Part shown: positions 1-64,000 of the stretch, one piece after another
How the letters are laid out: each line of letters starts with the position of its first letter
How positions within the stretch are numbered: the first letter of the stretch is position 1
DNA from: a virus
Taxonomy: Duplodnaviria > Caudoviricetes
Direction: 5' to 3' (one strand)
Virus record (IMG/VR): IMGVR_UViG_3300014205_000015
Coordinates: 13,731-77,730 of that record
DNA length: 64,000 bases
Translations under genes and position numbers: made by a program
Notes under the pieces: generated by a model
Told to the model about the DNA's origin: nothing
The model's database searches: none
Seen by the model: only the letters and a program-made list of their open reading frames with translations

Positions 1-22
1 TGTTAGTGTTATCGCTAAAAGT

Positions 23-343
23 CTACTTCTCTGAGTCTCTCCTAATGCGCTGCTTAGGACGGTAATCCCTCTTGGGTTTCAACTTAATCTCTGGCAGTCG
101 CGCAGCTCCCTCATGCGCGTTGTGCTCACTGAAGTAGCTCTTTAGCGCAATTCGAATCATCCAGTCTCCATCAACGAAGTAGTAGGTGTTTCCTACACAC
201 AGAACAGGATGTCCGAAGTGCAGGGATCTCGTAGTCGTGAATTTGCGCCATGAGCCTGCATATCTGCTTGGATTTCGCTGATAAGTAAGCTTCTCGTGCT
301 TGCAGACGTAGCATCGCAGTCCTGGCTTGATTGAGTATGTCAT
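23..343 (-). CDS. hypothetical phage protein (CxxC near N-terminus)
   Basis: ORF 23..379; start moved to ATG 343 (MTYSIK) because of the GAAAGGGA RBS upstream. Confidence 0.6.
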   Translation of the reverse strand: MTYSIKPGLRCYVCKHEKLTYQRNPSRYAGSWRKFTTTRSLHFGHPVLCVGNTYYFVDGDWMIRIALKSYFSEHNAHEGAARLPEIKLKPKRDYRPKQRIRRDSEK

Positions 344-992
344 GTCTGTCCCTTTCTGCATTTCAGCGCCAAAACACACAGGACTGACTGGCGCTAAATA
401 CCGGAGTGTACTGGATACTACTGATGTACTAACTAAAGCCTCGAAGACCCGGAACCGTACTAAAGTCTGGGCGCGATGACCCTATGCACAGGCACCCTAC
501 TGTTTTTCACCGAAACACTGGACCTCACGGTGCATATACGGGCATTATTCACGGGCCGTAGTGGGCATCCCCAGGCTGAGTTGCACAGCCGCTACGTCTA
601 TTCATAGCAGGTTTGTCTGCTACCGCTTGGGCGCGACCCCAGCAGCCGTTTTGGGCGTCTTGGGATGAACCGATAACACGGACAGAGCCCCACATACCGT
701 TTATGCTGTTTCGGCGGCAGACCTAAGCCGAGCCTCGCGCACGGTCGCGATATTCTTTGGGACGGGCTGAGAACTGCCAGCAATGTGCGGCTGAAGCCCT
801 GAAACACAGAAAGCCAAGATCTTGGGAGATCCTGGCTTCTGCGTGAGATACGGCTGCCTGACGAGCGAACCGGTAATAAGTTTAATACGATTCCGACTGT
901 CAGGCAACTGATACTTCTCAAGGCATCAGCCATTTTCTTGTAATCCACTAGGGGGCTTAGCCGGAGCCAAACCCCCATCGGGATTGCAAGAG
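344..992 (-). ncRNA. candidate large structured ncRNA (~600-650 nt), family unknown
   Basis: Many long stems on the minus strand with G-U pairs, e.g. GGGGGUUUGGC/GCUAAGCCCCC, GCUGAUGC/GUAUCAGU, UGCCUGAC/GUCAGGCA and a ~19-bp hairpin around 812-852; sigma70-like promoter directly upstream; overlapping ORFs look spurious. Confidence 0.6.
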
Positions 993-998
993 AGTTCA

Positions 999-1027
999 AA
1001 TATGACAGATTCTCGACCACAATGCAA
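999..1027 (-). promoter_or_regulatory. sigma70-like promoter (TTGCAT-17 nt-CATATT, extended TG)
   Basis: Spacing exactly 17 nt; predicted start near 992, just before the first stem of the structured region. Confidence 0.5.
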
Positions 1028-1036
1028 TACTTTAAA

Positions 1037-1270
1037 TCAGGGCGGGCAATTTTCTTCCAGGTTGCCGTCAAGCTCTTTCATTAGCAGTGCAGTCGCAGCC
1101 TTCATCAACCGCGTATCCTGCGATTTACAATGCTGGCAGAGCACCCACGGCGTTACGTTGTCCATGTGTAGCGATTCGCTGCCACAATCCCAGCATTTAC
1201 GCCAATGGGCTCTGGGGGCGCCTCTCAGTATTTGGATAGAGCTGGGGTTGGCGTAGTCTGGCTGTATCAC
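1037..1270 (-). CDS. small zinc-ribbon protein (CxxC...CxxC)
   Basis: CWDC and CQHC motifs; GTGA overlap with the csrA stop. Confidence 0.65.
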   Translation of the reverse strand: MIQPDYANPSSIQILRGAPRAHWRKCWDCGSESLHMDNVTPWVLCQHCKSQDTRLMKAATALLMKELDGNLEENCPP

Positions 1271-1452
1271 TTTGTTTGTTCCTTTAACTTGTCCCTCTGT
1301 ATCACGTCGTAGATTTCCTGACGGAAGACTGGGACTTCCTTAGGAGCCGTAATGCCGATTCTGATTTTGTCGCTGTCTACGCGGACGATAGTAACCTCAA
1401 TATCGTCGCCAATCATGAATTTCTCACCCTCTTTGCGGCTAAAGATTAACAT
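1267..1452 (-). CDS. csrA: carbon storage regulator CsrA/RsmA-like RNA-binding protein
   Basis: MLIFSRKEGEKFMIGDDIEVTIVRVDSDKIRIGITAPKEVPVFRQEI is a canonical CsrA sequence; AAGGAGGA RBS before ATG 1452. Confidence 0.93.
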   Translation of the reverse strand: MLIFSRKEGEKFMIGDDIEVTIVRVDSDKIRIGITAPKEVPVFRQEIYDVIQRDKLKEQTK

Positions 1453-1528
1453 AGCCCGTATCCTCCTTGTAAATGTAAAAACCAAACACTCGATGTTTTC
1501 TACCAATTTCCCGCAGTCGGGAACAAGG

Positions 1529-1813
1529 TCAGTTAACTGTTGCTGCTGATTTCAGCGTTCTGACATAGCCTAATCGTCGTAGCGCATCGACCGATAAATC
1601 ATCTGGCACTGTTTCGTAGTCGCGAATAAGCTCGCCGGTCTCGGCATCAACAATGCGAATAGTACGATACAAGCCTTGATGCTGACCAATGCCGTAACGA
1701 CCGCCCCATTGACCGCGAACCCGAATACTTGCGTCACGTTTTCCTTGCCGGCTAGAGAAAAATGAGTCGTGCTCGCAAACCATGTAGTCCAAATTTCCAA
1801 TTGTCACAAACAT
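1529..1813 (-). CDS. hypothetical protein
   Basis: 94-aa ORF in the co-oriented early operon. Confidence 0.6.
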   Translation of the reverse strand: MFVTIGNLDYMVCEHDSFFSSRQGKRDASIRVRGQWGGRYGIGQHQGLYRTIRIVDAETGELIRDYETVPDDLSVDALRRLGYVRTLKSAATVN

Positions 1814-1843
1814 AACTAAGCTCCAAAAAGCGTTGAGAAAGTT

Positions 1844-2134
1844 TCACTTGTCACAATAGCCAGCCCTGAAGTCACTCCGGACTGGAGGTAGGTTGTACGT
1901 CTTCACTGCTGCCAGGAACCTGGAACGGGTCGCCCGGCGCACAGTGACGCACCAGTAGCCCGTTCCCATGCGCTCAGGATGGTTCATCACAGTGGCCGCA
2001 GAGATACCCAGGATGTTACAAAACTCGATTAGCGCATCAGATTCCGTTTCCTCCTGAATAGCCTTGGTTACGTTGGTCACAAGCCCTCCTGGCAGCTCTC
2101 GGTGCGCTGATACTAGGTAGCGGGTGAGTTTCAT
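1844..2134 (-). CDS. hypothetical protein
   Basis: 96-aa ORF with GGAG RBS. Confidence 0.65.
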   Translation of the reverse strand: MKLTRYLVSAHRELPGGLVTNVTKAIQEETESDALIEFCNILGISAATVMNHPERMGTGYWCVTVRRATRSRFLAAVKTYNLPPVRSDFRAGYCDK

Positions 2135-2280
2135 GGTGCGATTCTCCAGGAGAGGTTATGGAAAGCCTACTATCGGTTGATTCTAGCACTGGGGGTTAAG
2201 CCGCGCGCACAGTGTCCCGGGGAGGTGCCCCGCCACAGCCGACCAACGAGGTAGCGGGCAGGGCACCTATCCCGGCTCGC

Positions 2281-2613
2281 TTAGTCCTGCGTGTCTTCTG
2301 CTTGCATCATCGCCAGTTCTTTCAGCTTCGGCAGTCCGCTTAAGAGATCGTCGACAATGGTAGCGCGACAGGAGTTTACTAGGTCTTTGGTTGGTTTTGG
2401 TGCCTTGTACCCGTCAGTAATGCCGACAGATGTAGCGTATGCCAGCAAGACGGCTTTAATGTCTTCGCCAAGCCACTCGCGCCCACCTGCTATCTTGGCT
2501 CGCCATGTATCCTTTAGCGCATGTGTTATCACGGAATGAACGTGGGTGATGAAATCTTCCGCTTTGCGCTGAGCTAATTTGTCGATTGTTTCCGACAAGC
2601 TTCTTTCGTTCAT
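2281..2613 (-). CDS. hypothetical protein
   Basis: 110-aa ORF preceded by the TACCCGGAGG start motif. Confidence 0.75.
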   Translation of the reverse strand: MNERSLSETIDKLAQRKAEDFITHVHSVITHALKDTWRAKIAGGREWLGEDIKAVLLAYATSVGITDGYKAPKPTKDLVNSCRATIVDDLLSGLPKLKELAMMQAEDTQD

Positions 2614-2724
2614 GGGATTACCTCCGGGTAGGGTGTATGCGTTGATTGGCTCGCCAGCCTTCGCCTAAAGTGAAGCGAGGAACGCGGCGTGGCCGAATGC
2701 CTCGCCGCGTGTCCTCGGCTCACG

Positions 2725-3684
2725 TTAGATATGGCAATCGAGAAGCGTAATCCACTGCGTAGGCTGAAGCGAAGCAACCATCTCGTTAAACTTCTCGTCC
2801 CACTGGTCGTCCTCGTTGCTGACGCAAGCCCACCAGCCCATTTCGCCTTGCTCGTACCATTTCCCGTCTTTGACGACAGCAAAGGCTGACAGCATCGGAG
2901 CGGAGTTAATCCAGTCGTCGAGGGTCTGTTCTCCGATTTCTGGTATCTCAAAGTTGTGGGAGTGAGCATCTGCCACGTTAGCATAGCCCGCATCGCGAAG
3001 CCACTGGAAGTATTCGCTACCACGCGGGCGGTCGCTGGCTGGAATCTCCATCCACTTGGCGTGTACCTCTTTGTGTAGCTGGCAGGCAGCACCAAAGTCC
3101 TCGCGTGACATTCCACACTTAGCGATACATTCATCAACCCAATTGGCTCGCCCTCGCTGGGCTTCCACCTTCATCTTGTCCCAGTCAATATCAGCAACAC
3201 ACGCTGAGTCAAAGCCCTCTGGTATCGTTTTCTCGTTCTTCCACTCCCAGCTTGGTTCGGTCGCCACGGCGGACGCTACACCGGATTTGACTTGAAGTCT
3301 CGCTCGATAGCGACCACCGACGCGCCAGTAATCCCATTTCTTGTTGGGATTAGTGCGGGTTATCACTTCCAGGACATTGCCATCGGCACCGACGCGCACA
3401 TAGCCGTATTTGTGCTCTCCCTCTTTGTCGGGATCGGCTGGAGAAACTACAGGCTCCAGTCCATACCAGCCATTAATCCATTCCAAGAAGCCTTCAGCCG
3501 GTTCGGTTGCATTCTCCGTGTACTGGGCATACTCCGCTTTAGCTTCCTCAGTGCGGTCGATTGACTGCACGTACTGGTCGTCGGTGCCAGTGCATTCAAA
3601 CTCATGGTATGGCTGCATGAGTTTGGTTAGGATTTCATCGGTGGGTTCGCTGTCAGTTACCACCATCACAGAAAAATGTGACAT
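2725..3684 (-). CDS. conserved-type hypothetical phage protein (MSHFSVMVV...NPNKKWDYWRVGGRY...LLDCHI)
   Basis: Long ORF; start moved to ATG 3684 by the TACCCGGAGG motif. Confidence 0.85.
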   Translation of the reverse strand: MSHFSVMVVTDSEPTDEILTKLMQPYHEFECTGTDDQYVQSIDRTEEAKAEYAQYTENATEPAEGFLEWINGWYGLEPVVSPADPDKEGEHKYGYVRVGADGNVLEVITRTNPNKKWDYWRVGGRYRARLQVKSGVASAVATEPSWEWKNEKTIPEGFDSACVADIDWDKMKVEAQRGRANWVDECIAKCGMSREDFGAACQLHKEVHAKWMEIPASDRPRGSEYFQWLRDAGYANVADAHSHNFEIPEIGEQTLDDWINSAPMLSAFAVVKDGKWYEQGEMGWWACVSNEDDQWDEKFNEMVASLQPTQWITLLDCHI

Positions 3685-3722
3685 TATTCTTTCCTCCGGG
3701 TAGGGTTTCAACGGGTTTAGCT

Positions 3723-3779
3723 GCCTCGTCAGGTCATCCCCACTACGGGATAACTACGCCCACAAGTGAGCGTTTCGGC
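3723..3779 (-). ncRNA. type II hammerhead ribozyme
   Basis: GCC-GAAA-stem III (6 bp)-GUA-stem I (8 bp)-CUGACGA-GGC; complete catalytic core; intergenic. Confidence 0.9.
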
Positions 3780-3780
3780 T

Positions 3781-4098
3781 TCAACCAAACATTGCCGAGA
3801 CACTAGCGACCACGGCGCCACCAGTAATCACCAGCCAAATCACACAGGTTTCGCCGTCAATCTTATGCGGCCAGGGCACGTTGCACTTGAGGCTATTGTG
3901 TACCTCGATGGCATTCGCATTGACCACCTCGGTCGCTGACCGATGGCGGGTAAGCAGGTCGACCGCTTCGTCAGCATGGCAGCCGAATAGGTCAATCATG
4001 GCGCTGACGCAATCGGCTTGGTCTGTCTTTGCCCGCTGCCAATCATGGCAAATTGCTTGCAATTCCGCAAAATCTTCGTCGCTAATGTGTAGTCTCAT
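3781..4098 (-). CDS. hypothetical protein
   Basis: 105-aa ORF in operon. Confidence 0.65.
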   Translation of the reverse strand: MRLHISDEDFAELQAICHDWQRAKTDQADCVSAMIDLFGCHADEAVDLLTRHRSATEVVNANAIEVHNSLKCNVPWPHKIDGETCVIWLVITGGAVVASVSAMFG

Positions 4099-4124
4099 GA
4101 TGTGTGGAGCCTTTGAGTAATTTG

Positions 4125-4520
4125 CTAAAGCGTACCTAATTTCGAGAGTAATTCTGCCACATGCGCGCGGGTGTCTGCCACGACATATTCATCGTGTAGT
4201 AGTAGGTTATCTTCGTCGCACTGGCCAGCGATATCCTGGTAGTCGATTTTAATTGCAGCAGGGAGCAGTTTCAGCAGTCCCACTAGCAGATTGCGCCCTT
4301 GTTCCACCGCCGTGTATCCTCCTGGTTGCACTTTACCATCGTGGCGCGGGTCGATGTTCCACCGCAATTGGCGCAATCCAGCTTCGACGGTGCAAAGCAC
4401 ATCGAGAACATGCGTTGTAGCCACTTCCTTGGTGGCTCGTGTTAGTGCCTGGACGTATTCAGCCTCAGACGCTTCAAGTGGTCTTAACTCTTCCATAGCT
4501 TCTCTCCGGTTAATTGACAA
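4125..4520 (-). CDS. hypothetical protein
   Basis: 131-aa ORF in operon. Confidence 0.65.
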   Translation of the reverse strand: MSINRREAMEELRPLEASEAEYVQALTRATKEVATTHVLDVLCTVEAGLRQLRWNIDPRHDGKVQPGGYTAVEQGRNLLVGLLKLLPAAIKIDYQDIAGQCDEDNLLLHDEYVVADTRAHVAELLSKLGTL

Positions 4521-4782
4521 ACAAAGTCACGACACCAGCCGCCGCAGCAGCACTAATCACGCACAGCACAGCCCAGCCCGCGAATTGCATAATCTCGTGT
4601 AAGACGCCGAATTCCCGTAGTTGCCCATCGTATTCTTGCTCGATTTCCAGGTGGCATCGCTGGCAAATACGAATACGCCCCCAGTAGTACGCGCCTGCTG
4701 CGCCTAATGGCTCTCCGCATCGACAGCATTGTTCATGTGGAGATGGGGTGTAAGACTCACTTTGCCACTTTGGATTGTCCAT
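4510..4782 (-). CDS. small protein with CxxC motifs and a C-terminal membrane anchor
   Basis: CCRC...CQRC followed by a hydrophobic C-terminus. Confidence 0.6.
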   Translation of the reverse strand: MDNPKWQSESYTPSPHEQCCRCGEPLGAAGAYYWGRIRICQRCHLEIEQEYDGQLREFGVLHEIMQFAGWAVLCVISAAAAAGVVTLFVN

Positions 4783-4796
4783 TGGTTTGCTCCAGG

Positions 4797-5021
4797 CTAT
4801 AGCTCGATGTCTAGGACATTGCGAAACGTATCCTTAACAGCCTCGATGAAGTCGGCAGCCGAATTAGCGGCTACTGATTCTTCTGGTTCATACGCGCCGT
4901 CTTCGTTGTACGAAAGGCGCTCGGCAATTTCCGTCAGCGCCTTTGCGAGCGTCAATAGTGACTTTCCTTGTATGTGATGCTCAGCGTCGACGATTTGATT
5001 GAATTCCATAATCTTGTCCAT
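4797..5021 (-). CDS. hypothetical protein
   Basis: 74-aa ORF with AAGGGAG RBS. Confidence 0.65.
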   Translation of the reverse strand: MDKIMEFNQIVDAEHHIQGKSLLTLAKALTEIAERLSYNEDGAYEPEESVAANSAADFIEAVKDTFRNVLDIEL

Positions 5022-5031
5022 TGGTTTTCTC

Positions 5032-5095
5032 CCTTGGCTTGTGGCTGGTCAGCGAAGTGCTGAGCCGCATTAGCGCCCGAAGGCGTCACTCTGCG
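5032..5095 (-). ncRNA. twister ribozyme, P5-type permutation
   Basis: CGCA-GAGUG-P1 (CGCC UUCG GGCG)-CUAA-UGCG-GC-P3 (UCAGC/GCUGA)-CCAG-CCACAAGC-CAAGG; the T1 pseudoknot shows compensatory UG/CA; P4 is imperfect. Confidence 0.75.
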
Positions 5096-5457
5096 TTGTT
5101 CACTTTGGCTTTGGCGATGGCGGCGCGGGTGGCTTTGATTTCGTTGGCGTAAACCGTCAGTAGTAGAGAGTCGTTATCAAACATCGAGTCGATCGACTCC
5201 AGCGCGGCCAGCAGTTCCGCCAGACGATCTTCGAGCATCATGCAGCGCTCAGCGTAGGCTGCCTCAGTGCGGGTGGAGAAACCGCCTAATTCATCTTCAA
5301 GGCCAGCGACAAACCATCGCTTTCCAGGGCAGTCGATGTGGTTATTGTGGACACAACCCACAGCGCCGTTATCGTAGCGGTTATTTGTGTACCATCCGCC
5401 ATGTCTCCATCGCTCTGGAAAGCTTGGCTGCCAGCGGCGCGTTTGTGTCGTGTTCAT
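5086..5457 (-). CDS. hypothetical phage protein
   Basis: 123-aa ORF preceded by the TACCCAGAGG motif. Confidence 0.75.
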   Translation of the reverse strand: MNTTQTRRWQPSFPERWRHGGWYTNNRYDNGAVGCVHNNHIDCPGKRWFVAGLEDELGGFSTRTEAAYAERCMMLEDRLAELLAALESIDSMFDNDSLLLTVYANEIKATRAAIAKAKVNNAE

Positions 5458-5544
5458 TATGTTTCCTCTGGGTAAAAAGTGGTAAGCCTGCGACGTTACA
5501 GGGGCTCGGCTACCGCTGGGGGTAGCTCCGCCGCCGAAACGTCA

Positions 5545-6093
5545 CTAGATAGGGTAGATAGAGCTGAAACTGACCGGCTGACCGTCACGCTCAAGCTGCT
5601 CACATTTGGCGATAATTTGCTTGGCGTGTGCTTTGTTTTCCTCTGTGTCATACAGCGCCGAGTGGCTATAGTGCTCGAATTGAATACCCCGCCAGTACAC
5701 GTAGCCGTCGTATTCGATTCGTAGTCGCTCGTCGATGCCGTAGAGTGGTTCGCCGCGGTCCTCTACTAGCGGTGGATTGTCGCGTTCCGTCTGGGCAATT
5801 CGGAAGTGTACGCCAGCTACGCCATGCGTACTCGATTCTGCGCCATTGGTGATATCGCCGCAGCAGAGCTCCACGCAATCGTCACAGAGTCCGTATCCAG
5901 GCTCCTGGTTCCACCAGTCGCGCCCCTGGAGCGATTCGCCACAGCAAGTGCAGGACAGCCACTTAATTGGCTTCTTGCGCTCGTTGGCGTAGTCGTCTAC
6001 TCTCGCTGCGCTGGCTTGCTTGTCTAGCGATTCCAGCCATGCGTTAGCTTGTTCTGTCGTCGTTATGGCGATTGTCTCGATTCCGTGTCTCAT
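5545..6093 (-). CDS. hypothetical protein with CxCC/CxxC zinc motifs
   Basis: 182-aa ORF preceded by TACCCGGAGA. Confidence 0.75.
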   Translation of the reverse strand: MRHGIETIAITTTEQANAWLESLDKQASAARVDDYANERKKPIKWLSCTCCGESLQGRDWWNQEPGYGLCDDCVELCCGDITNGAESSTHGVAGVHFRIAQTERDNPPLVEDRGEPLYGIDERLRIEYDGYVYWRGIQFEHYSHSALYDTEENKAHAKQIIAKCEQLERDGQPVSFSSIYPI

Positions 6094-6187
6094 GGTTTTG
6101 CTCTCCGGGTAGAGGGGTTTGGGGTAATTCCTGACGTTGCAGGGGTCACAGGGCTAGCAGGTGGGCTAGCCCAGGTCCCGCGAAACG

Positions 6188-6427
6188 TCAGAATGCGAGT
6201 ATGCGAGCTTTAATGTCATCTAATGCTTTAGCAAGTGCCGGGCATTCGTCGCTATACTTGTCGACACGAGCAAGCATAGCACAAAAGAGTAGGGCATCAG
6301 TCTTTCGCATACCTGTCGACCTAAGCGCGGCAACTACTCTATTGTTTGCCGCACGCATCGCCGTAGCTGATTCAGCGAAGTAACCCACTCGGTTACATTG
6401 CTCTGCGTACGTTGGGCATTGTGTCAT
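6188..6427 (-). CDS. hypothetical protein, first gene of the leftward early operon
   Basis: Start moved to ATG 6427 (MTQCPTY) by the TACCCGGAGG motif. Confidence 0.7.
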   Translation of the reverse strand: MTQCPTYAEQCNRVGYFAESATAMRAANNRVVAALRSTGMRKTDALLFCAMLARVDKYSDECPALAKALDDIKARILAF

Positions 6428-6685
6428 GATTCCCTCCGGGTAAGGAAAAAGGAGCCCCCAGCGCGACAGGGCTACACAAGACCAGCCTATGAAGTCGGCT
6501 AGAATTGATTGTCGCGAGGGGGCATAGTTGTTTGAGTCCTGTGTAGCTATCGTCATTGTACGCTTCGGGGCCCATAGTGTCTATGAGGAAAGTACAATAA
6601 TTCTTGCATATTGGGAAAATACATCCAGAATATTTCTAGTTAGACACTTAGTATTGCGGGTCCATGCTAATAGCAGGCTTGGATT

Positions 6686-6703
6686 TGTCCACAATTGTGG
6701 ACA
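6686..6703. repeat. palindrome TGTCCACAATTGTGGACA, copy 1 of 7
   Basis: Other copies at 8081, 8453, 8499, 24383, 41601 and 53370. Confidence 0.9.
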
Positions 6704-6891
6704 TTGCCAGTCCCCACCCGCCAGCGGGGGATTTTGGCTTCTTATTGAGATTGGAGCGGGTTTCGGGCATACTGAGGGCTAATCAGACGCACCAGAATGC
6801 CCCAGAATCGACGCGGAGCACTTCGCGTGACCCAGAACACCTGCCTTTTTCTCGTGCGTTGTACGCTCAGTCTCAATAAGGAATAGCAGCA

Positions 6892-7215
6892 ATGGTCCAC
6901 CGTCCCAACCCAGTTCAGTCTATCCAACAGCAGCCGCAACAGTTCGGACAACAGCGCTATCAACCGCTCCAAATGGGAGCCGCCCAGCAGCCGCTCGCCG
7001 ACCCAGCCGCAGCGATTCAAGGGCAGGTACAAGAACTGGCGTTAGAGATTTACGCTAGGCTGGTTGCCGGTCGCCACCTGGATCCCAGCTACACAACGGC
7101 GCTCGACCAGTCGCATTTGCGCCAGTTAGCCAAGGACAGCCAAGCCGCAGCCACCGCATACTTCAGCCAGCTAGGTGTACAATTCGAGGACCACCCCAAC
7201 CAACCAGGGAGCTAA
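6892..7215 (+). CDS. Gln-rich hypothetical protein
   Basis: 107-aa ORF with AAGGA RBS; first rightward gene. Confidence 0.7.
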   Translation: MVHRPNPVQSIQQQPQQFGQQRYQPLQMGAAQQPLADPAAAIQGQVQELALEIYARLVAGRHLDPSYTTALDQSHLRQLAKDSQAAATAYFSQLGVQFEDHPNQPGS

Positions 7216-7217
7216 CA

Positions 7218-8450
7218 ATGGCTAAACGCAAGACGACCACGAACGATGCCAGGCAGGACAACGGCGCAAAGAAGCCAAGAGCTAAGAAGGCAGCCAAGCA
7301 GACCTGCGGCAACTGTAAGCACTGGGTCAACGAAATGGGCGGCTGGGCTGATTGTGAGGTACACGACCTAAACCAGCCTGCATCGCAGTCATGCAGCGAT
7401 TGGCTCAGCCTAACAGCACCTGACAGCCCAGAAGCACCGAGCGACCCCAAAAACATCCAAGGCGCAATAAGCACTACTAAGACCACCAACAGTAAAGAAC
7501 CAACTAACCAGGCAGGCAGAGAAGGGGACAGCAGCGAGGACCAGCTAGCCACGCCAGGCAGCCGCACCCAGCAAAGCACCCCACAGCCAACCCCACCAAC
7601 ACGGCAAGCAGTCACCAATGACCCAAAACAAGACGAAGGCGCCAAAGCTCCAAGAGAGAAGAGAACGGGAAGTGTGGATACTAACCATCGAACTCGGGCT
7701 ATTCTGGACAAAGCCAGCGAAACCCCACCAGCCGCAACCAGCCAAGCCACCCCACAACTAGAGCCAACCACAAGGGAAATCAAAGCGGGGGACGATACCC
7801 TCTCCGTAGCCGAGTCCGCCACGAGCTACGTGGATAGCAGCCTCACGCGGGAAGAATCGCAGGCTGAAGCAACCAGGCGTTGGCGAAATTCAGGGATCGC
7901 CGAGCAGGTTGCGGTCTTTCGGGATCGGGTTCGCGAGGAGTACAAGGCGCAGAATCCAGGCTGCAAGCGGCGCGATGCCCATGAGTTTGCTTGGTCCAGT
8001 GCAATAGCCGCGTTTCCACCTCCAGGCGTTGATCCAGCCGAGCCCGAGCCCATAGCAGCCGCTGCGCCCGAGCCAGAAACGTCCACAATTGTGGACATCT
8101 CGCCCGCCCCAATAGCCTCGGACCAGGGCGTTCCAGGGCTAGGAACTCTGCCCGATAGCTGGGGGACGCTCGCAGCCAATGCCAGTCTCCAGGTTGAAAT
8201 CTCATGGGTATCCGCCAATCGCCTAAGAGTAAGGGATGGCAACGGGGTCGATTTATCCAAGGCATTGAGCCCGGCACCGTCTTATAGCGCTCTGAGCTGG
8301 CTGGAGACTTCCATCCTGTTTCCAAGCAAGTTTGCCGACATCTCAGTGAAGGCCACGCAGAACCAAGAAGACGAGAAAGAGCACATCCGCAGGGAAAAGC
8401 TGTCAATTGAGGAGGTCCGCGGGTTACTAAAGGAGATGCTGGAGGGCTAA
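7218..8450 (+). CDS. hypothetical protein, possible terminase small subunit
   Basis: 410-aa ORF with GGAG RBS, disordered N-terminal half and helical C-terminus; TerS call is positional inference only. Confidence 0.45.
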   Translation: MAKRKTTTNDARQDNGAKKPRAKKAAKQTCGNCKHWVNEMGGWADCEVHDLNQPASQSCSDWLSLTAPDSPEAPSDPKNIQGAISTTKTTNSKEPTNQAGREGDSSEDQLATPGSRTQQSTPQPTPPTRQAVTNDPKQDEGAKAPREKRTGSVDTNHRTRAILDKASETPPAATSQATPQLEPTTREIKAGDDTLSVAESATSYVDSSLTREESQAEATRRWRNSGIAEQVAVFRDRVREEYKAQNPGCKRRDAHEFAWSSAIAAFPPPGVDPAEPEPIAAAAPEPETSTIVDISPAPIASDQGVPGLGTLPDSWGTLAANASLQVEISWVSANRLRVRDGNGVDLSKALSPAPSYSALSWLETSILFPSKFADISVKATQNQEDEKEHIRREKLSIEEVRGLLKEMLEG

Positions 8451-8911
8451 ACGTCCACAATTGTGGATAAGGACAACCCAGCTTAACATTCCAGGGATGT
8501 CCACAATTGTGGATACTCACCCCTCTTCTGCTAGAAACTATCGTTTTCTCAGGGGTTTAGCTACTTTCTCCATCGTAGAGTATAAAGCCAATGCACAATC
8601 CAGCCTCGGCACCAGGGCAGGGATGTAGCGTAGGGGCAGCGTGGTAGGTGGGGCTATGGGCGAGGGAGCGTAGGCGCGTGGGGCTGGGCGAGGGCTGAGA
8701 GCCTGTGCGTGTAGTGGTGCAGGGGACGATGGACAGCGCCAAGTGCATGGCTGCTGGCTTCGAGGGCGATGAGAGGCAGCAAGGGAAGGCGACCACATCG
8801 AAGGCGGACCTGGCATCGGAACGGAAAACGAACCGGACCGCCCCGCCCCCAGCGCGGGACTCCTTCTAATGTCCCTCTTATCTGCCAACCCAATTTCAGC
8901 GTCATCTCACC

Positions 8912-8940
8912 TAGCAAGTAACAGGCATATATGTTATACT
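8912..8940 (+). promoter_or_regulatory. sigma70-like promoter (TAGCAA-17 nt-TATACT, extended TG)
   Basis: Directly upstream of AGGAG and ATG 8947. Confidence 0.5.
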
Positions 8941-8946
8941 AGGAGC

Positions 8947-9849
8947 ATGAGCAAACCAATGCAGATTACCGCTGGCGACAAGTACGGGCGACTGACTGTT
9001 ATTCGCGAGGTTGACGCGAAGTATTCTGGTGGTCATCGCCAGAGGTGCGTGGAGTGCCGGTGTGAGTGTGGGGTGGTGAAGGAGTATCGGCTTTACACGA
9101 TTCGGAACGGGAACACTAAGTCGTGTGGGTGCTTGGCTAATGAAGTAGCTGGTGCGAATTTGCGGACGCATGGTCTTTCGGATCGAGAGGAGTATCGGAT
9201 TTGGCAGGGAATGCTTAATCGTTGCCGCAACGAGAATGAGGGCAACTACCACAATTACGGAGGTCGCGGGATTGCGGTGTGTGAGCGCTGGAAGGAATCG
9301 TTCGAGAAGTTTTTTGAGGATATGGGTCCACGTCCGTCTGTGAAGCACAGCATTGACCGCATTGACAATGACGGCAACTACGAGCCAGGCAATTGCCGGT
9401 GGGCGACATCGAAGGAGCAGTCTAGGAATAAGCGGGTCAATTATCTCGTATCGCATGATGGCGAAACCAAGTGTGTGTCGGAGTGGGCGGAGAAGCATGG
9501 TCTCAAGTCTTCAGTGCTTTACTATCGGCTGGTTAAGCTTGGGTGGACGTTTGAGAAGTCGGTTAGCTGGCCGTCATTTAACCGTTCTTCCGCTAGGTCT
9601 TGTAATCCGCATTACCGAGTTCCGATGAAGGAGCGGGATGCTTCATGGCAGCGAGAGCATGAGCGACTTGAGGTGATTCGCATTGCGAAAGATCGCCGAG
9701 AACTGGAGTCGTGCGGAGAAAGCTTAGCCAAGTCGCATCGACTGGACGCGAGCGAGTTTAAGTCTCGAGTGGATGCTGCGCTGGTCGAAGGCTGGACGTG
9801 GAAAGGCTCGGTTTTGCGTGCATTGCAAGAGATGGGCTCCGTTGAATAA
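8947..9849 (+). CDS. HNH homing-endonuclease-like protein
   Basis: GDKYGRLTV...CRCECG...KSCGC module, YGGRGIAVCERW, SIDRIDNDGNYEPGNCRWAT. Confidence 0.85.
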   Translation: MSKPMQITAGDKYGRLTVIREVDAKYSGGHRQRCVECRCECGVVKEYRLYTIRNGNTKSCGCLANEVAGANLRTHGLSDREEYRIWQGMLNRCRNENEGNYHNYGGRGIAVCERWKESFEKFFEDMGPRPSVKHSIDRIDNDGNYEPGNCRWATSKEQSRNKRVNYLVSHDGETKCVSEWAEKHGLKSSVLYYRLVKLGWTFEKSVSWPSFNRSSARSCNPHYRVPMKERDASWQREHERLEVIRIAKDRRELESCGESLAKSHRLDASEFKSRVDAALVEGWTWKGSVLRALQEMGSVE

Positions 9850-9854
9850 TTGAC

Positions 9855-9883
9855 TTGCTTTCTGGGGTCCGTTCAGATATGAT
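9855..9883 (+). promoter_or_regulatory. sigma70-like promoter (TTGCTT-17 nt-TATGAT)
   Basis: Start site would fall immediately before the tRNA-like gene. Confidence 0.65.
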
Positions 9884-9890
9884 GCTTTAT

Positions 9891-9964
9891 GGAGTCGGTA
9901 GCTCAGGGGTAGAGCAGCGGGGCATGTAATCCGCGGTTGATGGTTCGAATCCGTCCCGATTCCA
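9891..9964 (+). tRNA. atypical tRNA (Thr-UGU-like, 8-nt anticodon loop)
   Basis: GGAGTCGG/CCGATTCC acceptor, GCTC/GAGC D arm, GCGGG/TCCGC anticodon stem with loop GCATGTAA, GATGG-TTCGAAT-CCGTC T arm. Confidence 0.75.
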
Positions 9965-10000
9965 TTTGTAGTACGTTACGGGCTTTGTGGGAGAAGAGGG

Positions 10001-10261
10001 ATGATTCCTAGACCGACCAACGATTGTTATGTCCCTATTGGCGACTTACCTATGGGTGAAGACAGGTTCAGGATGCTTTCGGAGGAAAACGCTAGGTTGC
10101 GGGCGGCTGGTGCACAGATGGCGATAGCGGCGCTGAGGGTGTCGACTGAGTACGACGGCGTTCATCGGTTGCTACTTGCTGTTTCTGTCTGGGCTAAGGC
10201 GATGGCTGATGAACATGGTCGTGGTGAGAAGGCAGGGGAGCAATCAGATGGTAGAGATTAA
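10001..10261 (+). CDS. hypothetical protein
   Basis: 86-aa ORF with GAGGG RBS. Confidence 0.65.
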   Translation: MIPRPTNDCYVPIGDLPMGEDRFRMLSEENARLRAAGAQMAIAALRVSTEYDGVHRLLLAVSVWAKAMADEHGRGEKAGEQSDGRD

Positions 10262-10577
10262 AGCTGGTGTGGAGTTGGATAGGGCGGTAGCAGAGGCGAT
10301 AGGCTGGCGGATTGAAGCATGTCGCCCATTGGACTGGATTGGTTCAAATGGCGTTTCTGTTGAGGAGTTTCGTCCTTCTGTGGATTTGAACTGGGCGTTT
10401 GCTGCTGCGGAGAAGGTGGGGCTGTTTGACCGCTGGGTAATTGGCCAATGGTCGAATCCACCACAATCTGGATGGGGCATAGAAGGCGATGATAGCCCAG
10501 TTACTTCCTTGTACCCTACCCCTGCACTTGCTATTTGCGCTGCGATACTTGCATTAGGGAAGGAGAGCGAATCGTGA
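10248..10577 (+). CDS. phage ABA-sandwich/DUF2591-like protein
   Basis: ELDRAVAEAIGW...FRPSVDLNWAF...TPALAICAAIL pattern. Confidence 0.65.
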   Translation: MVEIKAGVELDRAVAEAIGWRIEACRPLDWIGSNGVSVEEFRPSVDLNWAFAAAEKVGLFDRWVIGQWSNPPQSGWGIEGDDSPVTSLYPTPALAICAAILALGKESES

Positions 10578-10816
10578 GCATACGTGTTACGGCGGTGTTG
10601 ACTTGCGACACATGCGGTCGGGAATGTGGCTTGGAGCCAGTTTCTAAGGCTGGAGAGGCGACTGTCATTGCGCAACGGTTACGAGTCGCAGCGGAACATT
10701 GTGGTTGGAAGACTATTAGCCGTGGTAGATTCCATACTCCGACGCATTACTGTCCTTGTTGCCAGGACAAGCCGATGAAACCTGTGCCGCGGGCGAAGTG
10801 CGATTCGGGATTATGA
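10574..10816 (+). CDS. small zinc-finger protein
   Basis: CDTC...CPCC; GTG start overlaps the upstream TGA. Confidence 0.6.
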   Translation: MSIRVTAVLTCDTCGRECGLEPVSKAGEATVIAQRLRVAAEHCGWKTISRGRFHTPTHYCPCCQDKPMKPVPRAKCDSGL

Positions 10817-10852
10817 CCCCTGCACTCATAGGCTCATAAAGCCCGCCAGTCG

Positions 10853-11134
10853 CTAGATAAACGTAGTATCGCCTACAACGACAGCCACCGAGTCCTGGCT
10901 GTAGCTCTTGCGGCAGTTCGTAATGGCTTCCTGTAGTTCATTAACCTGATTGCCAAGAATCTCACAGACCCAGCAGGCGTTCTGCCACGGGGCGTCCCAG
11001 TCAGACCCACCGCAGAAGTGGACGCGATATACATTGCTCCGAACCACTAGGTTCATCGACGCGGCGAAGTTAGCCCAATCGCCCTGAGTAAGCTTGTTGT
11101 CGGAATTTCCGATTTGAACTACCACTGTCTTCAT
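10853..11134 (-). CDS. hypothetical phage protein (QIGNSDNKLTQ motif)
   Basis: 93-aa ORF. Confidence 0.7.
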   Translation of the reverse strand: MKTVVVQIGNSDNKLTQGDWANFAASMNLVVRSNVYRVHFCGGSDWDAPWQNACWVCEILGNQVNELQEAITNCRKSYSQDSVAVVVGDTTFI

Positions 11135-11138
11135 TGCT

Positions 11139-11846
11139 TTATTCCTGTGTTCGGTGGCTAGGAGAGTCAGCTACCATTTTTGCCAGCGCCCCAAACACTG
11201 CTATGAATGTCTCCTGTGAGACTGATCGCCAGTTGTCTGCGCGATGGCGGATGATGGATAGCTTGCACTGCTCGATTGCTTCGGCTAGGTCGTCTGGTAG
11301 GTCTCGCAAGGTATCCCAGTTGAGAATCATGGGCGGCGTTTCTTCTGATTTTGGTTCTGAGTGGCTTTTGTAGCGCTGGATTATCCGCATTGCAGTGTCG
11401 TATGCGCGGGCATCTTCCCATGAAGTCCATGAATTTAACCGGCAATCCATCTCTAGCGCTTCGGTAGTATTTGATTCGACCCAAGCCTCAAAAGATTCGA
11501 GTGACCCATCGGAGTTCCCGGCTGGTTTTGGTTCATCCAGTTTCGATTCAACGGTCCTGAGCCGCATGTCTAGTTCAGCGATTGCGTCCTCCACGGGTCG
11601 AGATGGCAGGCGTCCCCGTAACTCATCAATTAGCGCTTCGACATCATCAACATTGTCCCAACCATCACCGCCAATGGCACGAAACTCTTCACGCCACTCC
11701 GCGAATGACTTCTGTTGTGGTGATGCTTCCTTGTCCGCTAGTCGGGCATCCGCGCCCGAACAAGCGGATGCAATAGGTTGGCTACCTCCGCACTTGGTAC
11801 ACACAGGTCCATCGTTCATGTAATTACACTTGCATATCCAAGTCAT
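11139..11846 (-). CDS. hypothetical protein with an N-terminal RanBP2-like zinc finger
   Basis: WICKCNYMNDGPVCTKCG. Confidence 0.7.
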   Translation of the reverse strand: MTWICKCNYMNDGPVCTKCGGSQPIASACSGADARLADKEASPQQKSFAEWREEFRAIGGDGWDNVDDVEALIDELRGRLPSRPVEDAIAELDMRLRTVESKLDEPKPAGNSDGSLESFEAWVESNTTEALEMDCRLNSWTSWEDARAYDTAMRIIQRYKSHSEPKSEETPPMILNWDTLRDLPDDLAEAIEQCKLSIIRHRADNWRSVSQETFIAVFGALAKMVADSPSHRTQE

Positions 11847-12109
11847 CGGTGTTCCCTTTCCATTTCAATTTTAGAGCGTTTGACTTCTTGGATTGCTGCT
11901 TTAATTCCATCCTCTTTGGTTGGTCCGACACAATGCGTCATGGGCCAACCGCTGTGGAAGCGGTAGCTGTGCTGTCCGTCCATCTTCGGAGAGTGCATTT
12001 GCATCTGACCGAAAAAGAAGTCGAGCATGTCCGCTGCTTCGTCAATGTCTCCATCGTGGCATTTGTCGTAGTCACGTAGTCGCTCGAAAATTGGTCTCGA
12101 GTCAGTCAT
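11843..12109 (-). CDS. hypothetical protein
   Basis: 88-aa ORF with GGAG RBS; overlaps its neighbours. Confidence 0.7.
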   Translation of the reverse strand: MTDSRPIFERLRDYDKCHDGDIDEAADMLDFFFGQMQMHSPKMDGQHSYRFHSGWPMTHCVGPTKEDGIKAAIQEVKRSKIEMEREHR

Positions 12110-12398
12110 TGGGTTTCTCCATTCGGGTAATTAAGAACTCACAGCACTCTCTCCATCCACGCTTATAGTCTGCTGAAGCGTCGACATCGAAAAGGGCATC
12201 GGCAGCGCCTCTGATAAGCGTCTCTTCCTTGGACCATGTAACGGGTTGGTCGCTCACAGCATCTGGTGAGCTGGCGACGGGTTGCGGCGTGTTCACGCGT
12301 GGAAACAGGGGCTTCACTATCAGCACTGCCATGCAACTCGCAAAAAAGACGGCAAGAAACATAACCAGGACAGCAAGGGCGAAGTCGTACTTATTCAT
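12102..12398 (-). CDS. hypothetical protein with an N-terminal membrane anchor
   Basis: MNKYDFALAVLVMFLAVFFASCMAVLIV. Confidence 0.6.
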   Translation of the reverse strand: MNKYDFALAVLVMFLAVFFASCMAVLIVKPLFPRVNTPQPVASSPDAVSDQPVTWSKEETLIRGAADALFDVDASADYKRGWRECCEFLITRMEKPND

Positions 12399-12451
12399 TG
12401 GTTTGACTCGGCACAAGGGGTAATTCAAACAACGACACTAATCTTACCACA

Positions 12452-12480
12452 TTGACCCAAAACAGCAAGTTGGTTATGAT
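12452..12480 (+). promoter_or_regulatory. sigma70-like promoter (TTGACC-17 nt-TATGAT)
   Basis: Near-consensus; drives the tRNA-like RNA at 12491. Confidence 0.75.
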
Positions 12481-12490
12481 TCAGATTACT

Positions 12491-12648
12491 GGGGTGCAAG
12501 GAGCGGTGAAGTGTCCGCTACGGCTGCTAGAGGTCGACGTTGCCAGTTTCAACGGAATCAGCGAATTGATGCGAGGCGACATGACGCGAAGCACAAACAT
12601 TCGCTACCGGGCAGCGGCGCACGGTGGTTCAAGTCCATCGGCACCCAC
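12491..12648 (+). ncRNA. expanded tRNA-like RNA (~158 nt)
   Basis: GGGTGC/GCACCC terminal stem, CGGTGG-TTCAAGT-CCATCG T arm, AGCGG/CCGCT hairpin in the D-arm position, multi-hairpin insert closed by GCTGC/GCAGC. Confidence 0.65.
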
Positions 12649-12667
12649 TTAGTCAAACAATGGGAGA

Positions 12668-13021
12668 GTGATTGTGAACGAAAGCGATGATGGAGTTACG
12701 AGAGCTGAAAACATCCCTCAGGACGCAATGCAGTACATGGTCCTCCGTGGATGGATGGTTGAGAGTTTAACTCGCGACGATTCCACGGTTCCACCAACAC
12801 TGTACTACACTCTAAGGAGGAGTGATTCCATAGACTTGATGGACGTATTGCGAGACATGACAGCAGAGCTTCTGGATATGCTCAAGCGGTTTGCAGCCCA
12901 CGGCGAGCAGTTGTGGGATGACGAAAACTTCCGGCAAGGCTACAAAAAGGTTTCTAGCGGCGATCTTGTCGATTGCCGGAATTTGTTGCGGAAGTTCGGT
13001 GTCACAGAATTCAACGAATGA
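12668..13021 (+). CDS. hypothetical protein
   Basis: 117-aa ORF with GGGAG RBS. Confidence 0.65.
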   Translation: MIVNESDDGVTRAENIPQDAMQYMVLRGWMVESLTRDDSTVPPTLYYTLRRSDSIDLMDVLRDMTAELLDMLKRFAAHGEQLWDDENFRQGYKKVSSGDLVDCRNLLRKFGVTEFNE

Positions 13022-13341
13022 GGTGGAAGATGAGAGGTTTACTGTTCCTGATGGCGATTCTGTTTGCAGCGCCCTGCTACTCCCAAGACAGTTACAACTA
13101 CCGGGGAGGCTATGAACGGTTTGGTAGTCCCACGGCGAGATGGAGTACGAATCCACCCCGACTGTACTCAAGTGATGGGACGTATCTCGGGGAACTGAGT
13201 CAGAACAGGTATCGGGCTGACAGCGTGTCGAACCCCTATTCACGTTTCGGAAGCAGGTACAGCCCTGACTCAATCAACAATGTCCACGGACCTTACGGTA
13301 GGTATCGCACGCAGCCGATTTACGTTTATCCAAGGTGGTGA
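13018..13341 (+). CDS. secreted Tyr/Gly/Ser-rich protein (NPYSRFGSRYSPDSINN motif)
   Basis: Signal-peptide-like N-terminus; ATGA overlap with the upstream gene. Confidence 0.7.
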   Translation: MRWKMRGLLFLMAILFAAPCYSQDSYNYRGGYERFGSPTARWSTNPPRLYSSDGTYLGELSQNRYRADSVSNPYSRFGSRYSPDSINNVHGPYGRYRTQPIYVYPRW

Positions 13342-13347
13342 GCTATT

Positions 13348-13620
13348 ATGGTAAGTGGCGAACGGATTATTGGCGGGAACATACAGTTCAGGCGTTTTGC
13401 GTACCTGCACAAACGGGATCGCAGTAAGTTCGGCTTGCTGGACGCGGTTGATTATCGGAACGCATGCGATCATCTTGGCAGTGGCTATTACATTCGGACG
13501 ACGTGGCTCACGTTAGAGGAAGAACACGCCCAAGGCTCAGATTGTGATCGTCGGAGGGAGATAGTCTCATCGATATTTATGAATCCGGCATCAGTCGCAT
13601 TTGTCGGTCGTGCTGAGTAA
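13348..13620 (+). CDS. hypothetical protein
   Basis: 90-aa ORF with GGAG RBS. Confidence 0.6.
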   Translation: MVSGERIIGGNIQFRRFAYLHKRDRSKFGLLDAVDYRNACDHLGSGYYIRTTWLTLEEEHAQGSDCDRRREIVSSIFMNPASVAFVGRAE

Positions 13621-13789
13621 TGAGCCAACCAAATCGCTACGAAGAAGAAACCACGGACTACCGCAGAGGATTCGTGGAAGGACAAGCAGGCGAACGAGAC
13701 GTTTACCTGCTCTACACTGGATGTACTGACGTGGAATAATACTGCCGTGGTTACTTGGATGGGATATTGGAACAGAAACAGGAGCCAAA

Positions 13790-14260
13790 ATGAGCGAACG
13801 ATGGGACAATCATTTCTTGCGATTGTGTCAGGACCATGCAAGGATGTCGAAAGACCCAAGCACACGAGTTGGCGCTGTAATAGTCGGACCTGACGGGGAA
13901 ATTAGGTCGGCTGGATTCAACGGTTTCCCACGCGGAATTCTCGATAGCGACGAACGCCTGAACGACCGAGACACAAAGCTAAAGCTGATGGTCCACGGGG
14001 AAATGAACGCGATTTTAGCAGCTGCGAGAGTTGGGACGCCGGTGAAGGGATGCACGCTGTACCTCGCGGCTACTGATTCATCGGGGATTGTGTGGGGCGG
14101 TCCTCCGTGTGTGCGCTGTACAGTTGAAGTAATTCAGGCAGGCATAACAGAAGTGGTGTCTTACCCCAAACGCAGTGTTCCATCAAAATGGCATGAGGAT
14201 TTGGCAATGGCTGAAACTCTTTTACGTGAAGCGGGGATTGGTTACAGATGCGTCGATTAG
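13790..14260 (+). CDS. dCMP deaminase (cytidine/deoxycytidylate deaminase family)
   Basis: SKDPSTRVGAVIV, HGEMNAI, PCVRC zinc-binding motifs. Confidence 0.92.
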   Translation: MSERWDNHFLRLCQDHARMSKDPSTRVGAVIVGPDGEIRSAGFNGFPRGILDSDERLNDRDTKLKLMVHGEMNAILAAARVGTPVKGCTLYLAATDSSGIVWGGPPCVRCTVEVIQAGITEVVSYPKRSVPSKWHEDLAMAETLLREAGIGYRCVD

Positions 14261-14547
14261 AAATCAAACCCGGAGAAACCTACGGCGACCTCAAAATCAT
14301 CAAGGAAGTCGAATCCAGGGGCAAACGTCACTTTTTATGCCAGTGTGCCTGTGGCGGAAGTCCGTCAGTTCACCGACTGGGGCACTTACGCTCAGGTCAC
14401 GCCACGACATGCGGTCGCTGTGGTTTCGAATTTGAGGGACAGCGGAAGACAATCGCAGATTGGGCGGAATTGTATGGGCTGAAGGAGTCTACGTTGCGAG
14501 CTCGGCTAAAGGTGATGGGCGTTAAAGAGGCACTGGAGCGGACATGA
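14248..14547 (+). CDS. HNH-family derivative lacking the nuclease core
   Basis: N-terminal GETYGDL...CQCACG module joined directly to the C-terminal HTH (TIADWAELYGLKESTLRARL). Confidence 0.6.
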   Translation: MRRLEIKPGETYGDLKIIKEVESRGKRHFLCQCACGGSPSVHRLGHLRSGHATTCGRCGFEFEGQRKTIADWAELYGLKESTLRARLKVMGVKEALERT

Positions 14548-14927
14548 GCCAAGCCGACGAATACATCCAGGAAGCACTGGAGCTAGCAGAGGACAATGCT
14601 GGTGACCGCTGCCCGCTGTCGTCCGATGCGTGTGGTGCATACTTCGAGCAGATACGGGACTTGTTACGGAAGGTGAGCGAAAACGCCGGACAGAACGTGA
14701 GCCAAGCCGATTCCGAGGAAATGCACACTGCCCTAGAGCAGATAGCAGCGCTAGCCCATCATGGTGGACTGATAGGATTCTCGGACGTAGACAAGTGCCT
14801 GAGAGAAGTACGGCGGATTTCGTTGAAGTGGTGGGACAAGAGCGAGTGTGCTAGGCTGCAAGAGGAAATAGACGCAGTTCCACCAGGGTTTTCAGATTCT
14901 TCGCACTTTCCTATTGACCCACAGTAG
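14544..14927 (+). CDS. hypothetical protein
   Basis: 127-aa ORF, ATGA overlap. Confidence 0.6.
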   Translation: MSQADEYIQEALELAEDNAGDRCPLSSDACGAYFEQIRDLLRKVSENAGQNVSQADSEEMHTALEQIAALAHHGGLIGFSDVDKCLREVRRISLKWWDKSECARLQEEIDAVPPGFSDSSHFPIDPQ

Positions 14928-14942
14928 CAAGCTGTATAAAGT
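14914..14942 (+). promoter_or_regulatory. sigma70-like promoter for the RAMP/array operon (TTGACC-17 nt-TAAAGT)
   Basis: Shares TTGACCCA and AGCAAG with the 12452 promoter. Confidence 0.55.
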
Positions 14943-14949
14943 ATTAAGT

Positions 14950-15018
14950 GTTGGCTCCCGGAAAAGACTCAACAATACAAACCGTCGATTTACTGTGCGT
15001 TTCTTTCCGGGAGCCAAC
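14950..15018 (+). repeat. 15-bp perfect inverted repeat in the leader
   Basis: GTTGGCTCCCGGAAA at 14950-14964 and TTTCCGGGAGCCAAC at 15004-15018. Confidence 0.85.
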
Positions 15019-15053
15019 GCAGTGATTCGGCGGTTTTTTATTGGAGTGATGCG

Positions 15054-15539
15054 ATGGCTATTGTTGAAAAAGCAAGAGTGAAATGGGCAGATAAAGAGGC
15101 GGCAATTCGGTCGCTCGAGTCTGGCGGTAAAATCGACCCACTGGATTTGATTGAAGCCGCTCGCGATCCTGAACATCCGTGTCACTCTGATTTCACTTGG
15201 GACATCGACCAAGCGGCTGCCGAACGGTGGCGGGATCAAGCCCGTGAGTTGATTCGCTCGTGCAAGTTTGAAGTGCGAGTGGAAGACGTAGGCAGCAGGG
15301 TTTGCATGTACGTTCCATCTGGCGACGAAGATGCAACATTCGTGTCACTACCAAAGATTCGCAGCAAGGCTCAGGCGTCTGCGGTTGTTCTAGCGGAGGT
15401 TGCCATGTTGCTTGGGAATGCTTCTCGGGCATACGGGATAGCGTTGTCGAAAACGAACATTGTTGGCGCTGACGTTGTTGTTCAGTTGAAAGCGATTCGC
15501 GAACTGGTGGCTACGCTGAAGGCTGAGCTAGAGGATTGA
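15054..15539 (+). CDS. partner protein of the RAMP/array locus
   Basis: LIEAARDPEHPCHSDFTWDIDQAAAERWRDQARELIR motif; lies immediately upstream of array 1. Confidence 0.8.
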   Translation: MAIVEKARVKWADKEAAIRSLESGGKIDPLDLIEAARDPEHPCHSDFTWDIDQAAAERWRDQARELIRSCKFEVRVEDVGSRVCMYVPSGDEDATFVSLPKIRSKAQASAVVLAEVAMLLGNASRAYGIALSKTNIVGADVVVQLKAIRELVATLKAELED

Positions 15540-15545
15540 TTCATT

Positions 15546-15863
15546 GGTCAAGGAATGTCGGGGCGTGGTTCGGCGTGGTGTTTCAGGTTTCGGTATGCTT
15601 GGGCGGTCATGGAGAGGTCGGGCTAGGTGCGCTCTTGCGAGTCGAGTCGAGGCGGTCGAGTCCGTGCGGGGTGCGGAGTGCTCTGGTTGGGTCGGTCCAG
15701 GTTGGGTTCGGCGGTCGCGGTTAGGAATGGCGTGCTGCGGCGAGTCGGGGCTCGTTCCGGTTGGGCGGTCAAAGTGGGTCAAGGCTTGGTGCGAAGTGGT
15801 GCGTCCTGGAAAGGCGGTCGAGGCGGGGATTGGAGTGGCCCGTATTGGTCCGACAAGGCGGTC
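15546..15863 (+). repeat. pentamer-coded array 1: six units of GGTC+(NN-GGY-like)x8-11; putative guide RNAs
   Basis: Units start at 15546, 15605, 15654, 15713, 15767 and 15816; lengths 59, 49, 59, 54, 49, 44 (all 5n+4). Confidence 0.9.
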
Positions 15864-15951
15864 AGAGAGAGAAGGTTTTTGGTTTGGAGAGTGTTTCTCC
15901 AGACTCCTACACAACAGGGGTGTTTCACCCCGCAATTAAGGAGAAGCCATT

Positions 15952-16716
15952 ATGGCAAAAGCATCTGGTGTTTTGGAAGCGATTGAAGTTGAACCACTAC
16001 GAGTTGGCAGTATGCAAGTCTGGCTGCGTGGTATCACGCCGCTGATCTGTAATCGATTGGCGGCAAAGGCACGGCGCGAGCTGTTGCTTCCGAAGGGACG
16101 AAAGTCGACGGCGGAAAAGCAGCAATCGCTGAAGCATGATCCGGTAGCTGAGTTCCGAGACAGCATGAATGTGCGATCTGGTGTTGGACCTACACGAGTA
16201 GTGTTTCCTGCGCCCGCAGTGAAGGGTTCTATGGCTACTGCCGCGCTGGAGACGAAAGGCACGAACAAAACGCAGATTGGTCGTTTGGTTCGTGTGGCTG
16301 GTTATTCACTGGATGTCTACGGAATACCAGAATTATTCATGGCTATTGTTCGTTCGGCGGACATGGCTCGGACGCCCGACGTTCGGACGCGAGCGATCTT
16401 GCGCGAGTGGTGCATGCCTGTTACCGTTCAGTACGTCAAGCCGCAGATGTCTGAGCAGGCTATTATGCAATTGCTTGCCAACGGCGGAATTATCATCGGA
16501 GTAGGTGATTTTCGTCAAGAAAAAGGCAAAGGCGATTTTGGCTGCTACGAGGTCGTCACCGAAGCCGATTGTAAGGACATTATCAAAAATGGCGGGTTGA
16601 AGCAGCAAGACGCTGCGATCAAGACTCCCGTCTGCTTCGACAGTGACACTGAAGAACTTTTAGGCTGGTTCCAACAGGAAGTTAAAGTTAGAGGAAAGGG
16701 AGAACTGGTTGCCTAA
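15952..16716 (+). CDS. RAMP/Cas7-like RNA-binding protein (Vipr-like effector)
   Basis: N-terminal VWLRGITPLICN strand and C-terminal Gly-rich loop GIIIGVGDFRQEKGKGDFGCYEV; flanked by pentamer arrays. Confidence 0.75.
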   Translation: MAKASGVLEAIEVEPLRVGSMQVWLRGITPLICNRLAAKARRELLLPKGRKSTAEKQQSLKHDPVAEFRDSMNVRSGVGPTRVVFPAPAVKGSMATAALETKGTNKTQIGRLVRVAGYSLDVYGIPELFMAIVRSADMARTPDVRTRAILREWCMPVTVQYVKPQMSEQAIMQLLANGGIIIGVGDFRQEKGKGDFGCYEVVTEADCKDIIKNGGLKQQDAAIKTPVCFDSDTEELLGWFQQEVKVRGKGELVA

Positions 16717-16725
16717 CTGTCAATT

Positions 16726-17376
16726 GGTCGCGGAGAGGTATGGCAACATAAGTCACGGTCCGGCGAGTCATGTCCGGGCGGTCATGGAATGGTTGGGCAC
16801 GGCACCATATGGTATGTCGCGGCTTGGCGTGGCGGTCCCGGTTGGGTCCGGTAAAGCTGGTCGGGGCGGGGTGTTGCGAGCCCGGGTTTGGCGGTCGGGG
16901 TACGGTTCGGCACGGCGGGTCGGAGCATGGAATGTTGCGGCGGTCGCGTCGAGGTGCGGTGCGTTTGGGCGAGTCCAGGCGCGTCGGGGTATGGTTGGGC
17001 GGTCGAGGTGAGGAAAGGCTGCGCTAGTTCAGGCGAGTCATGGCACTGGCGGTCGCGGTATGTCCTGACTAGTCATGTGAGGAAAGGCGAGGCGGGGCGG
17101 TCGAGTCGGGTCTTGGAGAGGTTCGGTCCGTTGCGGTCTGTCCGGGCGGTTTGTCAAAGCTAGGCTGCGCGTGGCGGTCATGGTGACGAGAGGCTGGGTA
17201 TGGTACGTCGCGGCGGGTCTGGGGCCGGTGAGGCGGTCAAGATTCGTCAGGTCGCGGACAGGCGGGGCGGGGTACGCTTAGGCGGGCCTAGTCCTGGCGG
17301 TCGCGTCGGGGTCTGGAGTGGCACGGTCGGGCAAGGTGAGTCGAGCTCTGGCGTGGTGAGTATCGGCAAGCCGGTC
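16726..17376 (+). repeat. pentamer-coded array 2: twelve units of GGTC+(NN-GGY-like)n; putative guide RNAs
   Basis: Units start at 16726, 16780, 16834, 16893, 16942, 17001, 17051, 17099, 17148, 17176, 17235 and 17299; three units (17001, 17051, 17148) carry 1-nt irregularities. Confidence 0.9.
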
Positions 17377-17415
17377 GTGATTGACTGTTAAGAGGTCATG
17401 CAGCACAATTGCTGC

Positions 17416-19329
17416 ATGACCTCTCCTTTTTTTGATTTAGTCCCAAAAGACCCAATTGAGAATCTCCGTTGGCGCATTCGTTGCCGCGAGCGTGCATTGG
17501 CTGATAAGCGGTTTCGAGACTCGCTATATCAAGCGTGCATGAGTGATCTTTGTTTCTGGATGGCATTTGCCTGTTGGGGATACGACCCGCGAGCCCGCTT
17601 CAAGATCGTTCCATTTGTACCCTATCCACATCAACAAGCTGTGTTCGTGGCGATGGATGAAGCCATAAGCACTGCCGAACGTGAAGAACGATCGGTCGAC
17701 GTGATCCTGGACAAAAGTCGGGCTCAAGGTGGATCTTTTGGATATCTTTGGGTCGACCTTCGGCGCTGGCTGCGCGATCCAATGTTTTCAGCAGGTTTTG
17801 TTACGAAAAATGAAGATTCGATTGATTCAAAGAGCGACTCATCGACGGTGCTGTGGAAAGTGGCATGGGCGATTGAGCGATTGCCTTTCTGGATGAAGCC
17901 CAATTACGAACGGCATCTTGGTCAGCACACTTTCATTAACAACGACAACGGTTCGTTATTGCGAGGATACTCTGCAGGGCAAGACGTGGCAGCCGGTGGC
18001 CGTACGACTGTGTTCACAGTGGACGAAGCTGGCGCGAGAGACTTCGTTTCAGGTGGCAAAGACGAAGCGGTTCAGGAGTCTATTCAAGACGTGTCCAACT
18101 GCATTCGCATGGTCTCTGCTCGTTACGTGGATGCAGGTGTCTTTCACGAAGCCTGCGAAAACCCAGACACGAAAAAGAACGGTATTCATCTTATACTGGA
18201 CTGGAAAGACCACCCCGCTCAAAGCAAGCACTCTTACATTGTGCGAGAGGGAATCGCGGTTGCCATAAAGCCGGAAGATCAAGCGGCGGTCACGGAATAC
18301 CACCGAAAACACCCTGACCTGCGATCCCGACTGGAAAGAAAAGGATTTAAATTTGAAGTGGTTGTTCGCAGTCCGTGGTACGACTCTCGATGTTTGCGCC
18401 CGACAGCCACCCCGCGACTGATAGCTTCGCAGCTCGACCGCAACCCTCGCGGAGCAGTAGGTAAAGTTTTCGCATCAGACCTCTTGGACCGCATGAAGCG
18501 AGAGCACTGCAAGGGTCCAGTTTGGGTGGGCAATCCAGTATTTGACTCAGAAACCTGCAAACTAACGGGATTGATTCCCAGGGATGACGGCTTGCTGAAA
18601 CTGTGGTTCAAGCCGGGCATCGACAACTCACCGCCGCTGGGACCGTTCACCGCGGGATGCGACATCGCTTCGGGTGGAGTTGGGGCGTATTCCTCAAACT
18701 CGGTCATAACGGCGCTGGACGACAGAACCGGGGAGCAAGTCTTGGAGTACACGGTCAAGGGACTCGAGCCACGACCGTTTGCACGCCGGGTGGTTGGGCT
18801 GTGCATGTGGCTTAGAAACGCACTGCTTGGCTGGGAGGATTCCGGGGTGTCTGGTGGTTTTGCTAAGGAAATCATGGAAGTTCTTTATTATGGTTCCGTG
18901 TTCTATCGGGACGTAAACCAGCTCGGTTCCCAGAAGAAAAGCCGCAAGCCTGGCTGGCCGTGCCGTGACGCAGACAAAGCGGACGATTTTGAGCAAATGG
19001 CGCTGGCGATGGAGACTGGGAAGTTCGTTCCGCGTTCCGAGGAAATGATTGTCGAGTGTTCTGAATATGAGTGGGACGGCACCAAAATCATTCACGCACC
19101 GTCGAAAAACAAGGGGGCGGCTGACAAGAATCACGCCGACCGCGCTATAGCAATGGCAGGCTGTTGGAAGGTCTTTAGCACCGATAATGCAACCCGTAAG
19201 ATTGACACAGACGTGGAAAACGGTCAGAATCCAGAGTACGGCTCGTTTTTATGGCGAGAGCAGCAAGAGCGCCGGAACGTGAAAACGGGTAGCCCGAAGT
19301 TCGGGATTAGGGACATTATTGGACGCTAA
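17416..19329 (+). CDS. terL: terminase large subunit
   Basis: DKSRAQGGS Walker A-like, VDEAG Walker B, GCDIASG and HADRAIA RNase H-fold acidic motifs; lies upstream of portal and capsid. Confidence 0.9.
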   Translation: MTSPFFDLVPKDPIENLRWRIRCRERALADKRFRDSLYQACMSDLCFWMAFACWGYDPRARFKIVPFVPYPHQQAVFVAMDEAISTAEREERSVDVILDKSRAQGGSFGYLWVDLRRWLRDPMFSAGFVTKNEDSIDSKSDSSTVLWKVAWAIERLPFWMKPNYERHLGQHTFINNDNGSLLRGYSAGQDVAAGGRTTVFTVDEAGARDFVSGGKDEAVQESIQDVSNCIRMVSARYVDAGVFHEACENPDTKKNGIHLILDWKDHPAQSKHSYIVREGIAVAIKPEDQAAVTEYHRKHPDLRSRLERKGFKFEVVVRSPWYDSRCLRPTATPRLIASQLDRNPRGAVGKVFASDLLDRMKREHCKGPVWVGNPVFDSETCKLTGLIPRDDGLLKLWFKPGIDNSPPLGPFTAGCDIASGGVGAYSSNSVITALDDRTGEQVLEYTVKGLEPRPFARRVVGLCMWLRNALLGWEDSGVSGGFAKEIMEVLYYGSVFYRDVNQLGSQKKSRKPGWPCRDADKADDFEQMALAMETGKFVPRSEEMIVECSEYEWDGTKIIHAPSKNKGAADKNHADRAIAMAGCWKVFSTDNATRKIDTDVENGQNPEYGSFLWREQQERRNVKTGSPKFGIRDIIGR

Positions 19330-19561
19330 AACAATCTATTCCAGCGGTAAAACCTGGAGGGAGAGAACGATGGAAGAACTGTTTGAAGAGAAGATGAAAG
19401 TCGTGTTGGAGCGGCTACGCACGAACAACACTGGCGATGAAGCGCTGAAGTACACGCAGGCATTGGATAACCTTGCCCGCGCACGAACCACATGGTTCGC
19501 AAACGAGAAATCAGAACCAACGGAAGCAAAAACGACCAAGAAACAAGGGGCCGGCGCGTAA
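19319..19561 (+). CDS. hypothetical protein
   Basis: 80-aa ORF overlapping the terL end; start uncertain. Confidence 0.55.
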   Translation: MDAKTIYSSGKTWRERTMEELFEEKMKVVLERLRTNNTGDEALKYTQALDNLARARTTWFANEKSEPTEAKTTKKQGAGA

Positions 19562-19580
19562 GGCGTCCGACAACAATAAG

Positions 19581-19680
19581 GGCATAAGACGGAGTAGCTA
19601 CCGTCCAGAATGCCTCTAACATTCGCAGCCTTAGAGGGGTCGCGACGCTGAAAAAGCGTTTCGGCCCCCTTTTCTTTTTT
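19581..19680 (+). terminator. structured leader ending in a Rho-independent terminator-like stem upstream of portal
   Basis: GGCAT/ATGCC enclosing GACGG-AGTAGCTA-CCGTC; TCTAA/TTAGA; AGGGGTCG...CGGCCCCT followed by a T tract. Confidence 0.55.
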
Positions 19681-19690
19681 AGGCTGCTAG

Positions 19691-21490
19691 ATGATTGACC
19701 TCTCCAATCCCGAACGACGAGCAAGGCTGCAGAAGGCTATCAGGTCGTCACGAGACGCACTTGAGCCATTTCGTCGGGTACGGAAAGAACTAATCAAAGA
19801 CTATGTTGGCTCGTGGTATCCAGGTGGAAGAGACAGCGAGAACGAAAGAGTCCTCGTTAATCTCATCAATCAGACTGCCCGTATCTACACGATTGCCCTG
19901 GCAGCGAACAACCCGCAAGTCTTAGTCTCCACCCCACGGACTGAAAACATCGCCTTCGCTCGCAGGTTCGAAGTGAACCTGAACAAGCTGATTAGCGACA
20001 TGACCCTGGACAAGACGTTCCGGCAGATTGTCACAGACGCCTTCTTCTGTCTGGGTTGTGGCGTGGTGATGATGCGAGACACCAGTACCCGCTTCCACGG
20101 CTTACTAGAGTCTGAGGAGGACGTGTGGTTGGATCCAGGTGAACCGTGGCTCAATCGGGTTTCGCTGGACGACCTCATCTTAGACATGCCAGCCAAAGAG
20201 CTTTCGAAGATGCGCTATTGCGGGCATCGCTACCGCGCCGACTACGAAAAGGTGATGGACGAGCCCGGCTATTCGAAGAAGGCTAAGGACAAGCTCAAGC
20301 CAACCGGGAGAGAACACCACGACAGCACAGGCGCAGCTCGAGACATTGCTTCGGAGTACGGCAGCGCCCAAGACGACGACCTGAAAGACATGATTTGGCT
20401 CATGGATATTTGGGTGGCTGAGAACAATTCAGTCGTGACGATGGCATGTGACCAAGTTGACCTGGAACCTCTGATTGAGCGCGAATGGACTGGCTCTCAG
20501 GCGGGACCGTACAAGTTCCTCTCCCTGGGAGATACTCCAGACAACGTAATCCCAACGTCACCTGCAATCAATCTGAAGGGAATGCACGACCTACAGAACA
20601 GGCTGCATCGCAGGATGGAGGATGATTCCGACGCGCACCGATTGGTGAACGTGTATCCGCCTGGCAAGGAGGATGATGCGAAGCGAATTCAGACGGCAGA
20701 GCGCAATTCGTGGCAAAGGATGACTAATCCTGCGGATATTAAGCAGGTTGAAGTTGGCGGTATTGACCAGCGCGACATGGCGATGGCTACGTTCATTCAA
20801 ACGGAATACGACCGTTTCGCTGGTAACCTTCAAGCGATGGGCGGACTTGGAGCGCAAGCTGGGACAGTGGGGCAAGAGGAGTTGATTCACGGTCAGCTAT
20901 CCAAGAACGTGGCTGACATGCGGATGGGTGTGGTGAACTTCGCGGCTGATTGCATCTTGGACCTGGGGAGGTTGATGTGGGAGGACCAGACGCTTGAACT
21001 GCACACTTCAATGCCAGTGGGCAACAGCGGGATTCAAGTCACCTCTGACTGGTCACCCGACTACCGCATGGGTGAGTTCGATGACTACGATTTTCGGGTC
21101 GAACCGTACTCGATGGTCTTCAAAACTCCCCAGCAGCACCTTCAGGAGTATTTCCAGGTGCTACGTGAGATTGCCCCGCTCTGGCCTATGTTCCAGGCGT
21201 CGGGAGCTAGCCTCAACGTCCAGGTTTTAGTGGAAGAGATGGCACGTCTGTTGAATAAGCCGGAAATTACGCAGTTGATTACGTTTGCGACTCCCGCTGA
21301 GATGCTCGGTGGAGACCAGAATACAGTCAGACAGAGCCCGAACACGACACGAACTAACATCCGCAAAAATATTTCGACTGGCGGCACCGAGCAATCGCGC
21401 AGCAATTCCTTGATTCGCGACCTCATGGCAGGGCAGTCCTCAAGTACCAACGGACAGCAACAAGCAGCTATGGAAAGGGCACCCGCATGA
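19691..21490 (+). CDS. portal protein
   Basis: 599 aa, helical, between terL and scaffold/capsid; Gln-rich tail. Confidence 0.75.
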   Translation: MIDLSNPERRARLQKAIRSSRDALEPFRRVRKELIKDYVGSWYPGGRDSENERVLVNLINQTARIYTIALAANNPQVLVSTPRTENIAFARRFEVNLNKLISDMTLDKTFRQIVTDAFFCLGCGVVMMRDTSTRFHGLLESEEDVWLDPGEPWLNRVSLDDLILDMPAKELSKMRYCGHRYRADYEKVMDEPGYSKKAKDKLKPTGREHHDSTGAARDIASEYGSAQDDDLKDMIWLMDIWVAENNSVVTMACDQVDLEPLIEREWTGSQAGPYKFLSLGDTPDNVIPTSPAINLKGMHDLQNRLHRRMEDDSDAHRLVNVYPPGKEDDAKRIQTAERNSWQRMTNPADIKQVEVGGIDQRDMAMATFIQTEYDRFAGNLQAMGGLGAQAGTVGQEELIHGQLSKNVADMRMGVVNFAADCILDLGRLMWEDQTLELHTSMPVGNSGIQVTSDWSPDYRMGEFDDYDFRVEPYSMVFKTPQQHLQEYFQVLREIAPLWPMFQASGASLNVQVLVEEMARLLNKPEITQLITFATPAEMLGGDQNTVRQSPNTTRTNIRKNISTGGTEQSRSNSLIRDLMAGQSSSTNGQQQAAMERAPA

Positions 21491-21684
21491 CCGACGTACC
21501 GAAGGATGGAGAATCGCAAGTGACCGTCTACGTCCGCGTTAGGTTGAGCGATGCAGACAGAAGCGTTAGCTGGAGGGCGGTTAAAGCGGATTCGCTAACA
21601 GCCGGCGTCAAGGTTGCCGAGCAAATGGATGATGTGGAAGTGTGTTTGGAAGCTAGTTTCATTGCAGGGGGTGCGGTGACGTGA
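21487..21684 (+). CDS. hypothetical protein
   Basis: 65-aa ORF, ATGA overlap. Confidence 0.6.
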   Translation: MTDVPKDGESQVTVYVRVRLSDADRSVSWRAVKADSLTAGVKVAEQMDDVEVCLEASFIAGGAVT

Positions 21685-21836
21685 CCGTTCACGTACTCCC
21701 GATAGAGGACTGGATTGAACACACGGAAGACACAGCCTGCCTGTGTGAGCCAGAAGTTCAATTCGTTGACCCAGAGACAGGCGAAGAGTATTCGGAAATG
21801 CTGGTAATTCATAACGCGATTGATGGACGTGAATGA
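21681..21836 (+). CDS. small His/Cys protein not in the ORF track (MTVHVLPIEDWIEH...CLCEP...VIHNAIDGRE)
   Basis: Translated by hand; GTGA overlap upstream and ATGA overlap downstream. Confidence 0.65.
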   Translation: MTVHVLPIEDWIEHTEDTACLCEPEVQFVDPETGEEYSEMLVIHNAIDGRE

Positions 21837-22177
21837 TGAGCGGAATAGTCCAGAAGTACAACGGCAAGGTAGTCACTCAGGAAGAGTTAGACAAATTGCT
21901 TCCAAGGAAGAAAGACTGGCTCGAAGCGCCACCGATGTCAGCTAACACGTACACCGAACACGACCCGCTGATTTCCGAAGCGCTGGGTGTTATGAGAAGC
22001 CAAGTACCGGAAATGAGAAAAACACTTGAAAAAGAGAAGATCCCTGGGGTTTCCATTTTGGACAACGGACAGGCTCGCATCACAAGTCGCCGTGGTCGCA
22101 ATCAACTGATGAAGCTTTACGAAGAGATGCGAGGAATGAAACACCACGATATTGATGGCGGATTTGGCGATCATTAG
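21833..22177 (+). CDS. hypothetical head-region protein
   Basis: 114-aa ORF. Confidence 0.7.
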   Translation: MMSGIVQKYNGKVVTQEELDKLLPRKKDWLEAPPMSANTYTEHDPLISEALGVMRSQVPEMRKTLEKEKIPGVSILDNGQARITSRRGRNQLMKLYEEMRGMKHHDIDGGFGDH

Positions 22178-22221
22178 GGCGATTCAAAGCAAGTAAAGCA
22201 CAACACACGGAGAACGATTCA

Positions 22222-23238
22222 ATGGCAGTCTCAGACCTACAAGACATCAATGCAACCACCAGCACGGACGAAATCAAGGCTTTTGCTGAGCAAGTGGCTA
22301 AGGAAGTAGAGCAGGAGCGCAAGGGCGAGCCTGAAACTAAGTCTGATGCGCAGATTACCAACGAACAAGCTGGTCTTCCACAACCAGCCGCCAAAACAAA
22401 AGAAACACCTGCCGAGGATAAGTCCGGCAGTGACACCGCCCTGGAGGGCGAGGATACCGGCGACACGCCAGAAGCCACTGAGTGGCTGACTGATGACGTG
22501 AAAGCCGAGGCAGCCGCGTATGGACTTGAAGAATCGGAAATAGCCGACTTCACCAGTCGCGAGGAGCTTGACCGGGCATTACGCCTATTTGACAAGACTG
22601 CACTAGAAGCCGGTCGCAAGGCATTGGCGGAAAGTGACGCAAGTCCTACTCGTGACGAGAAAGGCAAGTTTGTCAAACAGGAAGCACCGAAAGCTGAACC
22701 ACCCAAGGAGGCAGCTCCGCAGGATGGACGGTATCAGGTTGCACTGGAAAACGAGGATATATGGGACGAGGACATCGCGTCGGGTGTGAAAAAACTCGCA
22801 ACCGGACTGCGCGACCACTTCGATTCTCGTTTGGAGGCATTGGAAGCATACTTTGCAGAGCAGAGGGTCGTTGCTAAAGAGCGGCACTTTGACAGCTTGG
22901 TTGATTCCCTTGGTCACCCCGATTTGTTCGGTGCGACGGACAAGGAAACTGCTCAGGAGAAGCAGCGCCGAGAAGACCTATTTGTAGAGGTTGAAACCTA
23001 CCTAAAAGGTCGCGAAGCACTGGGTCGCCCAGCAGCAATGAATGACGCAATTATCAGCCGGATTGCTCGGTCCCTCTTTTCGGAGGAACTCGGCAAGAAG
23101 GAACTAAAAAAACGGACCAGCAAAATTTCCAAACAGAGCAACATGCGACAAGGTGGCAGTCCCACCAAGCCGCTGCCGCCACGGGATGACCCTCGTGACG
23201 AAGCGGACCGGCTCTACAAGGAATTGAGCAGGTCATAA
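22222..23238 (+). CDS. capsid scaffolding protein
   Basis: Acidic, helical, low complexity; immediately upstream of the major capsid gene. Confidence 0.7.
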   Translation: MAVSDLQDINATTSTDEIKAFAEQVAKEVEQERKGEPETKSDAQITNEQAGLPQPAAKTKETPAEDKSGSDTALEGEDTGDTPEATEWLTDDVKAEAAAYGLEESEIADFTSREELDRALRLFDKTALEAGRKALAESDASPTRDEKGKFVKQEAPKAEPPKEAAPQDGRYQVALENEDIWDEDIASGVKKLATGLRDHFDSRLEALEAYFAEQRVVAKERHFDSLVDSLGHPDLFGATDKETAQEKQRREDLFVEVETYLKGREALGRPAAMNDAIISRIARSLFSEELGKKELKKRTSKISKQSNMRQGGSPTKPLPPRDDPRDEADRLYKELSRS

Positions 23239-23258
23239 CCATATAAGGAAAGTGCATC

Positions 23259-24377
23259 ATGGCACTAGGCATTGAGCAAATTGATGATTTCGTAGCCAGT
23301 ATCCACGATAAATTCGCTGGAGAAGACCGGCTTGCCGCGCAGGATATCTCCCTGCCGCTGCAAGAGTACAAGTACGCATCGCGCCTTTTCAGCGGAAATC
23401 TGAAGAAGGACACGATGAGCACTTCGCAGTGTAAGTGGAAGGTCAAGGTTAACACCAACGACAACTTCCAGCCGGTCGGACTGTATCACCGAGATTCATC
23501 GACTCGGGTGAACGTCCTCAGTGAAGGCGAGTTGAAGTGGGCGTTGACGACCAACAACTACCACTACGACATCGACGAGGAAATCTTCCAGACTGGTGGT
23601 CGGCAGATTTACGACTACATCGAATCCATGGAGCGGGATTTGATGACTTCGTTCTACACAGGAATGGAAGACTTGATTTTCGGACCTGGACCAGCCGGAC
23701 CGACTGAATCCCCGTTCACGGTCGCTTCTCTGTTGTGGTGGATCACCGCTACGGACGACAGCACGACCGAGAACAATTCGGAAGAAGGGTTCGACGGCTA
23801 CGCTCCGGTTGGTTGGGGCTCGACTGGTGTTGGTGGAATCGACCCCACGGTTTACGCACAGTGGAGGAACCGAACGTTCCCCTACACCAATGTGGACCGG
23901 GACGATTTTGTGGAGAAGGTCATCAACTCGATGGACCTGTGCCAGTTCACTCCTCCTGTTCAGCGCCCTGACATCGTGGACCAGAAGCGTCACGACTGGG
24001 AACTGCTGACCACCCACAGCCGTTTAGCCGCTGCACGCCGTCTGCTCCAACTGGGCAACGATAACATCGGTGACGACATGGCGGCGCACAGCGGCACGGT
24101 TTATGTCCGTGGTGTTCCGCTCAACTGGGTTCCAGCCTGGACTAATGCTGCCAGCGAAAATGCTCGCACGGACGGTATCATCCTGGGCGTTAACTGGGCT
24201 ACCTTCCGAGCCTACTACGCTGCCGGTCGCCAGATGCGCAAGCGAAAGGCGTTCCAGCATCCTGAAATGAGCAACGTTCGCGTTCGCTGCATGGACGATG
24301 CAGTGCAGATGGTGTGCTTCAATCGCCGCGGTAACTTCCGTGGATATTGCACAAGCACTGTAACTGAAACCGCTTAA
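23259..24377 (+). CDS. major capsid protein
   Basis: 372 aa after the scaffold; AAGGAA RBS; capsid-like composition. Confidence 0.8.
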   Translation: MALGIEQIDDFVASIHDKFAGEDRLAAQDISLPLQEYKYASRLFSGNLKKDTMSTSQCKWKVKVNTNDNFQPVGLYHRDSSTRVNVLSEGELKWALTTNNYHYDIDEEIFQTGGRQIYDYIESMERDLMTSFYTGMEDLIFGPGPAGPTESPFTVASLLWWITATDDSTTENNSEEGFDGYAPVGWGSTGVGGIDPTVYAQWRNRTFPYTNVDRDDFVEKVINSMDLCQFTPPVQRPDIVDQKRHDWELLTTHSRLAAARRLLQLGNDNIGDDMAAHSGTVYVRGVPLNWVPAWTNAASENARTDGIILGVNWATFRAYYAAGRQMRKRKAFQHPEMSNVRVRCMDDAVQMVCFNRRGNFRGYCTSTVTETA

Positions 24378-24513
24378 GGTTTTGTCCACAATTGTGGACA
24401 AATCTGAGGCTCAAGAAAACGTCGTATGGGGGCGGTGACGTAAAACAAAACGCCCCTTGTTTCGGTGATTACTGTAACAGCCGCAAACATTCTAATGCGG
24501 CAAAGGATTTGAA

Positions 24514-25410
24514 ATGGCAATGCTTACTTTTAGTGAACTTCATGGTGACCGACTGTACTCTCCGAAGTTGTGGCGTGGGCTTGCGCCTCCGCTGACTTCG
24601 GGACCGTTCACGTCTCCATCTGGGAATCCAGCCATCGGCGTGTTCGATGACTTTGTGGGATTTGGCGGCACGCTCAGTACGAATACTGGTTCGTACTACA
24701 GTGGGGTGAACCGCTACATCTCCTACCAGACCGCCAGCACTTTGCTGACGAACGTGGCTTTGACGCCGACTCCGGCTAGTGTCGCACCAACAAGCATTGG
24801 GGCGGTTATCTTCCAACCGGCTTCGGGCATTACGGACAATGACCAAATCTCCTTGCAATGGGGCGGTCACGAACTGACTCCGTTTGGGTCGTTCCCGTTT
24901 GCGGTCATTCCTGGCATGAGCAAGGACTTGGCGTTCGAGTGCCGTTTGAAGGTGAACACTATCTCCAACAGTATCGGGGATATCTTCATCGGCTTGGCTG
25001 GTGCAGCTGGAGTTGCTCCAGCAGCTCAAAATGTTCCTATTACTGCGACCGCCGACACGTTGGCGACTACAGTGAGCCTGTTGGGCTTCCATAAGCTCTC
25101 TGGTGACGGTGACAAAGTTGATTTTGCTTACGAGCGTGCCAGTGGTACGACCGCATACAAGACCGACGTGGCTACCCTTGTTGCGGACACCTACATCAAG
25201 CTGGGCTTCCGCTACTCGGGACGGACTAAGACTGTCTCGCTGTTTGTGGATGGTGCGGAAGTGACTGCCTCTCGCGTGGCTGCTTCGGTAACGGGTGCAA
25301 CTCCGTGGCCGAACGACTTCATGGCGCCGATGCTTGCAACCATGCAAGTCGATGGCACAACCGCAATGACGCCGACAGTGGATTGGTACGCCTGCGCTCA
25401 GTACGTGTAA
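24514..25410 (+). CDS. putative capsid decoration / minor structural protein
   Basis: Beta-rich 298-aa protein right after the MCP. Confidence 0.55.
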   Translation: MAMLTFSELHGDRLYSPKLWRGLAPPLTSGPFTSPSGNPAIGVFDDFVGFGGTLSTNTGSYYSGVNRYISYQTASTLLTNVALTPTPASVAPTSIGAVIFQPASGITDNDQISLQWGGHELTPFGSFPFAVIPGMSKDLAFECRLKVNTISNSIGDIFIGLAGAAGVAPAAQNVPITATADTLATTVSLLGFHKLSGDGDKVDFAYERASGTTAYKTDVATLVADTYIKLGFRYSGRTKTVSLFVDGAEVTASRVAASVTGATPWPNDFMAPMLATMQVDGTTAMTPTVDWYACAQYV

Positions 25411-25489
25411 CAGTCTGTAGAGTGGGGGCGGGCACTGGCTCGCCCCCAAGCTACGCTGGTTTTTAGTGTTGTCGGGTGAGAGGGAAGCT

Positions 25490-26740
25490 ATGACCACAAA
25501 AGCGGTAATCTCGACCTACACAACGGGGCAGACTCTGTACTGGTTCCCGATTAGCCGTTCGCTAGCTGACTGGACGACATATCGAGTCTTAGCTACGGAA
25601 GCTAGTGCGCCCAATTTAGGCAGATACTCAGCCACACTGGACTCTGACAATGCTGACTTAACAGCAGATCCAGACGCAACGTTTGTATTGTTTTCGGGTA
25701 CGGCTCAGCCGAGCAGTTTCACCGAAGCCTTGCAGACAACCGATGTAATCGACCAAACGGATACAGCATCAAGTGGCGTTGTCGATGCAAGCTCCTCAAC
25801 GCTAGGGCAGCGAGTGGGGCATTACTTGTTTGGCATTCGCAGTGGGTTCTCGACAGACCAAGAGGACGACATCAACGACTGTGTGCATGATGGGCTGTAC
25901 CGGGTGTACACTGCGCACGCATGGTCTTTCCTGCGACCCGTGGCTGACGTGACCACTACAGCGCCTTACGCCACTGGAACTATCACGGTAGCGTCAGGGG
26001 TGGTAACGCTCTCAGGAGGGACGTTCCCGTCATGGGCTGCAGATGGCACGCTGCAGGTTAGCAACCAGTATTACTCGGTATCCAGCCGAGACAGTGACAC
26101 ACAAATCACTCTGGATTCGACATCAGCAACCGTTTCCTCTGCCGCAAGCTATCAGCTAGCCAGACCGGAAATACCACTGGACGCTGCGTTCGACTCGGTG
26201 GCGAATGATAGCGACTTGACCTACTATCCAAGTCCCGACTACTGGTATCCGCCAGTGAGATGGCGGCACGACTCGTTGATTCGCCAGCTCGAGGGCAACA
26301 ATCCAGAGTTTGACCGACCAGTGTACTATTCGGTCAGAACGGTGACGTTCGATGCAACAGTCGGCAGTCGCAAGGTACTGGCGCTATACCCAGCACCAGA
26401 CCAAGCCTACACGCTCAGGGTGCCGATGATTCTGAGACCAGTGCTGATTGACGATACAAACCTCTATGCAATTGGCGGAGAGGTTCTGAGCCAGGTTATC
26501 TTGGAAGCGTGCTTGGCAGCTGCTGAGCACAACTTCGAAGAGAGAGAACACGTTCACGAGAAGCGGTTCATGGAATTGATTGGTCTGGCGATTCGTGAGG
26601 ACCAAGAGCGTTCTAGCCCTACGAGTTTAGGACCAGACGGCTCACGCTTTGGACGCGGCGGTTTTGGTGTGGTAGATTATGCGTACCGACTGCGAGAGCA
26701 GCGAATGGGTGGATTAACGCTGGATGGCACGAGTCTATAG
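25490..26740 (+). CDS. putative head-tail adaptor protein
   Basis: Position; C-terminal half with LYPAPDQAYTL and LEACLAAAE adaptor-like motifs. Confidence 0.55.
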   Translation: MTTKAVISTYTTGQTLYWFPISRSLADWTTYRVLATEASAPNLGRYSATLDSDNADLTADPDATFVLFSGTAQPSSFTEALQTTDVIDQTDTASSGVVDASSSTLGQRVGHYLFGIRSGFSTDQEDDINDCVHDGLYRVYTAHAWSFLRPVADVTTTAPYATGTITVASGVVTLSGGTFPSWAADGTLQVSNQYYSVSSRDSDTQITLDSTSATVSSAASYQLARPEIPLDAAFDSVANDSDLTYYPSPDYWYPPVRWRHDSLIRQLEGNNPEFDRPVYYSVRTVTFDATVGSRKVLALYPAPDQAYTLRVPMILRPVLIDDTNLYAIGGEVLSQVILEACLAAAEHNFEEREHVHEKRFMELIGLAIREDQERSSPTSLGPDGSRFGRGGFGVVDYAYRLREQRMGGLTLDGTSL

Positions 26741-26763
26741 CTCACTAGGAAGAGACCAATACT

Positions 26764-27147
26764 ATGTTTTCATCAGCCAAGGTTGACATTCTTACAGACG
26801 CCAGCGGCGATGCGACCGTTTACATTTCGCACGCGCAGAGCAGAGGGGTTAACGGTTTCCTGGTAATGCTGAAGTACACCCCAGGAACGCTGGCAACCGG
26901 GGCAGACTTGACGATTACCGGAGAGGCTAGTGGAGTGCCGATTTTGACGGTAACAAACGCTGGCACCGACAATGTGTTTTACTACCCTCGCGCACTGAAC
27001 AATGCAGTAGCGGACGCCGCAGCGGGTTCTGCTGGCACCGAATTCATACCGATTAAAGACGAACGCATTAAAGTTGTCATTGCTCAAGGTGGCAATGCCG
27101 GGGCGGGTTCAATTGAAGCCACCCTGATGGTTAATTCACCTTACTAG
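26764..27147 (+). CDS. virion structural protein (hypothetical)
   Basis: 127 aa, Gly/Thr/Ala-rich beta protein. Confidence 0.6.
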   Translation: MFSSAKVDILTDASGDATVYISHAQSRGVNGFLVMLKYTPGTLATGADLTITGEASGVPILTVTNAGTDNVFYYPRALNNAVADAAAGSAGTEFIPIKDERIKVVIAQGGNAGAGSIEATLMVNSPY

Positions 27148-27204
27148 ACCTTTGTTACTTCGGGCGCAAGCCTGTTCCTCCCCTTTTCCAAAAGGAATGC
27201 TGAA

Positions 27205-27564
27205 ATGTCACATCGAATCCACTACGACCTGTATAGAGCCGCAAAACAAATGGCGGACCCAGGCAATACGAAAACCATTCGCGTCACAGAAGACTTGAAA
27301 ATCTGCGAGATGACGACTGGCGGTTCTGGCGAAACTCGCACACTCGCTAATCCAACCAAGGCGGGGCTGCGATTTGTTCTGCGCCTGCATACTGATGGTG
27401 GCGGGGATGCAGTTGTTACTGCGGCGAACGGTCTGAACGTGACCGGCAACACTCAGGCTACCTTCGCTGACGCTGGCGACCTGCTGTCCTTGGTGTCTGT
27501 CACTCATACCACTGGTTACAGGTGGGAAATCGACGTAAACACTGGGAGTGTAGCACTCGCTTAA
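27205..27564 (+). CDS. structural protein, paralog 1 (SHRIHYDLY...ETRTLANPTK)
   Basis: Clear similarity to the next gene. Confidence 0.7.
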   Translation: MSHRIHYDLYRAAKQMADPGNTKTIRVTEDLKICEMTTGGSGETRTLANPTKAGLRFVLRLHTDGGGDAVVTAANGLNVTGNTQATFADAGDLLSLVSVTHTTGYRWEIDVNTGSVALA

Positions 27565-27611
27565 TATCTGGGTATTTAACCCTATTCCTCTTTTCCGAAA
27601 GGAAATGTTCC

Positions 27612-28238
27612 TTGAGTATTTCACCTCATCGTATTTTGCACGACCTTTATAGGGGTCCGAAGCTAATTACCGACCCTGGTAACGGCGGCACCATTCTTGC
27701 CAACGCGGATCTCCAGGTATGCGAACTGACCAGTGGCGCGTCCGCTGAAACTCGCACACTTGCCAATCCAACCAAGCCTGGGATACGCGCGGTTTTACGC
27801 CTTCTCACCGATGGCGGTGGTGCTATTACGGTCACTTCGGCAAACGGATTGAACGTAGCACTGACTACGACCGTTGTATTTGCAGATGCTGGGGATAGCG
27901 TGTCGCTGATTTCCGTATCACGGACAGCAACCACGTATCGCTGGGAAGTGCTTGTGCGGACCGGCGCGGCGGTAGCTACAGCCACCGCAACAGCTACGTC
28001 CAGTGCAACGTCTACATCGTCCGTGACTGCCACTGGAACTTCGACTTCTACTGCCACAGCCACTGCAACGAGCAGTAGTACGCAGTCGATATCCGGTTCG
28101 GATACGGCTTCTGGAACGTTCAGTGCTTCGGCATCCAGAACTTCCACTGCAACAGCAACGTCCACTGGAACGAGCACGACTTCGGTATCTGCAACTGGCA
28201 CATCTTCGTCCACCGCAACGGCTACAGCAACTCAGTAA
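27612..28238 (+). CDS. structural protein, paralog 2, with a Ser/Thr/Ala-rich tail
   Basis: TTG start after GAAAGGAA; paralog of 27205; ~90-aa S/T-rich C-terminus. Confidence 0.75.
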   Translation: MSISPHRILHDLYRGPKLITDPGNGGTILANADLQVCELTSGASAETRTLANPTKPGIRAVLRLLTDGGGAITVTSANGLNVALTTTVVFADAGDSVSLISVSRTATTYRWEVLVRTGAAVATATATATSSATSTSSVTATGTSTSTATATATSSSTQSISGSDTASGTFSASASRTSTATATSTGTSTTSVSATGTSSSTATATATQ

Positions 28239-28253
28239 AGGAAGGTTCAGTCC

Positions 28254-28862
28254 ATGGCTTTTGATAAAACGCCAACCACATGGCTGGCAAGCTGGTCGGA
28301 AAACGGCACGGACATTACCGTGCCGATTGCGACCTTTCCAGAGTTGACTGCAGCCGAGGCAGATGCGGCTACCGGAGACATTCGCAAGATTGCCTTCGCC
28401 ATCATCGAAAAGCTCTACAGTGTGTACAACAGCACGGTGGAAGCAGACCGTCCTATAAAATGGACGATTAGGAAATCTGCCTCAGTAGATGCTGTTCGCA
28501 ACGTAATGAAGAGTCAGTACGTTGTCTGGTTCGAGACGGAAATCGGGACACAGGAAGTAGCTGACGAGACTTCCAGTTCCGCGACGGCTACTGGTACATC
28601 GACAGCTTCGGCTACAGCAACATCGTCGTCCACTTCCACGGCAACTCCAACTGCTACGTCTACCTCGACAGGCAGCAGCACGAGTACCAGCACACAGTCG
28701 ATCTCTGGGTCAGATACCGCTTCTGGTACATTCAGTGCTTCGGCTACTTCTACGGGTTCAGCTACCTCGACATCGACATCGACGAAGACTGCAACACCGA
28801 CAGCAACTTCCAGCAGCACGCTTTCAAGCACCGCAACAGCGACGGCTACAGCTACTCAATAA
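28254..28862 (+). CDS. structural protein with a Ser/Thr/Ala-rich tail
   Basis: Shares STQSISGSDTASGTFSASA and the terminal TATATQ with the previous gene. Confidence 0.75.
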   Translation: MAFDKTPTTWLASWSENGTDITVPIATFPELTAAEADAATGDIRKIAFAIIEKLYSVYNSTVEADRPIKWTIRKSASVDAVRNVMKSQYVVWFETEIGTQEVADETSSSATATGTSTASATATSSSTSTATPTATSTSTGSSTSTSTQSISGSDTASGTFSASATSTGSATSTSTSTKTATPTATSSSTLSSTATATATATQ

Positions 28863-28871
28863 GGATGGGCT

Positions 28872-29504
28872 ATGCAGTTTCAAGAGGCACTGGCAAGACG
28901 CTTCAATTTCGTTGGCAGGGCGGACAGGGACAATCTCCCGTCCGCTGCTATCCACCGAGCCAATTGGGGTCCGGCTGGAGACCACGGAAGGCAGTCGCTA
29001 GCTAGGATGCTTGGCGACTTGGGGTATCGGGAAGGAGTGGAAATCGGTACGCATCGCGCAGAGTCGTCAGTAATGTGGCTCAAGCGTGCCCCTGGTTTGC
29101 ATTTGACGTGCATTGACCCGTATGCAACGTATGCCGCTAGACAATCCCAGAGGCTACAGGATTCTATCTACGCTGGGGCGGTCGAAAGATTGAAGCCTTA
29201 CAATGCAGACATTATCCGCGCAGCTAGCCTGGATGTTGTTGGTAGCTTCGAAGATGGCTCGATTGACTTCCTCTACATTGACGGGGACCACGAATTCGAC
29301 CCTGTTATGCAAGACTTAATCTGTTGGGCGCCCAAGGTGCGTAGTGGCGGAATGATTGTGCTGCACGACTACTGTGTAGTGTGGCGCGGCGGTGTGATGA
29401 AAGCAGTGGACGCTTACACTTCAGCGCACCGCATTGACCCGTGGTACGTCACTAGGGACGCCAACCCGTGTGCCTTCTGGGAGAAGGGAACAGAGCGGGC
29501 ATGA
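28872..29504 (+). CDS. class I SAM-dependent methyltransferase (Methyltransf_24-like)
   Basis: GVEIGTHRAES, IDPY, DFLYIDGDH, GGMIVLHDY. Confidence 0.85.
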   Translation: MQFQEALARRFNFVGRADRDNLPSAAIHRANWGPAGDHGRQSLARMLGDLGYREGVEIGTHRAESSVMWLKRAPGLHLTCIDPYATYAARQSQRLQDSIYAGAVERLKPYNADIIRAASLDVVGSFEDGSIDFLYIDGDHEFDPVMQDLICWAPKVRSGGMIVLHDYCVVWRGGVMKAVDAYTSAHRIDPWYVTRDANPCAFWEKGTERA

Positions 29505-30121
29505 AGCGGCTATCAATTGGTAAATTGTGTGAATGTGGGTGCGGAAAGCCTGCGCCAATCGCAAAAAACACAGATAAGCGCCGTGGCCATATTAAGGGAC
29601 AGTCGCTCCGATTCATTCGCGGACACCACCCAGTTCCAAACAGGTATCGGTTCTGCGAGCAGGACAGAGCAAAGAGTGGTACGCCGCGAGGGTACAAATA
29701 CTCCAGCGAACGCAATCGAAAGATTCGTGAGGCTAAGCTCGCTCGCGGCTTCAAGGGACCGACGTTTGGTCTTAAAAGTTCTACCGAAACAAAGGCAAAG
29801 CATAGGAGCATCGCCATTGAAAATAAACATCACCGGCACTTCCCGAACAGGACTGACGAAGCGTCGGCCAACTGGAAGGGTGGAGGGATGTCGTACTGGA
29901 GGCGCAAAGCTCTGAAGCGTGATGAATATACGTGCCAGCGCTGTGGCCTGAGAGATGAAGACATTATGTGCGTAGACCACATAAAGCCAAAGGCTCTATA
30001 TCCAGAACTGTACTTAGATTTGGAAAACCTACAGACATTGTGCCCTAATTGTCATGCGCGCAAAAGCAATGCCGAGAAGAAGGTTATCCTGCAAGCAAAA
30101 AGGGCTTCTCAATGCGGTTAA
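29501..30121 (+). CDS. HNH endonuclease with NUMOD3-like segment
   Basis: CECGCG, CQRCG...VDHIKP...ENLQTLCPNCH. Confidence 0.85.
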   Translation: MKRLSIGKLCECGCGKPAPIAKNTDKRRGHIKGQSLRFIRGHHPVPNRYRFCEQDRAKSGTPRGYKYSSERNRKIREAKLARGFKGPTFGLKSSTETKAKHRSIAIENKHHRHFPNRTDEASANWKGGGMSYWRRKALKRDEYTCQRCGLRDEDIMCVDHIKPKALYPELYLDLENLQTLCPNCHARKSNAEKKVILQAKRASQCG

Positions 30122-30852
30122 GTTTGGTCGTGCCCGTACTCAACAGCCACCAGGCACTGCACAGGCAGCTGCTTCACCTGGAGCGCATTGGCTTACCAGA
30201 GGGCACGGAGGTAATCATTGTCGACGATGGAAGTGAACCTCCCCTAGAGAATACTTCCAATCTGCCAGTAACCATTCATCAGACGCACGATACCCGCCCC
30301 TGGACGTGGGCACCAGCCAGGAATGCCGGCGCGAGGCTAGCCAAGGGCGAATACCTGCTGATGTTCGACCTGGACCACATTATCACCCGCGAACTGCTAG
30401 ACTTTGTTGTGGCTCAGGATGCGCCCCGCATTCACTTCCAACGGCGCTTCGGAGTCCTGGACGAGAATGGTGAACTGCACACTGACCGCCAAACACTGAA
30501 GGACTGGGGGCTAATCGGTGAGCGCTCCCGAATCGAATCGCACCAGAACAGTTTTGCGATGAAGAAGAATCTGTTCTGGGAACTGGGCGGATATCGGGAA
30601 GACTTGATTGGCAAGCCGTACCCACAAGGCGAAGACAGTGGTTTCTACGCCAAGTGGAAGGAGTACAGCGAGAAGACGGGTGTATCGTCCGTAGAAGGTC
30701 CAACGCTGTATGTCTTCCCGACTGGGCGGTTTTGTGGGGATGTCGACCATGATGAGCACGGGCTGTTTCACAGTCTGTCGCGCAAAAGCAAGAACAATTA
30801 CTGGTGGAATCGTCAAAGGAAACAGGAATGTCAGGATTTGCCAAAGACCTAA
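30112..30852 (+). CDS. glycosyltransferase family 2 (GT-A)
   Basis: LSLVVPVLN, IIVDDGS, ARNAG, FDLD (DxD), GEDSG. Confidence 0.88.
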   Translation: MRLSLVVPVLNSHQALHRQLLHLERIGLPEGTEVIIVDDGSEPPLENTSNLPVTIHQTHDTRPWTWAPARNAGARLAKGEYLLMFDLDHIITRELLDFVVAQDAPRIHFQRRFGVLDENGELHTDRQTLKDWGLIGERSRIESHQNSFAMKKNLFWELGGYREDLIGKPYPQGEDSGFYAKWKEYSEKTGVSSVEGPTLYVFPTGRFCGDVDHDEHGLFHSLSRKSKNNYWWNRQRKQECQDLPKT

Positions 30853-31844
30853 GCGTAATCGTTGCGGGGCGCAATGAGGAATTTCACGCCCAGACCGTCG
30901 AGGACGTGCTGGCTCATGCCCACGCCGATACAGAGGTTATTTGTATTTTGGACGGTGGTTGGCCGCCTAACCGGGGAATCCAAGACCATCCTCGAGTGAA
31001 GGTGGTCAAGACGACAGAAGCTATTGGACAAAGAGCAGCCACGAACCTTGGCGCGTCCATGAGTCGCGCAAAGTATATTCTTAAGCTGGACGCCCATTGC
31101 CACATGGATGACGGGTTCGACGTGAAGATGATGAATAGGATGGAGCCTGATTTCACCGCCACCCCAGCCATGTATCGCTTGCATGCTTTCGACTGGGCGT
31201 GCAATGAGTGCGGGCATTGCGAGTACCAGGGTAGTCAGCCAGAGAAGTGCCCAACGTGTGATGCGAACAGCTGGTATAAGCTCTTGAGATGGGAACCGAA
31301 GTGGAAGGCTGGTCAAACAGTTTCATGGCGACTGGACAACGAACTTCACTTCCAATATTGGAATGACCACCGGAAGCAACCAGAAGTCCAAGAACAGATG
31401 AAGTCAGGGGTTGTTGAAACCATGACCTGTATCGGCTGCTGCTTCATGATGGAGCGAGAGCGGTTCTGGGAACTTGGTGGCATGGATGAGGGGCACGGCG
31501 GGCAGGCGGGCTGGGGGCAGTACGGCTGCGAACTAGCCCTCAAGGCGTGGCTGTCAGGCGGCAAGATGGTCACGATAACTGATACGTGGGTGGCTCATCT
31601 CTTCCGCACTGGAAACTTCTCAGCGCGAGGTGAGAGCACATTCCCTTACCCCCTTTCGGGTTCGGACCAAGAACGGGCTAGGCTGTATTCGCGGGATTAC
31701 TGGCGCAATGGTCGCTTTGACAAACAAGTACGTCCCTTGTCCTGGCTAGTAGAGAAGTTCTTCCCGATTCCAGGCTGGGACGAAGAAGACCTAGCGGAAC
31801 AAAAGAAGAAAGAGCAATCACTGGAACTGGTGCATGCCGACTAA
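30828..31844 (+). CDS. glycosyltransferase family 2 with zinc-ribbon insert
   Basis: LSVIVAGRNE, ILDG, RAATNLGA, LDAHC, GGMDEG, WVAHLFR; resembles polypeptide GalNAc-transferase-type GT-A. Confidence 0.85.
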   Translation: MSGFAKDLSVIVAGRNEEFHAQTVEDVLAHAHADTEVICILDGGWPPNRGIQDHPRVKVVKTTEAIGQRAATNLGASMSRAKYILKLDAHCHMDDGFDVKMMNRMEPDFTATPAMYRLHAFDWACNECGHCEYQGSQPEKCPTCDANSWYKLLRWEPKWKAGQTVSWRLDNELHFQYWNDHRKQPEVQEQMKSGVVETMTCIGCCFMMERERFWELGGMDEGHGGQAGWGQYGCELALKAWLSGGKMVTITDTWVAHLFRTGNFSARGESTFPYPLSGSDQERARLYSRDYWRNGRFDKQVRPLSWLVEKFFPIPGWDEEDLAEQKKKEQSLELVHAD

Positions 31845-32316
31845 GGAACTATTACCGACCCCACTCACGGAATTGATTGCGGGAACTTCGTTCGCAGACG
31901 GAAACCGCAAGGATGGCAAGCATTACTGGTTAACACCGCCAGACGTGCTTGCCAGACTGGATGAGGAATTTGGTTTCACGTTTGATGCGTGCCCATTTCC
32001 CAAGCCAGACGACTTTGATGGACTCATCGGCGAGTGGGGCGAATCGACGTATGTAAATCCGCCGTTTGGCTCCATTATCCATGACGGAAAGAAGAAGGGT
32101 CCAACGGCGTGGGCAAGGAAAGTAATCGAGGAAGCGGCTAAAGGCAAGACGGTCGTGATGGTCTACCCGATTCCGAAGTGGGTGTTAATGCTCTTGGAGG
32201 CTGGCGCTGAGGTCAGGAATTTAGGCGACGTGAAGTGGTGTGCAACCGAAGACGGCACGCCTGGACCTGGGATTGGTCAGCACGTCGCGTGCTTCGTCTT
32301 CAATGCAAAGGCGTAA
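31834..32316 (+). CDS. phage Dam-type DNA N6-adenine methyltransferase
   Basis: YWLTPP...FTFDACP...YVNPPF catalytic motif. Confidence 0.8.
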   Translation: MPTKELLPTPLTELIAGTSFADGNRKDGKHYWLTPPDVLARLDEEFGFTFDACPFPKPDDFDGLIGEWGESTYVNPPFGSIIHDGKKKGPTAWARKVIEEAAKGKTVVMVYPIPKWVLMLLEAGAEVRNLGDVKWCATEDGTPGPGIGQHVACFVFNAKA

Positions 32317-32320
32317 TGTG

Positions 32321-32947
32321 TTATCTCTTTACGGGTTCAGTCAAAGCACGCTCTATGGACCAGCCACGCTTCAGTCGCATGTGCACCGTTTTATAGTTGA
32401 TCCCCGATTTGATAGCCAAGTCCTTCAGGCAGAGGGTTTCACCCTCGAACGTCAGAAAGATGGTTGTTCGCCTGTTGCGAGCTTGCTCTCCTGGAGTTGC
32501 CCATCGGCAATTTTCAGGGAAATAGCCTTGCGAGCCATCTATTCTGTCAACGGTGTGAGACGGGGATGGTCTAGGACCCATATCAGAGTAGAAGTTCTGA
32601 AACGACTTCCATCTAGCGCATACTGCGATGCCGTTTTGCCCATAGCGATGGAAAGACTTGCAGTTCTGGTTGTTGCAGCGTTCCTTCATTTTTTGCCAAG
32701 AACAGTATTCTGGTGTGCCTTTCATGCCGTGCTGTTCTTGATTGCACGATTTGCAACCACGGCTACGATCCCCAGTCAGTGCGGTTCCGTTGATCGCCTT
32801 TTCTATTCCGCACTCGCACCGGCAGTTCCAGTAGGCATGCGTAGATGGATGGTTTGCTGCCTCACTAATGACCGTCCATTTACCGAACCGTTTCCCGGTC
32901 AGGTCTTTGAATCTATTTCCCCGACGAGTAGAATCTCTGTCAGCCAT
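32321..32947 (-). CDS. HNH homing-endonuclease-like protein
   Basis: DLTGKRFGKWTV...CRCECG, TVDRIDGSQGYFPENCRWAT; inverted in the structural operon. Confidence 0.85.
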   Translation of the reverse strand: MADRDSTRRGNRFKDLTGKRFGKWTVISEAANHPSTHAYWNCRCECGIEKAINGTALTGDRSRGCKSCNQEQHGMKGTPEYCSWQKMKERCNNQNCKSFHRYGQNGIAVCARWKSFQNFYSDMGPRPSPSHTVDRIDGSQGYFPENCRWATPGEQARNRRTTIFLTFEGETLCLKDLAIKSGINYKTVHMRLKRGWSIERALTEPVKR

Positions 32948-33047
32948 GATTTTGTTCCCTTGAAACAAGTTGTGGTTAGAACAGCCCTGGCGCTACAACG
33001 CCTTGGCTGTTTGTATTTTAACACTTCTGTCGTGGGAGAAGCAAGCC

Positions 33048-34202
33048 ATGGCAGTTAAAGAGATAGTCTGGCCCTCCGGAGTTGGGCGAGGACTTTCATT
33101 CAGACAAGAGGTCGGCAAGAGAGATCGATACACGGCTCCATGGGCTATGAACGTTCGCACCGAGGACTTCCAGGGTCGCAAGCGCGGAGGTTCCTGGACT
33201 CCAACAGCCGCAGCGGCGACAGTCGGAGTGGTCCACAGTGGCGGTTATATCGTTGCTGATCCAGGGGATGATGCTCCAGGTGTGAGTAGCAACGCAGATT
33301 GCATTTTCCGCGATAGGTTCATTAGACCTGTTGGACAGGCGATATACGCAAGCCGTCAGGGCGACTACACCGATTGGGCCATGAGTGCCGATATAAGTGA
33401 TGTGGCTCGACCGTTTGTGATTCAACTATCCGAAGCTGGTGAGCAGGGAGGCAGTGTAACTGCGCTGATTCCCCACAAGGACTCCTACCTTCTGGCTGCA
33501 ACTGCTAGTTCTCTGTGGGTGGTTCGAGGCGATCCGACCGCAGATGGTAGCCTGCAAAACATCTCCAGAGACGTGGGAACGGTCGGTCCAAGAGCGTGGT
33601 GTCGGGACCATATCGACAGGTATTACCTGCTTTCGTCACATGGAGTCTATACGCTTAGCGCCGATGGATCGTCTTTGCAAGCCTTATCCGAAGATGTCAT
33701 TCCTGAGGAGCTAACAGATATTGCGGACGAAGACACGGTGCTCGAGTACGACCATGCAACGCGGGGAGTTCGCATTTACATCCCTACAGCTGCGGTGAAT
33801 TGGCTGTTTGAAACAGAAGAGAATGCTTTCTGGCCATTCAAAGTTATCGCTGGGTCACACGTTGCTATAGGTCCAGTGCGGATGAATGACGGGGACACCT
33901 ACGGACGGCTGCTACGGATGCACGGCATCACAGCATCGGGGAGCGCCAATGTGATGTGGCGGGTGTTGGTGGGCGACACAGCGGAAGAGGTCAGTGTTAA
34001 CGCCAAGGCGGCTATCGAAGCCCTGGTAGCAGGAGGCACACCATCGAACATTCACAGCAGCGGCACCTGGACGGCAGGGGTTAATCATCGCAGTTACCCT
34101 CGCGCTAGGGGTCTGTTTATGATCCTGCTGCTATCGTCTGGCGGCGACTGGAGTTGGGAAGGTGCCGTGTGTTTTATGGAACCATCAGGAAAGTGGAGAT
34201 AA
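33048..34202 (+). CDS. putative tail stabilisation / nozzle-like protein
   Basis: Beta-propeller-like repeats; position in the podovirus-like tail region. Confidence 0.55.
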   Translation: MAVKEIVWPSGVGRGLSFRQEVGKRDRYTAPWAMNVRTEDFQGRKRGGSWTPTAAAATVGVVHSGGYIVADPGDDAPGVSSNADCIFRDRFIRPVGQAIYASRQGDYTDWAMSADISDVARPFVIQLSEAGEQGGSVTALIPHKDSYLLAATASSLWVVRGDPTADGSLQNISRDVGTVGPRAWCRDHIDRYYLLSSHGVYTLSADGSSLQALSEDVIPEELTDIADEDTVLEYDHATRGVRIYIPTAAVNWLFETEENAFWPFKVIAGSHVAIGPVRMNDGDTYGRLLRMHGITASGSANVMWRVLVGDTAEEVSVNAKAAIEALVAGGTPSNIHSSGTWTAGVNHRSYPRARGLFMILLLSSGGDWSWEGAVCFMEPSGKWR

Positions 34203-36416
34203 ATGTCAACACAAGAAATCCCACAAGTACCAGCGCAGAATCCAGGGCAAACGCCTATCGTATTCGACCGTATCGCCAATCCATTTCTGAGCATTTGGTG
34301 GAGTACGCAGACTGTTAGCCAAGTCCCAGAGAACGTCATGGGGTGGCTGGTTGCGCAAGGGTACGAAGTCACTGGCATCACGCAGGATACCACGACAGTC
34401 CCGCCAACGAACTACTTTGCGTTGACTCGTGAGGGAATGCGTCCTTTACAGGTTCTGCTTAGCCTGTGCAATTCCTACACGATTGCCGCCAACGAAGCGA
34501 GGGAGGCTAACCAGGCTCGGTATAACGAGGTGCTGGTCAACTGGACGCAGATGATTGACAGTTCTCATCAGCAGTTCAATGCGCAGACAGATGAGCAGAA
34601 CGCGCAGGCTGGCGTGTTCATGACTGACCTAGATGACTACATGACGGCGATTGAAACGCTCATAGCGGACAACCAAGCACAGGTTGTTAGTGATGCAGCC
34701 GATGCACAAGTCTCGCTAGAGTACATGGATTCCAGGCTAGCTGACCTAGAAACCAATGCAGCCGCTAATGCCGTCACTATCGGGACGTTGTTGACGGAGC
34801 AGGATACCAATCTTCAGACGTACATCACCGACTACGACAGCCATCTCGCGGAGTTGGAAGCGAACGTTACTGCGCACATAGTCACGGTTCTGGCGGATGT
34901 GGCTTCGCTTGAATCGGTGCTAGATGTCCATGTTTCTGATTATGAGCAACGACTAGCGCTACTGGAGACGAACTACAATGCGCACCTAGTAGACATAGAC
35001 GCCCTGCTGGCGAACATTGATGAGCATGTCGATACCTACGTCACGGATGTCAACGCAATCCTAGCTTTGCTAGCTGCGGACTACCAGGATATTGATACAG
35101 ACCTGGAGGCAATTAGGACGAGTGCTGGAACCCTAGTCGACACTCATGCTTCGGACTACCAAGCAGTCTTGGACCTGCTGGCTACCGACTACTCCACAAG
35201 CGCGACGTTAACTAGGAGCATTATTGCCTTCCTGGCTACCGACTACACCCCGCACGCGACAACGACCAGAGGCATTACTGATTCCCTGGATGTTGACTAC
35301 ATCTTGCACGAAGACTTAGCGAGGGGCTTTCTGACTGGTCTTGGGGCAACGGAGCTTGCCAGAATCAACGAGGAGTTTGCAGCTAGACTTGGAACACAGT
35401 TGCAGATGCTGACCACGCGGGGGCTGTACACGTCCACGCTAGCGGCAGACATCACAGAGCGCAATGGACGAGACCGAGACGAGCAAATCCAGTTACTAAA
35501 CGACCGCTTGAATCGTGAGAAGTTCGAGAATCAACACAAGCTGTACGACCAGCAACGAGCCATGCGTTCGCAAACGATGGACAACGAGCATCGACTGTAC
35601 GAACAGCGCCGTGTCATGCGAACCCAGACGGCAGACAATGAGCACAGGCTGTATGAGCAGCAGTTGGGTATGAGAACGCGGACGCTGGACGGTCAAAACC
35701 AGTTACACACGGTTCGCCAGGAGGTACTGCGGTATCAGGCATCGCTAATTAGCGGGGTCTACGCGCTACTTCAGGACATTCGCAATCGTACCTTGTCAGG
35801 CAAACAGGCAATCTTCAGCGCTAGAGACGCTGCGGAGCGACTAGGGATAGAAGTCAAATCCCAGCTGTACACACAGATTCAAGACGTTAGGCAGCGGACA
35901 CTAGATGCGCTTGACCGTATTTACCAGCTACGGGACGTGTACGCGAAGTGGTCCACCACCGAGACGCACAGGCTTTACGAGCAGCTACAGCAAGTAGAGC
36001 AGTTGTTCGTGGAAGCAGCCCAGCGACAGCACGCAGCCAAGCAAGAGGTTACGCGGGGCGAGATGTCACAGCGGGACATTCTCCTTCAGCAGCTACAGAC
36101 AGCGCTTACCGGGCTCCTGGGAGGCAAGGAGCGGTTCTCCCAGCTTCTGATGCAGAACGCCAACACACTAGCCGAGCACAAGCACCGAGCTATTGTCGAG
36201 AGGATGAACACAGCGACACAGCGGCTTGAGGGGTGGAAGTCGGTGGCAGACGACAATAGGAAATTGATGAGTTATATGCTCGACGAACGTAACAAACTAC
36301 TCATCGGACTTTATTCCTTCGTCGAGCGGCGCGAGGATGTTGGACCGGAGTTTAGCGACATGGCTCGGTTAATTGCTGGCGTCGGCGACAGCGGTGGAGG
36401 CTGGATCCAACCCTAA
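34203..36416 (+). CDS. long coiled-coil virion protein (putative internal/ejection protein)
   Basis: 737 aa with heptad patterns and 18-aa NEHRLYEQ repeats. Confidence 0.65.
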   Translation: MSTQEIPQVPAQNPGQTPIVFDRIANPFLSIWWSTQTVSQVPENVMGWLVAQGYEVTGITQDTTTVPPTNYFALTREGMRPLQVLLSLCNSYTIAANEAREANQARYNEVLVNWTQMIDSSHQQFNAQTDEQNAQAGVFMTDLDDYMTAIETLIADNQAQVVSDAADAQVSLEYMDSRLADLETNAAANAVTIGTLLTEQDTNLQTYITDYDSHLAELEANVTAHIVTVLADVASLESVLDVHVSDYEQRLALLETNYNAHLVDIDALLANIDEHVDTYVTDVNAILALLAADYQDIDTDLEAIRTSAGTLVDTHASDYQAVLDLLATDYSTSATLTRSIIAFLATDYTPHATTTRGITDSLDVDYILHEDLARGFLTGLGATELARINEEFAARLGTQLQMLTTRGLYTSTLAADITERNGRDRDEQIQLLNDRLNREKFENQHKLYDQQRAMRSQTMDNEHRLYEQRRVMRTQTADNEHRLYEQQLGMRTRTLDGQNQLHTVRQEVLRYQASLISGVYALLQDIRNRTLSGKQAIFSARDAAERLGIEVKSQLYTQIQDVRQRTLDALDRIYQLRDVYAKWSTTETHRLYEQLQQVEQLFVEAAQRQHAAKQEVTRGEMSQRDILLQQLQTALTGLLGGKERFSQLLMQNANTLAEHKHRAIVERMNTATQRLEGWKSVADDNRKLMSYMLDERNKLLIGLYSFVERREDVGPEFSDMARLIAGVGDSGGGWIQP

Positions 36417-36435
36417 CAATGCCCCAGACTTGAAA

Positions 36436-37455
36436 TCATGGCTTACTGTAATGCTCGACAATTTGCTTCATAGTCCAACCTTGCTTGAGTCGCATTGCGA
36501 TAGTTCCATGAGACACTCCGATTCGTCGACCCCATTCCCGAAGCCCACAAGTTATGCCGTCATGTGTCAACAGCCGGGTTTTGCTGGTATTCTGTCCCTG
36601 TTCCATCGCGGATGCCCATTTGCAGTTCGCAGGCCAGCCATTTGCGAGGCATTCCGTACAGTTTCCGCACGAATAGTTCCCGTCGTTATTTATTCGCTCG
36701 ATGGTTGCCTCTGGAAACGGCTTCGGTCCCATGTCAGCCATAAAGCTGACGAACGAGCTCCATCTCTTGCAGAAGGTTATCCCACGCCCGCAGTATCTGT
36801 GGTAACTGCGGTTGCTGCAGCGATGTTTCATGTGCTTCCAAGACTTGTATTCTGGGGTTTGGTTCCCCTTGCGAGCCGCGCCGCCAGATCGCGAGCGATT
36901 ACAACCACAGGACACTTGGTCGCCCCTACGAAGGACAGACCCGCAGACAACGACGGTCTTGCCGCACTCACAGCGACATACCCAGTGCAACTTCCCCCAA
37001 TTGCGCACCGTACTGAGTTCCACGACTGTCAGCTTTCCATAGACGCTCCCAACTTCATCGGTGGTATTTACGCATCCGCACGAATTTGTTACTCCGGCGC
37101 GAAGATCTCTGCCGAACAACACAGACTCGGTGCCACACTCGCATTGACAGTTCCACTTTGCGCCGCCTTTGCTTCTAGCGCGACTGATAACAGTCCACTT
37201 TCCATAGACATTCCCAGTCTCGTCTTTCATTCTTGGGTCGATCCGCAGTGGGCAGCTAAATCCGCAGCGTTTGCTACCGCCCGATGTAAGGTTGTTCCCA
37301 GCGACAAGGTTAGTCACGCCGCAGTCGCACAAGACGCTCCAGTAGGCGACCTTACCCCGCTTCTCTCCGAAGCCTGTTACCACAAGACTGCCGAATCGCT
37401 GCCCAGTGAGATCTTTGAAATTGTGGGCGCGTCGGATAGAATTACCCGCAGACAT
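36436..37455 (-). CDS. HNH-like protein with three tandem N-terminal Cys modules
   Basis: Three G.(F/Y)G.(L/W)(T/V)V...W.(C/V).C(D/E)CG...CG modules, then TIERINNDGNY. Confidence 0.85.
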   Translation of the reverse strand: MSAGNSIRRAHNFKDLTGQRFGSLVVTGFGEKRGKVAYWSVLCDCGVTNLVAGNNLTSGGSKRCGFSCPLRIDPRMKDETGNVYGKWTVISRARSKGGAKWNCQCECGTESVLFGRDLRAGVTNSCGCVNTTDEVGSVYGKLTVVELSTVRNWGKLHWVCRCECGKTVVVCGSVLRRGDQVSCGCNRSRSGGAARKGNQTPEYKSWKHMKHRCSNRSYHRYCGRGITFCKRWSSFVSFMADMGPKPFPEATIERINNDGNYSCGNCTECLANGWPANCKWASAMEQGQNTSKTRLLTHDGITCGLREWGRRIGVSHGTIAMRLKQGWTMKQIVEHYSKP

Positions 37456-37573
37456 GATTCAACTCCCATAAAGTTGGATTATTGTGAGAGCCAAAGCGGT
37501 CCCCAAGACCTCTTTGGCTCGTTTCATTATAGCAGCTACGGAAGGCAGGTACAGCATGTGGCGTAAAAGGAAG

Positions 37574-38383
37574 ATGGCTGCGCCGAACTTCGGCCACGTT
37601 CCATACAACCCAATTCACGGCGACCAGGCTAGTCTGCGCCAGGACGGAACGTCGCCATTCTGTGCCATGTTCCAAATCGCCGCCGAAGATGTCTATGACG
37701 ACTACGTAATATGCCGAGGGTTTGACCCAAGAATACTACGGTTTATTGATTACGCGGCAGGTGACGCCAATAAGCCAGGCATCTCTGTAGCGAAGCCGTT
37801 CGGGAAGCGTACAGCTGGGACGTACGAGATTGCGGAAGTCTACCCAGCGTTCCTTCCGACACAGGGGAATGCTGGATTTGCTGACTTTAGGCAGGTGGTT
37901 TACATGCCTCCGTCGCCTGAAACGGTTAGCTGGCGCGTTGGTCAGAATCCTGGAGTTGTGACTGGCGGTCTGGCAGGCGGTCAACCAGATAGTTTAAGCG
38001 ATGCGATTGGGATACTGTATGATCACAATGAGAAGGTGGTCAATTGGCTGTTAATTGATTCGTCTAGCAGCACCGCGTTAGGCACGTTGACTGGCAAGGC
38101 AACAGCGGTTGGAACGCAGAGTGGTGGCGACCATGACGGGCTGGAATACGCAGACCTGCTTGTGTTTGAGTCCTCGGACCCAGCGTTAATTGGGACAACG
38201 GAAAGAGTGTGGGACCGCAAAGGGTGTATCTTGGAAATAGACGTGACCGACTACACCGTATGGGCACACGAAACGTGGGCAGCATCAATGGATACGGCGA
38301 AGGCTTGCGATGAGTTGGTAAAATACTGGGCAGCAGATGACCGCTGTTGTACAGCGTCTACGGCGGTCTATCGCGCATGTTAA
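37574..38383 (+). CDS. hypothetical virion-region protein
   Basis: ATG after AAAGGAAG. Confidence 0.6.
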   Translation: MAAPNFGHVPYNPIHGDQASLRQDGTSPFCAMFQIAAEDVYDDYVICRGFDPRILRFIDYAAGDANKPGISVAKPFGKRTAGTYEIAEVYPAFLPTQGNAGFADFRQVVYMPPSPETVSWRVGQNPGVVTGGLAGGQPDSLSDAIGILYDHNEKVVNWLLIDSSSSTALGTLTGKATAVGTQSGGDHDGLEYADLLVFESSDPALIGTTERVWDRKGCILEIDVTDYTVWAHETWAASMDTAKACDELVKYWAADDRCCTASTAVYRAC

Positions 38384-38402
38384 AGTAAGAAAGCAGAACA
38401 AA

Positions 38403-39800
38403 ATGCCAATAACATTCAGACACCAAGCAGCCGGGGTAGTACCTCCTTCCAATGAGACTACTAGGAAGTATGGGCAGTCGCTTGTCTTACAGCAGCAGCA
38501 ACAGAAGTATGCCGGTCAACAAGCAGGATACGACCGATTGTTCCGAGCTGGTTCGCAGCTGCAGCAGCAGGACTGGCAGATGGGCAGGGATAAGGCGCAG
38601 AACGACTTCCAGTTGGGCAGGGACAAGCAGCAGTTCGATTGGAAGCAGCAAGAGGCGGAAGCGGCTAGGCAGCAAGGGTTTCTCGACGAGGCTAGGAAAC
38701 AGAGCAGCCGATTCATTCTTGACGCGATTGACAAAGGGGAGTTTGACCCTGGTACTGCCCGAGAGCTACGGCAGAATCTGGTAGCCGAGTCAGAGGTGCT
38801 AGGCAATCCGCGACTGGACGCCACGCAGAGAGCCGAAGCGATTCAGAAGCTTCGTGCGCAGCGGTCAATGCTGTTAGCCAATCGCGCTCCAAAGGCACCA
38901 GAGCCAACACCACAGGAACAATTCGACCAGGGTGTTGTTACAGGTCCAGATGGCGCAAAGTATCGTCGTAACTCAAAGGGAGACTTCGAGCCTCTACCAG
39001 TACAACCTCAGCAACCAGCACCACCAGCGACCGCTGATGATGCGTTTAAGGCTGACCCTAAACTGAGGAAACAGTACATTGATGACGCGGTAAACGTACT
39101 CACAGAAGGCGGAACGAAGTCGCTTACTGTCGATATTCGCAAGCAAGCCGCCGAACTGGCAAGGGAACTGTACGACAACGACAACCCGCAACCAGCACAG
39201 ACGCCAGCTACCACACCTGCTGCTGGGCAAGCCCCACCCGCTGCATCAGGAGCCTTTTCGCCATTACTGAGTGCGATTCAGGGTGCTGCGGCTGGAATAA
39301 CGGGGCAGACCCCTGCTACTATTGGGCAGTCAGCGGACATACCAATAGCATCTCCAGATCCAGGCCGACCGCCAGCACCATCGACAATGCCCGCGCAAAA
39401 CCAGTGGGCGGACGTGGCAACACCACCGCCACCGGCACAAGTTTCGCCATCGCCACCACTGAGTTCGCCTGCCGGAGCGAGTCCACAGCAGGCTCCAGCT
39501 ACATCGCAAAGCGGACTACCACAAGCTGAAAAGCCAGACTTTGGCGCTATGGTAGCCAGTGCAAAGGACGATGCAGACAGAGCGTTCGTCAGCAAGATGC
39601 AAGGTGTGTACGAGGGGCAGTCGCCTGCTATTCAGTCTGCAATAAGTGTCCTTATGAGCCCAGACTCGCTTGACGAGGATGCTGCACGCGCTCTTGCGTA
39701 TCTAAAGGAAAATGGCATTGATATTGACCAACTGGCTGCGACTCCGAAGCTACCGAAGAAGAAAAGCAACAGGGATTGGCAGAGCGGAAAGGGAATGTAG
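38403..39800 (+). CDS. putative internal virion protein (Gln/Pro/Ala-rich)
   Basis: Precedes the giant protein; low-complexity helical sequence. Confidence 0.65.
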   Translation: MPITFRHQAAGVVPPSNETTRKYGQSLVLQQQQQKYAGQQAGYDRLFRAGSQLQQQDWQMGRDKAQNDFQLGRDKQQFDWKQQEAEAARQQGFLDEARKQSSRFILDAIDKGEFDPGTARELRQNLVAESEVLGNPRLDATQRAEAIQKLRAQRSMLLANRAPKAPEPTPQEQFDQGVVTGPDGAKYRRNSKGDFEPLPVQPQQPAPPATADDAFKADPKLRKQYIDDAVNVLTEGGTKSLTVDIRKQAAELARELYDNDNPQPAQTPATTPAAGQAPPAASGAFSPLLSAIQGAAAGITGQTPATIGQSADIPIASPDPGRPPAPSTMPAQNQWADVATPPPPAQVSPSPPLSSPAGASPQQAPATSQSGLPQAEKPDFGAMVASAKDDADRAFVSKMQGVYEGQSPAIQSAISVLMSPDSLDEDAARALAYLKENGIDIDQLAATPKLPKKKSNRDWQSGKGM

Positions 39801-39802
39801 CT

Positions 39803-42800
39803 ATGGGAACGATAACTGACAGAATAAGACGACTTGGCAGGCAGGATGCAGCCCCAAGTGAGGATGGCGCAGGTATTGGTCAAATCGATGAACGCGAGCA
39901 AGCTATTATCGACAGGTATACAAGTGCAGCGCCAGGCGTGAGCTTCTTGCAAAAAGCTGCCCGTGGGTCGGCTAAATTAGAAATAGATACTCGGCGACAG
40001 CAGCGAGCCTACGCCGAGAAACCAACGTCACCGCTCGCAGCTATAACGGTGGATCCAGCCAGGGAGATGGTTGCGAATCTTGGGGACCGAGCAAAGGTGC
40101 TCGACACCTACCGTAAGCTGTCACCTGAGCAGCGCCAGGAAGCATTGAGTTTGGCTCCTGGTATTGCACAGCAGTTAGGCGATGACCGAGGCGGAGTAGT
40201 TGGGCGTACTCTCGGCGCAGTAAGTCGTGGGATAAGTCATGGCGTATCGCAGCCACTCGCAGAGTTAGTTGGACTAGGCGGAACGCCAGAGGAGATTGAG
40301 TACATTCGCCAATTGGATGCGGCAGCGTCTCAAGAGTTTAGTCCTGCCCGTCCAGGCGACCCGTGGTATGAGCGTGGACCGCTACAAGCCGTGGAGATGG
40401 CTCCGTGGATGGCAACAGTGGTAGGCGGCGCTGGCGTAGGGCGTGCTGCGGCTACGGGGATTGCTGGGCGGCTTGGCATGGCAGCCCGTGGCACAGCGGC
40501 AGCCGCGAAGACTGGAGAGCTTGCGGGTATCACCACGGCAGCATTCCCCGGTCAGTACGCGCAAGAGGTGGACCAGCTTAAAGAACTGGGCATGGAAGAC
40601 GGGACGAACCTGCGCCTGCTTGCTGGCGGGACAGCGGCAATTGCTGGTCTTATTGAGGGAATCGTACCCAATCCGTTCAAGGCTGGACCCGTTCCGTTGA
40701 CCGAAGGGGCTGTTAAGGCTGCCCGTCAGTACCTCTGGGAAGCAGCTAAGAGGGCTCCTGGGGAAATGTCTGAAGAATACCTACAGGGCGTTACAAGCGG
40801 TCTGGGCAGCCATGTAGCGCAATACCTCGATGAGAATGCTGAGGATAGGTCAATCGCAGACGCATTCCAGACAGGCTGGGAACAAGCCAAAGAAGCAGCG
40901 CTACCAATGGCGTTCCTGCTTGGTGTTCCTGCTGTCGGCGGTGCTGGGCTATCGGCAGCGCGAGCACGGCGATTGACTCGTTTGCAAGAGGTTCTTGCTA
41001 AGGGACCAGTTTCCAGGAAAGCCGGTCGGGAACTTGGCATTGAAGGCAACCAGGATGAACGCACGGCGATAGCTGCCGCAGAGAAGGCACAGCTAGAGCA
41101 AGAAGCAGCTCAGGTCAGCGCAACACCACCACTAACACAGGGACCAACAGATGCCAGCCAAGTACCAGCGGATGAAGCACGCAATGATGTCCAAGGGGAT
41201 GGAGGAGAAGGAAGCCAAGTCGATAGCGGCAGCGAAGTATATCAGCCAGGGCAAGAGCAAGGAGTCTCGCAGCCAGAGAGCAAAGAGCCTGAAGCACAGG
41301 AAGTACAAGTAGCGCCATGGCAACAGACTCCCAGTGAATACGTTGCCGGCGAGACGGACGCAGATGCGGTAGCTGTCAGGAGGGCATCACACCCACAAGC
41401 TGTGAAGCGAGCGCTAACGGAAGGAGAGCAGGTTCCGCGTGCAGTGCTAGATGCTTATGCGAACAACACTTGGGCGAAGAAGGCTATCGAGCGGCTGTAT
41501 CCTAACGAGCCAGGGCAGTTACCTACAGAGCCAGAAGCAGCAGCCACTCCCCCAGTCGCTCCAGCTACAGAAGTATCGCAACAACCATCGGAGGGGTCAG
41601 TGTCCACAATTGTGGACAAAGCCGAGAAACTACCAGTACCAGCCACACCAGAGCAGGCAGAGCCAGCAGCAGTCCCAGGAAGTCGGTTTGCAGGCAAGTC
41701 TGATAAGGAACTAGCTTCTATTCAGCAAATGTACGAAGACAACATCAAGACTAAAAAAGCCAAGAATGAGAAAGTCTCGCCTGAATGGGAGCGAGGGCTT
41801 GATGAAGTCAGAGCATTACGGGCTGGAGCGGATCCACAAACAGAAATAGTGACGGATACTAGCGTCTATGGGCATCCACAAAACCCGTCGTCGCGAGAGG
41901 GGCACCAAAATCTAATCCCAATCAAATTTGGCGCTGATGCAGACTTAGCGTGGCGATGGGACGAGATTCAAAAGCGAGCAGCCGTTCTGATGGCTGAGAT
42001 AGGTGATGCGCAAAACCGGGCGTTGCGTGGCAAGACACCAGCGATACGCAAGAAGGCTTCTGACGAATTAAAGTCAGCTAATCATTCGGACAAGGAACAG
42101 GAACTCAAAGACCTGAAGGAAGCCCAGGCGTATCTCAATGAACTGAGTAAGAAACAGAGTGGACTAACTAAAAAGCAAGCAGTAGAGACAGGAAAGCCGT
42201 CGACGGCTGGGCTTTCGGAGGAAGTAATCGGTTCCCCGCCCGTTAGTCCCGACGCACTGGGGGAAACCCCAGAGACGAGTATGGGCAAAGCGGTAGGTAA
42301 TGAACTGCCCTCCGAAGCCCGCGCCGAGGAAACTGAGCCGCAGCAGCCTGACTCCAAGTGGCAGTCCGAAACCAGAACACTCCTAGAGGCTGTCCCAGCA
42401 CTCAAGGGCGCCAATGTCGAACCAGACGAGAAGGCTGGAACGGTCAAGGTAACACGCCCAGACGGGCTCTCTACGACGATTCACTTCAATGCCGATAAAG
42501 AACTGGCAGAAGCGGCTAAGTCGAAACTGCGCAATCCTGAGTCGATTCACGGCTGGTATGTACGGAAGCCAGGAGAAGCCGAGGGACGCATCTACGTGCG
42601 CTCCGACGCCAACCACAGCAACATCCTTAACCATGAAGTAATGCACTGGCTTGAAGATGAAGGTGTTGTAACCAAAGAGGAAGTCGAGAAGTACGGCGGA
42701 CGGGAAGCAATTGCCGAGAAGTACGGCAAATGGGCTGAGCTAAAGAAGCGGAAAAAGGATTCAGTGTTCCAGCGAATCTACGACACGCTAGAGCCAGTGT

Positions 42801-45800
42801 TCTCAGCACAGCGCAGATTCTTTGAGGATGTGTCTAAGCGGCAAGCAGCCGAGAAACCGTCCGAGAAGCGCCGTGGTCCTAAAGACCAGCCAGGGGCACG
42901 AAGGATGGAGCCCACGGAAGAAGGTCGACCTGCGGATGGAAAGCCGATAATGCCAGGGGACCGTTTCTTGACCAATACAGGTCGCGAAACAACGCCATAC
43001 CCCAAGTACAGCGGCGCTACGAATCGCCAAGTAATCAATGCTGAGAAGAAGTCACAGCTATGGCTGATTGAGAATGCTATCGCTGAGGCTGAGTCTCGCG
43101 GTGACGACTTCAACCTCACGACATTCCGAGGTGAGCTTGAGGATGCACGCAAAGGAAAACTCCCTCCAGCGTCAAAGGACTCTGCGACCCTCTACGTGTT
43201 TGGAGAGGACATCCCAAAGGTTCCTAAACCATTCCTGAAGGAGCCAGGGGCAAAACCACTTTCGTCCGCAACGGAACAGGCTCGGGAGAACCTTCGCAGG
43301 CGAGGTAAACGCAAGCCATCCCAGGCGGAACTGGACGCAGAAACAGCATCGGTGATTCGTGAGCGAGAGGCAGACAACAAGGTTCGTCAGGACTTCCAGT
43401 CGGACAGGGATGCCCAAAAAGCACAGGAAGCAAGGCGTGAGTTCGTCGGAAAGCAAAAGGCTGCTGCGAACCCAGCTACCGTCGATTCGCTCGGTTATGG
43501 CGACATCGCTCAGGTGAACGATGACATCGAACGCGGACGGGTGAGCTACGAAGACGCAATCAAAGTAGCAGACGCATTCGTGGAAGCGGGTTATCTTCCA
43601 CAGCTTCGTCGCGACCAGATCCGTAAGCCTACCCAAGCCAGTGCAAATCAAGTTAACGTCGATTCTGGCTCAGAAAGTAAAGTTAAGCCAGCAGAAGACC
43701 GTGTGAAAAATTTTACACAAGACTTACCTAGCTTAACACCGGAAGGGAAGGCTACTGGGAAACAAGTAGGGAACAAGCCAAAGCCAAAGCCAGAGCTAGC
43801 ACCTGACACGGCACGTATTCAGGCTGAGCGGGAAGCAAGGGAGCAAGCCAAGGCAGGGAAGAAACAGCGAGTGGCTCCAGAAGGGTACGCTGCGCTACCA
43901 GAGATGACTCGCGCAAAGTTCGAAACAGCATGGGATGGAAGCGACCAGCAAGCGATGAAGGACCTACTTCATTTGCCCAATAAGTCTCTGAGAGCTGAGT
44001 TCGAGCGGCGCACAGAACGCAAGCTACCGCGAACCATCAAGGGCACGTCAGAAGTTGTCGAGCAGGTTTATGCTGCGCGAGCCAAGCCAAGTGAAGCGGT
44101 AGGAGTGGAAGCGGAACCGAAAAACGAAGAAACACAGCCCGCCCCCGTTTCTGTCAAAGCCGACTTCATAGAGCTTAAAGGTCAGAACGCGACTGGAGTG
44201 AAGCAAACGATTCGGGTAATCGCTGGAGAACGCACGTTACTGATGGAACGCAGTAAGCACGACAGCGAGTGGTCGATTAGGGAAGGGACAAAGTACACCG
44301 GCGCAATCAAAGGCAAAACACCAGTAAAGACAGGCGGTGAAATCCTCGCTAGTGGGATTGGCGAAACCAAAAGAGCAAAGGAAGTCGCACAGCAGATTAT
44401 CGACGGCACTTTCGACAAGGACGCTGATAGTCTGTTTGTGCGAGAGGACACAAGAAACATTGGACTCCCTAATGCTAAGCTTGCCGCCGCAATAAAAGAT
44501 TACCAGATAGCAAGGCGAGGCAGTTTCGCCAAGTTGCTTCGTGAGGAAAGACTGTACACCGATGGTCGTTTGCTGATGAAAGTGAACGACAAGGACCGAG
44601 ACGCGATTCTGAAGGGGATTGGAGAGACTGACGAAGGCAGGGAGATGGGTGTCGTTGCGCAAATGATGGTCGACGGCAAGAAGGCGCTAAGTCGCTCAGC
44701 TAACGCCATGAAACCAATCGGATACCGTGGAGGCAACCTAACAACACGAACCGTTGTGCTTCAAAGCCAAGATGGCGATGCTGTAACCCTCGACAAGTCT
44801 TTACACGACACGGTTCTGAAAAAGCACCCCGACGCAGTGCCGTACTTCAGGGAAGAAGGTCGTCCGGTGTCCTACGCCAGTAACGACGACGTGGTGGCGA
44901 TTGTGATGCCGATGAACATGGACAAGCCAGACGCCAAATTAAAGGAGTTGGTGGCTGGTAAGTATGACTTCGAGGCTGAAGCCGCCGTAGAGGACGAGAC
45001 TGGCGATGGAGAGGGTGGCGCTGAGTTCGGGAAGGACGTTGGGTCGACGCTGGGAATCACGTCAGGCGTTCCGCTGGCTGGTCCACACCGAGGAATGGGG
45101 CGTTCTGTGCGGCATTTCTTCCAGCGGTTCTTTACCTCTCAGGGAGAACTTCCAGCTGACGTGTATGATGCAAAGGTACGGAAGGAAGGGCGGGCTGCCA
45201 AGGAAATGAACCGTCTTCGGAATCGCGCAACTGACCTCCGGCGTGGCATCAAGAAAGCCTTGAACGGCAGGGAATTGACTCAGGCAGATATCGAGAGAAT
45301 GAACGCCGTGCTTCGCGGAGAGAAGGCTATGACCACTGTGCCGGTAGCAGTACGCGCACCACTCAAAGCGATGCGAGACCACATTGATTCCCTATCAAGC
45401 CACTTGATTCTGGAAGGCGTGGCGCAAGGCGACTTAGTGGGAATCATCACGGAAAGCATGGGCGTCTATGCCACCCGGTCATATCGCGTATTCGACAACC
45501 CCAAGTGGCGCGACCAAGTTCCTAGTGCTGTTCGCAATCGTGCAGTAGCCGCTATTCGGGCGCTCGACCCATCCAAGTCTGACGCTGAGGTAGCAGGAAT
45601 CCTAGAATCGCTACTGTTCCGCGGTGCAGCAGATACCCCCGTGGCACTTCTGAAGGGTTCGAAGCTGGGAAGCAAGGACTTGAGCACGTTCATAGCACGA
45701 AAAGACATTCCGGAGTGGCTTCGGGACTTGTGGGGGGAGTACAAGGATGCTGGTGTGAATTACGCTCGCAGCGTGTTCAAGATGGCGCACTTGCTTGCCA

Positions 45801-47851
45801 ATCAACAGTTCTTAAATGAGGTACGAGACGCTGGGCTAGGCAAATGGCTTCGCACGGACGAGGAAGGACCAATCATCAACGAGTATGGCGAAATCATCAC
45901 GCCTATCGCAGCCGAGAGCAGTTCTGTCATGGAACCTCTAAACGGACTGCTCACTACGCCAGAAATAAAGAAAGCATTCGAGCGTTTCGATTCTCCTGGT
46001 GCCATGCCGGAGTGGCTGCGGGTGATGATGTCGGTGAATTACGCAGTCAAATACGGAAAGACCGTAGGGTCGGTAATGACGCACGTTCGTAATACTGTCT
46101 CTAACGTAGGGTTCGCAGTAGCCAACGGGCACTGGCGGCTTAGTAAGGCTGGAAGGGCGGTGTGGGGCACAGCGACAGGAACATTCCAGCTTTCTGATGC
46201 AAAGTTCCGTGAATACTACAACCGACTCGCAGAACTGGGGATTGTTGGAGAAGACGTTCGAGCTGGCGAGCTAAAGGATGCGCTGCGGGACGCTTCGCAG
46301 GCAGATATCGACGAGTTCCTGTATAACCGCGAAGCGCGCCACGCAAAGAGGTTGGTCGGCATGGGGAGGGCTGGATTCAGGTTCCTAAACTCCCTATACC
46401 AAGCCGAGGATGGCGTTTGGAAAATCTACGCATGGGAGAACGAGAAGGCTCGCTACGCCAAGGCGTATCCAGGATGGTCGGAGCAGAAGGTTGAGGAGCA
46501 CGCAGCCAATATTGTCCGAAACACCTATCCGACATACAGCAAGATCCCTGAAGCGATTAAAGCGCTTCGTCGGTTCCCGTTAGTTGGTACGTTTGTCAGC
46601 TTCCCGTCTGAGGTGGTTCGAACGACGTTCCACACTGTCGCGCTGGGCGTTGAGGAGATGCAATCGCCGGAAACACGGGCTATTGGAGCGCAAAGACTGG
46701 CTGGTACAGTGATGTCCATTGGAATACTGTCTGTGTTATCCCGCGCCATGATGGCGATGTACGGTATTGATGATGACGAGGACGAGGACTTGAGGTGGTT
46801 TGTTCCTCCGTGGCAGGAGAATAGCCGATTCGTCTACCTTAACAAGCCGCAGGACGCCACGTTCCATTTTGTAGACTTGGGCTACTCCGACCCGCACGCA
46901 TACCTCACTGACTCCGTGGTTGCGTTCATGCGAGGTGGCGACTGGAAGGACAGGCTAGGGAAAGCTACTGCGGAATTCCTTAGTCCATTTGCGTCGGAAG
47001 AGATATTAGCAAAGGCTCTAATGGACCTACGCAGTAATGCTGGCGACAAGATTTACAACACAAGGGATGAGATTGGGGAGCAGGCTAAGGATATTGTTGC
47101 GCATCTGTGGACCAGTGCTCTGGAACCAGGGACCGTTTCATCGGTGCGTCGAATCGTAACAGCCATAGGAGGAACTGACCCATCCAAGAGCGTGCGGGAT
47201 GAAGTTTTAGCCGTCGCGACTGGGCAGCGACTACAGAAAGTCGATGTCGAGCATTCTCTTGGATTCCGTGCCAGGGACTTCGGTAAGACGCTGACTCAGA
47301 TTCAAGGTATTGCCCGCAAGACTGTCACCTCGCGCGGAACAGCCACCGGCGCAATGGTCGCAACTGACTTGGCCCGCATGGAGAGGCTGCGGCTTGCGGC
47401 GTTTTCGGAAATGCAGCAGATCGCTGGGGCAGCGAGACGACTGGGTGTACCAGAGGAGTCTATTCGGACGATGTTGACTGCGGAACTGCCGGACGATGTT
47501 GCGGAACAGTTGATGACGGGTGACTATTCATCCTACGAGATGACGCCCGAGACAGTGCGACAGATGATGGACGCGAAGCCGGAGGAATTTATGCAACGTT
47601 TCTCCGCATGGCACGGACAACGGACGCCAGAGGCGATACGGTCATACGTTGGCCAGAGGCTTGCAAATAGCGAGCCAGCTGATATTAAGGGCGAACTGGA
47701 TTTGCTGGGAATTACGCTTGAGGAGTGCAAGCAGGCACTGAAGGATTACTGGAAGTTTCGAGAGTGGCCGATAAGTGAAAAAGGCATAATGGTAGACGCT
47801 TTGCAGAAAAGGTTTCGGAAACTGGAGGCACTTTACAAAACCGAGAACTAA
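39803..47851 (+). CDS. giant (2682-aa) multi-domain internal virion / large polyvalent-type protein
   Basis: Size, position, N-terminal hydrophobic Ala/Gly helices, helical C-terminal region. Confidence 0.75.
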   Translation: MGTITDRIRRLGRQDAAPSEDGAGIGQIDEREQAIIDRYTSAAPGVSFLQKAARGSAKLEIDTRRQQRAYAEKPTSPLAAITVDPAREMVANLGDRAKVLDTYRKLSPEQRQEALSLAPGIAQQLGDDRGGVVGRTLGAVSRGISHGVSQPLAELVGLGGTPEEIEYIRQLDAAASQEFSPARPGDPWYERGPLQAVEMAPWMATVVGGAGVGRAAATGIAGRLGMAARGTAAAAKTGELAGITTAAFPGQYAQEVDQLKELGMEDGTNLRLLAGGTAAIAGLIEGIVPNPFKAGPVPLTEGAVKAARQYLWEAAKRAPGEMSEEYLQGVTSGLGSHVAQYLDENAEDRSIADAFQTGWEQAKEAALPMAFLLGVPAVGGAGLSAARARRLTRLQEVLAKGPVSRKAGRELGIEGNQDERTAIAAAEKAQLEQEAAQVSATPPLTQGPTDASQVPADEARNDVQGDGGEGSQVDSGSEVYQPGQEQGVSQPESKEPEAQEVQVAPWQQTPSEYVAGETDADAVAVRRASHPQAVKRALTEGEQVPRAVLDAYANNTWAKKAIERLYPNEPGQLPTEPEAAATPPVAPATEVSQQPSEGSVSTIVDKAEKLPVPATPEQAEPAAVPGSRFAGKSDKELASIQQMYEDNIKTKKAKNEKVSPEWERGLDEVRALRAGADPQTEIVTDTSVYGHPQNPSSREGHQNLIPIKFGADADLAWRWDEIQKRAAVLMAEIGDAQNRALRGKTPAIRKKASDELKSANHSDKEQELKDLKEAQAYLNELSKKQSGLTKKQAVETGKPSTAGLSEEVIGSPPVSPDALGETPETSMGKAVGNELPSEARAEETEPQQPDSKWQSETRTLLEAVPALKGANVEPDEKAGTVKVTRPDGLSTTIHFNADKELAEAAKSKLRNPESIHGWYVRKPGEAEGRIYVRSDANHSNILNHEVMHWLEDEGVVTKEEVEKYGGREAIAEKYGKWAELKKRKKDSVFQRIYDTLEPVFSAQRRFFEDVSKRQAAEKPSEKRRGPKDQPGARRMEPTEEGRPADGKPIMPGDRFLTNTGRETTPYPKYSGATNRQVINAEKKSQLWLIENAIAEAESRGDDFNLTTFRGELEDARKGKLPPASKDSATLYVFGEDIPKVPKPFLKEPGAKPLSSATEQARENLRRRGKRKPSQAELDAETASVIREREADNKVRQDFQSDRDAQKAQEARREFVGKQKAAANPATVDSLGYGDIAQVNDDIERGRVSYEDAIKVADAFVEAGYLPQLRRDQIRKPTQASANQVNVDSGSESKVKPAEDRVKNFTQDLPSLTPEGKATGKQVGNKPKPKPELAPDTARIQAEREAREQAKAGKKQRVAPEGYAALPEMTRAKFETAWDGSDQQAMKDLLHLPNKSLRAEFERRTERKLPRTIKGTSEVVEQVYAARAKPSEAVGVEAEPKNEETQPAPVSVKADFIELKGQNATGVKQTIRVIAGERTLLMERSKHDSEWSIREGTKYTGAIKGKTPVKTGGEILASGIGETKRAKEVAQQIIDGTFDKDADSLFVREDTRNIGLPNAKLAAAIKDYQIARRGSFAKLLREERLYTDGRLLMKVNDKDRDAILKGIGETDEGREMGVVAQMMVDGKKALSRSANAMKPIGYRGGNLTTRTVVLQSQDGDAVTLDKSLHDTVLKKHPDAVPYFREEGRPVSYASNDDVVAIVMPMNMDKPDAKLKELVAGKYDFEAEAAVEDETGDGEGGAEFGKDVGSTLGITSGVPLAGPHRGMGRSVRHFFQRFFTSQGELPADVYDAKVRKEGRAAKEMNRLRNRATDLRRGIKKALNGRELTQADIERMNAVLRGEKAMTTVPVAVRAPLKAMRDHIDSLSSHLILEGVAQGDLVGIITESMGVYATRSYRVFDNPKWRDQVPSAVRNRAVAAIRALDPSKSDAEVAGILESLLFRGAADTPVALLKGSKLGSKDLSTFIARKDIPEWLRDLWGEYKDAGVNYARSVFKMAHLLANQQFLNEVRDAGLGKWLRTDEEGPIINEYGEIITPIAAESSSVMEPLNGLLTTPEIKKAFERFDSPGAMPEWLRVMMSVNYAVKYGKTVGSVMTHVRNTVSNVGFAVANGHWRLSKAGRAVWGTATGTFQLSDAKFREYYNRLAELGIVGEDVRAGELKDALRDASQADIDEFLYNREARHAKRLVGMGRAGFRFLNSLYQAEDGVWKIYAWENEKARYAKAYPGWSEQKVEEHAANIVRNTYPTYSKIPEAIKALRRFPLVGTFVSFPSEVVRTTFHTVALGVEEMQSPETRAIGAQRLAGTVMSIGILSVLSRAMMAMYGIDDDEDEDLRWFVPPWQENSRFVYLNKPQDATFHFVDLGYSDPHAYLTDSVVAFMRGGDWKDRLGKATAEFLSPFASEEILAKALMDLRSNAGDKIYNTRDEIGEQAKDIVAHLWTSALEPGTVSSVRRIVTAIGGTDPSKSVRDEVLAVATGQRLQKVDVEHSLGFRARDFGKTLTQIQGIARKTVTSRGTATGAMVATDLARMERLRLAAFSEMQQIAGAARRLGVPEESIRTMLTAELPDDVAEQLMTGDYSSYEMTPETVRQMMDAKPEEFMQRFSAWHGQRTPEAIRSYVGQRLANSEPADIKGELDLLGITLEECKQALKDYWKFREWPISEKGIMVDALQKRFRKLEALYKTEN

Positions 47852-47853
47852 CC

Positions 47854-48039
47854 ATGAAAGACTCTGACCACCCAATCTGGCCGCTAATCCGCATGTCCCT
47901 GATTCTCGGGACGTTGATATTCGTCCTGTGGATGAACGCCTCGCATTTTGACGACACCGAGATTAAGACCATCCTGACCATGTTCCTAGCATTGCTGGGG
48001 GCAGAGGGTCTAGCTAAGACGTTCGCCGGCAAGTCCTAG
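47854..48039 (+). CDS. small two-TM membrane protein (holin-like candidate)
   Basis: Two hydrophobic segments in 61 aa at the end of the structural operon. Confidence 0.5.
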   Translation: MKDSDHPIWPLIRMSLILGTLIFVLWMNASHFDDTEIKTILTMFLALLGAEGLAKTFAGKS

Positions 48040-48104
48040 ACTCTATTGCCTAGCCAGTCAAAACGGTTAGTATAGACGTGGCGTTCTGGCACGAACGCTA
48101 AGTT

Positions 48105-48145
48105 AGCCTCCCAGCGACCGGGTAATTCGTTGGGAGGCTTTTTTG
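48105..48145 (+). terminator. Rho-independent terminator
   Basis: AGCCTCCCAGCGA / TCGTTGGGAGGCT stem followed by TTTTTT. Confidence 0.85.
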
Positions 48146-48183
48146 CATAAATAAGGAATTTTGCTTTTTTGGGTCAATGCCTA

Positions 48184-48212
48184 TTGATTCCCAATTTGCA
48201 CGTTGTTATGAT
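48184..48212 (+). promoter_or_regulatory. sigma70-like promoter for the recombination/replication operon (TTGATT-17 nt-TATGAT)
   Basis: Near-consensus; upstream of ATG 48258. Confidence 0.7.
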
Positions 48213-48257
48213 GGCTCCCGGTTAGCGAACATTACCCATATCTAGTTAGGAGCTACC

Positions 48258-48953
48258 ATGTCGAGTGCCGACGACAGGAATTCTACTGCTATCCCAGCAG
48301 AGCTAATCCAGGGAACGCCAGAGTGGTATGCCGTGCGCTGTGGCAAGATTACAGCTAGCTGCTTCGGGAAGCTAGCTGGACAAGGGCGGTCTGGTGGAGG
48401 CTTTACCCAGACAGCGATTACCTACATGACGCAGGTATTGGCTGAACGGATTACTGGGAAGCCACAGGACGAAATCTCTTCGAAGTATCTGGACCACGGC
48501 AATCAGCACGAGCCTACAGCACGGCAGTTGTACCAGTGGCATCTCAGCGCCAGACAGGAACTCAAGCAAGTGGGCTTCGTGGACCATCCGACGATTCCAT
48601 TCTGCGGTGGTTCACCAGACTGTTTGATTGGCGACGACGGGTTATTGGAAATCAAGTGCCCGTACAACGTCCACAACCATTTGGCGAACATCGAGAGCGA
48701 CGGAACGAGCGACCGTGATTACATCTGGCAGATGCAGGGCAATCTGTGGATTACGGGGCGCAAGTGGTGTGACTTTGTTTCGTTCCATCCCTTCGTACCA
48801 GAGTCACTGCGGTTTCATGTGGTGCGGTACGAGCGGGACGAGGATGTTATCGATGAGATTGAGGAACGGATTCCAAGAGCGCTAGAGCAGGTGGAGATTC
48901 GAGTGAAGAACATCGAGCAGCGAGTAAGACTGTCAGTGGAGGGTGGTAAATGA
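48258..48953 (+). CDS. YqaJ / lambda-exonuclease family protein
   Basis: QGTPEW...KITAS, HGNQHEP, GGSPD, LEIKCP, WQMQGNL. Confidence 0.92.
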   Translation: MSSADDRNSTAIPAELIQGTPEWYAVRCGKITASCFGKLAGQGRSGGGFTQTAITYMTQVLAERITGKPQDEISSKYLDHGNQHEPTARQLYQWHLSARQELKQVGFVDHPTIPFCGGSPDCLIGDDGLLEIKCPYNVHNHLANIESDGTSDRDYIWQMQGNLWITGRKWCDFVSFHPFVPESLRFHVVRYERDEDVIDEIEERIPRALEQVEIRVKNIEQRVRLSVEGGK

Positions 48954-49180
48954 GTAATCACGAAGCATTCATAACCGGCTCGCATGCTTACGGCACTCCA
49001 ACGGACGAGAGCGACATTGACTTAGTTGTTTGGGTTGGAGGCGATGCAAAAACGCTTCTCGCAAAGGAAGGCTACCCGATTCGCTTCGGAAATCTCAATT
49101 TAATCCTGGTTGACAGCGAGGAGCAATGGACTGCATGGGAAGCGGGGACGAACGCACTAAAGAGGATTGCTCCTGTATAA
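48950..49180 (+). CDS. minimal nucleotidyltransferase-like protein (possibly truncated)
   Basis: ITGSHAYG...SDIDLVV motif. Confidence 0.65.
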   Translation: MSNHEAFITGSHAYGTPTDESDIDLVVWVGGDAKTLLAKEGYPIRFGNLNLILVDSEEQWTAWEAGTNALKRIAPV

Positions 49181-49295
49181 AGAGACGCAGCCGTAGCGTT
49201 TTTCATCGAACTCGGTGTTATTCAAGGCTTACAACCAAGCAAACCAAAATCGCAATTAATCGCTGAAGGCGAAATGGAAGGGACAATGAATCATT

Positions 49296-49976
49296 ATGAG
49301 TAAAGATACCGAGCTAGCAGCAGAAACTAGTGCTGAAGGCAAAGAGAACCTGAAGCTCTGGAGGTCTGTGGAGAAAACGCCACCAGACATGACAAAGAAT
49401 GTCAGCTTTGGCAAGCGGCATTACACCACGGTCGACCCGCAGTGGCAAATGCGAGTGGCTACAGCCTTGTGGGGACCGTATGGCGCGAGATGGGGCATGC
49501 GCAACCTGGACTGGAAGATTGTGGAAACCCAAGAAAAGGATGCACAGGGGCAATACCAGTCCAGCGCTATCATCATCAAGGCGGAATTCTTCTATCCACT
49601 CGACGGCGAAGAAGTGTCGTTCGAGATACTGAACGATGACCGCTTCAAGGCGGATGATGAGACGCTGAAGAAGCTGGTAACGAATACCCGCTCTAAGGCG
49701 CTCAGTTGGCTCGGGTTCTCCGCTGACGTGTTCCTGGGCAAGTTTGACGACACAACTTACGTCAAGGATTTACAGACGAAGTTTGGCGAGCAGGACGCAT
49801 TCATGAACACTATAGCCACTGCGATTCGGACAGCGAAGGATATGGCTGCGCTAACCAAGTGCAAGGAGCGACTGGAGGAAATCATTGCGGATAACACTCT
49901 TGATAATGTGGAAGCGGCTCAGGAGTTGATGGAGTTGGTTGCGGAACGTAAACGAGAACTAAAGACATCGGAGTGA
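49296..49976 (+). CDS. Rad52/Sak-like single-strand annealing protein
   Basis: VEKTPP...TTVDPQWQ...WGPYG...KALSWLGFSADVFLGKFD; adjacent to the exonuclease. Confidence 0.6.
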   Translation: MSKDTELAAETSAEGKENLKLWRSVEKTPPDMTKNVSFGKRHYTTVDPQWQMRVATALWGPYGARWGMRNLDWKIVETQEKDAQGQYQSSAIIIKAEFFYPLDGEEVSFEILNDDRFKADDETLKKLVTNTRSKALSWLGFSADVFLGKFDDTTYVKDLQTKFGEQDAFMNTIATAIRTAKDMAALTKCKERLEEIIADNTLDNVEAAQELMELVAERKRELKTSE

Positions 49977-49979
49977 ACC

Positions 49980-50204
49980 ATGATGGCAGGAAAATTCCGC
50001 GAATACAACTGGCGAGACATTCAGCGATTGATATTTGAGGACGCTGGATTAAAGACAGAGGTTGAAATGAGAACTCGCGGTGAGATGTGGCATGTCGGAG
50101 GGTTCGTCTCTCCGGCGCATGAGCGAGATACGTGCATCCGAGTGCAGGTATTCGACAAGCCGTTTGCGGAGCGCATAGAAGACCACGCAGGCGAAAAGCA
50201 ATAG
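49980..50204 (+). CDS. hypothetical protein
   Basis: 74-aa ORF in operon. Confidence 0.55.
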   Translation: MMAGKFREYNWRDIQRLIFEDAGLKTEVEMRTRGEMWHVGGFVSPAHERDTCIRVQVFDKPFAERIEDHAGEKQ

Positions 50205-50249
50205 CGATTACTTATTCATTTAGAACTATCAGATAGGAAAGCAAGAGAA

Positions 50250-51638
50250 ATGAAAATCATTAGCTACGAAGCACACAACGTACTTGGCGTAAAAGACATC
50301 CGATTCGACATGGAGGGACGCCACCTGTTCCTGGTCGGCGGGAAGAATGGGCAAGGAAAAACGTCGGCACTGACGGCGCTCGTCATGACGCTCTGCGGGA
50401 AGTCTGGCATGGGAACCAAGGACTATCCAGCCATCGCACTGCGCGACGGACAGAAGAAAGGTAAGGTTACGATTGAACTGACTGGTTCCGCTGAGTTAGC
50501 CGAGGACACAGGGCTGACCGCCGAACTGTCATTGCGCCGTAAAGCCAGCGGTGTGGTCGTCGAGGAGTTCCGACTGCTGGATTCAACGGGCGCTGAAGCC
50601 CCAGAGCCACGCAAGACGCTCCAGAGGCTATTCCAGCTAAAAGCGTTCGACCCCTTGGAGTTCGAGCGCATGAAGCCCAAGGAGAAGGCTAGCTGCGTAC
50701 AGCAGATGCTTGGACTGGACCTGTCGAAGTATGACAAAGAGCACAAGGAAGTCTTTGAGGAGCGGACTATTTGCGCCAGATACGGCAAGAAGCTAGCGGC
50801 TCAGCTGGAAGGCATGGAGAAGCACAAGGACGCACCTCAAGAGGAGGTTAAGGTTGCGGACCTGATGGCTGAGGTGGATAAGCTCCAGGAAGAGAACAAG
50901 GCGAGAGACGCGGTGGACAGGTTGGCTGACGACCTGAAAGAGAGCCAGGTAAAGCTGACGGCTGAGGCGGACTTCCTGGTTGATAAGATTGCCGGTCTGC
51001 AAAAGCAATTGGAGGAAACCAGGGAACTGATTGCCTCTGCTGAAAAGGGCGAAAAGGAAGCTCGCAAGCAACTAGAGAAGCTACGGGACCGCACACCGGA
51101 CATCACAGCAGTCAAGGAGAAGATTGCCAGCGCCGACGCTACCAACCGCAAAGTACGCGAGAATCAAGCCTACGACAAGCTAGCCAAGGAAGTGAAGGAT
51201 TCCCGAGGGAAGTGGCAGGAGCTAACTGATAGGCTGAAGGAAATAGCCGAGGAACGTGCCGAGGAAGTGGTAAATGCCGACTGGCCAATCCCTGGCATGG
51301 AACTCCAAGAGGACGGCTTGGTATGGAATGGACTACCGTTCGAGCAGGCGAGCACCAGTCAGCGCATAATGGCGTCTGTAGCGGTAGGGATGCGACTGAA
51401 TCCAGAGCTACGGCTGTTGGTCTGTGAACATGGCAGCGACCTGGACCTGGATACGCTCAACGCGCTAGATGCTGTCTTGAAAGAACGGGACTTCCAAATG
51501 GTCTGTGAGGTGGTTTGTCGCTCAAATGAGGACGAGGAGCGCTGTGCCGTAGTTGTTCAAGATGGGCGATTAAAGGGTGCCGCGCAAAGCGAAGAAGACG
51601 AGGAAGACGAAGATTCAGAGGATGAGCAACAGGAGTAA
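50250..51638 (+). CDS. SMC/Rad50-like coiled-coil ATPase
   Basis: GKNGQGKTS Walker A, long coiled coil, ASTSQ signature, degenerate Walker B. Confidence 0.85.
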   Translation: MKIISYEAHNVLGVKDIRFDMEGRHLFLVGGKNGQGKTSALTALVMTLCGKSGMGTKDYPAIALRDGQKKGKVTIELTGSAELAEDTGLTAELSLRRKASGVVVEEFRLLDSTGAEAPEPRKTLQRLFQLKAFDPLEFERMKPKEKASCVQQMLGLDLSKYDKEHKEVFEERTICARYGKKLAAQLEGMEKHKDAPQEEVKVADLMAEVDKLQEENKARDAVDRLADDLKESQVKLTAEADFLVDKIAGLQKQLEETRELIASAEKGEKEARKQLEKLRDRTPDITAVKEKIASADATNRKVRENQAYDKLAKEVKDSRGKWQELTDRLKEIAEERAEEVVNADWPIPGMELQEDGLVWNGLPFEQASTSQRIMASVAVGMRLNPELRLLVCEHGSDLDLDTLNALDAVLKERDFQMVCEVVCRSNEDEERCAVVVQDGRLKGAAQSEEDEEDEDSEDEQQE

Positions 51639-51733
51639 CAACAGGACGCCCATTGCAAGGTTGCAGTAGCCCGCAACGGAAGGCGAAGCATGGATGGTTT
51701 TAATTCTTTGCTCTCACTAGCGATAGGTTTGAT

Positions 51734-52027
51734 ATGACAATTGCACGAATACTGTTAGCGATGATTCCCGTGGCGCTTGTTAGCGTAATCGTAGCGACCA
51801 ACTCAGCTTTAGTGCTTGGATTCCTAGACGCTTGGAAGTTTGTTGGTCGGGTGATTGGACTGGAATTCGCCATGACAGAGTTCGGGCCTACTACACTACC
51901 TCCGTTCCTTTATGCGATTGGTATTGGGTTTGGCGCACTTAGTATCGTTATTTCGTGCGTTGCAGCCATTATTTCCTTTGGAATTGTGTGGGGTAAGTGC
52001 GGTCCCAAGAAACGTGATAGCGAGTGA
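51734..52027 (+). CDS. membrane protein
   Basis: Two to three hydrophobic segments. Confidence 0.6.
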   Translation: MTIARILLAMIPVALVSVIVATNSALVLGFLDAWKFVGRVIGLEFAMTEFGPTTLPPFLYAIGIGFGALSIVISCVAAIISFGIVWGKCGPKKRDSE

Positions 52028-52407
52028 GAACTATGAGCATGGCAAGACTTGAAGCGATGGTGAAGCGTTCCAGAATGCCGGGTGAGTGCAGCCTAAAGGC
52101 GTGCGCTGCGATAGACGCGAGGATTGGCGAACTACACGCGGAGATGGAACCGTTCAAGCGTGAAGTCCGAGAACTGGAGCAACTACGGAAGAAAGCGACT
52201 ACACCGAAGTGCTCTCTATTGAAGCCGCTGGTTGCGCCCAAGGAAGGACTAGAGCCTGTAGCTGTGTTCGATGGCGACGGCGTGTTGTTTTATTGGTGCG
52301 ACGAGTACGACGATGAAATGGTCGAGTTTGCAGAGTGGCCGGTAGACCGTGAATACGTCTGGACATCTGACCTTGAAGAACTTGGGTTCCGAGTAGAAAC
52401 GGCATAG
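52024..52407 (+). CDS. hypothetical protein
   Basis: 127-aa ORF with a coiled-coil N-terminus. Confidence 0.6.
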   Translation: MRTMSMARLEAMVKRSRMPGECSLKACAAIDARIGELHAEMEPFKREVRELEQLRKKATTPKCSLLKPLVAPKEGLEPVAVFDGDGVLFYWCDEYDDEMVEFAEWPVDREYVWTSDLEELGFRVETA

Positions 52408-52409
52408 AC

Positions 52410-53135
52410 ATGACTAGCGAAGCACAACAATCAATTACTACCAGACCAATACTGTTTTCTGGTCCGATGGTTAGAGCGATACTTGAAGGGCGTAAGACGC
52501 AGACGCGACGGATTGTTACTGACAAGCATTTCAAAAGGCTTGGGCTGGAAAGAGACGGCGATTTCATCTACACAACTGATGGACCGCTGTGGAACGGCGA
52601 ATTCGAGGGCGGGCGAGTCCCGTGGTGCCCATACGGAACAGTTGGCGACAGACTCTGGGTGAGAGAGACGTGGGCGCGAGTCAATTCCGAATGCGGACCC
52701 GGCTTTGCATACAAGGCGGATTCCGCGTTTATCCAGCCAGAATTTGACGGCAAGAACTTTGGGGCAGGACCATCGTTCAACTACGAAAAGTATCCCGGCG
52801 ACTATTGCATGTGGTACTCGGATTTAGTTGGCGGTGCCGATGCCAGCGAGGGATACCGATGGACGCCAAGTATCCACATGCCGCGCTGGGCTAGTCGCAT
52901 CACGCTTGAGATTACCGGAGTGCGCGTTGAACGATTGAATGAGATTAGCGAGGAAGATGCAATCGCAGAGGGCGTGGTGTTTGGTACGGGTAAGCCAAAT
53001 GAATGTAGGACGTGCGCCAAGGGAGCTTTCATGGACCTGTGGAATGCAATCAATGGCGCAGATTCCTGGATGGAAAACCCTTGGGTCTGGCGCATTGCGT
53101 TCAAGGTAATCAAGTCACAATCAACAGGAGCATAG
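52410..53135 (+). CDS. ASCH/PUA-like phage protein
   Basis: RPILFSGPMVRAILEGRKTQTRR...PSIHMPRWASRITLEITGVRVERL. Confidence 0.8.
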   Translation: MTSEAQQSITTRPILFSGPMVRAILEGRKTQTRRIVTDKHFKRLGLERDGDFIYTTDGPLWNGEFEGGRVPWCPYGTVGDRLWVRETWARVNSECGPGFAYKADSAFIQPEFDGKNFGAGPSFNYEKYPGDYCMWYSDLVGGADASEGYRWTPSIHMPRWASRITLEITGVRVERLNEISEEDAIAEGVVFGTGKPNECRTCAKGAFMDLWNAINGADSWMENPWVWRIAFKVIKSQSTGA

Positions 53136-53140
53136 AAAAC

Positions 53141-53797
53141 ATGAGTGTTAACGACAGATTGATAAAATCCGAGCTAGCCAGGCATGAAGCGGTGATTGAG
53201 CGCGGCATGAGGACAACCATCGAAGTCGGGCTGTCGATGAAAGCCATTCGCGACGAAAAGCTGTATGAGGGGGCGTACAAGACCTTCGAGAACTATGCCA
53301 GCGAGCGATGGGGGTACGGTAAATCCAGAGCATATCAGCTAATCGAGGCTGCCGAGGTTGACGCCAATTTGTCCACAATTGTGGACATTGACCGACCTCA
53401 GAACGAAGGACAATTGCGAGAAGTAGCCAAAGCCCCCCCCGAGAAGCGGGCAGAAGTGGTCAAGAAGGTAGTTGAGACGGCTGCCAAGGAGAACCGGAAG
53501 CCAACAGCCAAGGATTATAAGCAGGTAGTTGCCGAGCTGGTATGGGAGGATGTCGAGGCAGAGGATGGCGGCGAAACCACTGAAGCTGAAGAAAAACCAG
53601 CGCCAAAGCCATCGAGGGGAAAGCCTGTGCAGTCGTCCGCTCAGTTTTGCGACCAAGTAACCAAGCAGCATATTGGACCGCTGGCGCGTGACCTACTGAA
53701 GCTGGCAAAGATGACCGGAGGACAGGACGGGCAATACGAAACGGCAGCGGGTCACCTGGATGAAGTACTCCAGTACGTGAAAGAGAAGCGGAAATGA
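53141..53797 (+). CDS. HTH DNA-binding protein (ParB/KfrA-like HTH region)
   Basis: EVGLSMKAIRDEKLY...TFENYASERWG..KSRAYQLIEAA; contains a copy of the 18-bp palindrome (STIVD). Confidence 0.75.
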   Translation: MSVNDRLIKSELARHEAVIERGMRTTIEVGLSMKAIRDEKLYEGAYKTFENYASERWGYGKSRAYQLIEAAEVDANLSTIVDIDRPQNEGQLREVAKAPPEKRAEVVKKVVETAAKENRKPTAKDYKQVVAELVWEDVEAEDGGETTEAEEKPAPKPSRGKPVQSSAQFCDQVTKQHIGPLARDLLKLAKMTGGQDGQYETAAGHLDEVLQYVKEKRK

Positions 53798-55323
53798 TGG
53801 ACCTCTGGCCGCACCAACTGAAAACACGCGCAGCGATTAGCGAGGCGATTGAGGCTGGACATCGACGGATAGCCGTAGCTGGACCAACAGGTTGCGGCAA
53901 GACTATCATGATGCTCGACCGAATGGAGCACAGCGGTCGCCCAACGTGCCTCTACACAAACCGCACCATGCTGATGGAACAGCTCAGTAGAACGCTCACC
54001 CGCGACGGATTTAACCACGGAATAAGGGCATCGGGACACAAGCCACGGCTGCTAGATGACATCCAGCTGGCGATGGTGCAGACCGAGGCATCGCAGGTGC
54101 TTGGGCAAGAGCGGAGAGATGTTCACCGCGCCGCCGAAGTGTTCTGGGATGAAGTCCACAACAATGTGGCGGACACTTCGCTACAACTGCGAGAAAAGCA
54201 CGGGGACTGCGTTGATATCGGCTGGACAGCAACACCGCTAGGCATTGGGCACGTTTATGAGCATTTGATTGTGGCGGCGACTAACTCCGAGCTACGGGAA
54301 TGTGGCGCGCACGTGCCAGCGTACACCTATGGTCCAGATGAACCAGATACAAAGCTGGTCGGAAAAATTGTGATAGGTGAGGGGGAGTGCGGCATTGGCT
54401 TACGGAAACGCGCGATATTTGCCCAGCGAGTTTTCGGGCGCGTAGTCGAGAATTACAACGCACTCAACCCGGAAAGGAGGCCTTCATTACTGTTCGCCCC
54501 AGGGGTCGCGGAGTCTATCTGGTTCGCAGAGCAGTTATCCGAGGCGGGTATCCCAGCAGCACACATCGACGGCGAGAACTGCTGGATTGATGGAATGCTT
54601 GTTGAATCGTCCAACGAAGTGCGAGACGAGATTGCCGCACGTTCGGAATCTGGCTCAATCAAGGTCGTCTGCAATCGATTTGTGTTACGGGAGGGTATCG
54701 ACTGGCCGTGGATTTATCATGGAATCTTTGCCACGGTGTTCGGGTCTTTGACCAGTTACCTACAAGCTGGTGGCAGGCTGCTGCGCTCGCATCCCTCGAT
54801 GGACCACGTTTGTGTGCAGGATCATGGTGGAAACTTCTGGCGGCACGGTTCGCTCAATGCTAACCGCGAATGGGGGCTAGAACTGACAGACCGAATCGTG
54901 GCAAACCTGAGACTGGCACGTATTCGTGAGCAGCAAGACCCAGAACCTATCCATTGTCCAAAGTGCAACATGATGCGGTCGCATGGGAAGACTTGCCCTA
55001 GCTGCGGCTACGCGGGATGCAAGACAACCCGCCCAGTGATGCAAACGGATGGCTCGCTGCGGGAAATGAAAAACGACACGTTCAGGAAACGACGGCGGGC
55101 GAGTCGCACAAAACAGGTAGAGCAGGACTGGATAGGGCGCATCAAGGGAATTCGCAACAGCAAGAAGGAAACGGTCCAGACGATGACCTTTGCGCAGGCT
55201 GAGGTTAGCTTTGCACGCGACCACAACTGGCAGTATCCTCCGCGTGACCTGCCCATGATGCCGAAAAAGGACATTGACTGGTTCCTACCCGTTAAGGACG
55301 TTCCTCGAGAGCAGCTAACATGA
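53794..55323 (+). CDS. superfamily 2 (DEAD/H-like) helicase with a C-terminal zinc ribbon
   Basis: GPTGCGKT, DEVH, TATP, LREGID.P, QAGGRLLR, CPKC...CPSC. Confidence 0.9.
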   Translation: MMDLWPHQLKTRAAISEAIEAGHRRIAVAGPTGCGKTIMMLDRMEHSGRPTCLYTNRTMLMEQLSRTLTRDGFNHGIRASGHKPRLLDDIQLAMVQTEASQVLGQERRDVHRAAEVFWDEVHNNVADTSLQLREKHGDCVDIGWTATPLGIGHVYEHLIVAATNSELRECGAHVPAYTYGPDEPDTKLVGKIVIGEGECGIGLRKRAIFAQRVFGRVVENYNALNPERRPSLLFAPGVAESIWFAEQLSEAGIPAAHIDGENCWIDGMLVESSNEVRDEIAARSESGSIKVVCNRFVLREGIDWPWIYHGIFATVFGSLTSYLQAGGRLLRSHPSMDHVCVQDHGGNFWRHGSLNANREWGLELTDRIVANLRLARIREQQDPEPIHCPKCNMMRSHGKTCPSCGYAGCKTTRPVMQTDGSLREMKNDTFRKRRRASRTKQVEQDWIGRIKGIRNSKKETVQTMTFAQAEVSFARDHNWQYPPRDLPMMPKKDIDWFLPVKDVPREQLT

Positions 55324-56210
55324 GCGATGGAATGACCAAAAGCACATGGATACGTGTAAGTCGCGCCGAACCATGTCCGATATGCGACAGACCCGACTAC
55401 TGCACTAGGACGACTGACGGCACAGCGGTCAGGTGCATGCGCGTTGAATCGGAGAAAACAACAACAGACAAGAATGGTGGACTCGGCTGGTTACATAAGC
55501 TGTCGGATCCACTACCACCGCACCCACCGCCCAAGAAGGTCGAGAAGAAACCAGATTGGACAGAGGAGTGTCGGGCGCTGTACGAGCACGACAAAGCCCA
55601 CGACAAGCGTTGTGCGGTGGCTGAGCAGCTAAAGGTGTCCGTGGAAGCCCTGGACGCTCTGAGAGTCGGTGTGGGCTGGGATTCGTGGGATGGTAGGGAA
55701 TTTTCGAGCTGGCCGTCTCGGGACAGTGACGGGCGTTGCATTGGGTATGTGCGGAGGTACGCCGATGGTACTAAACGCACCAATCAGGGTGGCTCGACGG
55801 GGGTGTTCTACGTGCCGACGTGGTATTGTCATCCCGGTCCAGTGTTCATTGTCGAGGGTGGTTCTGACGTGGCAGCCTGTGAATCGCATAACCTGAACGC
55901 CATAGGACGCGCCAGCAACACGCATGGTGGCGCATGGATTAAGAAGATGATTCTTCAATGCTGTCCTGAAAAGCTAGTGATTGTGGTTGGGGAGCGAGAC
56001 GAGAACCCAAGCCGTCGAGGTACGGTGTCCAGTTGTACGGTGAATTGCCGTGGATGCGCTTTTTGTTATCCAGGGTGGTTCGGAATGAAAAAGGTTACTG
56101 CGGAACTGGGCGGCAAGACGGTGGGCGTACTGGTGCCTCCTGGAACGAAGGACATGCGGGAAGTGTTGACTGGCGGTCAGTGTTGGGTCGAATTACTGGG
56201 AGCTTTGTGA
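55320..56210 (+). CDS. DNA primase-like protein (zinc-binding + TOPRIM)
   Basis: PCPICDRPDYC, FIVEGGSD, GERD, KDMRE. Confidence 0.8.
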   Translation: MSDGMTKSTWIRVSRAEPCPICDRPDYCTRTTDGTAVRCMRVESEKTTTDKNGGLGWLHKLSDPLPPHPPPKKVEKKPDWTEECRALYEHDKAHDKRCAVAEQLKVSVEALDALRVGVGWDSWDGREFSSWPSRDSDGRCIGYVRRYADGTKRTNQGGSTGVFYVPTWYCHPGPVFIVEGGSDVAACESHNLNAIGRASNTHGGAWIKKMILQCCPEKLVIVVGERDENPSRRGTVSSCTVNCRGCAFCYPGWFGMKKVTAELGGKTVGVLVPPGTKDMREVLTGGQCWVELLGAL

Positions 56211-56211
56211 A

Positions 56212-56496
56212 ATGGCGAATCGCGTGGACATCTGCTACGGCACTGCAAAGAAAGGCAATCCGCTCAGTGGATTTGAGGACGACGGAAGCCCAGGGTACAG
56301 AATAAGGGTCCACTTTGGCGATAGGCGAGCGGTGTTTGCTATTCGGTTTGCCCGCAGGCGAGATGCTGAGCAAGGGCTCAAGGCACTGCGTAGCATAATG
56401 TCGTTCGAAGGAACCTATAAAGAAGTGCGGGCGAGAATTATCGACATTGGACCAAGGCGGATTAGACAGGCAGTCTGTGAAGTACAGGCGTGGTAA
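56212..56496 (+). CDS. hypothetical protein
   Basis: 94-aa ORF. Confidence 0.6.
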   Translation: MANRVDICYGTAKKGNPLSGFEDDGSPGYRIRVHFGDRRAVFAIRFARRRDAEQGLKALRSIMSFEGTYKEVRARIIDIGPRRIRQAVCEVQAW

Positions 56497-56524
56497 TGAA
56501 ATTCAGGTTACTGGGAGCTTTGTA

Positions 56525-56881
56525 ATGCGGAAACATACCCTGCCTTGGACATTCGAAGAAATCGGCAATGGCGAGAATAAGTCGCTAGAAGTGGAGTTCG
56601 AGTGTCACGTAAGCCCTGGAAGTCCAGGCAGCTACTGGGAGCCACCCGAGCCACCGGAAGTGGAGTTTGCCGATGTGACGATTATCGCATTCCGCAACGA
56701 GGACGGCGATATCGAGCTTAGTCCCGATTTGCAGCACACCCTGAAAGATGTCGCTTTTATCTTAGCCGAGAAGCACCGAGAACGTTTAGAGGAAAAGCTT
56801 CTGGAGCGTATCGGGGATTACGAGGAAGCGGCGCTGGAGGATTACTATGACCGGAAACGCGATGAACTGAGGGGATGCTGA
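56525..56881 (+). CDS. hypothetical acidic protein
   Basis: GSPGSYWEPPEPPEVEF motif. Confidence 0.65.
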   Translation: MRKHTLPWTFEEIGNGENKSLEVEFECHVSPGSPGSYWEPPEPPEVEFADVTIIAFRNEDGDIELSPDLQHTLKDVAFILAEKHRERLEEKLLERIGDYEEAALEDYYDRKRDELRGC

Positions 56882-56882
56882 A

Positions 56883-57263
56883 GTGGGGCGTAAAGCGAAG
56901 ACGGAACGAGTGCCGCGGACTCGAGCTGGCGGGGAGTGGACCGAAGCTGCCTTTTGGGGCTTTCTAAGGTCAAACCTACGGCTGGCATCAAGGAAGTGGC
57001 CGCCACGCAAAAACGCGCTATTAGCTGTCCGCCGAAAGTCACAGAGTGAAAACAAGCGATTGAAGTGGGAGCACCAATGCAGCGAGTGCAAAGGCTGGTT
57101 TCCTGCGAAGGAGGTAGAGGTCGACCACAAGCTCCCGTGTGGGGCATGTACTAGCTGGGACGAGTTTAGAATATTCGCAGAGCGATTGTTCTGCGAAATC
57201 GATGGATTGGCTATACGTTGCGAGACGTGCCACCAAGATAAAACCAATCAGAGCAGACAATGA
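56883..57263 (+). CDS. HNH-type endonuclease (T7 gp5.3-like)
   Basis: QCSECKGWF...VEVDHKLPCG...CETCHQDKT. Confidence 0.75.
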   Translation: MGRKAKTERVPRTRAGGEWTEAAFWGFLRSNLRLASRKWPPRKNALLAVRRKSQSENKRLKWEHQCSECKGWFPAKEVEVDHKLPCGACTSWDEFRIFAERLFCEIDGLAIRCETCHQDKTNQSRQ

Positions 57264-57562
57264 ACAAACGTACTTATCGCAAGTTCTGTGAAACAGGTGT
57301 CGCCGAGCGGACTAACGCGCAAATGAGAAGAGTATTACTGGTCGCTCAGATACTGGATGCTGAGCGGTCATGGCTGAAGATTGACGATGTTCATCGAGCG
57401 TACTTGTCCAGAGTCGGGGAGGCGTGTCGGCGAACGATAGCTCGAGACTTGCAACTGCTCGTATGCACAGGGATTGCCGAAGAACGGCAGGTAAAACAGG
57501 AGCGATGCAAGCCGCTTCATGAATTCAGATTTGAGGGTTGGCCCTTACCTTTGGGCGGATAA
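57260..57562 (+). CDS. putative winged-HTH protein
   Basis: CRRTIARDLQLL recognition-helix-like segment. Confidence 0.55.
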   Translation: MNKRTYRKFCETGVAERTNAQMRRVLLVAQILDAERSWLKIDDVHRAYLSRVGEACRRTIARDLQLLVCTGIAEERQVKQERCKPLHEFRFEGWPLPLGG

Positions 57563-57587
57563 CTAACTTTTTTAGGAGAGAAACCGA

Positions 57588-57869
57588 ATGGCTGGTAGAC
57601 CGAACTATCGAGTTGTTGCGAAATCAAAGACATCTGGAAAGTTCCAGGACATCGCTGCATTTTGGATTGGAGACAAGGGGATTAGCGGACAGCTTGACAA
57701 AGCTATCGAGAAAATCGTGCTAACCAACGGCACTGTGATTAAGCCAGATACCTGCTACTTCAACCTGCAAGAAAACAAAGAAGAGAATTCGGCTGAGCAG
57801 CATTCAGGAGGCTCATCGCGCCAGCAAGCTCCAGCAGCGGAGGACGACAGTTCGGGAATCCCTTTCTAG
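57588..57869 (+). CDS. small ssDNA-binding-like protein
   Basis: Beta-rich core plus acidic tail ending DDSSGIPF. Confidence 0.65.
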   Translation: MAGRPNYRVVAKSKTSGKFQDIAAFWIGDKGISGQLDKAIEKIVLTNGTVIKPDTCYFNLQENKEENSAEQHSGGSSRQQAPAAEDDSSGIPF

Positions 57870-57984
57870 GCTGCCCATGCGGAGTAGACCGTTCACTGTG
57901 GCTGGAGCAAGAGGACGCTGAGTATGGCTGGCTAAGAACAACTTGCAGGGTGTGCCATAAATTTATCGGAAGACGAAGGACCAA

Positions 57985-58533
57985 ATGAGACCAGTAAGCA
58001 AAAAGCGGCAAGAGCTGATGAAAAAGGTTAAGCCCATTCGGGATGCCTTGCGCGAAGAAGTCGGCTGCTGTGAAATCTGTGGTTGTTCTCGCGGAACACT
58101 GGATGTGCATGAAATAGCGCGGGGGCATCTCCGCGAACGGTGCCTTGGTGAGCGCTGTGCTTTGCTCGTAGTATGTCGAAGCTGTCACTCCGAAAAGCTC
58201 AGCCAGCCAGCGGAGTGGACGGAAGCCCGTCAGTTGGCGGTACTTGCTGATTCACGTCCGTTAGACTTTAACTTGGTGCGTTTTTTAGATATCACGTCAC
58301 CCAACGCGCCAAGACGCATTGAGATTGAAGATGTTCTGGACTGGCTGCCAAATGAGTATTTGAGCAAGAGCGACATAGCGGAACGACTTCAGGTAGACAG
58401 GAGGAGCGTCCAGAATTGGATAGACTCTGGGTATCTGGCTGCTATCGACGCCAGGACGGTGGGAGCAAGCAAGCCTCTGTACAGAGTAGCATGGAGAGAC
58501 TATTTGGAGTTCTGTAAGACTAGGAGAGTGTAA
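57985..58533 (+). CDS. HNH-like nuclease fused to an excisionase-type HTH
   Basis: CEICG...DVHEIAR...CRSCH, then YLSKSDIAERLQVDRRSVQNWIDSG. Confidence 0.75.
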   Translation: MRPVSKKRQELMKKVKPIRDALREEVGCCEICGCSRGTLDVHEIARGHLRERCLGERCALLVVCRSCHSEKLSQPAEWTEARQLAVLADSRPLDFNLVRFLDITSPNAPRRIEIEDVLDWLPNEYLSKSDIAERLQVDRRSVQNWIDSGYLAAIDARTVGASKPLYRVAWRDYLEFCKTRRV

Positions 58534-58535
58534 CG

Positions 58536-58916
58536 ATGTGCTTTTCTTACGACGACTATGCGGAAATGTGCGAGTCAAAGGTTGTGACCTGCCGCAAGCC
58601 TCATAGGTGCTGCGGGTGCCATAGGCAAATCGCGGTCGGAGAAACCGCTAACGCTAGCAGCGGGAAGTTCGATGGTTCGTTTTTTCGAGCTTACGAGTGC
58701 GAGGATTGCAGAAGGTTGATTTTATCAATAGCCGCTGAAGAGATTGAGCATGGATGTTCATGGAATGAGTCATGGTGCGCTGCCGAGGGCTTGAGTGAAT
58801 ATATCGCAGAACGAAGCAAGCCGGTTGTAGTGTTAGGCGGCTCGCTCGAGGACTGTTGGTCGCATGTGAATGAGCTATGGAAACAAAAGGTGGAACAGAG
58901 ACTACCGAATCGCTAG
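58536..58916 (+). CDS. Cys-rich hypothetical protein
   Basis: CRKPHRCCGC...CEDC. Confidence 0.65.
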   Translation: MCFSYDDYAEMCESKVVTCRKPHRCCGCHRQIAVGETANASSGKFDGSFFRAYECEDCRRLILSIAAEEIEHGCSWNESWCAAEGLSEYIAERSKPVVVLGGSLEDCWSHVNELWKQKVEQRLPNR

Positions 58917-59038
58917 TCTGAGTCTACGCCTAGCCGTGAGTGGCGTTAAATAACCGCGGCGAGAAACCTCCTTGGGTACGCGGCGCAGCGGCGCGGGAAA
59001 TCCGCTGCATTTACTATCACACTGAAAGGGAATTGCAA

Positions 59039-59407
59039 ATGCTAAAGACAGGTGACACGTTTGAGTTTGACGGTAAGACATGGCGATTTGTGGGCGTTGG
59101 CGTGCCGGAGGAAAACCAGCCGTTTATTGGTGTCGGCGATAAGATATTCGTCATCCATGAGCCTTCTGGTTTCATTCGCCCCATTGTCGAAGAAGTCCTC
59201 CCCGAATGGATTACACCCACCGATGAACATGCCAAGCAGCGGGTGGAGTGTGAGGTACGGGACTATGAATGCGATGTGTGGCAACGGCGAACACTGATTC
59301 GCGTAAGAGACAACCGCAGCTATTCATTTGTGACAGAAACTAATGATAGCGTGTTTGCAGCCTGGAAGTTCTGCCGTATCCGCAACCCAGACTTGCCAAA
59401 GCAATAA
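59039..59407 (+). CDS. hypothetical protein
   Basis: ATG after AAGGGA; ends AWKFCRIR. Confidence 0.6.
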   Translation: MLKTGDTFEFDGKTWRFVGVGVPEENQPFIGVGDKIFVIHEPSGFIRPIVEEVLPEWITPTDEHAKQRVECEVRDYECDVWQRRTLIRVRDNRSYSFVTETNDSVFAAWKFCRIRNPDLPKQ

Positions 59408-59596
59408 TCAATACAATGGCTCGGCGGTTAGCTGAGTCACGTCCCGCCGTCGCGATCATTCCCCCGATGCGCGTCTGGCGGGACAAATATACTTCTCGCG
59501 GACTAAAATAGCCCCAGTGGTGGGTATTGTCACGCAATATCAGACCTGCTAGCGTAGAGTGCGGTAGCCGTTCTGTCTTAATTTATAGGCTGGGCT

Positions 59597-59938
59597 ATGG
59601 CAACTTTGCTTATGCTCTCCGTATATGCTATTCTTACTGGTGGTGATTCTCCACCGCGCTGCGATCTCGTCGAAATAAATCACTACCAACCAGCGGATGG
59701 TTCTGGTTTTGTTCAAGTCATAGCGTGGGACTGGGATAGCCAGTACAGGCGGTGGCACGCACAACAGTGGGCTATTGTTTCGGACTGGAAGCGAGTGGGC
59801 AGGGTTGTGTATTGTGTGGGATACACTGGTGAGGTGCGAGTTTCATCGAAGCTGTTTCGTGAGACATGGACGGAAACAGACCCTGAGCGGGCGAACAAGG
59901 TGATTTTTCCTGAGAATCTAAGAAGGCAGGTGTGGTAA
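59597..59938 (+). CDS. secreted hypothetical protein
   Basis: Hydrophobic N-terminus. Confidence 0.65.
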   Translation: MATLLMLSVYAILTGGDSPPRCDLVEINHYQPADGSGFVQVIAWDWDSQYRRWHAQQWAIVSDWKRVGRVVYCVGYTGEVRVSSKLFRETWTETDPERANKVIFPENLRRQVW

Positions 59939-60561
59939 TGCAGCGGTCAGTCATTGGTCCCGTCCTCGCCTGTGTCGTTGCTCTCGTATCGACACTTCTC
60001 TTAGCTGACGAAACTCGACCGCTGACGATTACCAGCAGCGGTTACTATCTAACTATGGTTGGCGAAGACGGAACGCCTGTCTACGTAAAATTCGCCACCG
60101 TAATCAATTTGACCGATGGCAAGACCCCACCAACAGACCGACCTGACGAACCATCTGTGGACAAGGAAATCGTTTCCAAGTCCAAGGGCTGGGCTGTGGC
60201 TGTGGCGGATCCCGCATCAGCTCAAGCAATTGCGGCGGTCTATGCCCATGTGCGAGGGGCGGTTGCTGATGGAACACTGACCAGTGCGACCGTCTGGCCG
60301 GCGCTCAAGCAGGCTACTGATTCAGCTCTGGCATTGATGAATGGCAAATCCTGGACACCGTTTCGGGACGGAGTAACGGCAGTGGCAACGTTGGCTCAGC
60401 AGCGTGGAAAGCTGAACACCCCAGAGCAGATTGAGCAGATGTTGCTGTCAGTGCAACAGGGCGTTGAATTAGCTGCGGACGGTGCTACAGCAATAAGTAT
60501 GGACCAAATCATCGAGATTGCACGGCGGACGAACACTGCGATTGATGGAGCGACCAAATGA
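59938..60561 (+). CDS. secreted hypothetical protein
   Basis: Signal peptide-like VLACVVALVSTLLLA. Confidence 0.7.
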   Translation: MQRSVIGPVLACVVALVSTLLLADETRPLTITSSGYYLTMVGEDGTPVYVKFATVINLTDGKTPPTDRPDEPSVDKEIVSKSKGWAVAVADPASAQAIAAVYAHVRGAVADGTLTSATVWPALKQATDSALALMNGKSWTPFRDGVTAVATLAQQRGKLNTPEQIEQMLLSVQQGVELAADGATAISMDQIIEIARRTNTAIDGATK

Positions 60562-61460
60562 CACCAGCGCAAATCATCGAACGGCTCTACAAGCTAGGGC
60601 ACTTCCATAATCCGAATCATCTGACCGGCGTATCGGAAGCTGAACTGCCAACGCTCAGGCTGCATCACAGCCAAGTGCGGCTAGCAATCCAGTCTTACGT
60701 GGACTTCATGACTGGCATCAAGGGAGCGGACCCAGAAGACCCAGCTGCACTGGCTTTGATTGAGGAGCCTCGGTGCGGATTTCCAGACTATCCGTACCCC
60801 GAGGGCATTCTGCCGGCGCAGATGGAAGCCAACTGGCCGACCGCCTGCCGTGGAAAGCTGAAGTTTGGGCGCAACTTCCGCCAGTTACCAGGTATGAGCG
60901 AAGCTGACACCGACAAGGTGTTCATAGCAATGACCAATAACTGGTCCTACGCGCTAGAAGACGTGGAAATCGTCATCAGCAGCTACCAGGAAGCTCACAT
61001 CTACGCCGGTCTCAAGTCGCTAGGCGGCGGAACACTGGCATGGTCGTTCCTGGCTCGCAACAGTTGCTCTGAACGACTCGAGCAGGCTTACGACAATTCT
61101 CGCCAATGGACTCTATCGCTGGGCTGTCCGGTCGCAAGTCACGAGGTTGGGCATGCGTTAGGTCTACCGCACAATAATGACCGCGATGCGCTGATGTATC
61201 CGAGCATCCATGACCGCAGTATTTCGCGGAGAGGCTATCCAAACGCGACTGATTTGAAACAAGCACAGGGGCTGGGCTACAAGCTGTCGGGCAAGGCAGC
61301 CCCTACACTGGACGACCTCTATCGACCAAGACCCCATACACCTGCGGACCCGACCGACCCACCACCAGATGGGAAGTTCTGGTTTAAGGGCGGTTTTACC
61401 TTGATGCACGGCGAGAGTGAAGTTGAAGATTTTATCCTCGTCCCTAAGCCAAAGGCGTGA
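60558..61460 (+). CDS. matrixin / M10-family zinc metallopeptidase with cysteine switch
   Basis: PRCGFPD propeptide, HEVGHALGLPH zinc motif, ALMYP Met-turn. Confidence 0.9.
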   Translation: MTPAQIIERLYKLGHFHNPNHLTGVSEAELPTLRLHHSQVRLAIQSYVDFMTGIKGADPEDPAALALIEEPRCGFPDYPYPEGILPAQMEANWPTACRGKLKFGRNFRQLPGMSEADTDKVFIAMTNNWSYALEDVEIVISSYQEAHIYAGLKSLGGGTLAWSFLARNSCSERLEQAYDNSRQWTLSLGCPVASHEVGHALGLPHNNDRDALMYPSIHDRSISRRGYPNATDLKQAQGLGYKLSGKAAPTLDDLYRPRPHTPADPTDPPPDGKFWFKGGFTLMHGESEVEDFILVPKPKA

Positions 61461-61461
61461 A

Positions 61462-61782
61462 ATGCGATTCATAATCCTCACACTGATTGCCCTGTGCTCT
61501 TTGCCAGCCAATGCAGATGAGCGGTACGAAATCAAGTCCTTCGACAGCTACCTCGTGCCACTCCTGAGTGTGGTCGACAACGAGAGCAGCAAGACAGGCT
61601 GGGGCAGCGTAGTGTCAAGGCCGTATGGAGGCGGGGCAGGAGTAGTTCCGCATCTGGAACGCATGGTCAGGAAGTGGAACAAGCGTGGCATACGCCCTGA
61701 AGATGAGCGGAACCTGGAGATCAGACTAAAGCACCTCGGGATGTTTACCTTTCCCGCAACCGCCAATCCGGCTGGAGAATAA
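61462..61782 (+). CDS. secreted hypothetical protein
   Basis: MRFIILTLIALCSLPANA signal peptide. Confidence 0.6.
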   Translation: MRFIILTLIALCSLPANADERYEIKSFDSYLVPLLSVVDNESSKTGWGSVVSRPYGGGAGVVPHLERMVRKWNKRGIRPEDERNLEIRLKHLGMFTFPATANPAGE

Positions 61783-61784
61783 CC

Positions 61785-62576
61785 ATGCGACTTACATTAG
61801 CCCTAATTGCGGTGCTCTGTGCCGCACCCGCTATTGCTCAAGAACGTATCTTCCGCGCTAGTTCCATCGATGTGGAGCAAGACCAGCGGCTAGACGCCAT
61901 TGAGTCCAGGGTATCTGCACTGGAGGCTGTTCCGACTAGCCAGCCACCACGCCCACAGGTGCCATCACAGCCACGCCAGACGATTGTACCAGCCAATATG
62001 GTCAAGTCGCAGGCTAAAGCGAAGCCAGCAGTATCTAAGCCTTATGCGGTGATTACGATTGAATCCCTCCCAGGCTGCCCGCCCTGTGAGGCGTGGAAGG
62101 CGAAAGAAGCCCGAGAACTGCGAGCCCAGGGCTGGACGGTGATTGAAGCACCGCTGACCAGTTCAAAATCAGCCCCGTACTTCCGAATCTGCATTGGTGA
62201 TAAATGCTACACGCACAGCGGGTTCATGTCACATGGCGTCTTGCGAGGCTTCCTCGGTAGATTGGGTCAGGTTACTGCCCAAAGCGATGGATGGCGCCAA
62301 TCCAGAGCTACACGAATTCCTGACCAGCCGAGCCTAGCGGTATCGTCGTATTACACCACGGCTGAACTGCGGGCACTAATCAATCAAAAGCGTCCTGGCG
62401 GCTGGCGTGGTCCAGTCTATGCCGATGTAGCGCCAAGTTATGCTAAGCAGCATTTAGTGGAGCCGAAGCATGGATTTAGGCGAGAGCAAGTCAACGGACT
62501 GACTACCGAAGAAGCGTTGATTTTGCACGACTTAGCGCCAACACATGGCAATCAGATATTTCCAACTCGAAGGTAA
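61785..62576 (+). CDS. secreted thioredoxin-like (CPPC) protein
   Basis: Signal peptide; LPGCPPCEAWK. Confidence 0.65.
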   Translation: MRLTLALIAVLCAAPAIAQERIFRASSIDVEQDQRLDAIESRVSALEAVPTSQPPRPQVPSQPRQTIVPANMVKSQAKAKPAVSKPYAVITIESLPGCPPCEAWKAKEARELRAQGWTVIEAPLTSSKSAPYFRICIGDKCYTHSGFMSHGVLRGFLGRLGQVTAQSDGWRQSRATRIPDQPSLAVSSYYTTAELRALINQKRPGGWRGPVYADVAPSYAKQHLVEPKHGFRREQVNGLTTEEALILHDLAPTHGNQIFPTRR

Positions 62577-62588
62577 AGGGGATTGTAG

Positions 62589-62933
62589 ATGAGTGAAATT
62601 AAGGCATTTTCTGCTTTTGCAGACGACGCGACACTGGCGGTGTCAGACTTCCGCGCTGAAGTAGCCAAGTCCATCCTGCAAGAAGCTGAGAAGTCCGACA
62701 AGCTTTCGCGTGGAGAGAAGCGACGCATTGCCCGTGTCATGCGTGGTGGCTGGTTCAACGATTCCCGGCGCGAAAAGATTATTGATTCAGTCTCGGAAAA
62801 GCTGCACGCTGAGCGAGCGGTAGTTGTAATGCCAGACGGCGTTCAGGCGGCGGTGGACTGGGACGCGATATTGGCTTTTATCGAGAAGCTGATGCCCTTG
62901 ATACTGCAGTTAGTCAAGCTATTTGGTGGCTAA
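62589..62933 (+). CDS. hypothetical protein with an amphipathic C-terminal helix
   Basis: VDWDAILAFIEKLMPLILQLVKLFGG. Confidence 0.65.
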   Translation: MSEIKAFSAFADDATLAVSDFRAEVAKSILQEAEKSDKLSRGEKRRIARVMRGGWFNDSRREKIIDSVSEKLHAERAVVVMPDGVQAAVDWDAILAFIEKLMPLILQLVKLFGG

Positions 62934-62935
62934 CC

Positions 62936-63088
62936 ATGAACGCAGACTTCGAGGATGTGTACGGACAGCGCCTAAGACGCACAATAAAACGCAGGCGCAT
63001 TGTGAGTGGCTTCCTGTGCCCTGCATTTATCGCGATTGCAATCATTATCGTCCTCTCAGTGATTAACATCTTGATTAAAAGCGGCTAG
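62936..63088 (+). CDS. small membrane protein not in the ORF track
   Basis: Translated by hand: MNADFEDVYG...AFIAIAIIIVLSVINILIKSG. Confidence 0.5.
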   Translation: MNADFEDVYGQRLRRTIKRRRIVSGFLCPAFIAIAIIIVLSVINILIKSG

Positions 63089-63091
63089 AAA

Positions 63092-63445
63092 ATGGATATG
63101 TTCACTCCCCTGGTTGAGATAATCAACGCTGTCGGCGTTCCTGGTGTGTTAGGCTGGTATTTATGGTATGACACAGCGGTAGCTCGACCAAAGCGGCAAG
63201 AGGCGGAGTCACTACAGATTCAAAACCTGGCTCAACATTACAACGCGATGACCGAGCGGATAGCCAAGGATTTCACTGATACAATTCGTGAGGAGCGAGG
63301 GATTCGCGTGAGGGAACTACAGATATTCCGTGACGAAATGCGCTCCGCGTTGGGTCTGAGCGATAGTGTGCATAGATTCACGGAAAAGAGCAATCGCGAC
63401 AATCCGCTAGCTGATAACAAGAAGAACCGGGAAACAGGCGAATGA
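63092..63445 (+). CDS. membrane-anchored coiled-coil protein (holin-like candidate)
   Basis: VGVPGVLGWYLWY followed by a coiled coil. Confidence 0.55.
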   Translation: MDMFTPLVEIINAVGVPGVLGWYLWYDTAVARPKRQEAESLQIQNLAQHYNAMTERIAKDFTDTIREERGIRVRELQIFRDEMRSALGLSDSVHRFTEKSNRDNPLADNKKNRETGE

Positions 63446-63577
63446 ATACAGTATCAGCAACAGTGGTCATCCTCACAGGGTCGAGTGGCGGTACGTCTTC
63501 AACCCCATCAAATTACGTTACATCGGGCGGCGTGCTCGTAACATCAGGCGGCGTTCAAGTAACATCAGGATCGTAAA

Positions 63578-64000
63578 ATGACAGTCTCACTCGATGCAAT
63601 CGCAACTACCGAAGACATTGGTTGGACAGGTGGCACAGTTCTTGAATGGCTAGCAGCTAACCATATTGGTTCAGCTAACCGACATACATTCAGCATTGCT
63701 GGTGCTGCCTCTGCTCCGGCTGTGCATCTATCCGGTGCAATCTTCACTGGTGGCAGTGCAACAACGACCAAGCCGCAATTACTGATTGAGCCAAGCGGTG
63801 CCACAAGTACGGGATGGAGTACGGCTGGAACGGGTGTAGGTGTCAACCTACCCAGTGGTTCAACTGCGAATCTCTTCGACGGCCAATTGAATGGTGTATC
63901 GAAGTTTAAAGTTGACTACACAGGTGTCGCCACGCATTTTATCAATGGTTTGGCAGTAAAAGTTGGGGATAATGCTGGAATTGGAAACGGAATTGGATCG
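63578..64000 (+). CDS. partial tail-fibre-like protein, runs off the window end
   Basis: Open frame from ATG 63578 to the end; Gly/Thr/Ser-rich beta sequence. Confidence 0.55.
   Translation, partial: MTVSLDAIATTEDIGWTGGTVLEWLAANHIGSANRHTFSIAGAASAPAVHLSGAIFTGGSATTTKPQLLIEPSGATSTGWSTAGTGVGVNLPSGSTANLFDGQLNGVSKFKVDYTGVATHFINGLAVKVGDNAGIGNGIGS

Follow-up and report, generated by a model that had tools for sequence, protein, structure and literature searches.

Bacterial and phage RNAs of great size and complexity are rare, being represented by rRNA, RNase P, group I and II introns, OLE, GOLLD, ROOL and raiA, and each of the known large ornate RNAs is either biochemically remarkable or still puzzling. 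ROOL (RF03087), which averages 581 nt, is found in phages and prophages, often near tRNA genes (PMC5737381), and its structure has been described by cryo-EM (10.1101/2024.12.08.627333); one studied example of GOLLD lies downstream of tRNA-Met (10.1101/2024.12.08.627333). These two large, ornate, phage-borne RNAs encoded near tRNA genes are the nearest in kind to the RNA described below.

Our comparative sequence analysis establishes that positions ~992–352 on the minus strand of a 64,000-nt stretch of phage DNA (hereafter the window) specify a large structured non-coding RNA with several domains, which represents a new family. The predicted RNA is about 580–640 nt long, and compensatory changes in its base pairs have preserved it in a small set of related uncultured phages. 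The window comprises bases 13731–77730 of an IMG/VR virus record that is 77.7 kb long and bears direct terminal repeats; its large terminase is only 22–26% identical to those of cultured proteobacterial phages. A resemblance to GOLLD and ROOL had been proposed from the sequence alone; it stands as an analogy and does not extend to homology, since neither Rfam model is matched. With ROOL the new RNA shares a similar size, many multi-stem junctions and a phage context, whereas RF03087 is unmatched at E ≤ 10 and the conserved sequences differ; moreover, the new RNA is known only from a narrow clade of uncultured, probably proteobacterial phages, in which it occupies a promoter-adjacent place in an early operon. 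A tRNA-Met gene adjoins it in L020 and L021 only (in L020 at 2928–2998, ~170 nt upstream), and the sole tRNA gene of the window lies 9 kb from the RNA. Like GOLLD (RF01998), it is large, ornate, phage-associated and modular, with one part well conserved and the other less so; however, RF01998 is unmatched, GOLLD is larger (>800 nt), and the conserved part of GOLLD is its 3′ end whereas the most widely shared module of the new RNA is its 5′ domain.

Comparison with Rfam 15 by Infernal gave no family at the gathering score for the RNA region of the window, none at E ≤ 10 for positions 200–1300, and no match to the RNA at E ≤ 10 in eight relatives; ROOL, GOLLD, RNase P, tmRNA and the introns are among the models left unmatched. 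The view that the RNA is neither RNase P RNA, tmRNA nor a group I/II intron is therefore upheld: ARAGORN finds no tmRNA, and an intron was rejected also because the upstream neighbour varies (zinc-ribbon ORF, 43-aa ORF, Gad2, tRNA-Met). Literature searches found no description of the new RNA.

Positions ~1–7000 of the window form a minus-strand early operon of small ORFs, in which csrA (1458–1267), a 77-aa zinc-ribbon ORF (1270–1037), a gap of ~690 nt and a 106-aa ORF (343–23) follow one another. The gap, first noticed as gene-free in the sequence-only reading, is real and extends on the minus strand from the stop of the 77-aa ORF (1037–1270) to the ATG of the 106-aa ORF (23–343). Its neighbours are:

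1267–1458, minus strand: csrA, matching Pfam CsrA at E 5.3e-24, two genes upstream of the RNA.
1037–1270, minus strand: 77-aa zinc-ribbon ORF directly upstream of the RNA, with a weak, below cut-off match to an eIF-5/eIF-2B zinc ribbon.
23–343, minus strand: 106-aa gene directly downstream of the RNA, with an ATG start and a C-terminal RPKQRIRRDSEK that is invariant in its family.

The 106-aa protein, whose invariant C-terminus RPKQRIRRDSEK is basic, has relatives in 12 clusters at 65–84% identity; it has no match in Pfam or PHROG, its AlphaFold2 model has a pLDDT of 63, and Foldseek against the PDB was empty at E ≤ 0.001. In L026, csrA holds the same relative position and is 42% identical to that of the window, and the 43-aa ORF occupying the slot of the 77-aa ORF is not homologous to it.

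Homologues of the RNA were obtained from metagenome contigs carrying relatives of the 106-aa protein, together with one locus (L029) found by RNA pattern, and yielded eight alignable copies in three clades. Clade A (the window, L020–L023 and L032) is 88–89% identical to the window over the well-aligned part, clade B (L026, L030 and L029) 71% and clade C (L027 and L034) 64%. Considering that nearly all of the eight or nine copies were reached via the same downstream gene, both the link to that gene and the apparent breadth of the family are biased by the search route. L029, the one genuine further copy from the metagenome pattern scan, was reached independently of the protein and again has the 106-aa gene downstream. 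Other searches were negative within their scope: blastn of 300–1100 against 50,697 phage records gave zero matches; IMG/VR held no close relatives of the 106-aa, 77-aa or CsrA proteins; relatives of TerL in IMG/VR marked 14 loci, and five of these records searched with the RNA gave only chance matches of 14–25 nt; RNA pattern scans of viral contigs returned nothing, or one chance match within a 2073-aa ORF; and a pattern scan of 185,579 species genomes gave six matches, all of them chance (no further similarity, no Rfam family). In the complete relative G001 a csrA-like ORF is present and an RNA homologue is absent from the first 20 kb. With the three modules as queries, nhmmer found a single copy in the phage genome.

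On the minus strand, 344–1036 has a minimum free energy of −272.2 kcal/mol against −233.2 ± 8.8 for dinucleotide shuffles (z −4.44; 0/20 as good), which bears out the dense minus-strand folding originally noticed; the plus strand reaches −236.1 (z −3.89). RNAalifold predicted 121–146 pairs on the homologue alignment, and over the 146 pairs 94.6% of cells are paired. Changes on both sides affect 34 pairs (82 cells) against 2–12 pairs (2–20 cells) in slid controls, and 0 of 500 shuffles match this figure; the covariation that had been suggested as a check is thus strong. The cells include 124 G-U against 21 A-C combinations, many G-U pairs being invariant, and the RNAalifold energy is −242 for the minus strand and −219.5 for the reverse strand. 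Since G-U so far exceeds A-C and the reverse strand scores worse, we place the RNA on the minus strand of the window, as the earlier argument from G-U pairs had done. Together with the empty Rfam comparison and an unconserved ORF 598–1071, this covariation supports the original proposal of an ornate minus-strand non-coding RNA of ~600 nt.

The comparisons show, for the predicted structure, a fold of ~24 helices with several multi-helix junctions and long-range closing helices kept by compensatory substitutions. Its parts, given in minus-strand order where single strands are named, are:

937–990, minus strand: 5′ leader hairpin CUUGCAAUCC/GGAUUACAAG, proposed earlier, enclosing an 11-bp hairpin (976–951); from the minimum free energy fold, and lineage-specific.
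793–935, minus strand: 5′ domain, with H1, Hv, H3 and a candidate pseudoknot.
932–923/914–905, minus strand: H1, proposed earlier as GCUGAUGC/GUAUCAGU.
904–850, minus strand: Hv, a variable long hairpin, proposed earlier as UGCCUGAC/GUCAGGCA.
844–804, minus strand: H3, the ~19-bp hairpin proposed earlier.
465–807, minus strand: conserved multi-junction core, H4–H21, from alignments, RNAalifold and pair counts.
719–775, minus strand: H7 (775–761/734–719), enclosing the H8 hairpin (750–735) and an invariant AAGAAUAUCG junction.
511–713, minus strand: long-range H9 (713–708/516–511) and H10–H12 (706–687/556–532), which close the central domain.
685–643, minus strand: H13/H14, well supported.
635–604, minus strand: peripheral hairpins H15/H16, entirely missing from clade C.
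623–604, minus strand: H16, proposed earlier as UAGCAG/CUGCUA; both sides changed in 4/7 pairs.
596–557, minus strand: three-way junction H17–H19, the CGUAG/CUACG junction proposed earlier; H17 is 596–592/561–557.
590–574, minus strand: H18, an invariant hairpin whose loop UGCA[A/G]CU includes the palindrome UGCA.
573–562, minus strand: H19, reading GGG/CCC, GGA/UCC and GAA/UUC in the three clades.
522–531, minus strand: H20, an invariant ACC-GUGA-GGU hairpin with a GNRA tetraloop, within invariant AUGCACCGUGAGGUC.
474–499, minus strand: H21, the core end, with an invariant AUAGGGAC loop.
352–465, minus strand: optional 3′ extension, ending with H23, next to which stands the ribosome-binding site AAGGGA for the following gene; a U run is absent.
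398–362, minus strand: H23, an invariant hairpin proposed earlier as AGCGCCA/UGGCGCU.

Seven of the nine helices of the sequence-only reading agree with the comparative model, and two, GGGCU/AGCCC and AUGCAC/GUGCAU, are unsupported by the relatives. In the first of these, AGCC has its covarying partner in the GGCU of H7 downstream, and the partner of GGGC is the H1 loop or a 3′ GCCC; in the second, AUGC pairs with an upstream GCAU (H10).

Within the 5′ domain (26 pairs, 98.1% paired), seven pairs changed on both sides against 0–3 in slid controls. Hv differs in sequence in every lineage, and its shape of a long stem with a large loop is kept. The candidate pseudoknot would join the H1 loop GCCUU (924–920) to AGGGC (800–796), just after H3; it is pairable in all eight sequences, including L028 (97.5% paired), and competes with H4, a helix that is in part disrupted in clade C. 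Covariation support is slight for the pseudoknot, for H4 and for the 3′ extension (one covarying pair). In the core, H9 is 100% paired with both sides changed in 3/6 pairs, and the H10 pair 297/467 is AU, GC and UA across the three clades, so that the long-range H9 and H10 covary across all of them. Both sides changed in two pairs of H7, one of H8, two of H17 and three of H19; H18 never varies, nor does H20, and for H20 the comparison therefore speaks neither for nor against pairing. H21 has two both-side-changed pairs and is 94.6% paired, its pairing being weaker in the window itself. We count H1, H3, H7/H8, H9, H10–H12, H13/H14, H16, the H17–H19 junction and H21 as well supported.

The variants show that the RNA is built from exchangeable modules, namely the 5′ domain, the core and the 3′ extension. 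L028 carries the 5′ domain alone (nhmmer E 2.4e-22), followed by unrelated 3′ sequence; a 43-column deletion removes H15/H16 from L027 and L034; and the 3′ extension is present in the window, L020–L023, L026, L029 and L030 and absent from L032, L027 and L034. Borders of the sequence blocks coincide with the recombination joints between modules. We note that L033 has at 1–520, upstream of its 106-aa-gene homologue, an unrelated 520-nt stretch that folds strongly (z −4.9); the slot before the 106-aa gene may hold alternative structured RNAs.

A promoter of its own had also been claimed for the RNA, and in the window the only candidate is the following:

999–1027, minus strand: putative weak promoter, TTGCAT (1027–1022), a 17-nt spacer and CATATT (1004–999); by eye, 7/12.

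The claim is convincing in relatives only: immediately upstream of the RNA, L020 and L029 have a sigma-70-like TTGACA-16-TACTAT (10/12) and L026 has TTGACA-17-GATATT with TG (10/12), whereas the weak window site went uncalled in a consensus scan of the minus strand, which called neither promoter nor terminator at the RNA ends. The putative window promoter would start transcription near 992–990, and in the alignment L028 has TTGCGG-17-CATAGT at the equivalent position. A hairpin comes after the predicted start in each of the lineages: that of L028 is analogous to 937–990, and L020, L026 and L029 have there a different, short, GAAA-capped hairpin. In clade C (L027 and L034) a perfect TATAAT, seen by eye and uncalled by the scan, stands 7 nt before the conserved ACGGCUG, and a terminator-like hairpin with a U6 run ends the core, upstream of the gene. 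In clades A and B no terminator was seen, and the RNA continues via the 3′ extension up to the ribosome-binding site of the next ORF. Consensus scans called no locus with promoter and terminator together. H3 and its U-rich tail were also considered as a terminator and rejected, since the bases of the tail are paired, with covariation, to the 5′ strand.

As to function, we hold with moderate confidence that, during early infection, the RNA works by itself as a folded particle. This reading follows from its size, an architecture rich in junctions, invariant motifs of tertiary type, the exchange of its modules, its independence of any one downstream ORF and the promoter-plus-terminator layout of clade C. 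Its complexity is also of the kind usual in ornate RNAs: one GNRA hairpin is invariant, three-way junctions occur, and some peripheral hairpins are specific to a clade. Moreover, inserted genes, the mixed RNA of L028 and the varying upstream neighbours indicate that it is a module of its own and does not serve as leader to one particular gene. An additional small gene sits between the RNA and the 106-aa gene in L020–L023 and L032, and the first ORF downstream is, by lineage, the 106-aa gene, a Lar-like 90-aa gene or a 73-aa gene; upstream lie csrA and a small ORF (window, L026), Gad2 (L027) or tRNA-Met (L020). Against the folded-particle reading, the window combines a weak promoter with the absence of a terminator, and at larger distances the core is conserved no better than the neighbouring gene (64–71% against 71–73%).

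We suggest that an early promoter just upstream would transcribe the RNA first, the transcript beginning with a protective 5′ hairpin, and that the folded RNA would most likely bind some macromolecule of the host or the phage in early infection, the mode supposed for other ornate phage RNAs. An intrinsic terminator in clade C would release a discrete RNA of ~450 nt; in the window phage, which lacks a terminator, the RNA would stay joined to, or be processed from, the mRNA of the 106-aa gene. The nearby csrA, Gad2 and Lar-like genes place the RNA in an anti-defence early region. The Gad2 (anti-Gabija) gene occupies 1577–2599 in L027, directly upstream of the RNA. The Lar-like gene, resembling Lar restriction alleviation by eye, is a zinc-ribbon gene of ~90 aa at 3732–4000 in L020/L021, between the RNA and the 106-aa gene, which the gene caller had stretched to 153 aa across the RNA 3′ end. 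The family adds a well-supported ornate RNA, with ~24 helices and 34 covarying pairs from only eight sequences, that has a defined place in the infection programme: promoter-proximal, within an early region devoted to anti-defence, and with csrA, Gad2, Lar-like genes and self-cleaving ribozymes as neighbours. Modular variants occur naturally (the 5′ domain by itself, the core either with the 3′ extension or lacking it, the core plus a terminator) and amount to a ready-made deletion series, and this depth, position and variation together make the role of large ornate phage RNAs more testable.

The main rival, which we consider possible if rather unlikely, is a cis-acting leader between an early promoter and the first ORFs, whether a riboswitch, a protein-binding attenuator or an antitermination element like HK022 put. 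The put RNA, of ~70 nt and two stem-loops, lies directly downstream of an early phage promoter; the likeness is one of position, the new RNA lying downstream of an early promoter and being followed in clade C by a terminator, and put, compared by description, contrasts with 450–640 nt and more than 20 helices here. Since the window has no terminator, its RNA is also the leader of the next gene. The RNA always stands directly before same-strand ORFs with a promoter-like site just upstream, the invariant H23 of clades A and B abuts the ribosome-binding site, and even L029, found by RNA pattern, is followed by the 106-aa gene. Moreover, the terminator-like hairpin of clade C includes in its 5′ arm bases from the 3′ strands of both H21 and H4, so that fold and terminator would be mutually exclusive; however, the H4 pairing behind this overlap is poorly supported in clade C, and clades A and B are without a terminator to regulate. 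The change of first downstream ORF between lineages likewise argues against a leader, as does the size (~450–580 nt, >20 helices), known riboswitches and put RNA being far smaller.

It is more doubtful that the RNA represents a new ornate phage RNA class with a biochemical activity of its own, either a ROOL/GOLLD-like multimer or a large ribozyme at the start of infection. In the multimer variant, two invariant elements would form the bridges between copies, the H18 loop with its palindromic UGCA and the GUGA tetraloop; the one hint in the sequence of a nanocage-type oligomerization is that palindrome.

We think it improbable that the RNA is a large ribozyme or RNA-processing element cutting the phage early transcript. 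Catalysis is common among large conserved RNAs that have many junctions and GNRA loops, and a type II hammerhead lies in the same operon and on the same strand (3715–3780, minus strand; 50.6 bits), while the operon of L028 has two (340–404 and 1531–1593, plus strand; 54.1 and 43.4 bits). With hammerheads between early genes in both the window and L028, self-cleaving RNAs are a habit common to this phage group. Against catalysis by the new RNA itself, its sequence in the window and in eight relatives matches no Rfam ribozyme model at E ≤ 10, no conserved cleavage-site motif was recognized, and the variation of the flanking genes argues that it is not an intron.

A DNA-level element (replication origin, packaging site or recombination hotspot), whose inverted repeats would merely mimic RNA helices, seems very improbable. 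Both strands do fold better than shuffles, and the block borders are recombination joints; however, the G-U combinations, in excess (124 against 21 A-C cells) and often invariant, would be mismatches in duplex DNA or on the other strand, covarying long-range nested helices are unexpected of protein-binding DNA repeats, and no direct repeats or iterons were noted.

Very improbable, too, is a CsrB/RsmZ-type sponge for phage or host CsrA. The likeness is that of a non-coding RNA of several hundred nucleotides genetically linked to csrA, which lies upstream in the window and in L026; but GGA, the CsrA-binding core, is depleted: the 584 nt contain 3, shuffles 9.8 ± 2.7, and every relative has 0.6–1.5 per 100 nt. 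CsrB/RsmZ sponges are defined by repeated GGA-loop hairpins, which are absent here, and L027, L020 and L029 carry the RNA without csrA directly upstream. Considering this shortage of GGA, we reject the sponge despite the upstream csrA. The low GGA content of the RNA (352–935, minus strand) and its homologues might instead reflect avoidance of the product of the upstream csrA.

Lastly, a protein-coding origin is effectively refuted, since ORF 598–1071 (157 aa, TTG start), the open frame that could suggest it, is without a homologue in a set of 5.8 billion proteins and unmatched in Pfam, and since neither it nor any smaller ORF survives in a frame open throughout the homologues, where indels of mostly 1–2 nt break the frame in every relative. 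Substitutions in the RNA fall evenly on the codon positions (e.g. 17/15/13 and 43/36/40), and the same count in the adjacent gene gives a third-position excess (20/15/48 and 33/17/56). These comparisons show that the RNA is predicted not to be translated, which answers the earlier doubt over ORF 598–1071.

Two further features of these loci may be recorded. In L029, a 174-aa ORF on the opposite strand (611–1135, plus strand), just past the 106-aa gene, resembles by eye a homing endonuclease of the HNH/AP2 type. At gathering scores, the Rfam 15 scan of the whole window returned only one hammerhead and one tRNA; the latter, at 9891–9964 on the plus strand (45 bits), is given a four-base anticodon (atgt) by ARAGORN with the amino acid unassigned, and could have an expanded anticodon loop or be misread.

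Follow-up and report, generated by a model that had tools for sequence, protein, structure and literature searches.

VIPR is a CRISPR-related, RNA-guided DNA silencer that was first described in 2026 (bioRxiv 10.64898/2026.04.26.720920, 10.64898/2026.04.26.720927). Seven VIPR types have been distinguished, and the published rule for recognizing targets comprises a 1-nt skip, an NN match of at least 80% and no self match reaching 80% (bioRxiv 10.64898/2026.04.26.720920). Type II VIPR is represented by Escherichia phage SUSP1 and a P. fulva prophage (structures 10.64898/2026.04.26.720927, PDB 36pp). The vrRNAs of SUSP1 are about 100 nt in length, contain 9-16 repeats and end in a conserved 3' pseudoknot tail, and residues R138, D177, W178 and R179 of SUSP1 Vipr hold the GGY motif (2026 VIPR preprints). 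Staggered vrRNA arrays have also been described, but the same work neither confirms them by experiment nor gives natural targets for them (bioRxiv 10.64898/2026.04.26.720920).

The window studied here, a stretch of 64,000 nucleotides analysed as a whole, belongs to the 77.7-kb genome of an uncultured phage (IMG/VR record IMGVR_UViG_3300014205_000015) and contains the following elements.

15054-17376, + strand: operon-like locus, in the order accessory gene, 6-unit array, 254-aa RAMP gene, 12-unit array
14914..14942, + strand: candidate sigma-70-like promoter from a consensus scan (9/12 positions, 17-nt spacer), a consensus match only
15054..15539, + strand: vap-like accessory gene, 161 aa, phrog_15946 (ORF)
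15544..15863, + strand: vrRNA array A, six staggered units of 8-11 pentamers each (phase segmentation)
15952..16716, + strand: vipr, encoding the Vipr RAMP protein, 254 aa (homology, fold)
16724..17376, + strand: vrRNA array B, 12 staggered units (phase segmentation, unit parse)
17391..17434, + strand: predicted intrinsic terminator, a 15-bp stem followed by a T run (terminator scan)

The locus is bounded by the promoter-like site on one side and by the strong terminator on the other. The terminator overlaps the first ATG of the terminase (terL) ORF, which starts at 17398 and is the next ORF after array B; the neighbours of the locus are a deaminase, small ORFs of no assigned function, terL and portal. 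A first-pass annotation of the DNA had proposed the order partner gene, array, RAMP-like gene, array and terL, and the ORF coordinates agree with it. As in a minimal VIPR locus, vipr and the accessory gene are accompanied by neither a CRISPR array nor other cas genes, and at least four tandem YNNGG/GGY-NN pentamers with hypervariable NN lie in intergenic DNA beside vipr. The locus has no Rfam family, and a search of both strands of the 77.7-kb genome found no second cluster of such pentamer runs.

The Vipr protein is 74% identical over its full length (254 aa) to UniProt A0A0F9A1L0, which the methods of bioRxiv 10.64898/2026.04.26.720920 name among the five founding Vipr proteins. A family profile of 84 homologues matched PDB 36pp_D, 'SUSP1 Vipr protein', with an E value of 3.9e-8 in an alignment covering only about 50 residues. 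R138, D177, W178 and R179 of SUSP1 correspond to R147, D186, F187 (the aromatic character being kept) and R188 of this protein. G183, G185 and R188 are invariant across the 84 homologues and D186 and R147 nearly so, while SUSP1 H17, E71/M72 and K33 have no counterpart that can be aligned by sequence. An AF2 model built with 84 diverse homologues reached a pLDDT of 95.5 and replaced a poor first model from 29 close homologues (pLDDT 62). Its best matches in Foldseek and VIA are Csm3, Cmr4 and Cas7, and Cas7-11 is also among the top fold matches; Pfam and PADLOC gave no match for the protein. Homology and the predicted fold confirm that the gene encodes a Vipr-family RAMP protein, and so bear out the RAMP/Cas7-like assignment made in the first pass. 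VIPR, which the same annotation had named as a possible known class, is the published system that the locus matches (2026 preprints); the novelty that it implied is lost, since the class has already been published and the locus is a member of it.

Of 80 related viral loci, 39 have a homologue of the vap-like protein next to vipr; it precedes vipr in the close clade and follows it in distant loci. Both genes are also present in the Gordonia phages UmaThurman and Pipp. The protein has no match in Pfam, PADLOC or a PDB sequence search, ESM Atlas gave no function for it and its PHROG (phrog_15946) carries a function-less annotation.

The units of both arrays consist of GGTC followed by 5-14 pentamers of the form NN-G-G/T-Y. 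Lag-5 self-identity is 0.44 in array B, where mononucleotide shuffles give 0.31 (z 7.8); in the more degenerate array A it is 0.38 (z 2.8). Phase-tracking Viterbi segmentation resolved 6 and 12 abutting runs, i.e. 18 units, with a shift of -1 base in the pentamer phase at every unit junction, where the sequence is GGC-GGTC. Among the 176 parsed pentamers, positions 1 and 2 have an entropy of 1.9-2.0 bits, position 3 is G in 93% (0.5 bits), position 4 is G in 69% and T in 23%, and position 5 is C in 55%, T in 34% and A in 11%; the most frequent triplets are GGC, GGT, GTC and GGA. The locus contains no identical direct repeats, but only matches of 60-86% anchored on the 7-mer junction. The count of 18 units and the absence of identical repeats had both been noted from the letters alone, and the segmentation and the repeat search support them. 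The accompanying description of every unit as GGTC followed by NN-triplet pentamers holds in general but is too regular for B6, which contains one 6-mer, for B7, with an internal 1-nt slip, for B9, which begins with GGTT and has only five pentamers, and for the degenerate array A. Same-strand pentamer runs stand beside vipr in nearly all of the 80 related IMG/VR loci, with a -1 phase shift at 514 of 599 abutting junctions, mostly at GGCGGTC. These junctions fit the 'staggered vrRNA arrays' of the Fig. S18 legend in bioRxiv 10.64898/2026.04.26.720920. Most guides of this phage are absent even from relatives whose Vipr is 85-89% identical.

The locus shares with the staggered-array VIPR a phage-encoded Vipr RAMP gene with a small accessory gene, long GGY/NN pentamer arrays without CRISPR repeats and guides that overlap by one base where they meet, a base taken here to be the G common to the unit end and the GTC start; it differs in that five of its guides are decoded. 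With type II VIPR it shares the RAMP fold, the G-loop GxGD-aromatic-R, the thumb arginine, the 1-nt skip on the wobble position, targets that belong to competing mobile elements (other VIPR systems among them) and the lack of a self target at 80%. However, only about 50 residues align by sequence with SUSP1 Vipr, so the SUSP1 mechanism can be carried over only tentatively to this protein, which exceeds SUSP1 Vipr by about 50 aa. Unlike the SUSP1 vrRNAs, the units comprise 5-14 pentamers without a tail and are set apart only by GGC-GGTC, and pentamer position 4 is T in 23% (GTC). In type II, each vrRNA ends with some 40 nt of conserved sequence that include a hairpin and pseudoknot; no such 3' tail was found in these units, which abut directly and share only the 7-mer junction, and the locus should therefore not be assigned to type II. 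The Cas7 backbones of Class 1 CRISPR-Cas (Csm3/Cmr4) have the same protein fold, with one subunit per fixed RNA step and thumb-induced base flipping, but the step there is 6 nt with five pairing bases, compared with 5 nt and two here. Type IV CRISPR-Cas also silences without a nuclease and has a role in mobile-element conflicts, including plasmid competition. In contrast to Class 1 systems, the locus has no repeat-spacer array, Cas6, Cas5, large subunit or adaptation genes; no repeat family above 86% identity and no exact repeat longer than the junction motif were found, and neither protein of the locus has a PADLOC match. Phage CRISPR mini-arrays and anti-defence genes are likewise virus-borne tools against competitors and possibly host immunity, but in this phage both purposes would fall to one guide array.

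Targets were sought with the NN strings of the units, and six guides of array B are considered below.

16730..16779, + strand: guide B1, 10 NN, vipr genes of other phages
16838..16892, + strand: guide B3, 11 NN, zinc ribbon of phage primase-helicase
16897..16941, + strand: guide B4, 9 NN, patatin nucleophile-elbow motif, including CBASS CapV-type effectors
17103..17147, + strand: guide B8, 9 NN, T arm and 3' acceptor strand of a Planctomycetota tRNA-Sec-like gene (partial support)
17239..17298, + strand: guide B11, 12 NN, terL Walker A region of close relatives
17303..17372, + strand: guide B12, 14 NN, terL of close relatives

In the 80 related loci, the best NN matches at skips of 0, 1, 2 and 3 nt were 15, 20, 15 and 19 of 20 for B1, 16, 23, 17 and 22 of 24 for B11 and 19, 25, 19 and 20 of 28 for B12, with shuffled-order maxima of 17, 18 and 21, respectively. 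Skips of 0 and 2 are thus at control level, and we attribute the high values at a skip of 3 to similar guides in the arrays of relatives. With the 1-nt skip, in-frame targets were found for B1 (20/20), B3 (22/22), B4 (18/18), B11 (23/24) and B12 (25/28), in agreement with the first-pass proposal that the NN pairs are read with every third base skipped at the wobble position. Seven units of array B had been decoded in that proposal; these five stand firmly, B8 stands in part and B10, read as AlpA-like, has no exact match in IMG/VR or in metagenomes. The five guides against genes all read in the sense of the coding strand and could therefore pair with the template DNA strand and not with mRNA. 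The motifs concerned are Walker A, a zinc ribbon, the patatin GxSxG elbow and the Vipr thumb region; since the guides cover codon positions 1 and 2 of such highly conserved motifs, synonymous wobble changes give no escape.

The exact match of B1 lies at the motif ADINKTPDIR of a rival Vipr, and 77 of the 80 related loci match this guide at 80% or more, the best shuffled control being 17/20. B3 has 19 exact matches in IMG/VR. Each of them is in frame and falls on PCPNCGGVDRF or PCPKCGGVDRF, in an ORF of about 650 aa with Zn_Ribbon_Prim, Toprim and AAA_25. Two contigs (L090 and L099) carry exact targets of both B1 and B3, and L090 is a phage fragment with a vipr of its own. For B4, IMG/VR holds 59 exact matches, and all but one (58) fall in frame on the GTSTGG motif of patatin ORFs; its target matches a PADLOC phospholipase effector (E 1e-105), one match is inside a capV-cyclase-E2 operon and a CD-NTase-like gene occurs within 1 kb of at least eight. 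Neither a primase-helicase nor a patatin homologue was found in the phage's own genome. B11 matches L002, L003 and L005 at 23/24 and B12 matches L004 and L005 at 25/28, the B12 site being 78 nt downstream of that of B11. For B8, 24 exact matches were found in genome contigs, close to the chance expectation of about 17. Only a set of five homologous tRNA-like genes from planctomycete MAGs, and possibly two other tRNA-like matches, stand out; the score with Rfam tRNA-Sec is 31.7 bits, under the gathering threshold. The target of B8 is possibly a tRNA-like gene. The five planctomycete genomes with these genes contain no Vipr homologue and no B4 site at up to one mismatch, and a distant Vipr-like match occurs in only two of 401 sampled Planctomycetota genomes.

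Exact 1-nt-skip scans gave no match for B5, A4 and B2 in IMG/VR or for A3 and B10 in IMG/VR and metagenomes, and these five guides, with 20-22 specified bases, serve as an empirical chance control for the counts of B3 and B4. In mismatch-tolerant scans, which took in the phage's own genome, the 80 related loci, five complete contigs of relatives and every target-bearing locus, no match of A1-A6, B2, B5, B6 or B10 exceeded shuffled controls, so that these scans yielded a target for none of the six array A guides and for none of these four array B units (10 units).

The guides were also compared with the phage's own alleles of their targets.

16357..16386, + strand: own vipr site corresponding to B1, 15/20 in the self-scan
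17713..17832, + strand: own terL sites corresponding to B11 and B12, 19/24 and 22/28

The best self matches are at 75-79%, whereas guides of relatives match the same terL region at 90-94%. At the B1 site the phage's own Vipr reads ADMARTPDVR. In a matrix of guides against terL alleles (the window, L002, L004, L006 and L008), guides score 0.60-0.83 on the allele of their own phage and up to 1.00 off the diagonal. Guides of relatives match this genome at 90% or more six times, compared with none for shuffled guides. At the B11 site the phage encodes Ser and Arg with codons of the other family, a switch that looks like escape. The vipr and terL alleles of the phage appear from these comparisons to differ just enough to stay below the target match level.

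The partial self matches (15/20, 19/24 and 22/28) could instead be functional sites by which the system tunes the phage's own late-gene or packaging expression. All three keep the codon phase, B11 and B12 score higher here than any shuffled control and their two sites lie in the gene directly downstream of the array. However, these guides find better matches in relatives (up to 20/20 and 23/24), the anti-terL guides of each phage fit other alleles better than its own, and the codon families at the B11 site point the same way. In the published work, moreover, perturbation of NN pairing abolished silencing and no self match reached 80% (bioRxiv 10.64898/2026.04.26.720920). We regard self-regulation as very unlikely.

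Even less probable is the binding or cutting of RNA transcripts in place of DNA. The closest folds, Csm3, Cmr4 and Cas7-11, are RNA-targeting backbones, but the five gene guides and the tRNA-like match have the sense of the coding strand or RNA and hence are not complementary to transcripts, and SUSP1 VIPR binds double-stranded DNA (VIPR preprints). Least credible of all is that the G-rich arrays are not guides but pac or terminase-binding repeats, a G-quadruplex tract or glycine-rich coding sequence: although array B abuts terL and several open frames cross the arrays, coding sequence could not have a period of 5 that shifts by -1 in every unit, arrays accompany vipr in 80 loci while terL is adjacent in only nine, the NN entropy is maximal and whole units spell foreign gene motifs exactly.

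Homology, fold, array anatomy, target matches and self-avoidance are what this analysis shows, and the locus is very probably a VIPR system that is encoded by the phage and comprises two arrays of staggered vrRNA units. The assembly of filaments, the binding of DNA and silencing are taken over from the SUSP1 work. A single transcript would start at the promoter-like site near 14914, end at the terminator at 17391 and give rise, from its two arrays, to 18 short guide RNAs. One Vipr protomer would occupy each pentamer, sequestering the G-G/T-Y triplet and presenting the NN pair, and the 4-nt junction, in our own proposal, would break the protomer register and so define the RNA ends. Complementarity spans whole units from the first pentamer to the last, which supports the predicted guide boundaries. 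The NN string would pair with one DNA strand, every third target base being skipped, and binding of the guide complex would, by analogy, repress transcription of the target. The decoded guides would be aimed at rival vipr, terL and primase genes, at patatin (CapV-type CBASS) genes and possibly at a tRNA-like gene; as they lie on the most conserved peptide motifs, one guide can cover a whole gene family with any wobble base. We tentatively suggest a dual-purpose guide set in the staggered-array clade, in which mutual targeting of vipr and terL, with escape in part by codon-family switches (Ser AGT versus TCN, Arg CGG versus AGR), would be combined with the silencing of host capV by B4, an anti-CBASS use that we infer only from the motif match.

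The locus provides a clean natural example of staggered arrays, for which the preprint gave no RNA or target data. The mutually directed, allele-specific guides of related phages offer a testable model of discrimination without a PAM. In addition, a guide that spells the CapV catalytic motif exactly raises the idea of phage VIPR directed against CBASS; if this is true, RNA-guided transcriptional silencing would be a phage anti-defence tool, a use not reported in the VIPR papers.

In the VIPR class, a RAMP protein (Vipr) and an accessory gene (vap) are joined by vrRNAs composed of GGY/NN pentamers, the NN pairs of which read double-stranded DNA with one base, usually the wobble, skipped per step; binding leads to transcriptional silencing of competing mobile elements (bioRxiv 10.64898/2026.04.26.720920, 10.64898/2026.04.26.720927). 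The locus described here, on a viral contig of 77.7 kb (64 kb of which is covered by the window), is a genuine VIPR of the staggered-array kind. The class is already known: the first-pass annotation had named it, and the two 2026 preprints describe matching parts. The operon is arranged as follows.

14914-14942, + strand: candidate promoter-like site upstream of the VIPR operon
15054-15539, + strand: 161-aa vap-like ORF, between the promoter-like site and the terminator
15544-15863, + strand: G-rich array (array A, units A1-A6), between the 161-aa and 254-aa ORFs
15952-16716, + strand: 254-aa vipr ORF, between the promoter-like site and the terminator
16724-17376, + strand: second array (array B, units B1-B12), after the vipr ORF
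17391-17434, + strand: terminator hairpin with a 15-bp stem (17391-17424), predicted to close the guide operon

Terminase and then portal genes lie downstream, and the hairpin covers the first two ATGs of the 643-aa terminase ORF (17398). A dCMP/cytidine deaminase gene (13790-14260) directly precedes the operon. Ahead of vap and after the promoter-like site, a 12-bp inverted repeat (14953-14964/15004-15015) that encloses a 39-nt loop precedes a T run (14953-15036 in all); it could be an operon leader or attenuator. After array A and ahead of the ribosome-binding site of vipr (15880-15935), a pair of small hairpins whose loops are alike (GTGTTTC type) could act as an array cap, a processing element or an attenuation element. 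Elsewhere in the window, the structural region holds a single 2,691-aa ORF (39776-47851, + strand).

By sequence, the 254-aa protein is a Vipr. It has no match in Pfam, and belongs to a large family (1,482 close matches; 1,526 representatives at 50% identity), one cluster of which includes UniProt A0A0F9A1L0, to which it is 74% identical across all 254 residues. A0A0F9A1L0 is among the five founding Vipr hits (bioRxiv 10.64898/2026.04.26.720920). The Vipr of Escherichia phage SUSP1 (PDB entry 36pp_D, 'SUSP1 Vipr protein') was matched by the single sequence with an E value of 0.003 and by a profile of 84 homologues with an E value of 3.9e-8. Arg138, Asp177, Trp178 and Arg179 of SUSP1 Vipr hold the GGY bases (bioRxiv 10.64898/2026.04.26.720927) and align with Arg147, Asp186, Phe187 and Arg188 here, positions that are invariant or nearly so across the family. 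The AlphaFold model built from a diverse alignment has a pLDDT of 95.5.

At a lag of 5, array B has a self-identity of 0.44 (z = 7.8 versus shuffles) and array A one of 0.38 (z = 2.8); phase-tracking segmentation gives 12 and six abutting units, respectively. Each unit consists of an initial GGTC and then 5-14 pentamers, with NNGGC at its end, and the pentamer phase shifts by -1 nt at each junction. The 176 pentamers parsed from these units show full variability at positions 1-2 (1.9-2.0 bits); G occupies position 3 in 93% of them, position 4 carries G or T, and a pyrimidine (C or T) stands at position 5 in 89%. The 18 units reported in the first-pass annotation, and its view that an array without identical direct repeats is not CRISPR, are thereby borne out: no CRISPR-like repeat and no Rfam family was found at the locus, and no comparable pentamer-run cluster elsewhere on either strand of the genome. 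In the GGY-NN register, GGC-GG closes one unit and GTC-NN opens the next, one G being common to both; given this register, the GGC/GGTC junction fits the staggered vrRNA arrays of the preprint, in which small-RNA sequencing supports only the other two unusual architectures (bioRxiv 10.64898/2026.04.26.720920).

Same-strand pentamer runs adjoin vipr in almost every one of 80 related loci from IMG/VR, opposite-strand runs being few in the close clade, and the -1 shift occurs at 514 of 599 abutting junctions, mostly as GGCGGTC or a clade-specific variant. Homologues of the 161-aa ORF flank vipr in 39 of these 80 (in the close clade they lie upstream, in distant ones downstream) and also in Gordonia phages. 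A packaging role for the arrays is ruled out because terL is adjacent in only nine of the related loci. Near-copies of B11 and A6 are common to the arrays of two related loci (L006 and L007).

For target searches, each unit was rewritten as NNxNNx... and both strands were scanned; in related loci the controls were skips of 0 or 2 and guides with their NN order shuffled. There, a skip of 1 gave clear matches for B1 (best 20/20), B11 (23/24) and B12 (25/28), while these controls stayed at background; the skipped-base reading first proposed from the sequence holds. B1 spells ADINKTPDIR of other phages' vipr, with at least 80% match in 77 of 80 loci. B11 spells the Walker A region of close relatives' terL, where the B12 site lies 78 nt further downstream. 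In IMG/VR, B3 has 19 exact matches, which all fall, in frame, on the zinc ribbon of ~650-aa primase-helicases, and B4 has 59, of which 58 fall in frame on the GTSTGG elbow of patatins. Five other guides with 20-22 specified bases each had no exact IMG/VR match, so chance matches are rare. The B4-matched patatin ORFs hit PADLOC phospholipase effector models at 1e-105; one target lies inside a capV-cyclase-E2 operon that has a type I restriction system as its neighbour, and a CD-NTase-like gene lies within 1 kb of at least eight. B4 reads as the catalytic motif of CapV-type effectors of CBASS. A distant VIPR locus (L057:4841; Vipr 46% identical) carries a guide with a 17/18 NN match to B4, and a patatin-directed guide therefore recurs across clades. 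B1 and B3 targets co-occur on two contigs; one of these, a phage fragment, carries a vipr of its own along with a recombination module and an endolysin.

All five decoded gene-directed guides (B1, B3, B4, B11 and B12) run in the coding sense, so that base pairing with mRNA is excluded; they would pair with the template strand, a 5/5 bias that is suggestive only. Published VIPR targets are found on both strands (bioRxiv 10.64898/2026.04.26.720920).

The 1-nt-skip searches found no targets for the array A guides, B2, B5, B6 or B10. In five planctomycete MAGs, a tRNA-Sec-like gene with the anticodon UAU carries a B8 match across its T arm and acceptor strand, but the guide's total matches are near chance, and such a target is only weakly suggested by sequence. 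This gene has a long variable arm (L187:5624-5710; also in L170, L179, L185 and L188), scores 31.7 bits against Rfam tRNA-Sec, below threshold, and presumably resembles the 'allo-tRNA' kind of non-canonical tRNA. The five MAGs contain no close Vipr and no B4 site, and no close Vipr was found in 401 sampled genomes of the same phylum. In the window, ARAGORN calls a tRNA-like gene at 9891-9964 with a four-base anticodon (atgt) in an 8-nt loop, which could be a false call or a tRNA of the frameshift-suppressor type.

The phage's own genes match its guides less well. Its vipr reads ADMARTPDVR at the B1 site (15/20), and in its terL the matches are 19/24 for B11 and 22/28 for B12, all three below the 80% NN match used as the target line in the preprint (bioRxiv 10.64898/2026.04.26.720920). 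At the B11 site its terL encodes the same Ser and Arg from the other codon family (AGT and CGG versus TCN and AGR in the guide), with no other kind of synonymous change touching the first two codon positions. Conversely, relatives' guides match this phage's terL at 90-94% (six real versus no shuffled guides at 90% or above). In a matrix of guides against terL alleles (this phage and related loci L002, L004, L006 and L008), the anti-terL guides of each phage fit the others' alleles better, with self matches of 0.60-0.83 and off-diagonal values of up to 1.00. These comparisons are evidence that related phages would target one another reciprocally, allele by allele. The locus also yields a decoded set of natural targets for an architecture untested in the preprint.

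What the first reader, a model, noticed from the sequence alone, without database searches (positions are those of the whole stretch)
17235..17372. Last two guides decode to motifs of a related phage's terminase; this genome's terL is mismatched
Unit 17235 NN = AA TC AG GC CA GG GG AC TA GG TA CT, compatible with KSRAQGGTYGYL. The resident terL Walker A (17713-17748) is KSRAQGGSFGYL and encodes Ser and Arg with different codon families (AGT, CGG); 19/24 nt match. Unit 17299 NN = GC GG CT GT AC CG AA GA GA CT GT GA TC AA, compatible with AGLVTRNEDLVDSK, versus resident AGFVTKNEDSIDSK (17791-17832); 22/28 nt match, mostly conservative changes. Rough hand binomial estimate for the 22/28 hit alone is about 0.01 over 18 units and both strands, and two hits land in one gene. 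Inference: guides against a close competitor's packaging gene, with self escaping through mismatches.
Basis: partly seen in the sequence, partly recalled or inferred. Interest (0 to 1): 0.93.

Follow-up and report, generated by a model that had tools for sequence, protein, structure and literature searches.

The report
VIPR guide RNAs aimed at rival terminase
The two repeat units are guide RNAs of a phage VIPR system, a CRISPR-related DNA silencer first described in 2026 preprints; they spell the first two letters of each codon of two conserved terminase motifs as rival phages carry them, while this phage's own terminase is altered at those letters, so this is a clear new example of a known kind.

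Summary

- **The match is real.** Units 17235-17298 and 17299-17372 each consist of a G-K-Y triplet plus two free bases, repeated. Read with one target base skipped, the free bases match resident terL at 19/24 and 22/28. These are the best hits in the whole window, in codon frame, and 0 of 300 shuffles reach them.
- **Relatives match better.** Their terL scores up to 23/24 and 25/28. No perfect target exists in IMG/VR or the JGI metagenomes.
- **The system is VIPR.** The neighbouring 254-aa protein folds as a Cas7/Csm3-type RAMP. Its profile hits the solved SUSP1 Vipr protein with the guide-binding residues conserved. All 14 homologous loci fetched carry such arrays. The system is therefore VIPR (bioRxiv 10.64898/2026.04.26.720920), in its tail-less "staggered" array form.
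- **New here.**
  - Rival VIPR phages carry reciprocal guides against each other's terL.
  - Resident TerL departs from 158 otherwise invariant columns at only two residues, and both lie inside the last guide's footprint (P=0.004).
  - Another unit targets relatives' vipr, and the resident vipr is recoded there too.

This scan has found VIPR systems before on other DNA. No expression or binding data exist for this phage.

The parts
15054..15539 (+). vap-like accessory gene (161 aa, phrog_15946)
   Evidence: Conserved next to vipr in 11 of the VIPR loci at 24-79% identity. No Pfam or NCBIfam family. Its AF2 model (pLDDT 79) has no significant PDB match and no nuclease fold was seen.
15548..15859 (+). 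vrRNA array 1, about 6 staggered units
   Evidence: Period-5 signal and Viterbi parse. No target was found in the sampled loci.
15952..16716 (+). vipr gene (254-aa RAMP protein, phrog_4652)
   Evidence: AF2 pLDDT 80. Foldseek top hits are Csm3/Cas7 chains at E about 1e-5. The profile hits PDB 36pp 'SUSP1 Vipr protein' at E=1.8e-6, with G-D-F-R aligned to SUSP1 D177-W178-R179 and R147 aligned to thumb R138.
16727..17372 (+). vrRNA array 2, about 11-12 staggered units without tails
   Evidence: Of 176 scaffold triplets, G is first in 93%, GGY makes up 48% and GTY 28%. All 16 units start with GTC and 12 of 16 end with GGC.
16727..16779 (+). Unit aimed at relatives' vipr thumb motif ADMNKTPD[IV]R
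   Evidence: 19/20 to L022:3406, against 15/20 to the resident vipr (ADMARTPDVR); shuffle maximum 16. The AR allele occurs in 1 of 106 close cluster representatives.
17235..17298 (+). vrRNA unit with 12 NN, aimed at terL motif K-S-R-A-Q-G-G-T-Y/F-G-Y-L
   Evidence: Self 19/24 at 17713-17748. L008 and L019-21 score 23/24.
17299..17372 (+). vrRNA unit with 14 NN, aimed at terL motif A-G-x-V-T-R-N-E-x-L-[IV]-D-S-K
   Evidence: Self 22/28 at 17791-17832. Relatives reach up to 25/28.
17391..17434 (+). Intrinsic terminator ending array 2 (15-bp stem plus T-run)
   Evidence: The stem also contains the terL ribosome-binding site and both candidate ATG starts (read directly).
17398..19329 (+). Resident terL (large terminase)
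   Evidence: tblastn to annotated TerL of Salmonella phages 9NA and Sasha and others; phrog_5989; 17 IMG/VR relatives.
17713..17748 (+). Resident counterpart of the guide-1 target (79% NN match)
17791..17832 (+). Resident counterpart of the guide-2 target (79% NN match). Carries AAA (K) at 17806-17808 and TCG (S) at 17818-17820, where all relatives have R and L.

Best explanation
The stretch holds the last two guide RNAs (vrRNAs) of a phage-encoded VIPR system. The system runs vap (15054-15539), vrRNA array 1, vipr (15952-16716), vrRNA array 2, terminator. The mechanism is taken from the published SUSP1 and P. fulva systems and is inferred here. Vipr protomers polymerise along each vrRNA, one per pentamer. 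They bury the G-K-Y triplet and present the two NN bases. These bases pair with double-stranded DNA while every third target base is skipped, forming a protein-held R-loop that blocks transcription. The skipped base coincides with the codon wobble position, so synonymous changes cannot give escape. The two guides read two conserved motifs in the N-terminal ATPase region of terL as carried by related phages, both VIPR-less relatives and a rival VIPR-bearing clade. The resident terL scores only 79% for each guide. This is partly because it uses other codon families for Ser and Arg, and partly because of two amino-acid changes (R to K, L to S) at positions invariant in all sampled relatives. The most likely role is interference with competing relatives, whether co-infecting phages or prophages, while sparing self. 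Shown here: the array anatomy, the skip-1 match statistics, better matches in relatives, Vipr homology, and the recoding signature. Inferred: expression, filament formation, silencing, and the actual sparing of self.
For: Statistics: both hits are unique window-wide maxima at period 3 only, in frame, and 0 of 300 shuffles reach them. Against all fetched loci the scores are 23/24 and 25/28, versus controls of 16-19 from other periods or reversed order.

Generality: 173 units from 14 other loci gave further in-frame, sense-strand hits in terL and in vipr homologues, such as 19/20, 19/20, 20/22, 17/18 and 25/26.

System identity: every one of the 14 loci encoding a homologue of the 254-aa protein has a period-5 array on the same strand. 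The protein has a RAMP fold. It shows sequence homology to SUSP1 Vipr with conserved G-loop and thumb residues. A conserved vap-like neighbour is present. The published description matches: GGY/NN repeats, 9-16 per guide, 1-nt skip at the wobble position, staggered arrays, and targets in competing phages and other VIPRs.

Self versus non-self: self scores are 79%, 79% and 75%, against 96%, 89% and 95% for the best relatives. L018 and L019/L020 show the same pattern, and L019's last guide hits the window-type terL. Resident TerL differs from 158 columns invariant in 15 homologues at only two sites, both in the guide-2 footprint, hypergeometric P=0.004. The resident vipr carries a rare AR allele in the unit-16727 footprint.
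Against: No target with 100% NN match exists in IMG/VR or the JGI metagenome contigs.

The resident score of 79% sits only just under the 80% informatic cut-off used in the preprints, and mismatch tolerance is unknown.

TerL protein acts in trans, so silencing a rival's terL in a mixed infection need not exclude that rival.

This system differs from the characterised type II. It has no 3' tails, GTC is a frequent scaffold triplet, F stands in place of the stacking W, and the protein is 50 residues longer. The mechanism is therefore an extrapolation.

Thirteen of the 16 units have no identified target.
Confidence: 0.85

Rival explanations
1. Autoregulation. The two guides act on the phage's own terL, 0.3-0.4 kb downstream, with deliberately partial complementarity, to time or damp late-gene expression.
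For: The sites lie in the first 400 nt of the adjacent gene. Self match is 79%, far above background.
Against: Self is among the poorest matches in the family. 15-16 of 21 other terL genes score higher. The only two resident departures from family-invariant residues lower the match. L018 and L019 guides match their own terL at only 65-80% but others at 85-95%. Published VIPR guides show no self hits at 80% or above.
Confidence: 0.06
2. Relic guides. The cassette moved between phage lineages by recombination, and these units record past conflicts without a present target.
For: No perfect target was found in two large collections. Vipr is 86-89% identical between phages whose TerL is only 60-78% identical, and the closest terL relatives lack the cassette, so it is gained and lost.
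Against: The scaffold triplets and unit boundaries of both units are intact. Three lineages keep different terL-directed guides at the same end of the array, which argues for ongoing selection. Matches of 89-96% lie well within the range treated as targets in the preprints.
Confidence: 0.07
3. Chance resemblance between a G-rich pentamer repeat and a coding sequence.
For: Short guides do give chance hits at 80% or above. For example, the 6-NN fragment at 17052 scores 12/12 and unit 16894 scores 15/18 in the own genome, both at shuffle level.
Against: 0 of 300 shuffles reach the observed scores. The two hits are colinear and in frame in one gene. Relatives score higher still. Independent loci show the same behaviour.
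Confidence: 0.01

Closest known systems
VIPR systems, characterised type II of Escherichia phage SUSP1 and a Pseudomonas fulva prophage (bioRxiv 10.64898/2026.04.26.720920; structures in 10.64898/2026.04.26.720927)
   Same: A single small RAMP protein plus an accessory gene, flanked by pentamer-repeat guide RNAs. Two free bases per repeat read DNA with one base skipped, and the skipped base is aligned to the codon wobble position. The G-loop D-(W/F)-R and the thumb Arg are conserved. Targets lie in competing phages and in other VIPRs, and self scores stay below 80%.
   Different: There is no conserved 3' tail or pseudoknot; units abut with a 4-nt step. The scaffold is G-K-Y, with GTC at every unit start. 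The protein is 254 aa against 202 aa, and only about 55 residues align by sequence. The target here is the terminase ATPase region of close relatives, a target the main texts do not mention ('terminase' appears 0 times in the first paper).
Staggered vrRNA arrays (fig. S18 of the same preprint)
   Same: Guides follow each other without spacer or tail, the end of one marking the start of the next with a 1-nt offset (legend read). Here the junction is GGC-G-GTC, and GGC-A-GGC in distant loci.
   Different: Only the figure legend could be read. Which of the seven VIPR types this locus belongs to could not be determined.
Solo and native vrRNAs targeting relatives' VIPR systems (bioRxiv 10.64898/2026.10.15.759431)
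   Same: Guides are aimed at rivals' vipr genes and self-match scores are lower than non-self scores. Unit 16727 does this here.
   Different: Those cases are Enterobacteriaceae phages of the SUSP1 family. Here the phage is an uncultured 77.7-kb phage from a landfill metagenome, and an essential packaging gene is targeted as well.
Class 1 CRISPR Cas7/Csm3 backbone filaments
   Same: Same RAMP fold. One protomer binds per guide repeat, with thumb-driven base flipping.
   Different: No CRISPR repeats or spacers and no cas1/cas2. Three guide bases and one target base are displaced per repeat, instead of one and one per six.
Free-standing homing endonucleases and marker exclusion in T4-like phages (from my own knowledge)
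   Same: A selfish cassette sits next to a conserved essential gene. It attacks that gene in relatives, and the resident allele is immune through target-site differences.
   Different: Recognition here is RNA-guided, and no nuclease was detected in the cassette.

Membership tests
VIPR | Vipr protein is a minimal RAMP (RRM core, G-loop, thumb) homologous to the published Vipr proteins | tested here: met
   AF2 model pLDDT 80. Top Foldseek hits are Csm3/Cas7 at E 2e-5 to 1e-3. Profile hit to PDB 36pp SUSP1 Vipr at E=1.8e-6, with D-F-R aligned to D177-W178-R179 and R147 aligned to R138.
VIPR | vrRNAs of about 9-16 tandem pentamers with a conserved GGY (or related) triplet alternating with hypervariable NN, next to vipr | tested here: met
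   16 units of 6-14 NN. G is first in 93% of triplets, GGY makes up 48% and GTY 28%. The same holds in all 14 homologous loci.
VIPR | Targets follow the 1-nt skip rule, with the skipped base at the codon wobble position | tested here: met
   Only period 3 gives outliers, and all are in codon frame.
VIPR | A conserved accessory gene (vap) in the operon | tested here: met
   The 161-aa ORF is conserved beside vipr in 11 loci. Whether it equals one of vap1-6 could not be tested, because no sequences are available in the texts held.
VIPR | No guide matches its own genome at 80% NN or above | tested here: inconclusive
   The three guides with known targets score 79%, 79% and 75% on self. Two short units reach 83% and 100% in the own genome, but at shuffle level.
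VIPR type II (SUSP1-like) | Each vrRNA ends in a conserved tail of about 40 nt with a pseudoknot | tested here: not met
   Units abut directly (GGC-G-GTC). Only the last unit is followed by a hairpin, which is the terminator. The locus therefore fits the staggered architecture and not type II.
VIPR | vrRNAs are expressed, co-purify with Vipr, and direct DNA binding and transcriptional silencing | not testable with these tools
CRISPR-Cas | Identical direct repeats separating spacers, plus cas1/cas2 adaptation genes | tested here: not met
   No such repeats. The neighbouring genes are a deaminase, a small HNH-like protein, vap and terL.

The most novel reading that the evidence does not exclude
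The VIPR cassette and the recoded, guide-resistant terL allele 0.3-0.4 kb away (and the recoded vipr allele inside the cassette) form one tightly linked selfish unit. In mixed infections it disables the terL and vipr of relatives. Genomes or recombinants then do well only if they inherit the resistant alleles together with the cassette. This would be an RNA-guided analogue of homing-endonuclease marker exclusion, and it would force amino-acid change at otherwise invariant terminase residues. The idea is suggested by four results: Vipr is 86-89% identical in phages whose TerL is 60-78% identical; the cassette is present or absent at one fixed site; rival cassettes carry reciprocal guides; and P=0.004 for the recoding.
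Probability: 0.25. Interest if true: 0.6.

Novelty: new member of a known kind. Interest (0 to 1): 0.4.

Why it matters
It adds a natural case to a system described only in 2026 preprints, and three points stand out.

- **An essential packaging gene is the target.** An uncultured environmental phage aims wobble-skipping guides at the terminase of its close relatives, a target class the preprints' main texts do not mention.
- **The predicted cost of escape is visible.** Because synonymous changes cannot evade the guide, the resident terminase carries two amino-acid changes at positions invariant across homologues down to 47% identity. The resident vipr carries a rare allele in another guide's footprint.
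- **Rival cassettes target each other.** Near-identical cassettes carry guides against each other's terL, which gives a compact natural pair for measuring VIPR mismatch tolerance.

It also points to a cultured actinophage, Gordonia phage Pipp, that has the same tail-less array form and could serve as a laboratory model.

Tried and rejected
- **TRAP-like ring-binding RNA or CsrA-type sponge** (triplets with 2-nt spacers). I considered this first. I dropped it because unit lengths vary (6-14 NN) and the NN track coding sequences.
- **Translation of the array, or NNG-codon reading.** There is no long ORF, and TAG would stand where Tyr is needed.
- **pac or TerS binding-site idea.** Relatives package without the cassette.
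- **Rfam.** Only a tRNA at 9892-9963 was found. There is no hammerhead or other family in 9000-20000.
- **Pfam and NCBIfam.** Nothing for Vipr, vap or TerL.
- **Exact NN patterns of both guides.** 0 hits in IMG/VR and 0 in the JGI metagenome contigs.
- **TerL against PDB sequences.** No meaningful hit, so the Walker-A label stays untested.
- **vap fold.** No PDB match at E 0.001 or below, so neither a nuclease nor a DNA-binding fold is shown.
- **Sequencing runs.** No RNA holder is listed. The only full holder is a landfill metagenome that may be the source.
- **blastn of 15000-19400 against cultured phages.** No match.
- **Supplementary tables of the VIPR preprint.** Not held, so the VIPR type could not be assigned.

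Full report
**1. What is in the sequence**

On the + strand there are two G-rich, period-5 tracts, at 15548-15859 and 16727-17372. They flank a 254-aa gene at 15952-16716.

Each tract splits into units of the form GTC-NN-(G-K-Y-NN)n-GGC. Successive units are joined by a single G, so the step at a junction is 4 nt instead of 5. Of 176 scaffold triplets, 93% begin with G, 48% are GGY and 28% are GTY. All 16 units start with GTC.

The finding covers the last two units: 17235-17298 with 12 NN, and 17299-17372 with 14 NN. A strong intrinsic terminator follows at 17391-17434, and then terL. The window lies in a complete 77,730-bp phage genome with terminal repeats and no tyrosine integrase. The only full DNA holder is a landfill metagenome.

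**2. Is the reported match real?**

Yes. I slid each unit's NN list along both strands of the window with target periods 2 to 6.

| Unit | Period-3 best hit | Next-best in window | Other periods | Shuffle maxima (300 order-shuffles) |
|---|---|---|---|---|
| 17235 | 19/24 at 17713 | 16 | 16-17 | mean 16.2, highest 18 |
| 17299 | 22/28 at 17791 | 18 | 17-19 | mean 18.3, highest 20 |

Only period 3 gives outliers. Both hits are the best in the whole window, on the + strand, in the terL reading frame and colinear. No shuffle reaches the observed values.

**3.

I fetched 17 terL relatives from IMG/VR, and four more turned up in loci found through the 254-aa protein.

- **Relatives match better than the resident gene.** L008 scores 23/24 and 24/28. 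The L019-L021 clade scores 23/24 and 24-25/28. L001-3, 6, 7 and 9 score 25/28.
- **Most relatives pass 80%.** Sixteen and fifteen of the 21 other terL genes pass 80% for guides 1 and 2. The resident gene stands at 79% for both.
- **No perfect target exists.** The exact patterns gave 0 hits in IMG/VR and 0 in the JGI metagenome contigs.

**4. What the system is**

*The protein.* The 254-aa protein belongs to phrog_4652 and has more than 1,400 unannotated metagenomic homologues. All 14 IMG/VR loci that encode a homologue (40-89% identity) have period-5 arrays on the same strand beside the gene. The distant ones use GGC-NN with GGC-A-GGC junctions.

*Fold and homology.* An AlphaFold model (pLDDT 80) matches Csm3/Cas7 RAMP subunits of type III and VII CRISPR complexes at E about 1e-5. 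A profile of the family hits one solved chain, 'SUSP1 Vipr protein' (36pp, E=1.8e-6). In that alignment G-D-F-R sits on SUSP1 D177-W178-R179, and the invariant R147 sits on thumb residue R138. These are the residues the cryo-EM preprint reports as holding the GGY bases.

*The literature.* A search found the system described in 2026 as VIPR:

- 10.64898/2026.04.26.720920 (discovery)
- 10.64898/2026.04.26.720927 (structures)
- 10.64898/2026.10.15.759431 (competition between phages and satellites)

The published features match what is seen here:

- 9-16 YNNGG repeats per guide
- NN read with a 1-nt skip that falls on the wobble position
- no PAM
- transcriptional silencing through a protein-held R-loop 'triplex'
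- targets in competing phages and in other VIPRs
- no self hits at 80% or above
- 'staggered' arrays in which one guide ends where the next begins

*The accessory gene.* The 161-aa ORF at 15054-15539 is conserved beside vipr in 11 loci and is the vap-like gene. Its fold gave no informative match.

*Classification.* The locus is a VIPR of the staggered, tail-less form. It is not the characterised type II.

**5. Generality of the code in this clade**

I scanned 173 units from the other loci against all fetched DNA. Further period-3 hits appeared, all in frame and on the sense strand:

| Guide unit | Target | Score |
|---|---|---|
| L019:4230 | terL AGYVTRNEDL | 19/20 |
| L019:4176 | terL VMYKVAWMLD | 19/20 |
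| L018:1401 | terL | 17/18 |
| L018:1450 | terL | 17/20 |
| L025:4038 | a vipr homologue | 20/22 |
| L018:1216 | a vipr homologue | 17/18 |
| L025:2860 | an unnamed gene in L024 | 25/26 |

Controls (other periods, reversed order) gave 13-19.

**6. Self against non-self**

*Three lineages behave alike.* In the window phage, L018 and L019/L020, the guides nearest terL match their own terL at 65-80% but relatives at 85-96%.

*Targeting is reciprocal.* The window's guides fit the L019-L021 type of terL. L019's last guide fits the window type: 19/20 on L004 and 17/20 on the window, against 14/20 on its own gene.

*The resident TerL is recoded in the footprint.* I aligned 16 non-redundant TerL sequences. 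158 columns are invariant among the other 15, down to 47% identity. The resident protein departs at only two of them:

- R to K, at codon 17806-17808
- L to S, at codon 17818-17820

Both lie in the 14-codon footprint of the last guide (hypergeometric P=0.004). They also lie in the footprint of L019's rival guide. So it cannot be decided whether they avoid the phage's own guide, a rival's guide, or both.

*The same signature appears at vipr.* Unit 16727-16779 reads ADM(N/K)(N/K)TPD(I/M)R and matches relatives' vipr at 19/20. The resident vipr has ADMARTPDVR and scores 15/20. That allele occurs in 1 of 106 close cluster representatives.

**7. Context**

The closest terL relatives (82-88% identity) lack the cassette. 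At the same site they carry HNH endonuclease genes on the opposite strand. Phages with a cassette 86-89% identical in Vipr have TerL only 60-78% identical. The cassette is therefore gained, lost or exchanged at one fixed site just upstream of terL.

This pattern, together with the tight linkage between the guides and the resistant alleles, suggests a selfish 'weapon plus immunity' unit. I rate that reading at about 0.25. No nuclease was detected, and TerL acts in trans, which weakens simple exclusion models.

**8. Limits**

- There are no expression or binding data for this phage, and no RNA run holds the stretch.
- The mechanism is extrapolated from type II systems that differ in tail, scaffold and protein length.
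- Mismatch tolerance is unknown, and 79% is only just under an informatic threshold.
- Thirteen of 16 guides have no target in the sampled DNA.
- The 'Walker A' label is from memory.

**9. Verdict**

The kind of system is already published, and this scan has met it before on other DNA. I therefore class it as a new member of a known kind, with a useful evolutionary signature: amino-acid-level recoding in guide footprints, and reciprocal targeting of terL.

Noticed in passing
window 17389-17434: The terL ribosome-binding site (AAGAGG) and both candidate ATG starts (17398, 17416) lie inside the 15-bp stem of the terminator that ends array 2. Read-through transcripts would therefore sequester the terL start. 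A promoter-like site at 17381-17409 overlaps it.
   Followed up: no
window 16727-16779: The first unit of array 2 spells ADMNKTPD(I)R, the thumb region of relatives' vipr (19/20 in L022). The resident vipr reads ADMARTPDVR (15/20), an allele seen in 1 of 106 close cluster representatives.
   Followed up: yes
L001:3330-3870 (- strand); L006:1530-2070 and 2450-3010 (- strand): terL relatives without VIPR carry one or two HNH-endonuclease-like genes on the opposite strand at exactly the site where the VIPR cassette sits in the window phage.
   Followed up: partly
L032:3113-3340 (Gordonia phage Pipp, MN234179.1, about 33095-33322): A cultured temperate actinophage has a distant Vipr homologue (gene 42, 24% identity). 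It is followed by a GGC-NN staggered array with GGC-A-GGC junctions, which the record annotates as protein-coding gene 43. This is a possible laboratory model for tail-less VIPR arrays.
   Followed up: partly
loci L001-L031: All 12 significant guide-target pairs in this clade have the guide in the same sense as the coding strand, so the template strand would be the paired strand. The preprint reports targets on both strands.
   Followed up: no
L025:2860 -> L024:1648: A 13-NN guide of one distant VIPR locus matches an unnamed ORF (AELYAEKKGLRPP) upstream of vipr in another locus at 25/26. This is the best match in the whole set.
   Followed up: no
window 14248-14547: A 99-aa Cys-rich protein with a weak HNH-family PHROG hit is conserved just upstream of terL in nearly all relatives (53-76% identity). 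It occupies the place where a small terminase or packaging HNH factor would be expected.
   Followed up: no
window 15548-17234: Thirteen of the 16 units have no target in the own genome or in 31 related loci. Earlier notes of the scan read some of them as patatin, primase zinc-ribbon or tRNA motifs; these readings were not tested here.
   Followed up: no
window 13790-14260 and 9892-9963: A dCMP/cytidine deaminase gene (PF00383, E=1.6e-16) and a tRNA gene lie upstream of the cassette.
   Followed up: no

What the first reader, a model, noticed from the sequence alone, without database searches (positions are those of the whole stretch)
16726..16779. Guide against a homolog of the system's own effector gene
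NN = GC GA AT AA AA AC CC GA AT CG, compatible with AD(M/I)(N/K)(K/N)TPD(I/M)R. The resident RAMP gene has ADMARTPDVR at 16357-16386 (7/10 dinucleotides, 15/20 nt). Inference: the guide targets the equivalent RAMP gene of competing elements, which would mean these systems target each other.
Basis: partly seen in the sequence, partly recalled or inferred. Interest (0 to 1): 0.85.

Follow-up and report, generated by a model that had tools for sequence, protein, structure and literature searches.

The report
VIPR guide aimed at rivals' vipr
This 54-base stretch is one guide RNA of a phage VIPR system, a CRISPR-like DNA silencer first described in 2026; it spells a conserved motif of the system's own protein gene as rival phages write it, so it is a well-supported new example of a known kind of phage-against-phage weapon.

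Summary
Window 16726-16779 is GGTC followed by ten 5-base steps, each a variable NN plus a G-rich triplet. It is the first unit of an 11-unit array directly after a 254-aa gene.

Read as NNx codons, the unit matches the resident gene at 16357-16385 in only 7/10 dinucleotides (15/20 bases). This local match is not significant on its own at base level.

The exact gapped pattern occurs in 92 IMG/VR contigs, against 0 for a control with the dinucleotides in reverse order. Every hit lies in frame at the equivalent position of a homologue, reading AD[MI]NKTPD[MI]R. The closest relatives, in Planctomycetes MAGs, match 19/20.

The system is already published. It is VIPR (bioRxiv 10.64898/2026.04.26.720920, .720927 and 2026.10.15.759431): a lone Cas7-like Vipr protein, GGY/NN guide RNAs and a one-base-skip code. 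Those preprints already report guides that target other VIPR systems.

- The 254-aa protein matches the solved SUSP1 Vipr by sequence and Cas7/Csm3 by fold.
- The targeted motif encodes the thumb of the protein.
- The resident gene differs at two central codons (NK to AR), which puts it below the published 0.8 match threshold.

This scan has noted VIPR systems in more than 100 other genomes, including anti-vipr guides. Verdict: real, a new member of a known kind.

The parts
15054..15539 (+). vap-like accessory gene (161 aa, phrog_15946, no Pfam family)
   Evidence: In 12 of 92 related loci a homologue lies 0-51 bp (389 bp in one) downstream of vipr on the same strand. The fold was not resolved.
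15605..15859 (+). vrRNA array 1: five GGTC-delimited units of 8-11 NN+G(G/T)Y pentamers; one more degenerate unit may start at 15546
15860..15951 (+). leader of vipr with two small hairpins and a ribosome-binding site; similar in L093 and L094
15952..16716 (+). vipr gene: a 254-aa stand-alone RAMP (Cas7-like) protein
   Evidence: PDB sequence hit to SUSP1 Vipr 36pp, E=0.0027 for the single sequence and 2.3e-5 for the profile. AlphaFold2 pLDDT 84. Foldseek matches Csm3/Cas7 chains with E down to 1.7e-5. 1526 cluster representatives are related.
16357..16386 (+). resident counterpart of the guide's target: ADMARTPDVR, at the thumb hairpin tip. It matches the guide at 15/20 read bases (0.75).
   Evidence: R147, just after the motif, aligns with the SUSP1 thumb residue R138.
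16726..16779 (+). the finding: first unit of array 2, an anti-vipr vrRNA guide of GGTC plus 10 pentamers (NN = GC GA AT AA AA AC CC GA AT CG)
16726..17372 (+). vrRNA array 2: 11 units, with the register shifting by one base at each GGCGGTC boundary
17391..17434 (+). intrinsic terminator (15-bp stem plus T-run) ending the + strand transcript of the locus
17713..17831 (+). context: own terL segments matched in frame at 19/24 (17713-17747) and 22/28 (17791-17831) by units 17235 and 17299, which probably target rivals' terL

Best explanation
The locus 15054-17434 is a VIPR system of a 77.7-kb phage, with the order vap-like gene, guide array 1, vipr, guide array 2, terminator. Unit 16726-16779 is one vrRNA guide. 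By analogy with the solved SUSP1 system (inferred, not shown here), Vipr protomers coat the RNA one per pentamer. They hold each G-rich triplet and present the ten NN dinucleotides. These pair with double-stranded DNA while skipping every third target base, and the bound complex blocks transcription.

The ten dinucleotides spell codon positions 1-2 of AD[MI]NKTPD[MI]R, the thumb-coding motif of vipr genes in other phages. The guide would therefore bind and silence a co-infecting or resident rival's vipr, and possibly whatever is co-transcribed with it. It would do so regardless of synonymous codon choice.

The phage's own vipr reads ADMARTPDVR. Four mismatched read bases in the two central codons plus one more give 0.75 identity, below the 0.8 used in the preprints, so the phage should spare itself. 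Whether the guide acts through this phage's Vipr or also loads onto the rival's Vipr is open.
For: Shown here:
- The pentamer architecture is real. 150 of 161 triplets start with G; 84 are GGY and 29 are GTC.
- The exact gapped pattern occurs in 92 viral contigs, against 0 for a control with the dinucleotides in reverse order.
- All 92 hits are in frame, on the coding strand, at the same alignment position of homologues.
- The 92 targets comprise 43 different 29-mers. All nine skipped bases vary, so a contiguous guide could match at most 14 of them.
- Independent test of the code: 10-pentamer windows from the arrays of 92 loci plus the window, scanned against all loci, gave 283 hits (100 of them from guides outside the window) with a 1-base skip on the coding strand. 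Skips of 0, 2 or 4 bases and the other strand gave none, and there were no self hits (8-dinucleotide seeds).
- Almost every homologue has such an array directly downstream.
- The protein matches SUSP1 Vipr (PDB 36pp) over the thumb and G-loop. GVGDFR aligns with GVGDWR, and R147 with R138. These residues are invariant in the family alignment.
- The predicted fold matches Csm3/Cas7.
- The closest relatives (73% identity, Planctomycetes MAGs) match 19/20 and do not carry this guide.
- The own genome has no match above 0.75 for this guide.
- The terminator and gene order place the array on the + strand transcript.

From the literature: the one-base-skip code, dsDNA binding, silencing and guides that target other VIPR systems.
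Against:
- One of the ten triplets (CAT) has no G and three are GTC. In SUSP1, perturbing the GGY motifs abolished silencing, so this guide may be weakened.
- The units lack the roughly 40-nt 3' tail of the characterised type II vrRNAs.
- The exact-match contigs span 38-68% GC, so many probably infect other hosts and never meet this phage.
- The AR variant of the motif also occurs in 7 distant contigs that lack the guide. It is therefore standing variation and not demonstrably an escape evolved here.
- Only 4 of 150 unbiased family representatives fit the guide fully at protein level.
Confidence: 0.78

Rival explanations
1. Autoregulation. The guide binds the phage's own vipr at 16357-16385 through the partial match and tunes expression of its own system.
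For: The best dinucleotide match in the whole window is in the own gene, in frame. The neighbouring units 17235 and 17299 also match the own terL at 0.79.
Against: The match is 0.75, with four consecutive mismatched read bases in the centre, and is not above shuffles at base level. Perfect 20/20 matches exist in 92 other phage contigs. The preprints found no self-targets at or above 0.8.
Confidence: 0.07
2. Relic guide. The unit was once a working anti-vipr guide but is now decaying or not expressed, and has no present effect.
For: Degenerate triplets (CAT, and GTC three times) lie within the unit. No identical guide was found in any other viral or metagenome contig.
Against: All ten NN are still a perfect match to a large living target set. 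GTC is a regular triplet in this clade, at 18% of pentamers (also the L036 array).
Confidence: 0.12
3. Chance resemblance between a repeat unit and a coding motif.
For: The local 15/20 match is within the range of shuffles.
Against: There are 92 exact database hits, all in homologues at one position, against 0 for the reverse-order control. Other skips and the other strand give no hits.
Confidence: 0.01

Closest known systems
VIPR systems, type II of Escherichia phage SUSP1 and the Pseudomonas fulva prophage (bioRxiv 10.64898/2026.04.26.720920; structures 10.64898/2026.04.26.720927, PDB 36pp)
   Same: Both have a lone small RAMP protein, a small accessory gene, guide RNAs made of pentamers with a G-rich triplet and a free NN, target reading with a one-base skip that falls on codon wobble positions, phage carriage, and targets in rival mobile elements. 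The G-loop D-aromatic-R and the thumb arginine are conserved.
   Different: The sequence relation is distant (E 2e-5, over the C-terminal third only). There is no ~40-nt pseudoknot tail between units, which are separated only by GGCGGTC. GTC is a frequent alternative triplet. The gene order is vap, array, vipr, array. The protein is 254 aa against 202 aa. The host lineage is probably Planctomycetes.
vrRNAs that target other VIPR systems: P. fulva clade, and solo vrRNAs of VIPR-null SUSP1-family phages that target vipr (bioRxiv 10.64898/2026.10.15.759431)
   Same: In both, a guide spells the vipr gene of relatives and scores lower on its own locus than on rivals.
   Different: Here the carrier keeps its own complete VIPR system. 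The footprint is the thumb-coding motif in mid-gene, not the first codons or the gene end reported for SUSP1. Self-avoidance rests on two amino-acid replacements (NK to AR) plus I/M to V.
Staggered vrRNA arrays (legend of fig. S18 of 10.64898/2026.04.26.720920)
   Same: Units abut directly, and the register moves by one base at each boundary (a 4-base GGTC step).
   Different: The figure itself could not be seen, so identity of architecture is inferred from the legend only.
Class 1 CRISPR Cas7 backbone (Csm3, Cmr4, type VII Cas7)
   Same: The RAMP fold has a thumb hairpin that interrupts the guide-target pairing at regular intervals.
   Different: There are no identical direct repeats, no other cas genes and no adaptation genes. 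The period is 5 in the guide and 3 in the target, against 6 and 6 in CRISPR.

Membership tests
VIPR (Vipr + vrRNA + vap) | Stand-alone RAMP protein with an RRM core, thumb hairpin and glycine-rich loop | tested here: met
   Sequence hit to SUSP1 Vipr 36pp: E 0.0027 for the single sequence, 2.3e-5 for the profile. The AF2 model (pLDDT 84) has a beta-hairpin at 126-150 and a G-rich loop at 183-197. Foldseek matches Csm3/Cas7 with E 1.7e-5 and probability 1.0.
VIPR (Vipr + vrRNA + vap) | Residues that grip GGY in SUSP1 (thumb R138; G-loop D177, W178, R179) | tested here: met
   The HMMER alignment pairs R147 with R138 and D186-F187-R188 with D177-W178-R179. R147, D186 and R188 are invariant in the 20-sequence family alignment, and some members have W at 187. 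H17, K33 and E71/M72 lie outside the aligned part and were not assessed.
VIPR (Vipr + vrRNA + vap) | Flanking non-coding arrays of about 9-16 pentamers with a conserved GGY and a hypervariable NN | tested here: met
   16 units of 8-14 pentamers. Of 161 triplets, 84 are GGY, 13 GGA and 29 GTC, and 150 start with G; all 16 dinucleotides occur at NN. Homologues carry the same kind of array directly downstream.
VIPR (Vipr + vrRNA + vap) | NN read the target with a one-base skip that falls on wobble positions | tested here: met
   hits occur only with a 1-base skip (283 against 0 for skips 0, 2 and 4). against control: 92 against 0. All hits are in codon register.
VIPR (Vipr + vrRNA + vap) | Adjacent small accessory gene (vap) | tested here: met
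   Homologues of the 161-aa protein sit directly after vipr in 12 of 92 loci. Its predicted DNA-binding nature could not be confirmed.
VIPR (Vipr + vrRNA + vap) | No self-target at or above 0.8 identity | tested here: met
   This guide scores 0.75 on the own genome at best. Two short units reach 0.81-0.83 elsewhere, but within the range of shuffles (p 0.085 and 0.44).
VIPR type II (SUSP1 clade) | Conserved ~40-nt 3' tail with a pseudoknot after each repeat tract | tested here: not met
   Units are separated only by GGCGGTC. This fits the 'staggered array' architecture instead, so the locus is not filed under type II.
VIPR (Vipr + vrRNA + vap) | vrRNA expressed, processed and bound by Vipr; target DNA silenced | not testable with these tools
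This needs small-RNA sequencing, pull-down and reporter assays.
CRISPR-Cas | Identical direct repeats separating unique spacers, plus cas genes | tested here: not met
   No repeat family beyond the 7-base GGCGGTC. No Rfam hit. The neighbours are vap, terL and portal.

The most novel reading that the evidence does not exclude
Guides against vipr force protein-level escape. Because the code ignores wobble bases, a phage can become immune to a rival's anti-vipr guide, or carry such a guide itself, only by changing amino acids. The variation at thumb-tip residues 139-140 of the family (N/A/S/K and R/K/H; NK in the targets, AR here) would then be the trace of a VIPR-against-VIPR arms race that shapes the effector protein itself.
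Probability: 0.2. Interest if true: 0.6.

Novelty: new member of a known kind. Interest (0 to 1): 0.4.

Why it matters
This is a clean natural example of what the gapped VIPR code achieves. One 20-base guide matches 92 rival genes that differ at every skipped position. These comprise 43 different 29-mers from contigs of 38-68% GC, and a contiguous guide could cover at most 14 of them.

It extends VIPR-against-VIPR targeting in three ways:
- from Enterobacteria and Pseudomonas phages to a probable Planctomycetes phage;
- to the tail-less, staggered array form;
- to a new footprint, the thumb-coding motif.

It also offers a simple matched pair for experiments on how many central mismatches protect self: the NK-type site against the resident AR-type site.

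Tried and rejected
- **Rfam** on 14500-18500: no match.
- **Pfam** on the 254-aa and 161-aa proteins: no match; PHROGs gave only families of unknown function.
- **Exact-pattern scans of viral contigs for two other units** (17235 and 17299, the terL-like ones): 0 hits each. Their exact targets are therefore not in IMG/VR, and only the 0.79 matches to the own terL are known.
- **Search for the same guide in period-5 form elsewhere:** 0 hits in viral contigs and 0 in metagenome contigs. Co-occurrence of the guide with the AR variant could therefore not be tested in relatives.
- **Contigs with the resident ADMARTPDVR variant** (7, L095-L101): none carries the guide. I dropped the claim that AR arose here as an escape.
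- **vap-like protein:** no solved relative by sequence. The model is moderate (pLDDT 75.5, pTM 0.46) and Foldseek found nothing at E <= 0.001. The weak rows include winged-helix regulators, but I make no claim from them.
- **Terminase small subunit or pac-site repeats:** considered early because the locus lies just before terL. Rejected because the variable dinucleotides carry codon information of other phages' genes.
- **GGTC as a first guide pentamer:** rejected, because its dinucleotide (TG or CG) does not match the targets.
- **Supplementary tables of the first preprint:** not held, so the VIPR type number could not be assigned.

Full report
**What is at the coordinates.** Window 16726-16779 begins 9 bases after the stop codon of a 254-aa gene (15952-16716). 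It reads GGTC followed by ten 5-base steps, each a variable dinucleotide plus a G-rich triplet (GGA GGT GGC CAT GTC GGT GGC GTC GTC GGC). It is the first of 11 such units, which end at a strong intrinsic terminator at 17391-17434. Five or six more units lie upstream of the gene, after a 161-aa gene. The heptamer GGCGGTC occurs 16 times in these two tracts, at spacings that are mostly 4 plus a multiple of 5. It occurs only 11 times in the rest of the 64 kb on that strand. Of 161 triplets, 150 start with G; 84 are GGY and 29 are GTC. All 16 dinucleotides occur at the NN positions.

**The local match.** The gene reads ADMARTPDVR at 16357-16386, in frame. The guide matches it at 7/10 dinucleotides and 15/20 bases.
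- It is the only 7/10 hit in the window.
- 6% of dinucleotide-order shuffles reach 7/10 somewhere in the window, and 0.04% reach it in frame within this gene.
- At base level the score is ordinary (p=0.59 over the whole 77.7-kb genome).

Taken alone, the observation would not carry the interpretation.

**The prediction tested.** I scanned IMG/VR for the exact pattern GCN GAN ATN AAN AAN ACN CCN GAN ATN CG.
- 92 contigs matched.
- The same dinucleotides in reverse order gave none.
- All 92 matches translate to AD[MI]NKTPD[MI]R. They lie inside ORFs whose products are 40-52% identical to the 254-aa protein (E 1e-31 to 6e-84) and occupy the same alignment columns.
- The 92 sites comprise 43 different 29-mers. 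The commonest covers 14 of them, and all nine skipped positions vary.
- The two closest relatives (73% identity) are on contigs of Planctomycetaceae and Thermoguttaceae MAGs. They read ADMNKTPDVR and match 19/20.

**The code is general in this family.** Nearly every one of the 92 loci has a 5-base periodic array directly downstream of the homologue, on the same strand. I took in-phase stretches of 8 or 10 pentamers from all arrays and looked for their NN strings in all loci, with 0, 1, 2 or 4 skipped bases and on both strands.
- With 10 pentamers and at most one dinucleotide mismatch, there were 283 hits for a one-base skip on the coding strand and none for any other setting.
- 100 of these hits came from guides outside the window, so they are independent of how the loci were collected.
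- None was a self hit (8-dinucleotide seeds).
- Those other guides hit other phage genes 1-7 kb from vipr.
- Among 168 unique full units, one more (in L044) hits vipr genes of another sublineage at 'DIPGAKKSE'. Shuffled guides gave no hits.

**It is a known system.** A literature search found three 2026 preprints on VIPR, Viral Interference Programmable Repeat.
- The first describes a stand-alone RAMP (Vipr), an accessory gene (vap), and vrRNAs of 9-16 pentamers with a conserved GGY and free NN. The NN read double-stranded DNA with a one-base skip that falls on wobble positions, on either strand and without a PAM, and binding causes transcriptional silencing. [quoted passage not shown]
- The second gives cryo-EM structures. 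One protomer binds per repeat; the thumb and G-loop hold the GGY, and the NN pair with the target.
- The third reports solo vrRNAs in SUSP1-family phages that target relatives' vipr and score lower on self.
- The preprints use 0.8 identity at the informative positions as the target threshold.

**Membership.**
- The 254-aa protein hits the solved SUSP1 Vipr (PDB 36pp) by sequence, with E 0.0027 alone and 2.3e-5 as a family profile. The hit covers the thumb base and G-loop. GVGDFR pairs with GVGDWR (the D177-W178-R179 that hold the guanines and the pyrimidine), and R147 pairs with the thumb R138.
- These residues are invariant in the family alignment.
- The AlphaFold2 model (pLDDT 84) has a beta-hairpin at 126-150 with a flexible tip. 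Foldseek matches Csm3 and Cas7 chains with E down to 1.7e-5.
- The 161-aa gene has homologues directly after vipr in 12 of 92 loci, so it behaves as a vap. Its fold remained unresolved.
- The locus differs from the characterised type II. There is no ~40-nt tail between units, and the register shifts by one base at each GGCGGTC. This fits the 'staggered arrays' named in a figure legend.
- I could not assign a type number because the supplementary tables are not held.

**What the guide most likely does.** The target motif lies at the tip and second strand of the thumb hairpin, directly before R147.
- Shown: 92 rival genes match at 1.0 and the nearest relatives at 0.95. The own gene scores 0.75, with four mismatched read bases together in the centre (NK to AR) and one more (I/M to V).
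- Inferred from the preprints: the RNP binds the rival's vipr DNA and blocks its transcription, while the carrier is spared.

The NN string equals the coding strand, so the RNA would pair with the template strand. The preprints show that either strand works.

**Caveats.**
- There are no RNA data for this phage.
- The unit has one triplet without G and three GTC triplets.
- Many exact-match contigs probably belong to other hosts (GC 38-68%).
- In an unbiased sample of 150 family representatives, only 4 fit the guide fully at protein level, 28 fit at 9/10 or better, and 54 at 8/10 or better.
- The AR variant also occurs in seven distant contigs without the guide. It is standing variation that permits carriage of the guide, not a proven escape.
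- No other contig carries the same guide.

**Verdict.** This scan has itself recorded VIPR systems in more than 100 other genomes, including anti-vipr and anti-vap guides. The finding is a new member of a known kind. Its modest additions are a new host lineage, the tail-less array form and a thumb-motif footprint.

Noticed in passing
window 17099-17147 and 15189-15222: Unit 17099 (GA GG TT GA TC CC GC CT CG) matches the vap-like gene's conserved DFTWDIDQAAAE region at 8/9 dinucleotides with a two-base skip (period 4), not the published one-base skip. None of 1500 shuffles reached 8/9. After about 64 unit-by-skip tests the corrected p is about 0.04. This may be chance and is unexplained.
   Followed up: partly
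window 17235-17372 against 17713-17747 and 17791-17831: The last two units of array 2 match the phage's own terL in frame at 19/24 and 22/28. The mismatches are codon-family swaps (Ser TC/AG, Arg AG/CG) or conservative replacements, so they look like guides against rivals' terL. Exact targets were not found in IMG/VR.
   Followed up: partly
window 15860-15951; L093 and L094 upstream of vipr: The leader between array 1 and vipr has two small hairpins before the ribosome-binding site. Similar hairpins occur at the same place in the two Planctomycetes relatives. They may be a terminal vrRNA cap or a regulatory element.
   Followed up: no
L044, oriented position about 2326: Another phage's array holds a guide (GA AT CC GA GC AA AA TT GA) that matches the 'DIPGAKKSE' region of vipr genes of a different sublineage (three vipr ORFs among the fetched loci, not identified individually) at 0.85 or above. 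Its own vipr differs there.
   Followed up: partly
L046, downstream of vipr and vap: A GC-rich relative has an array of almost pure NN-GGC pentamers. Its unit boundaries look like GGCTGGC rather than GGCGGTC, so the delimiter varies within the family.
   Followed up: no
window 13790-14260: A dCMP deaminase gene (Pfam PF00383, E 1.6e-16; phrog_174) lies about 800 bp upstream of the VIPR locus. The contig is a 77,730-bp phage genome, with terL at 17398-19329 and portal at 19691-21490.
   Followed up: no
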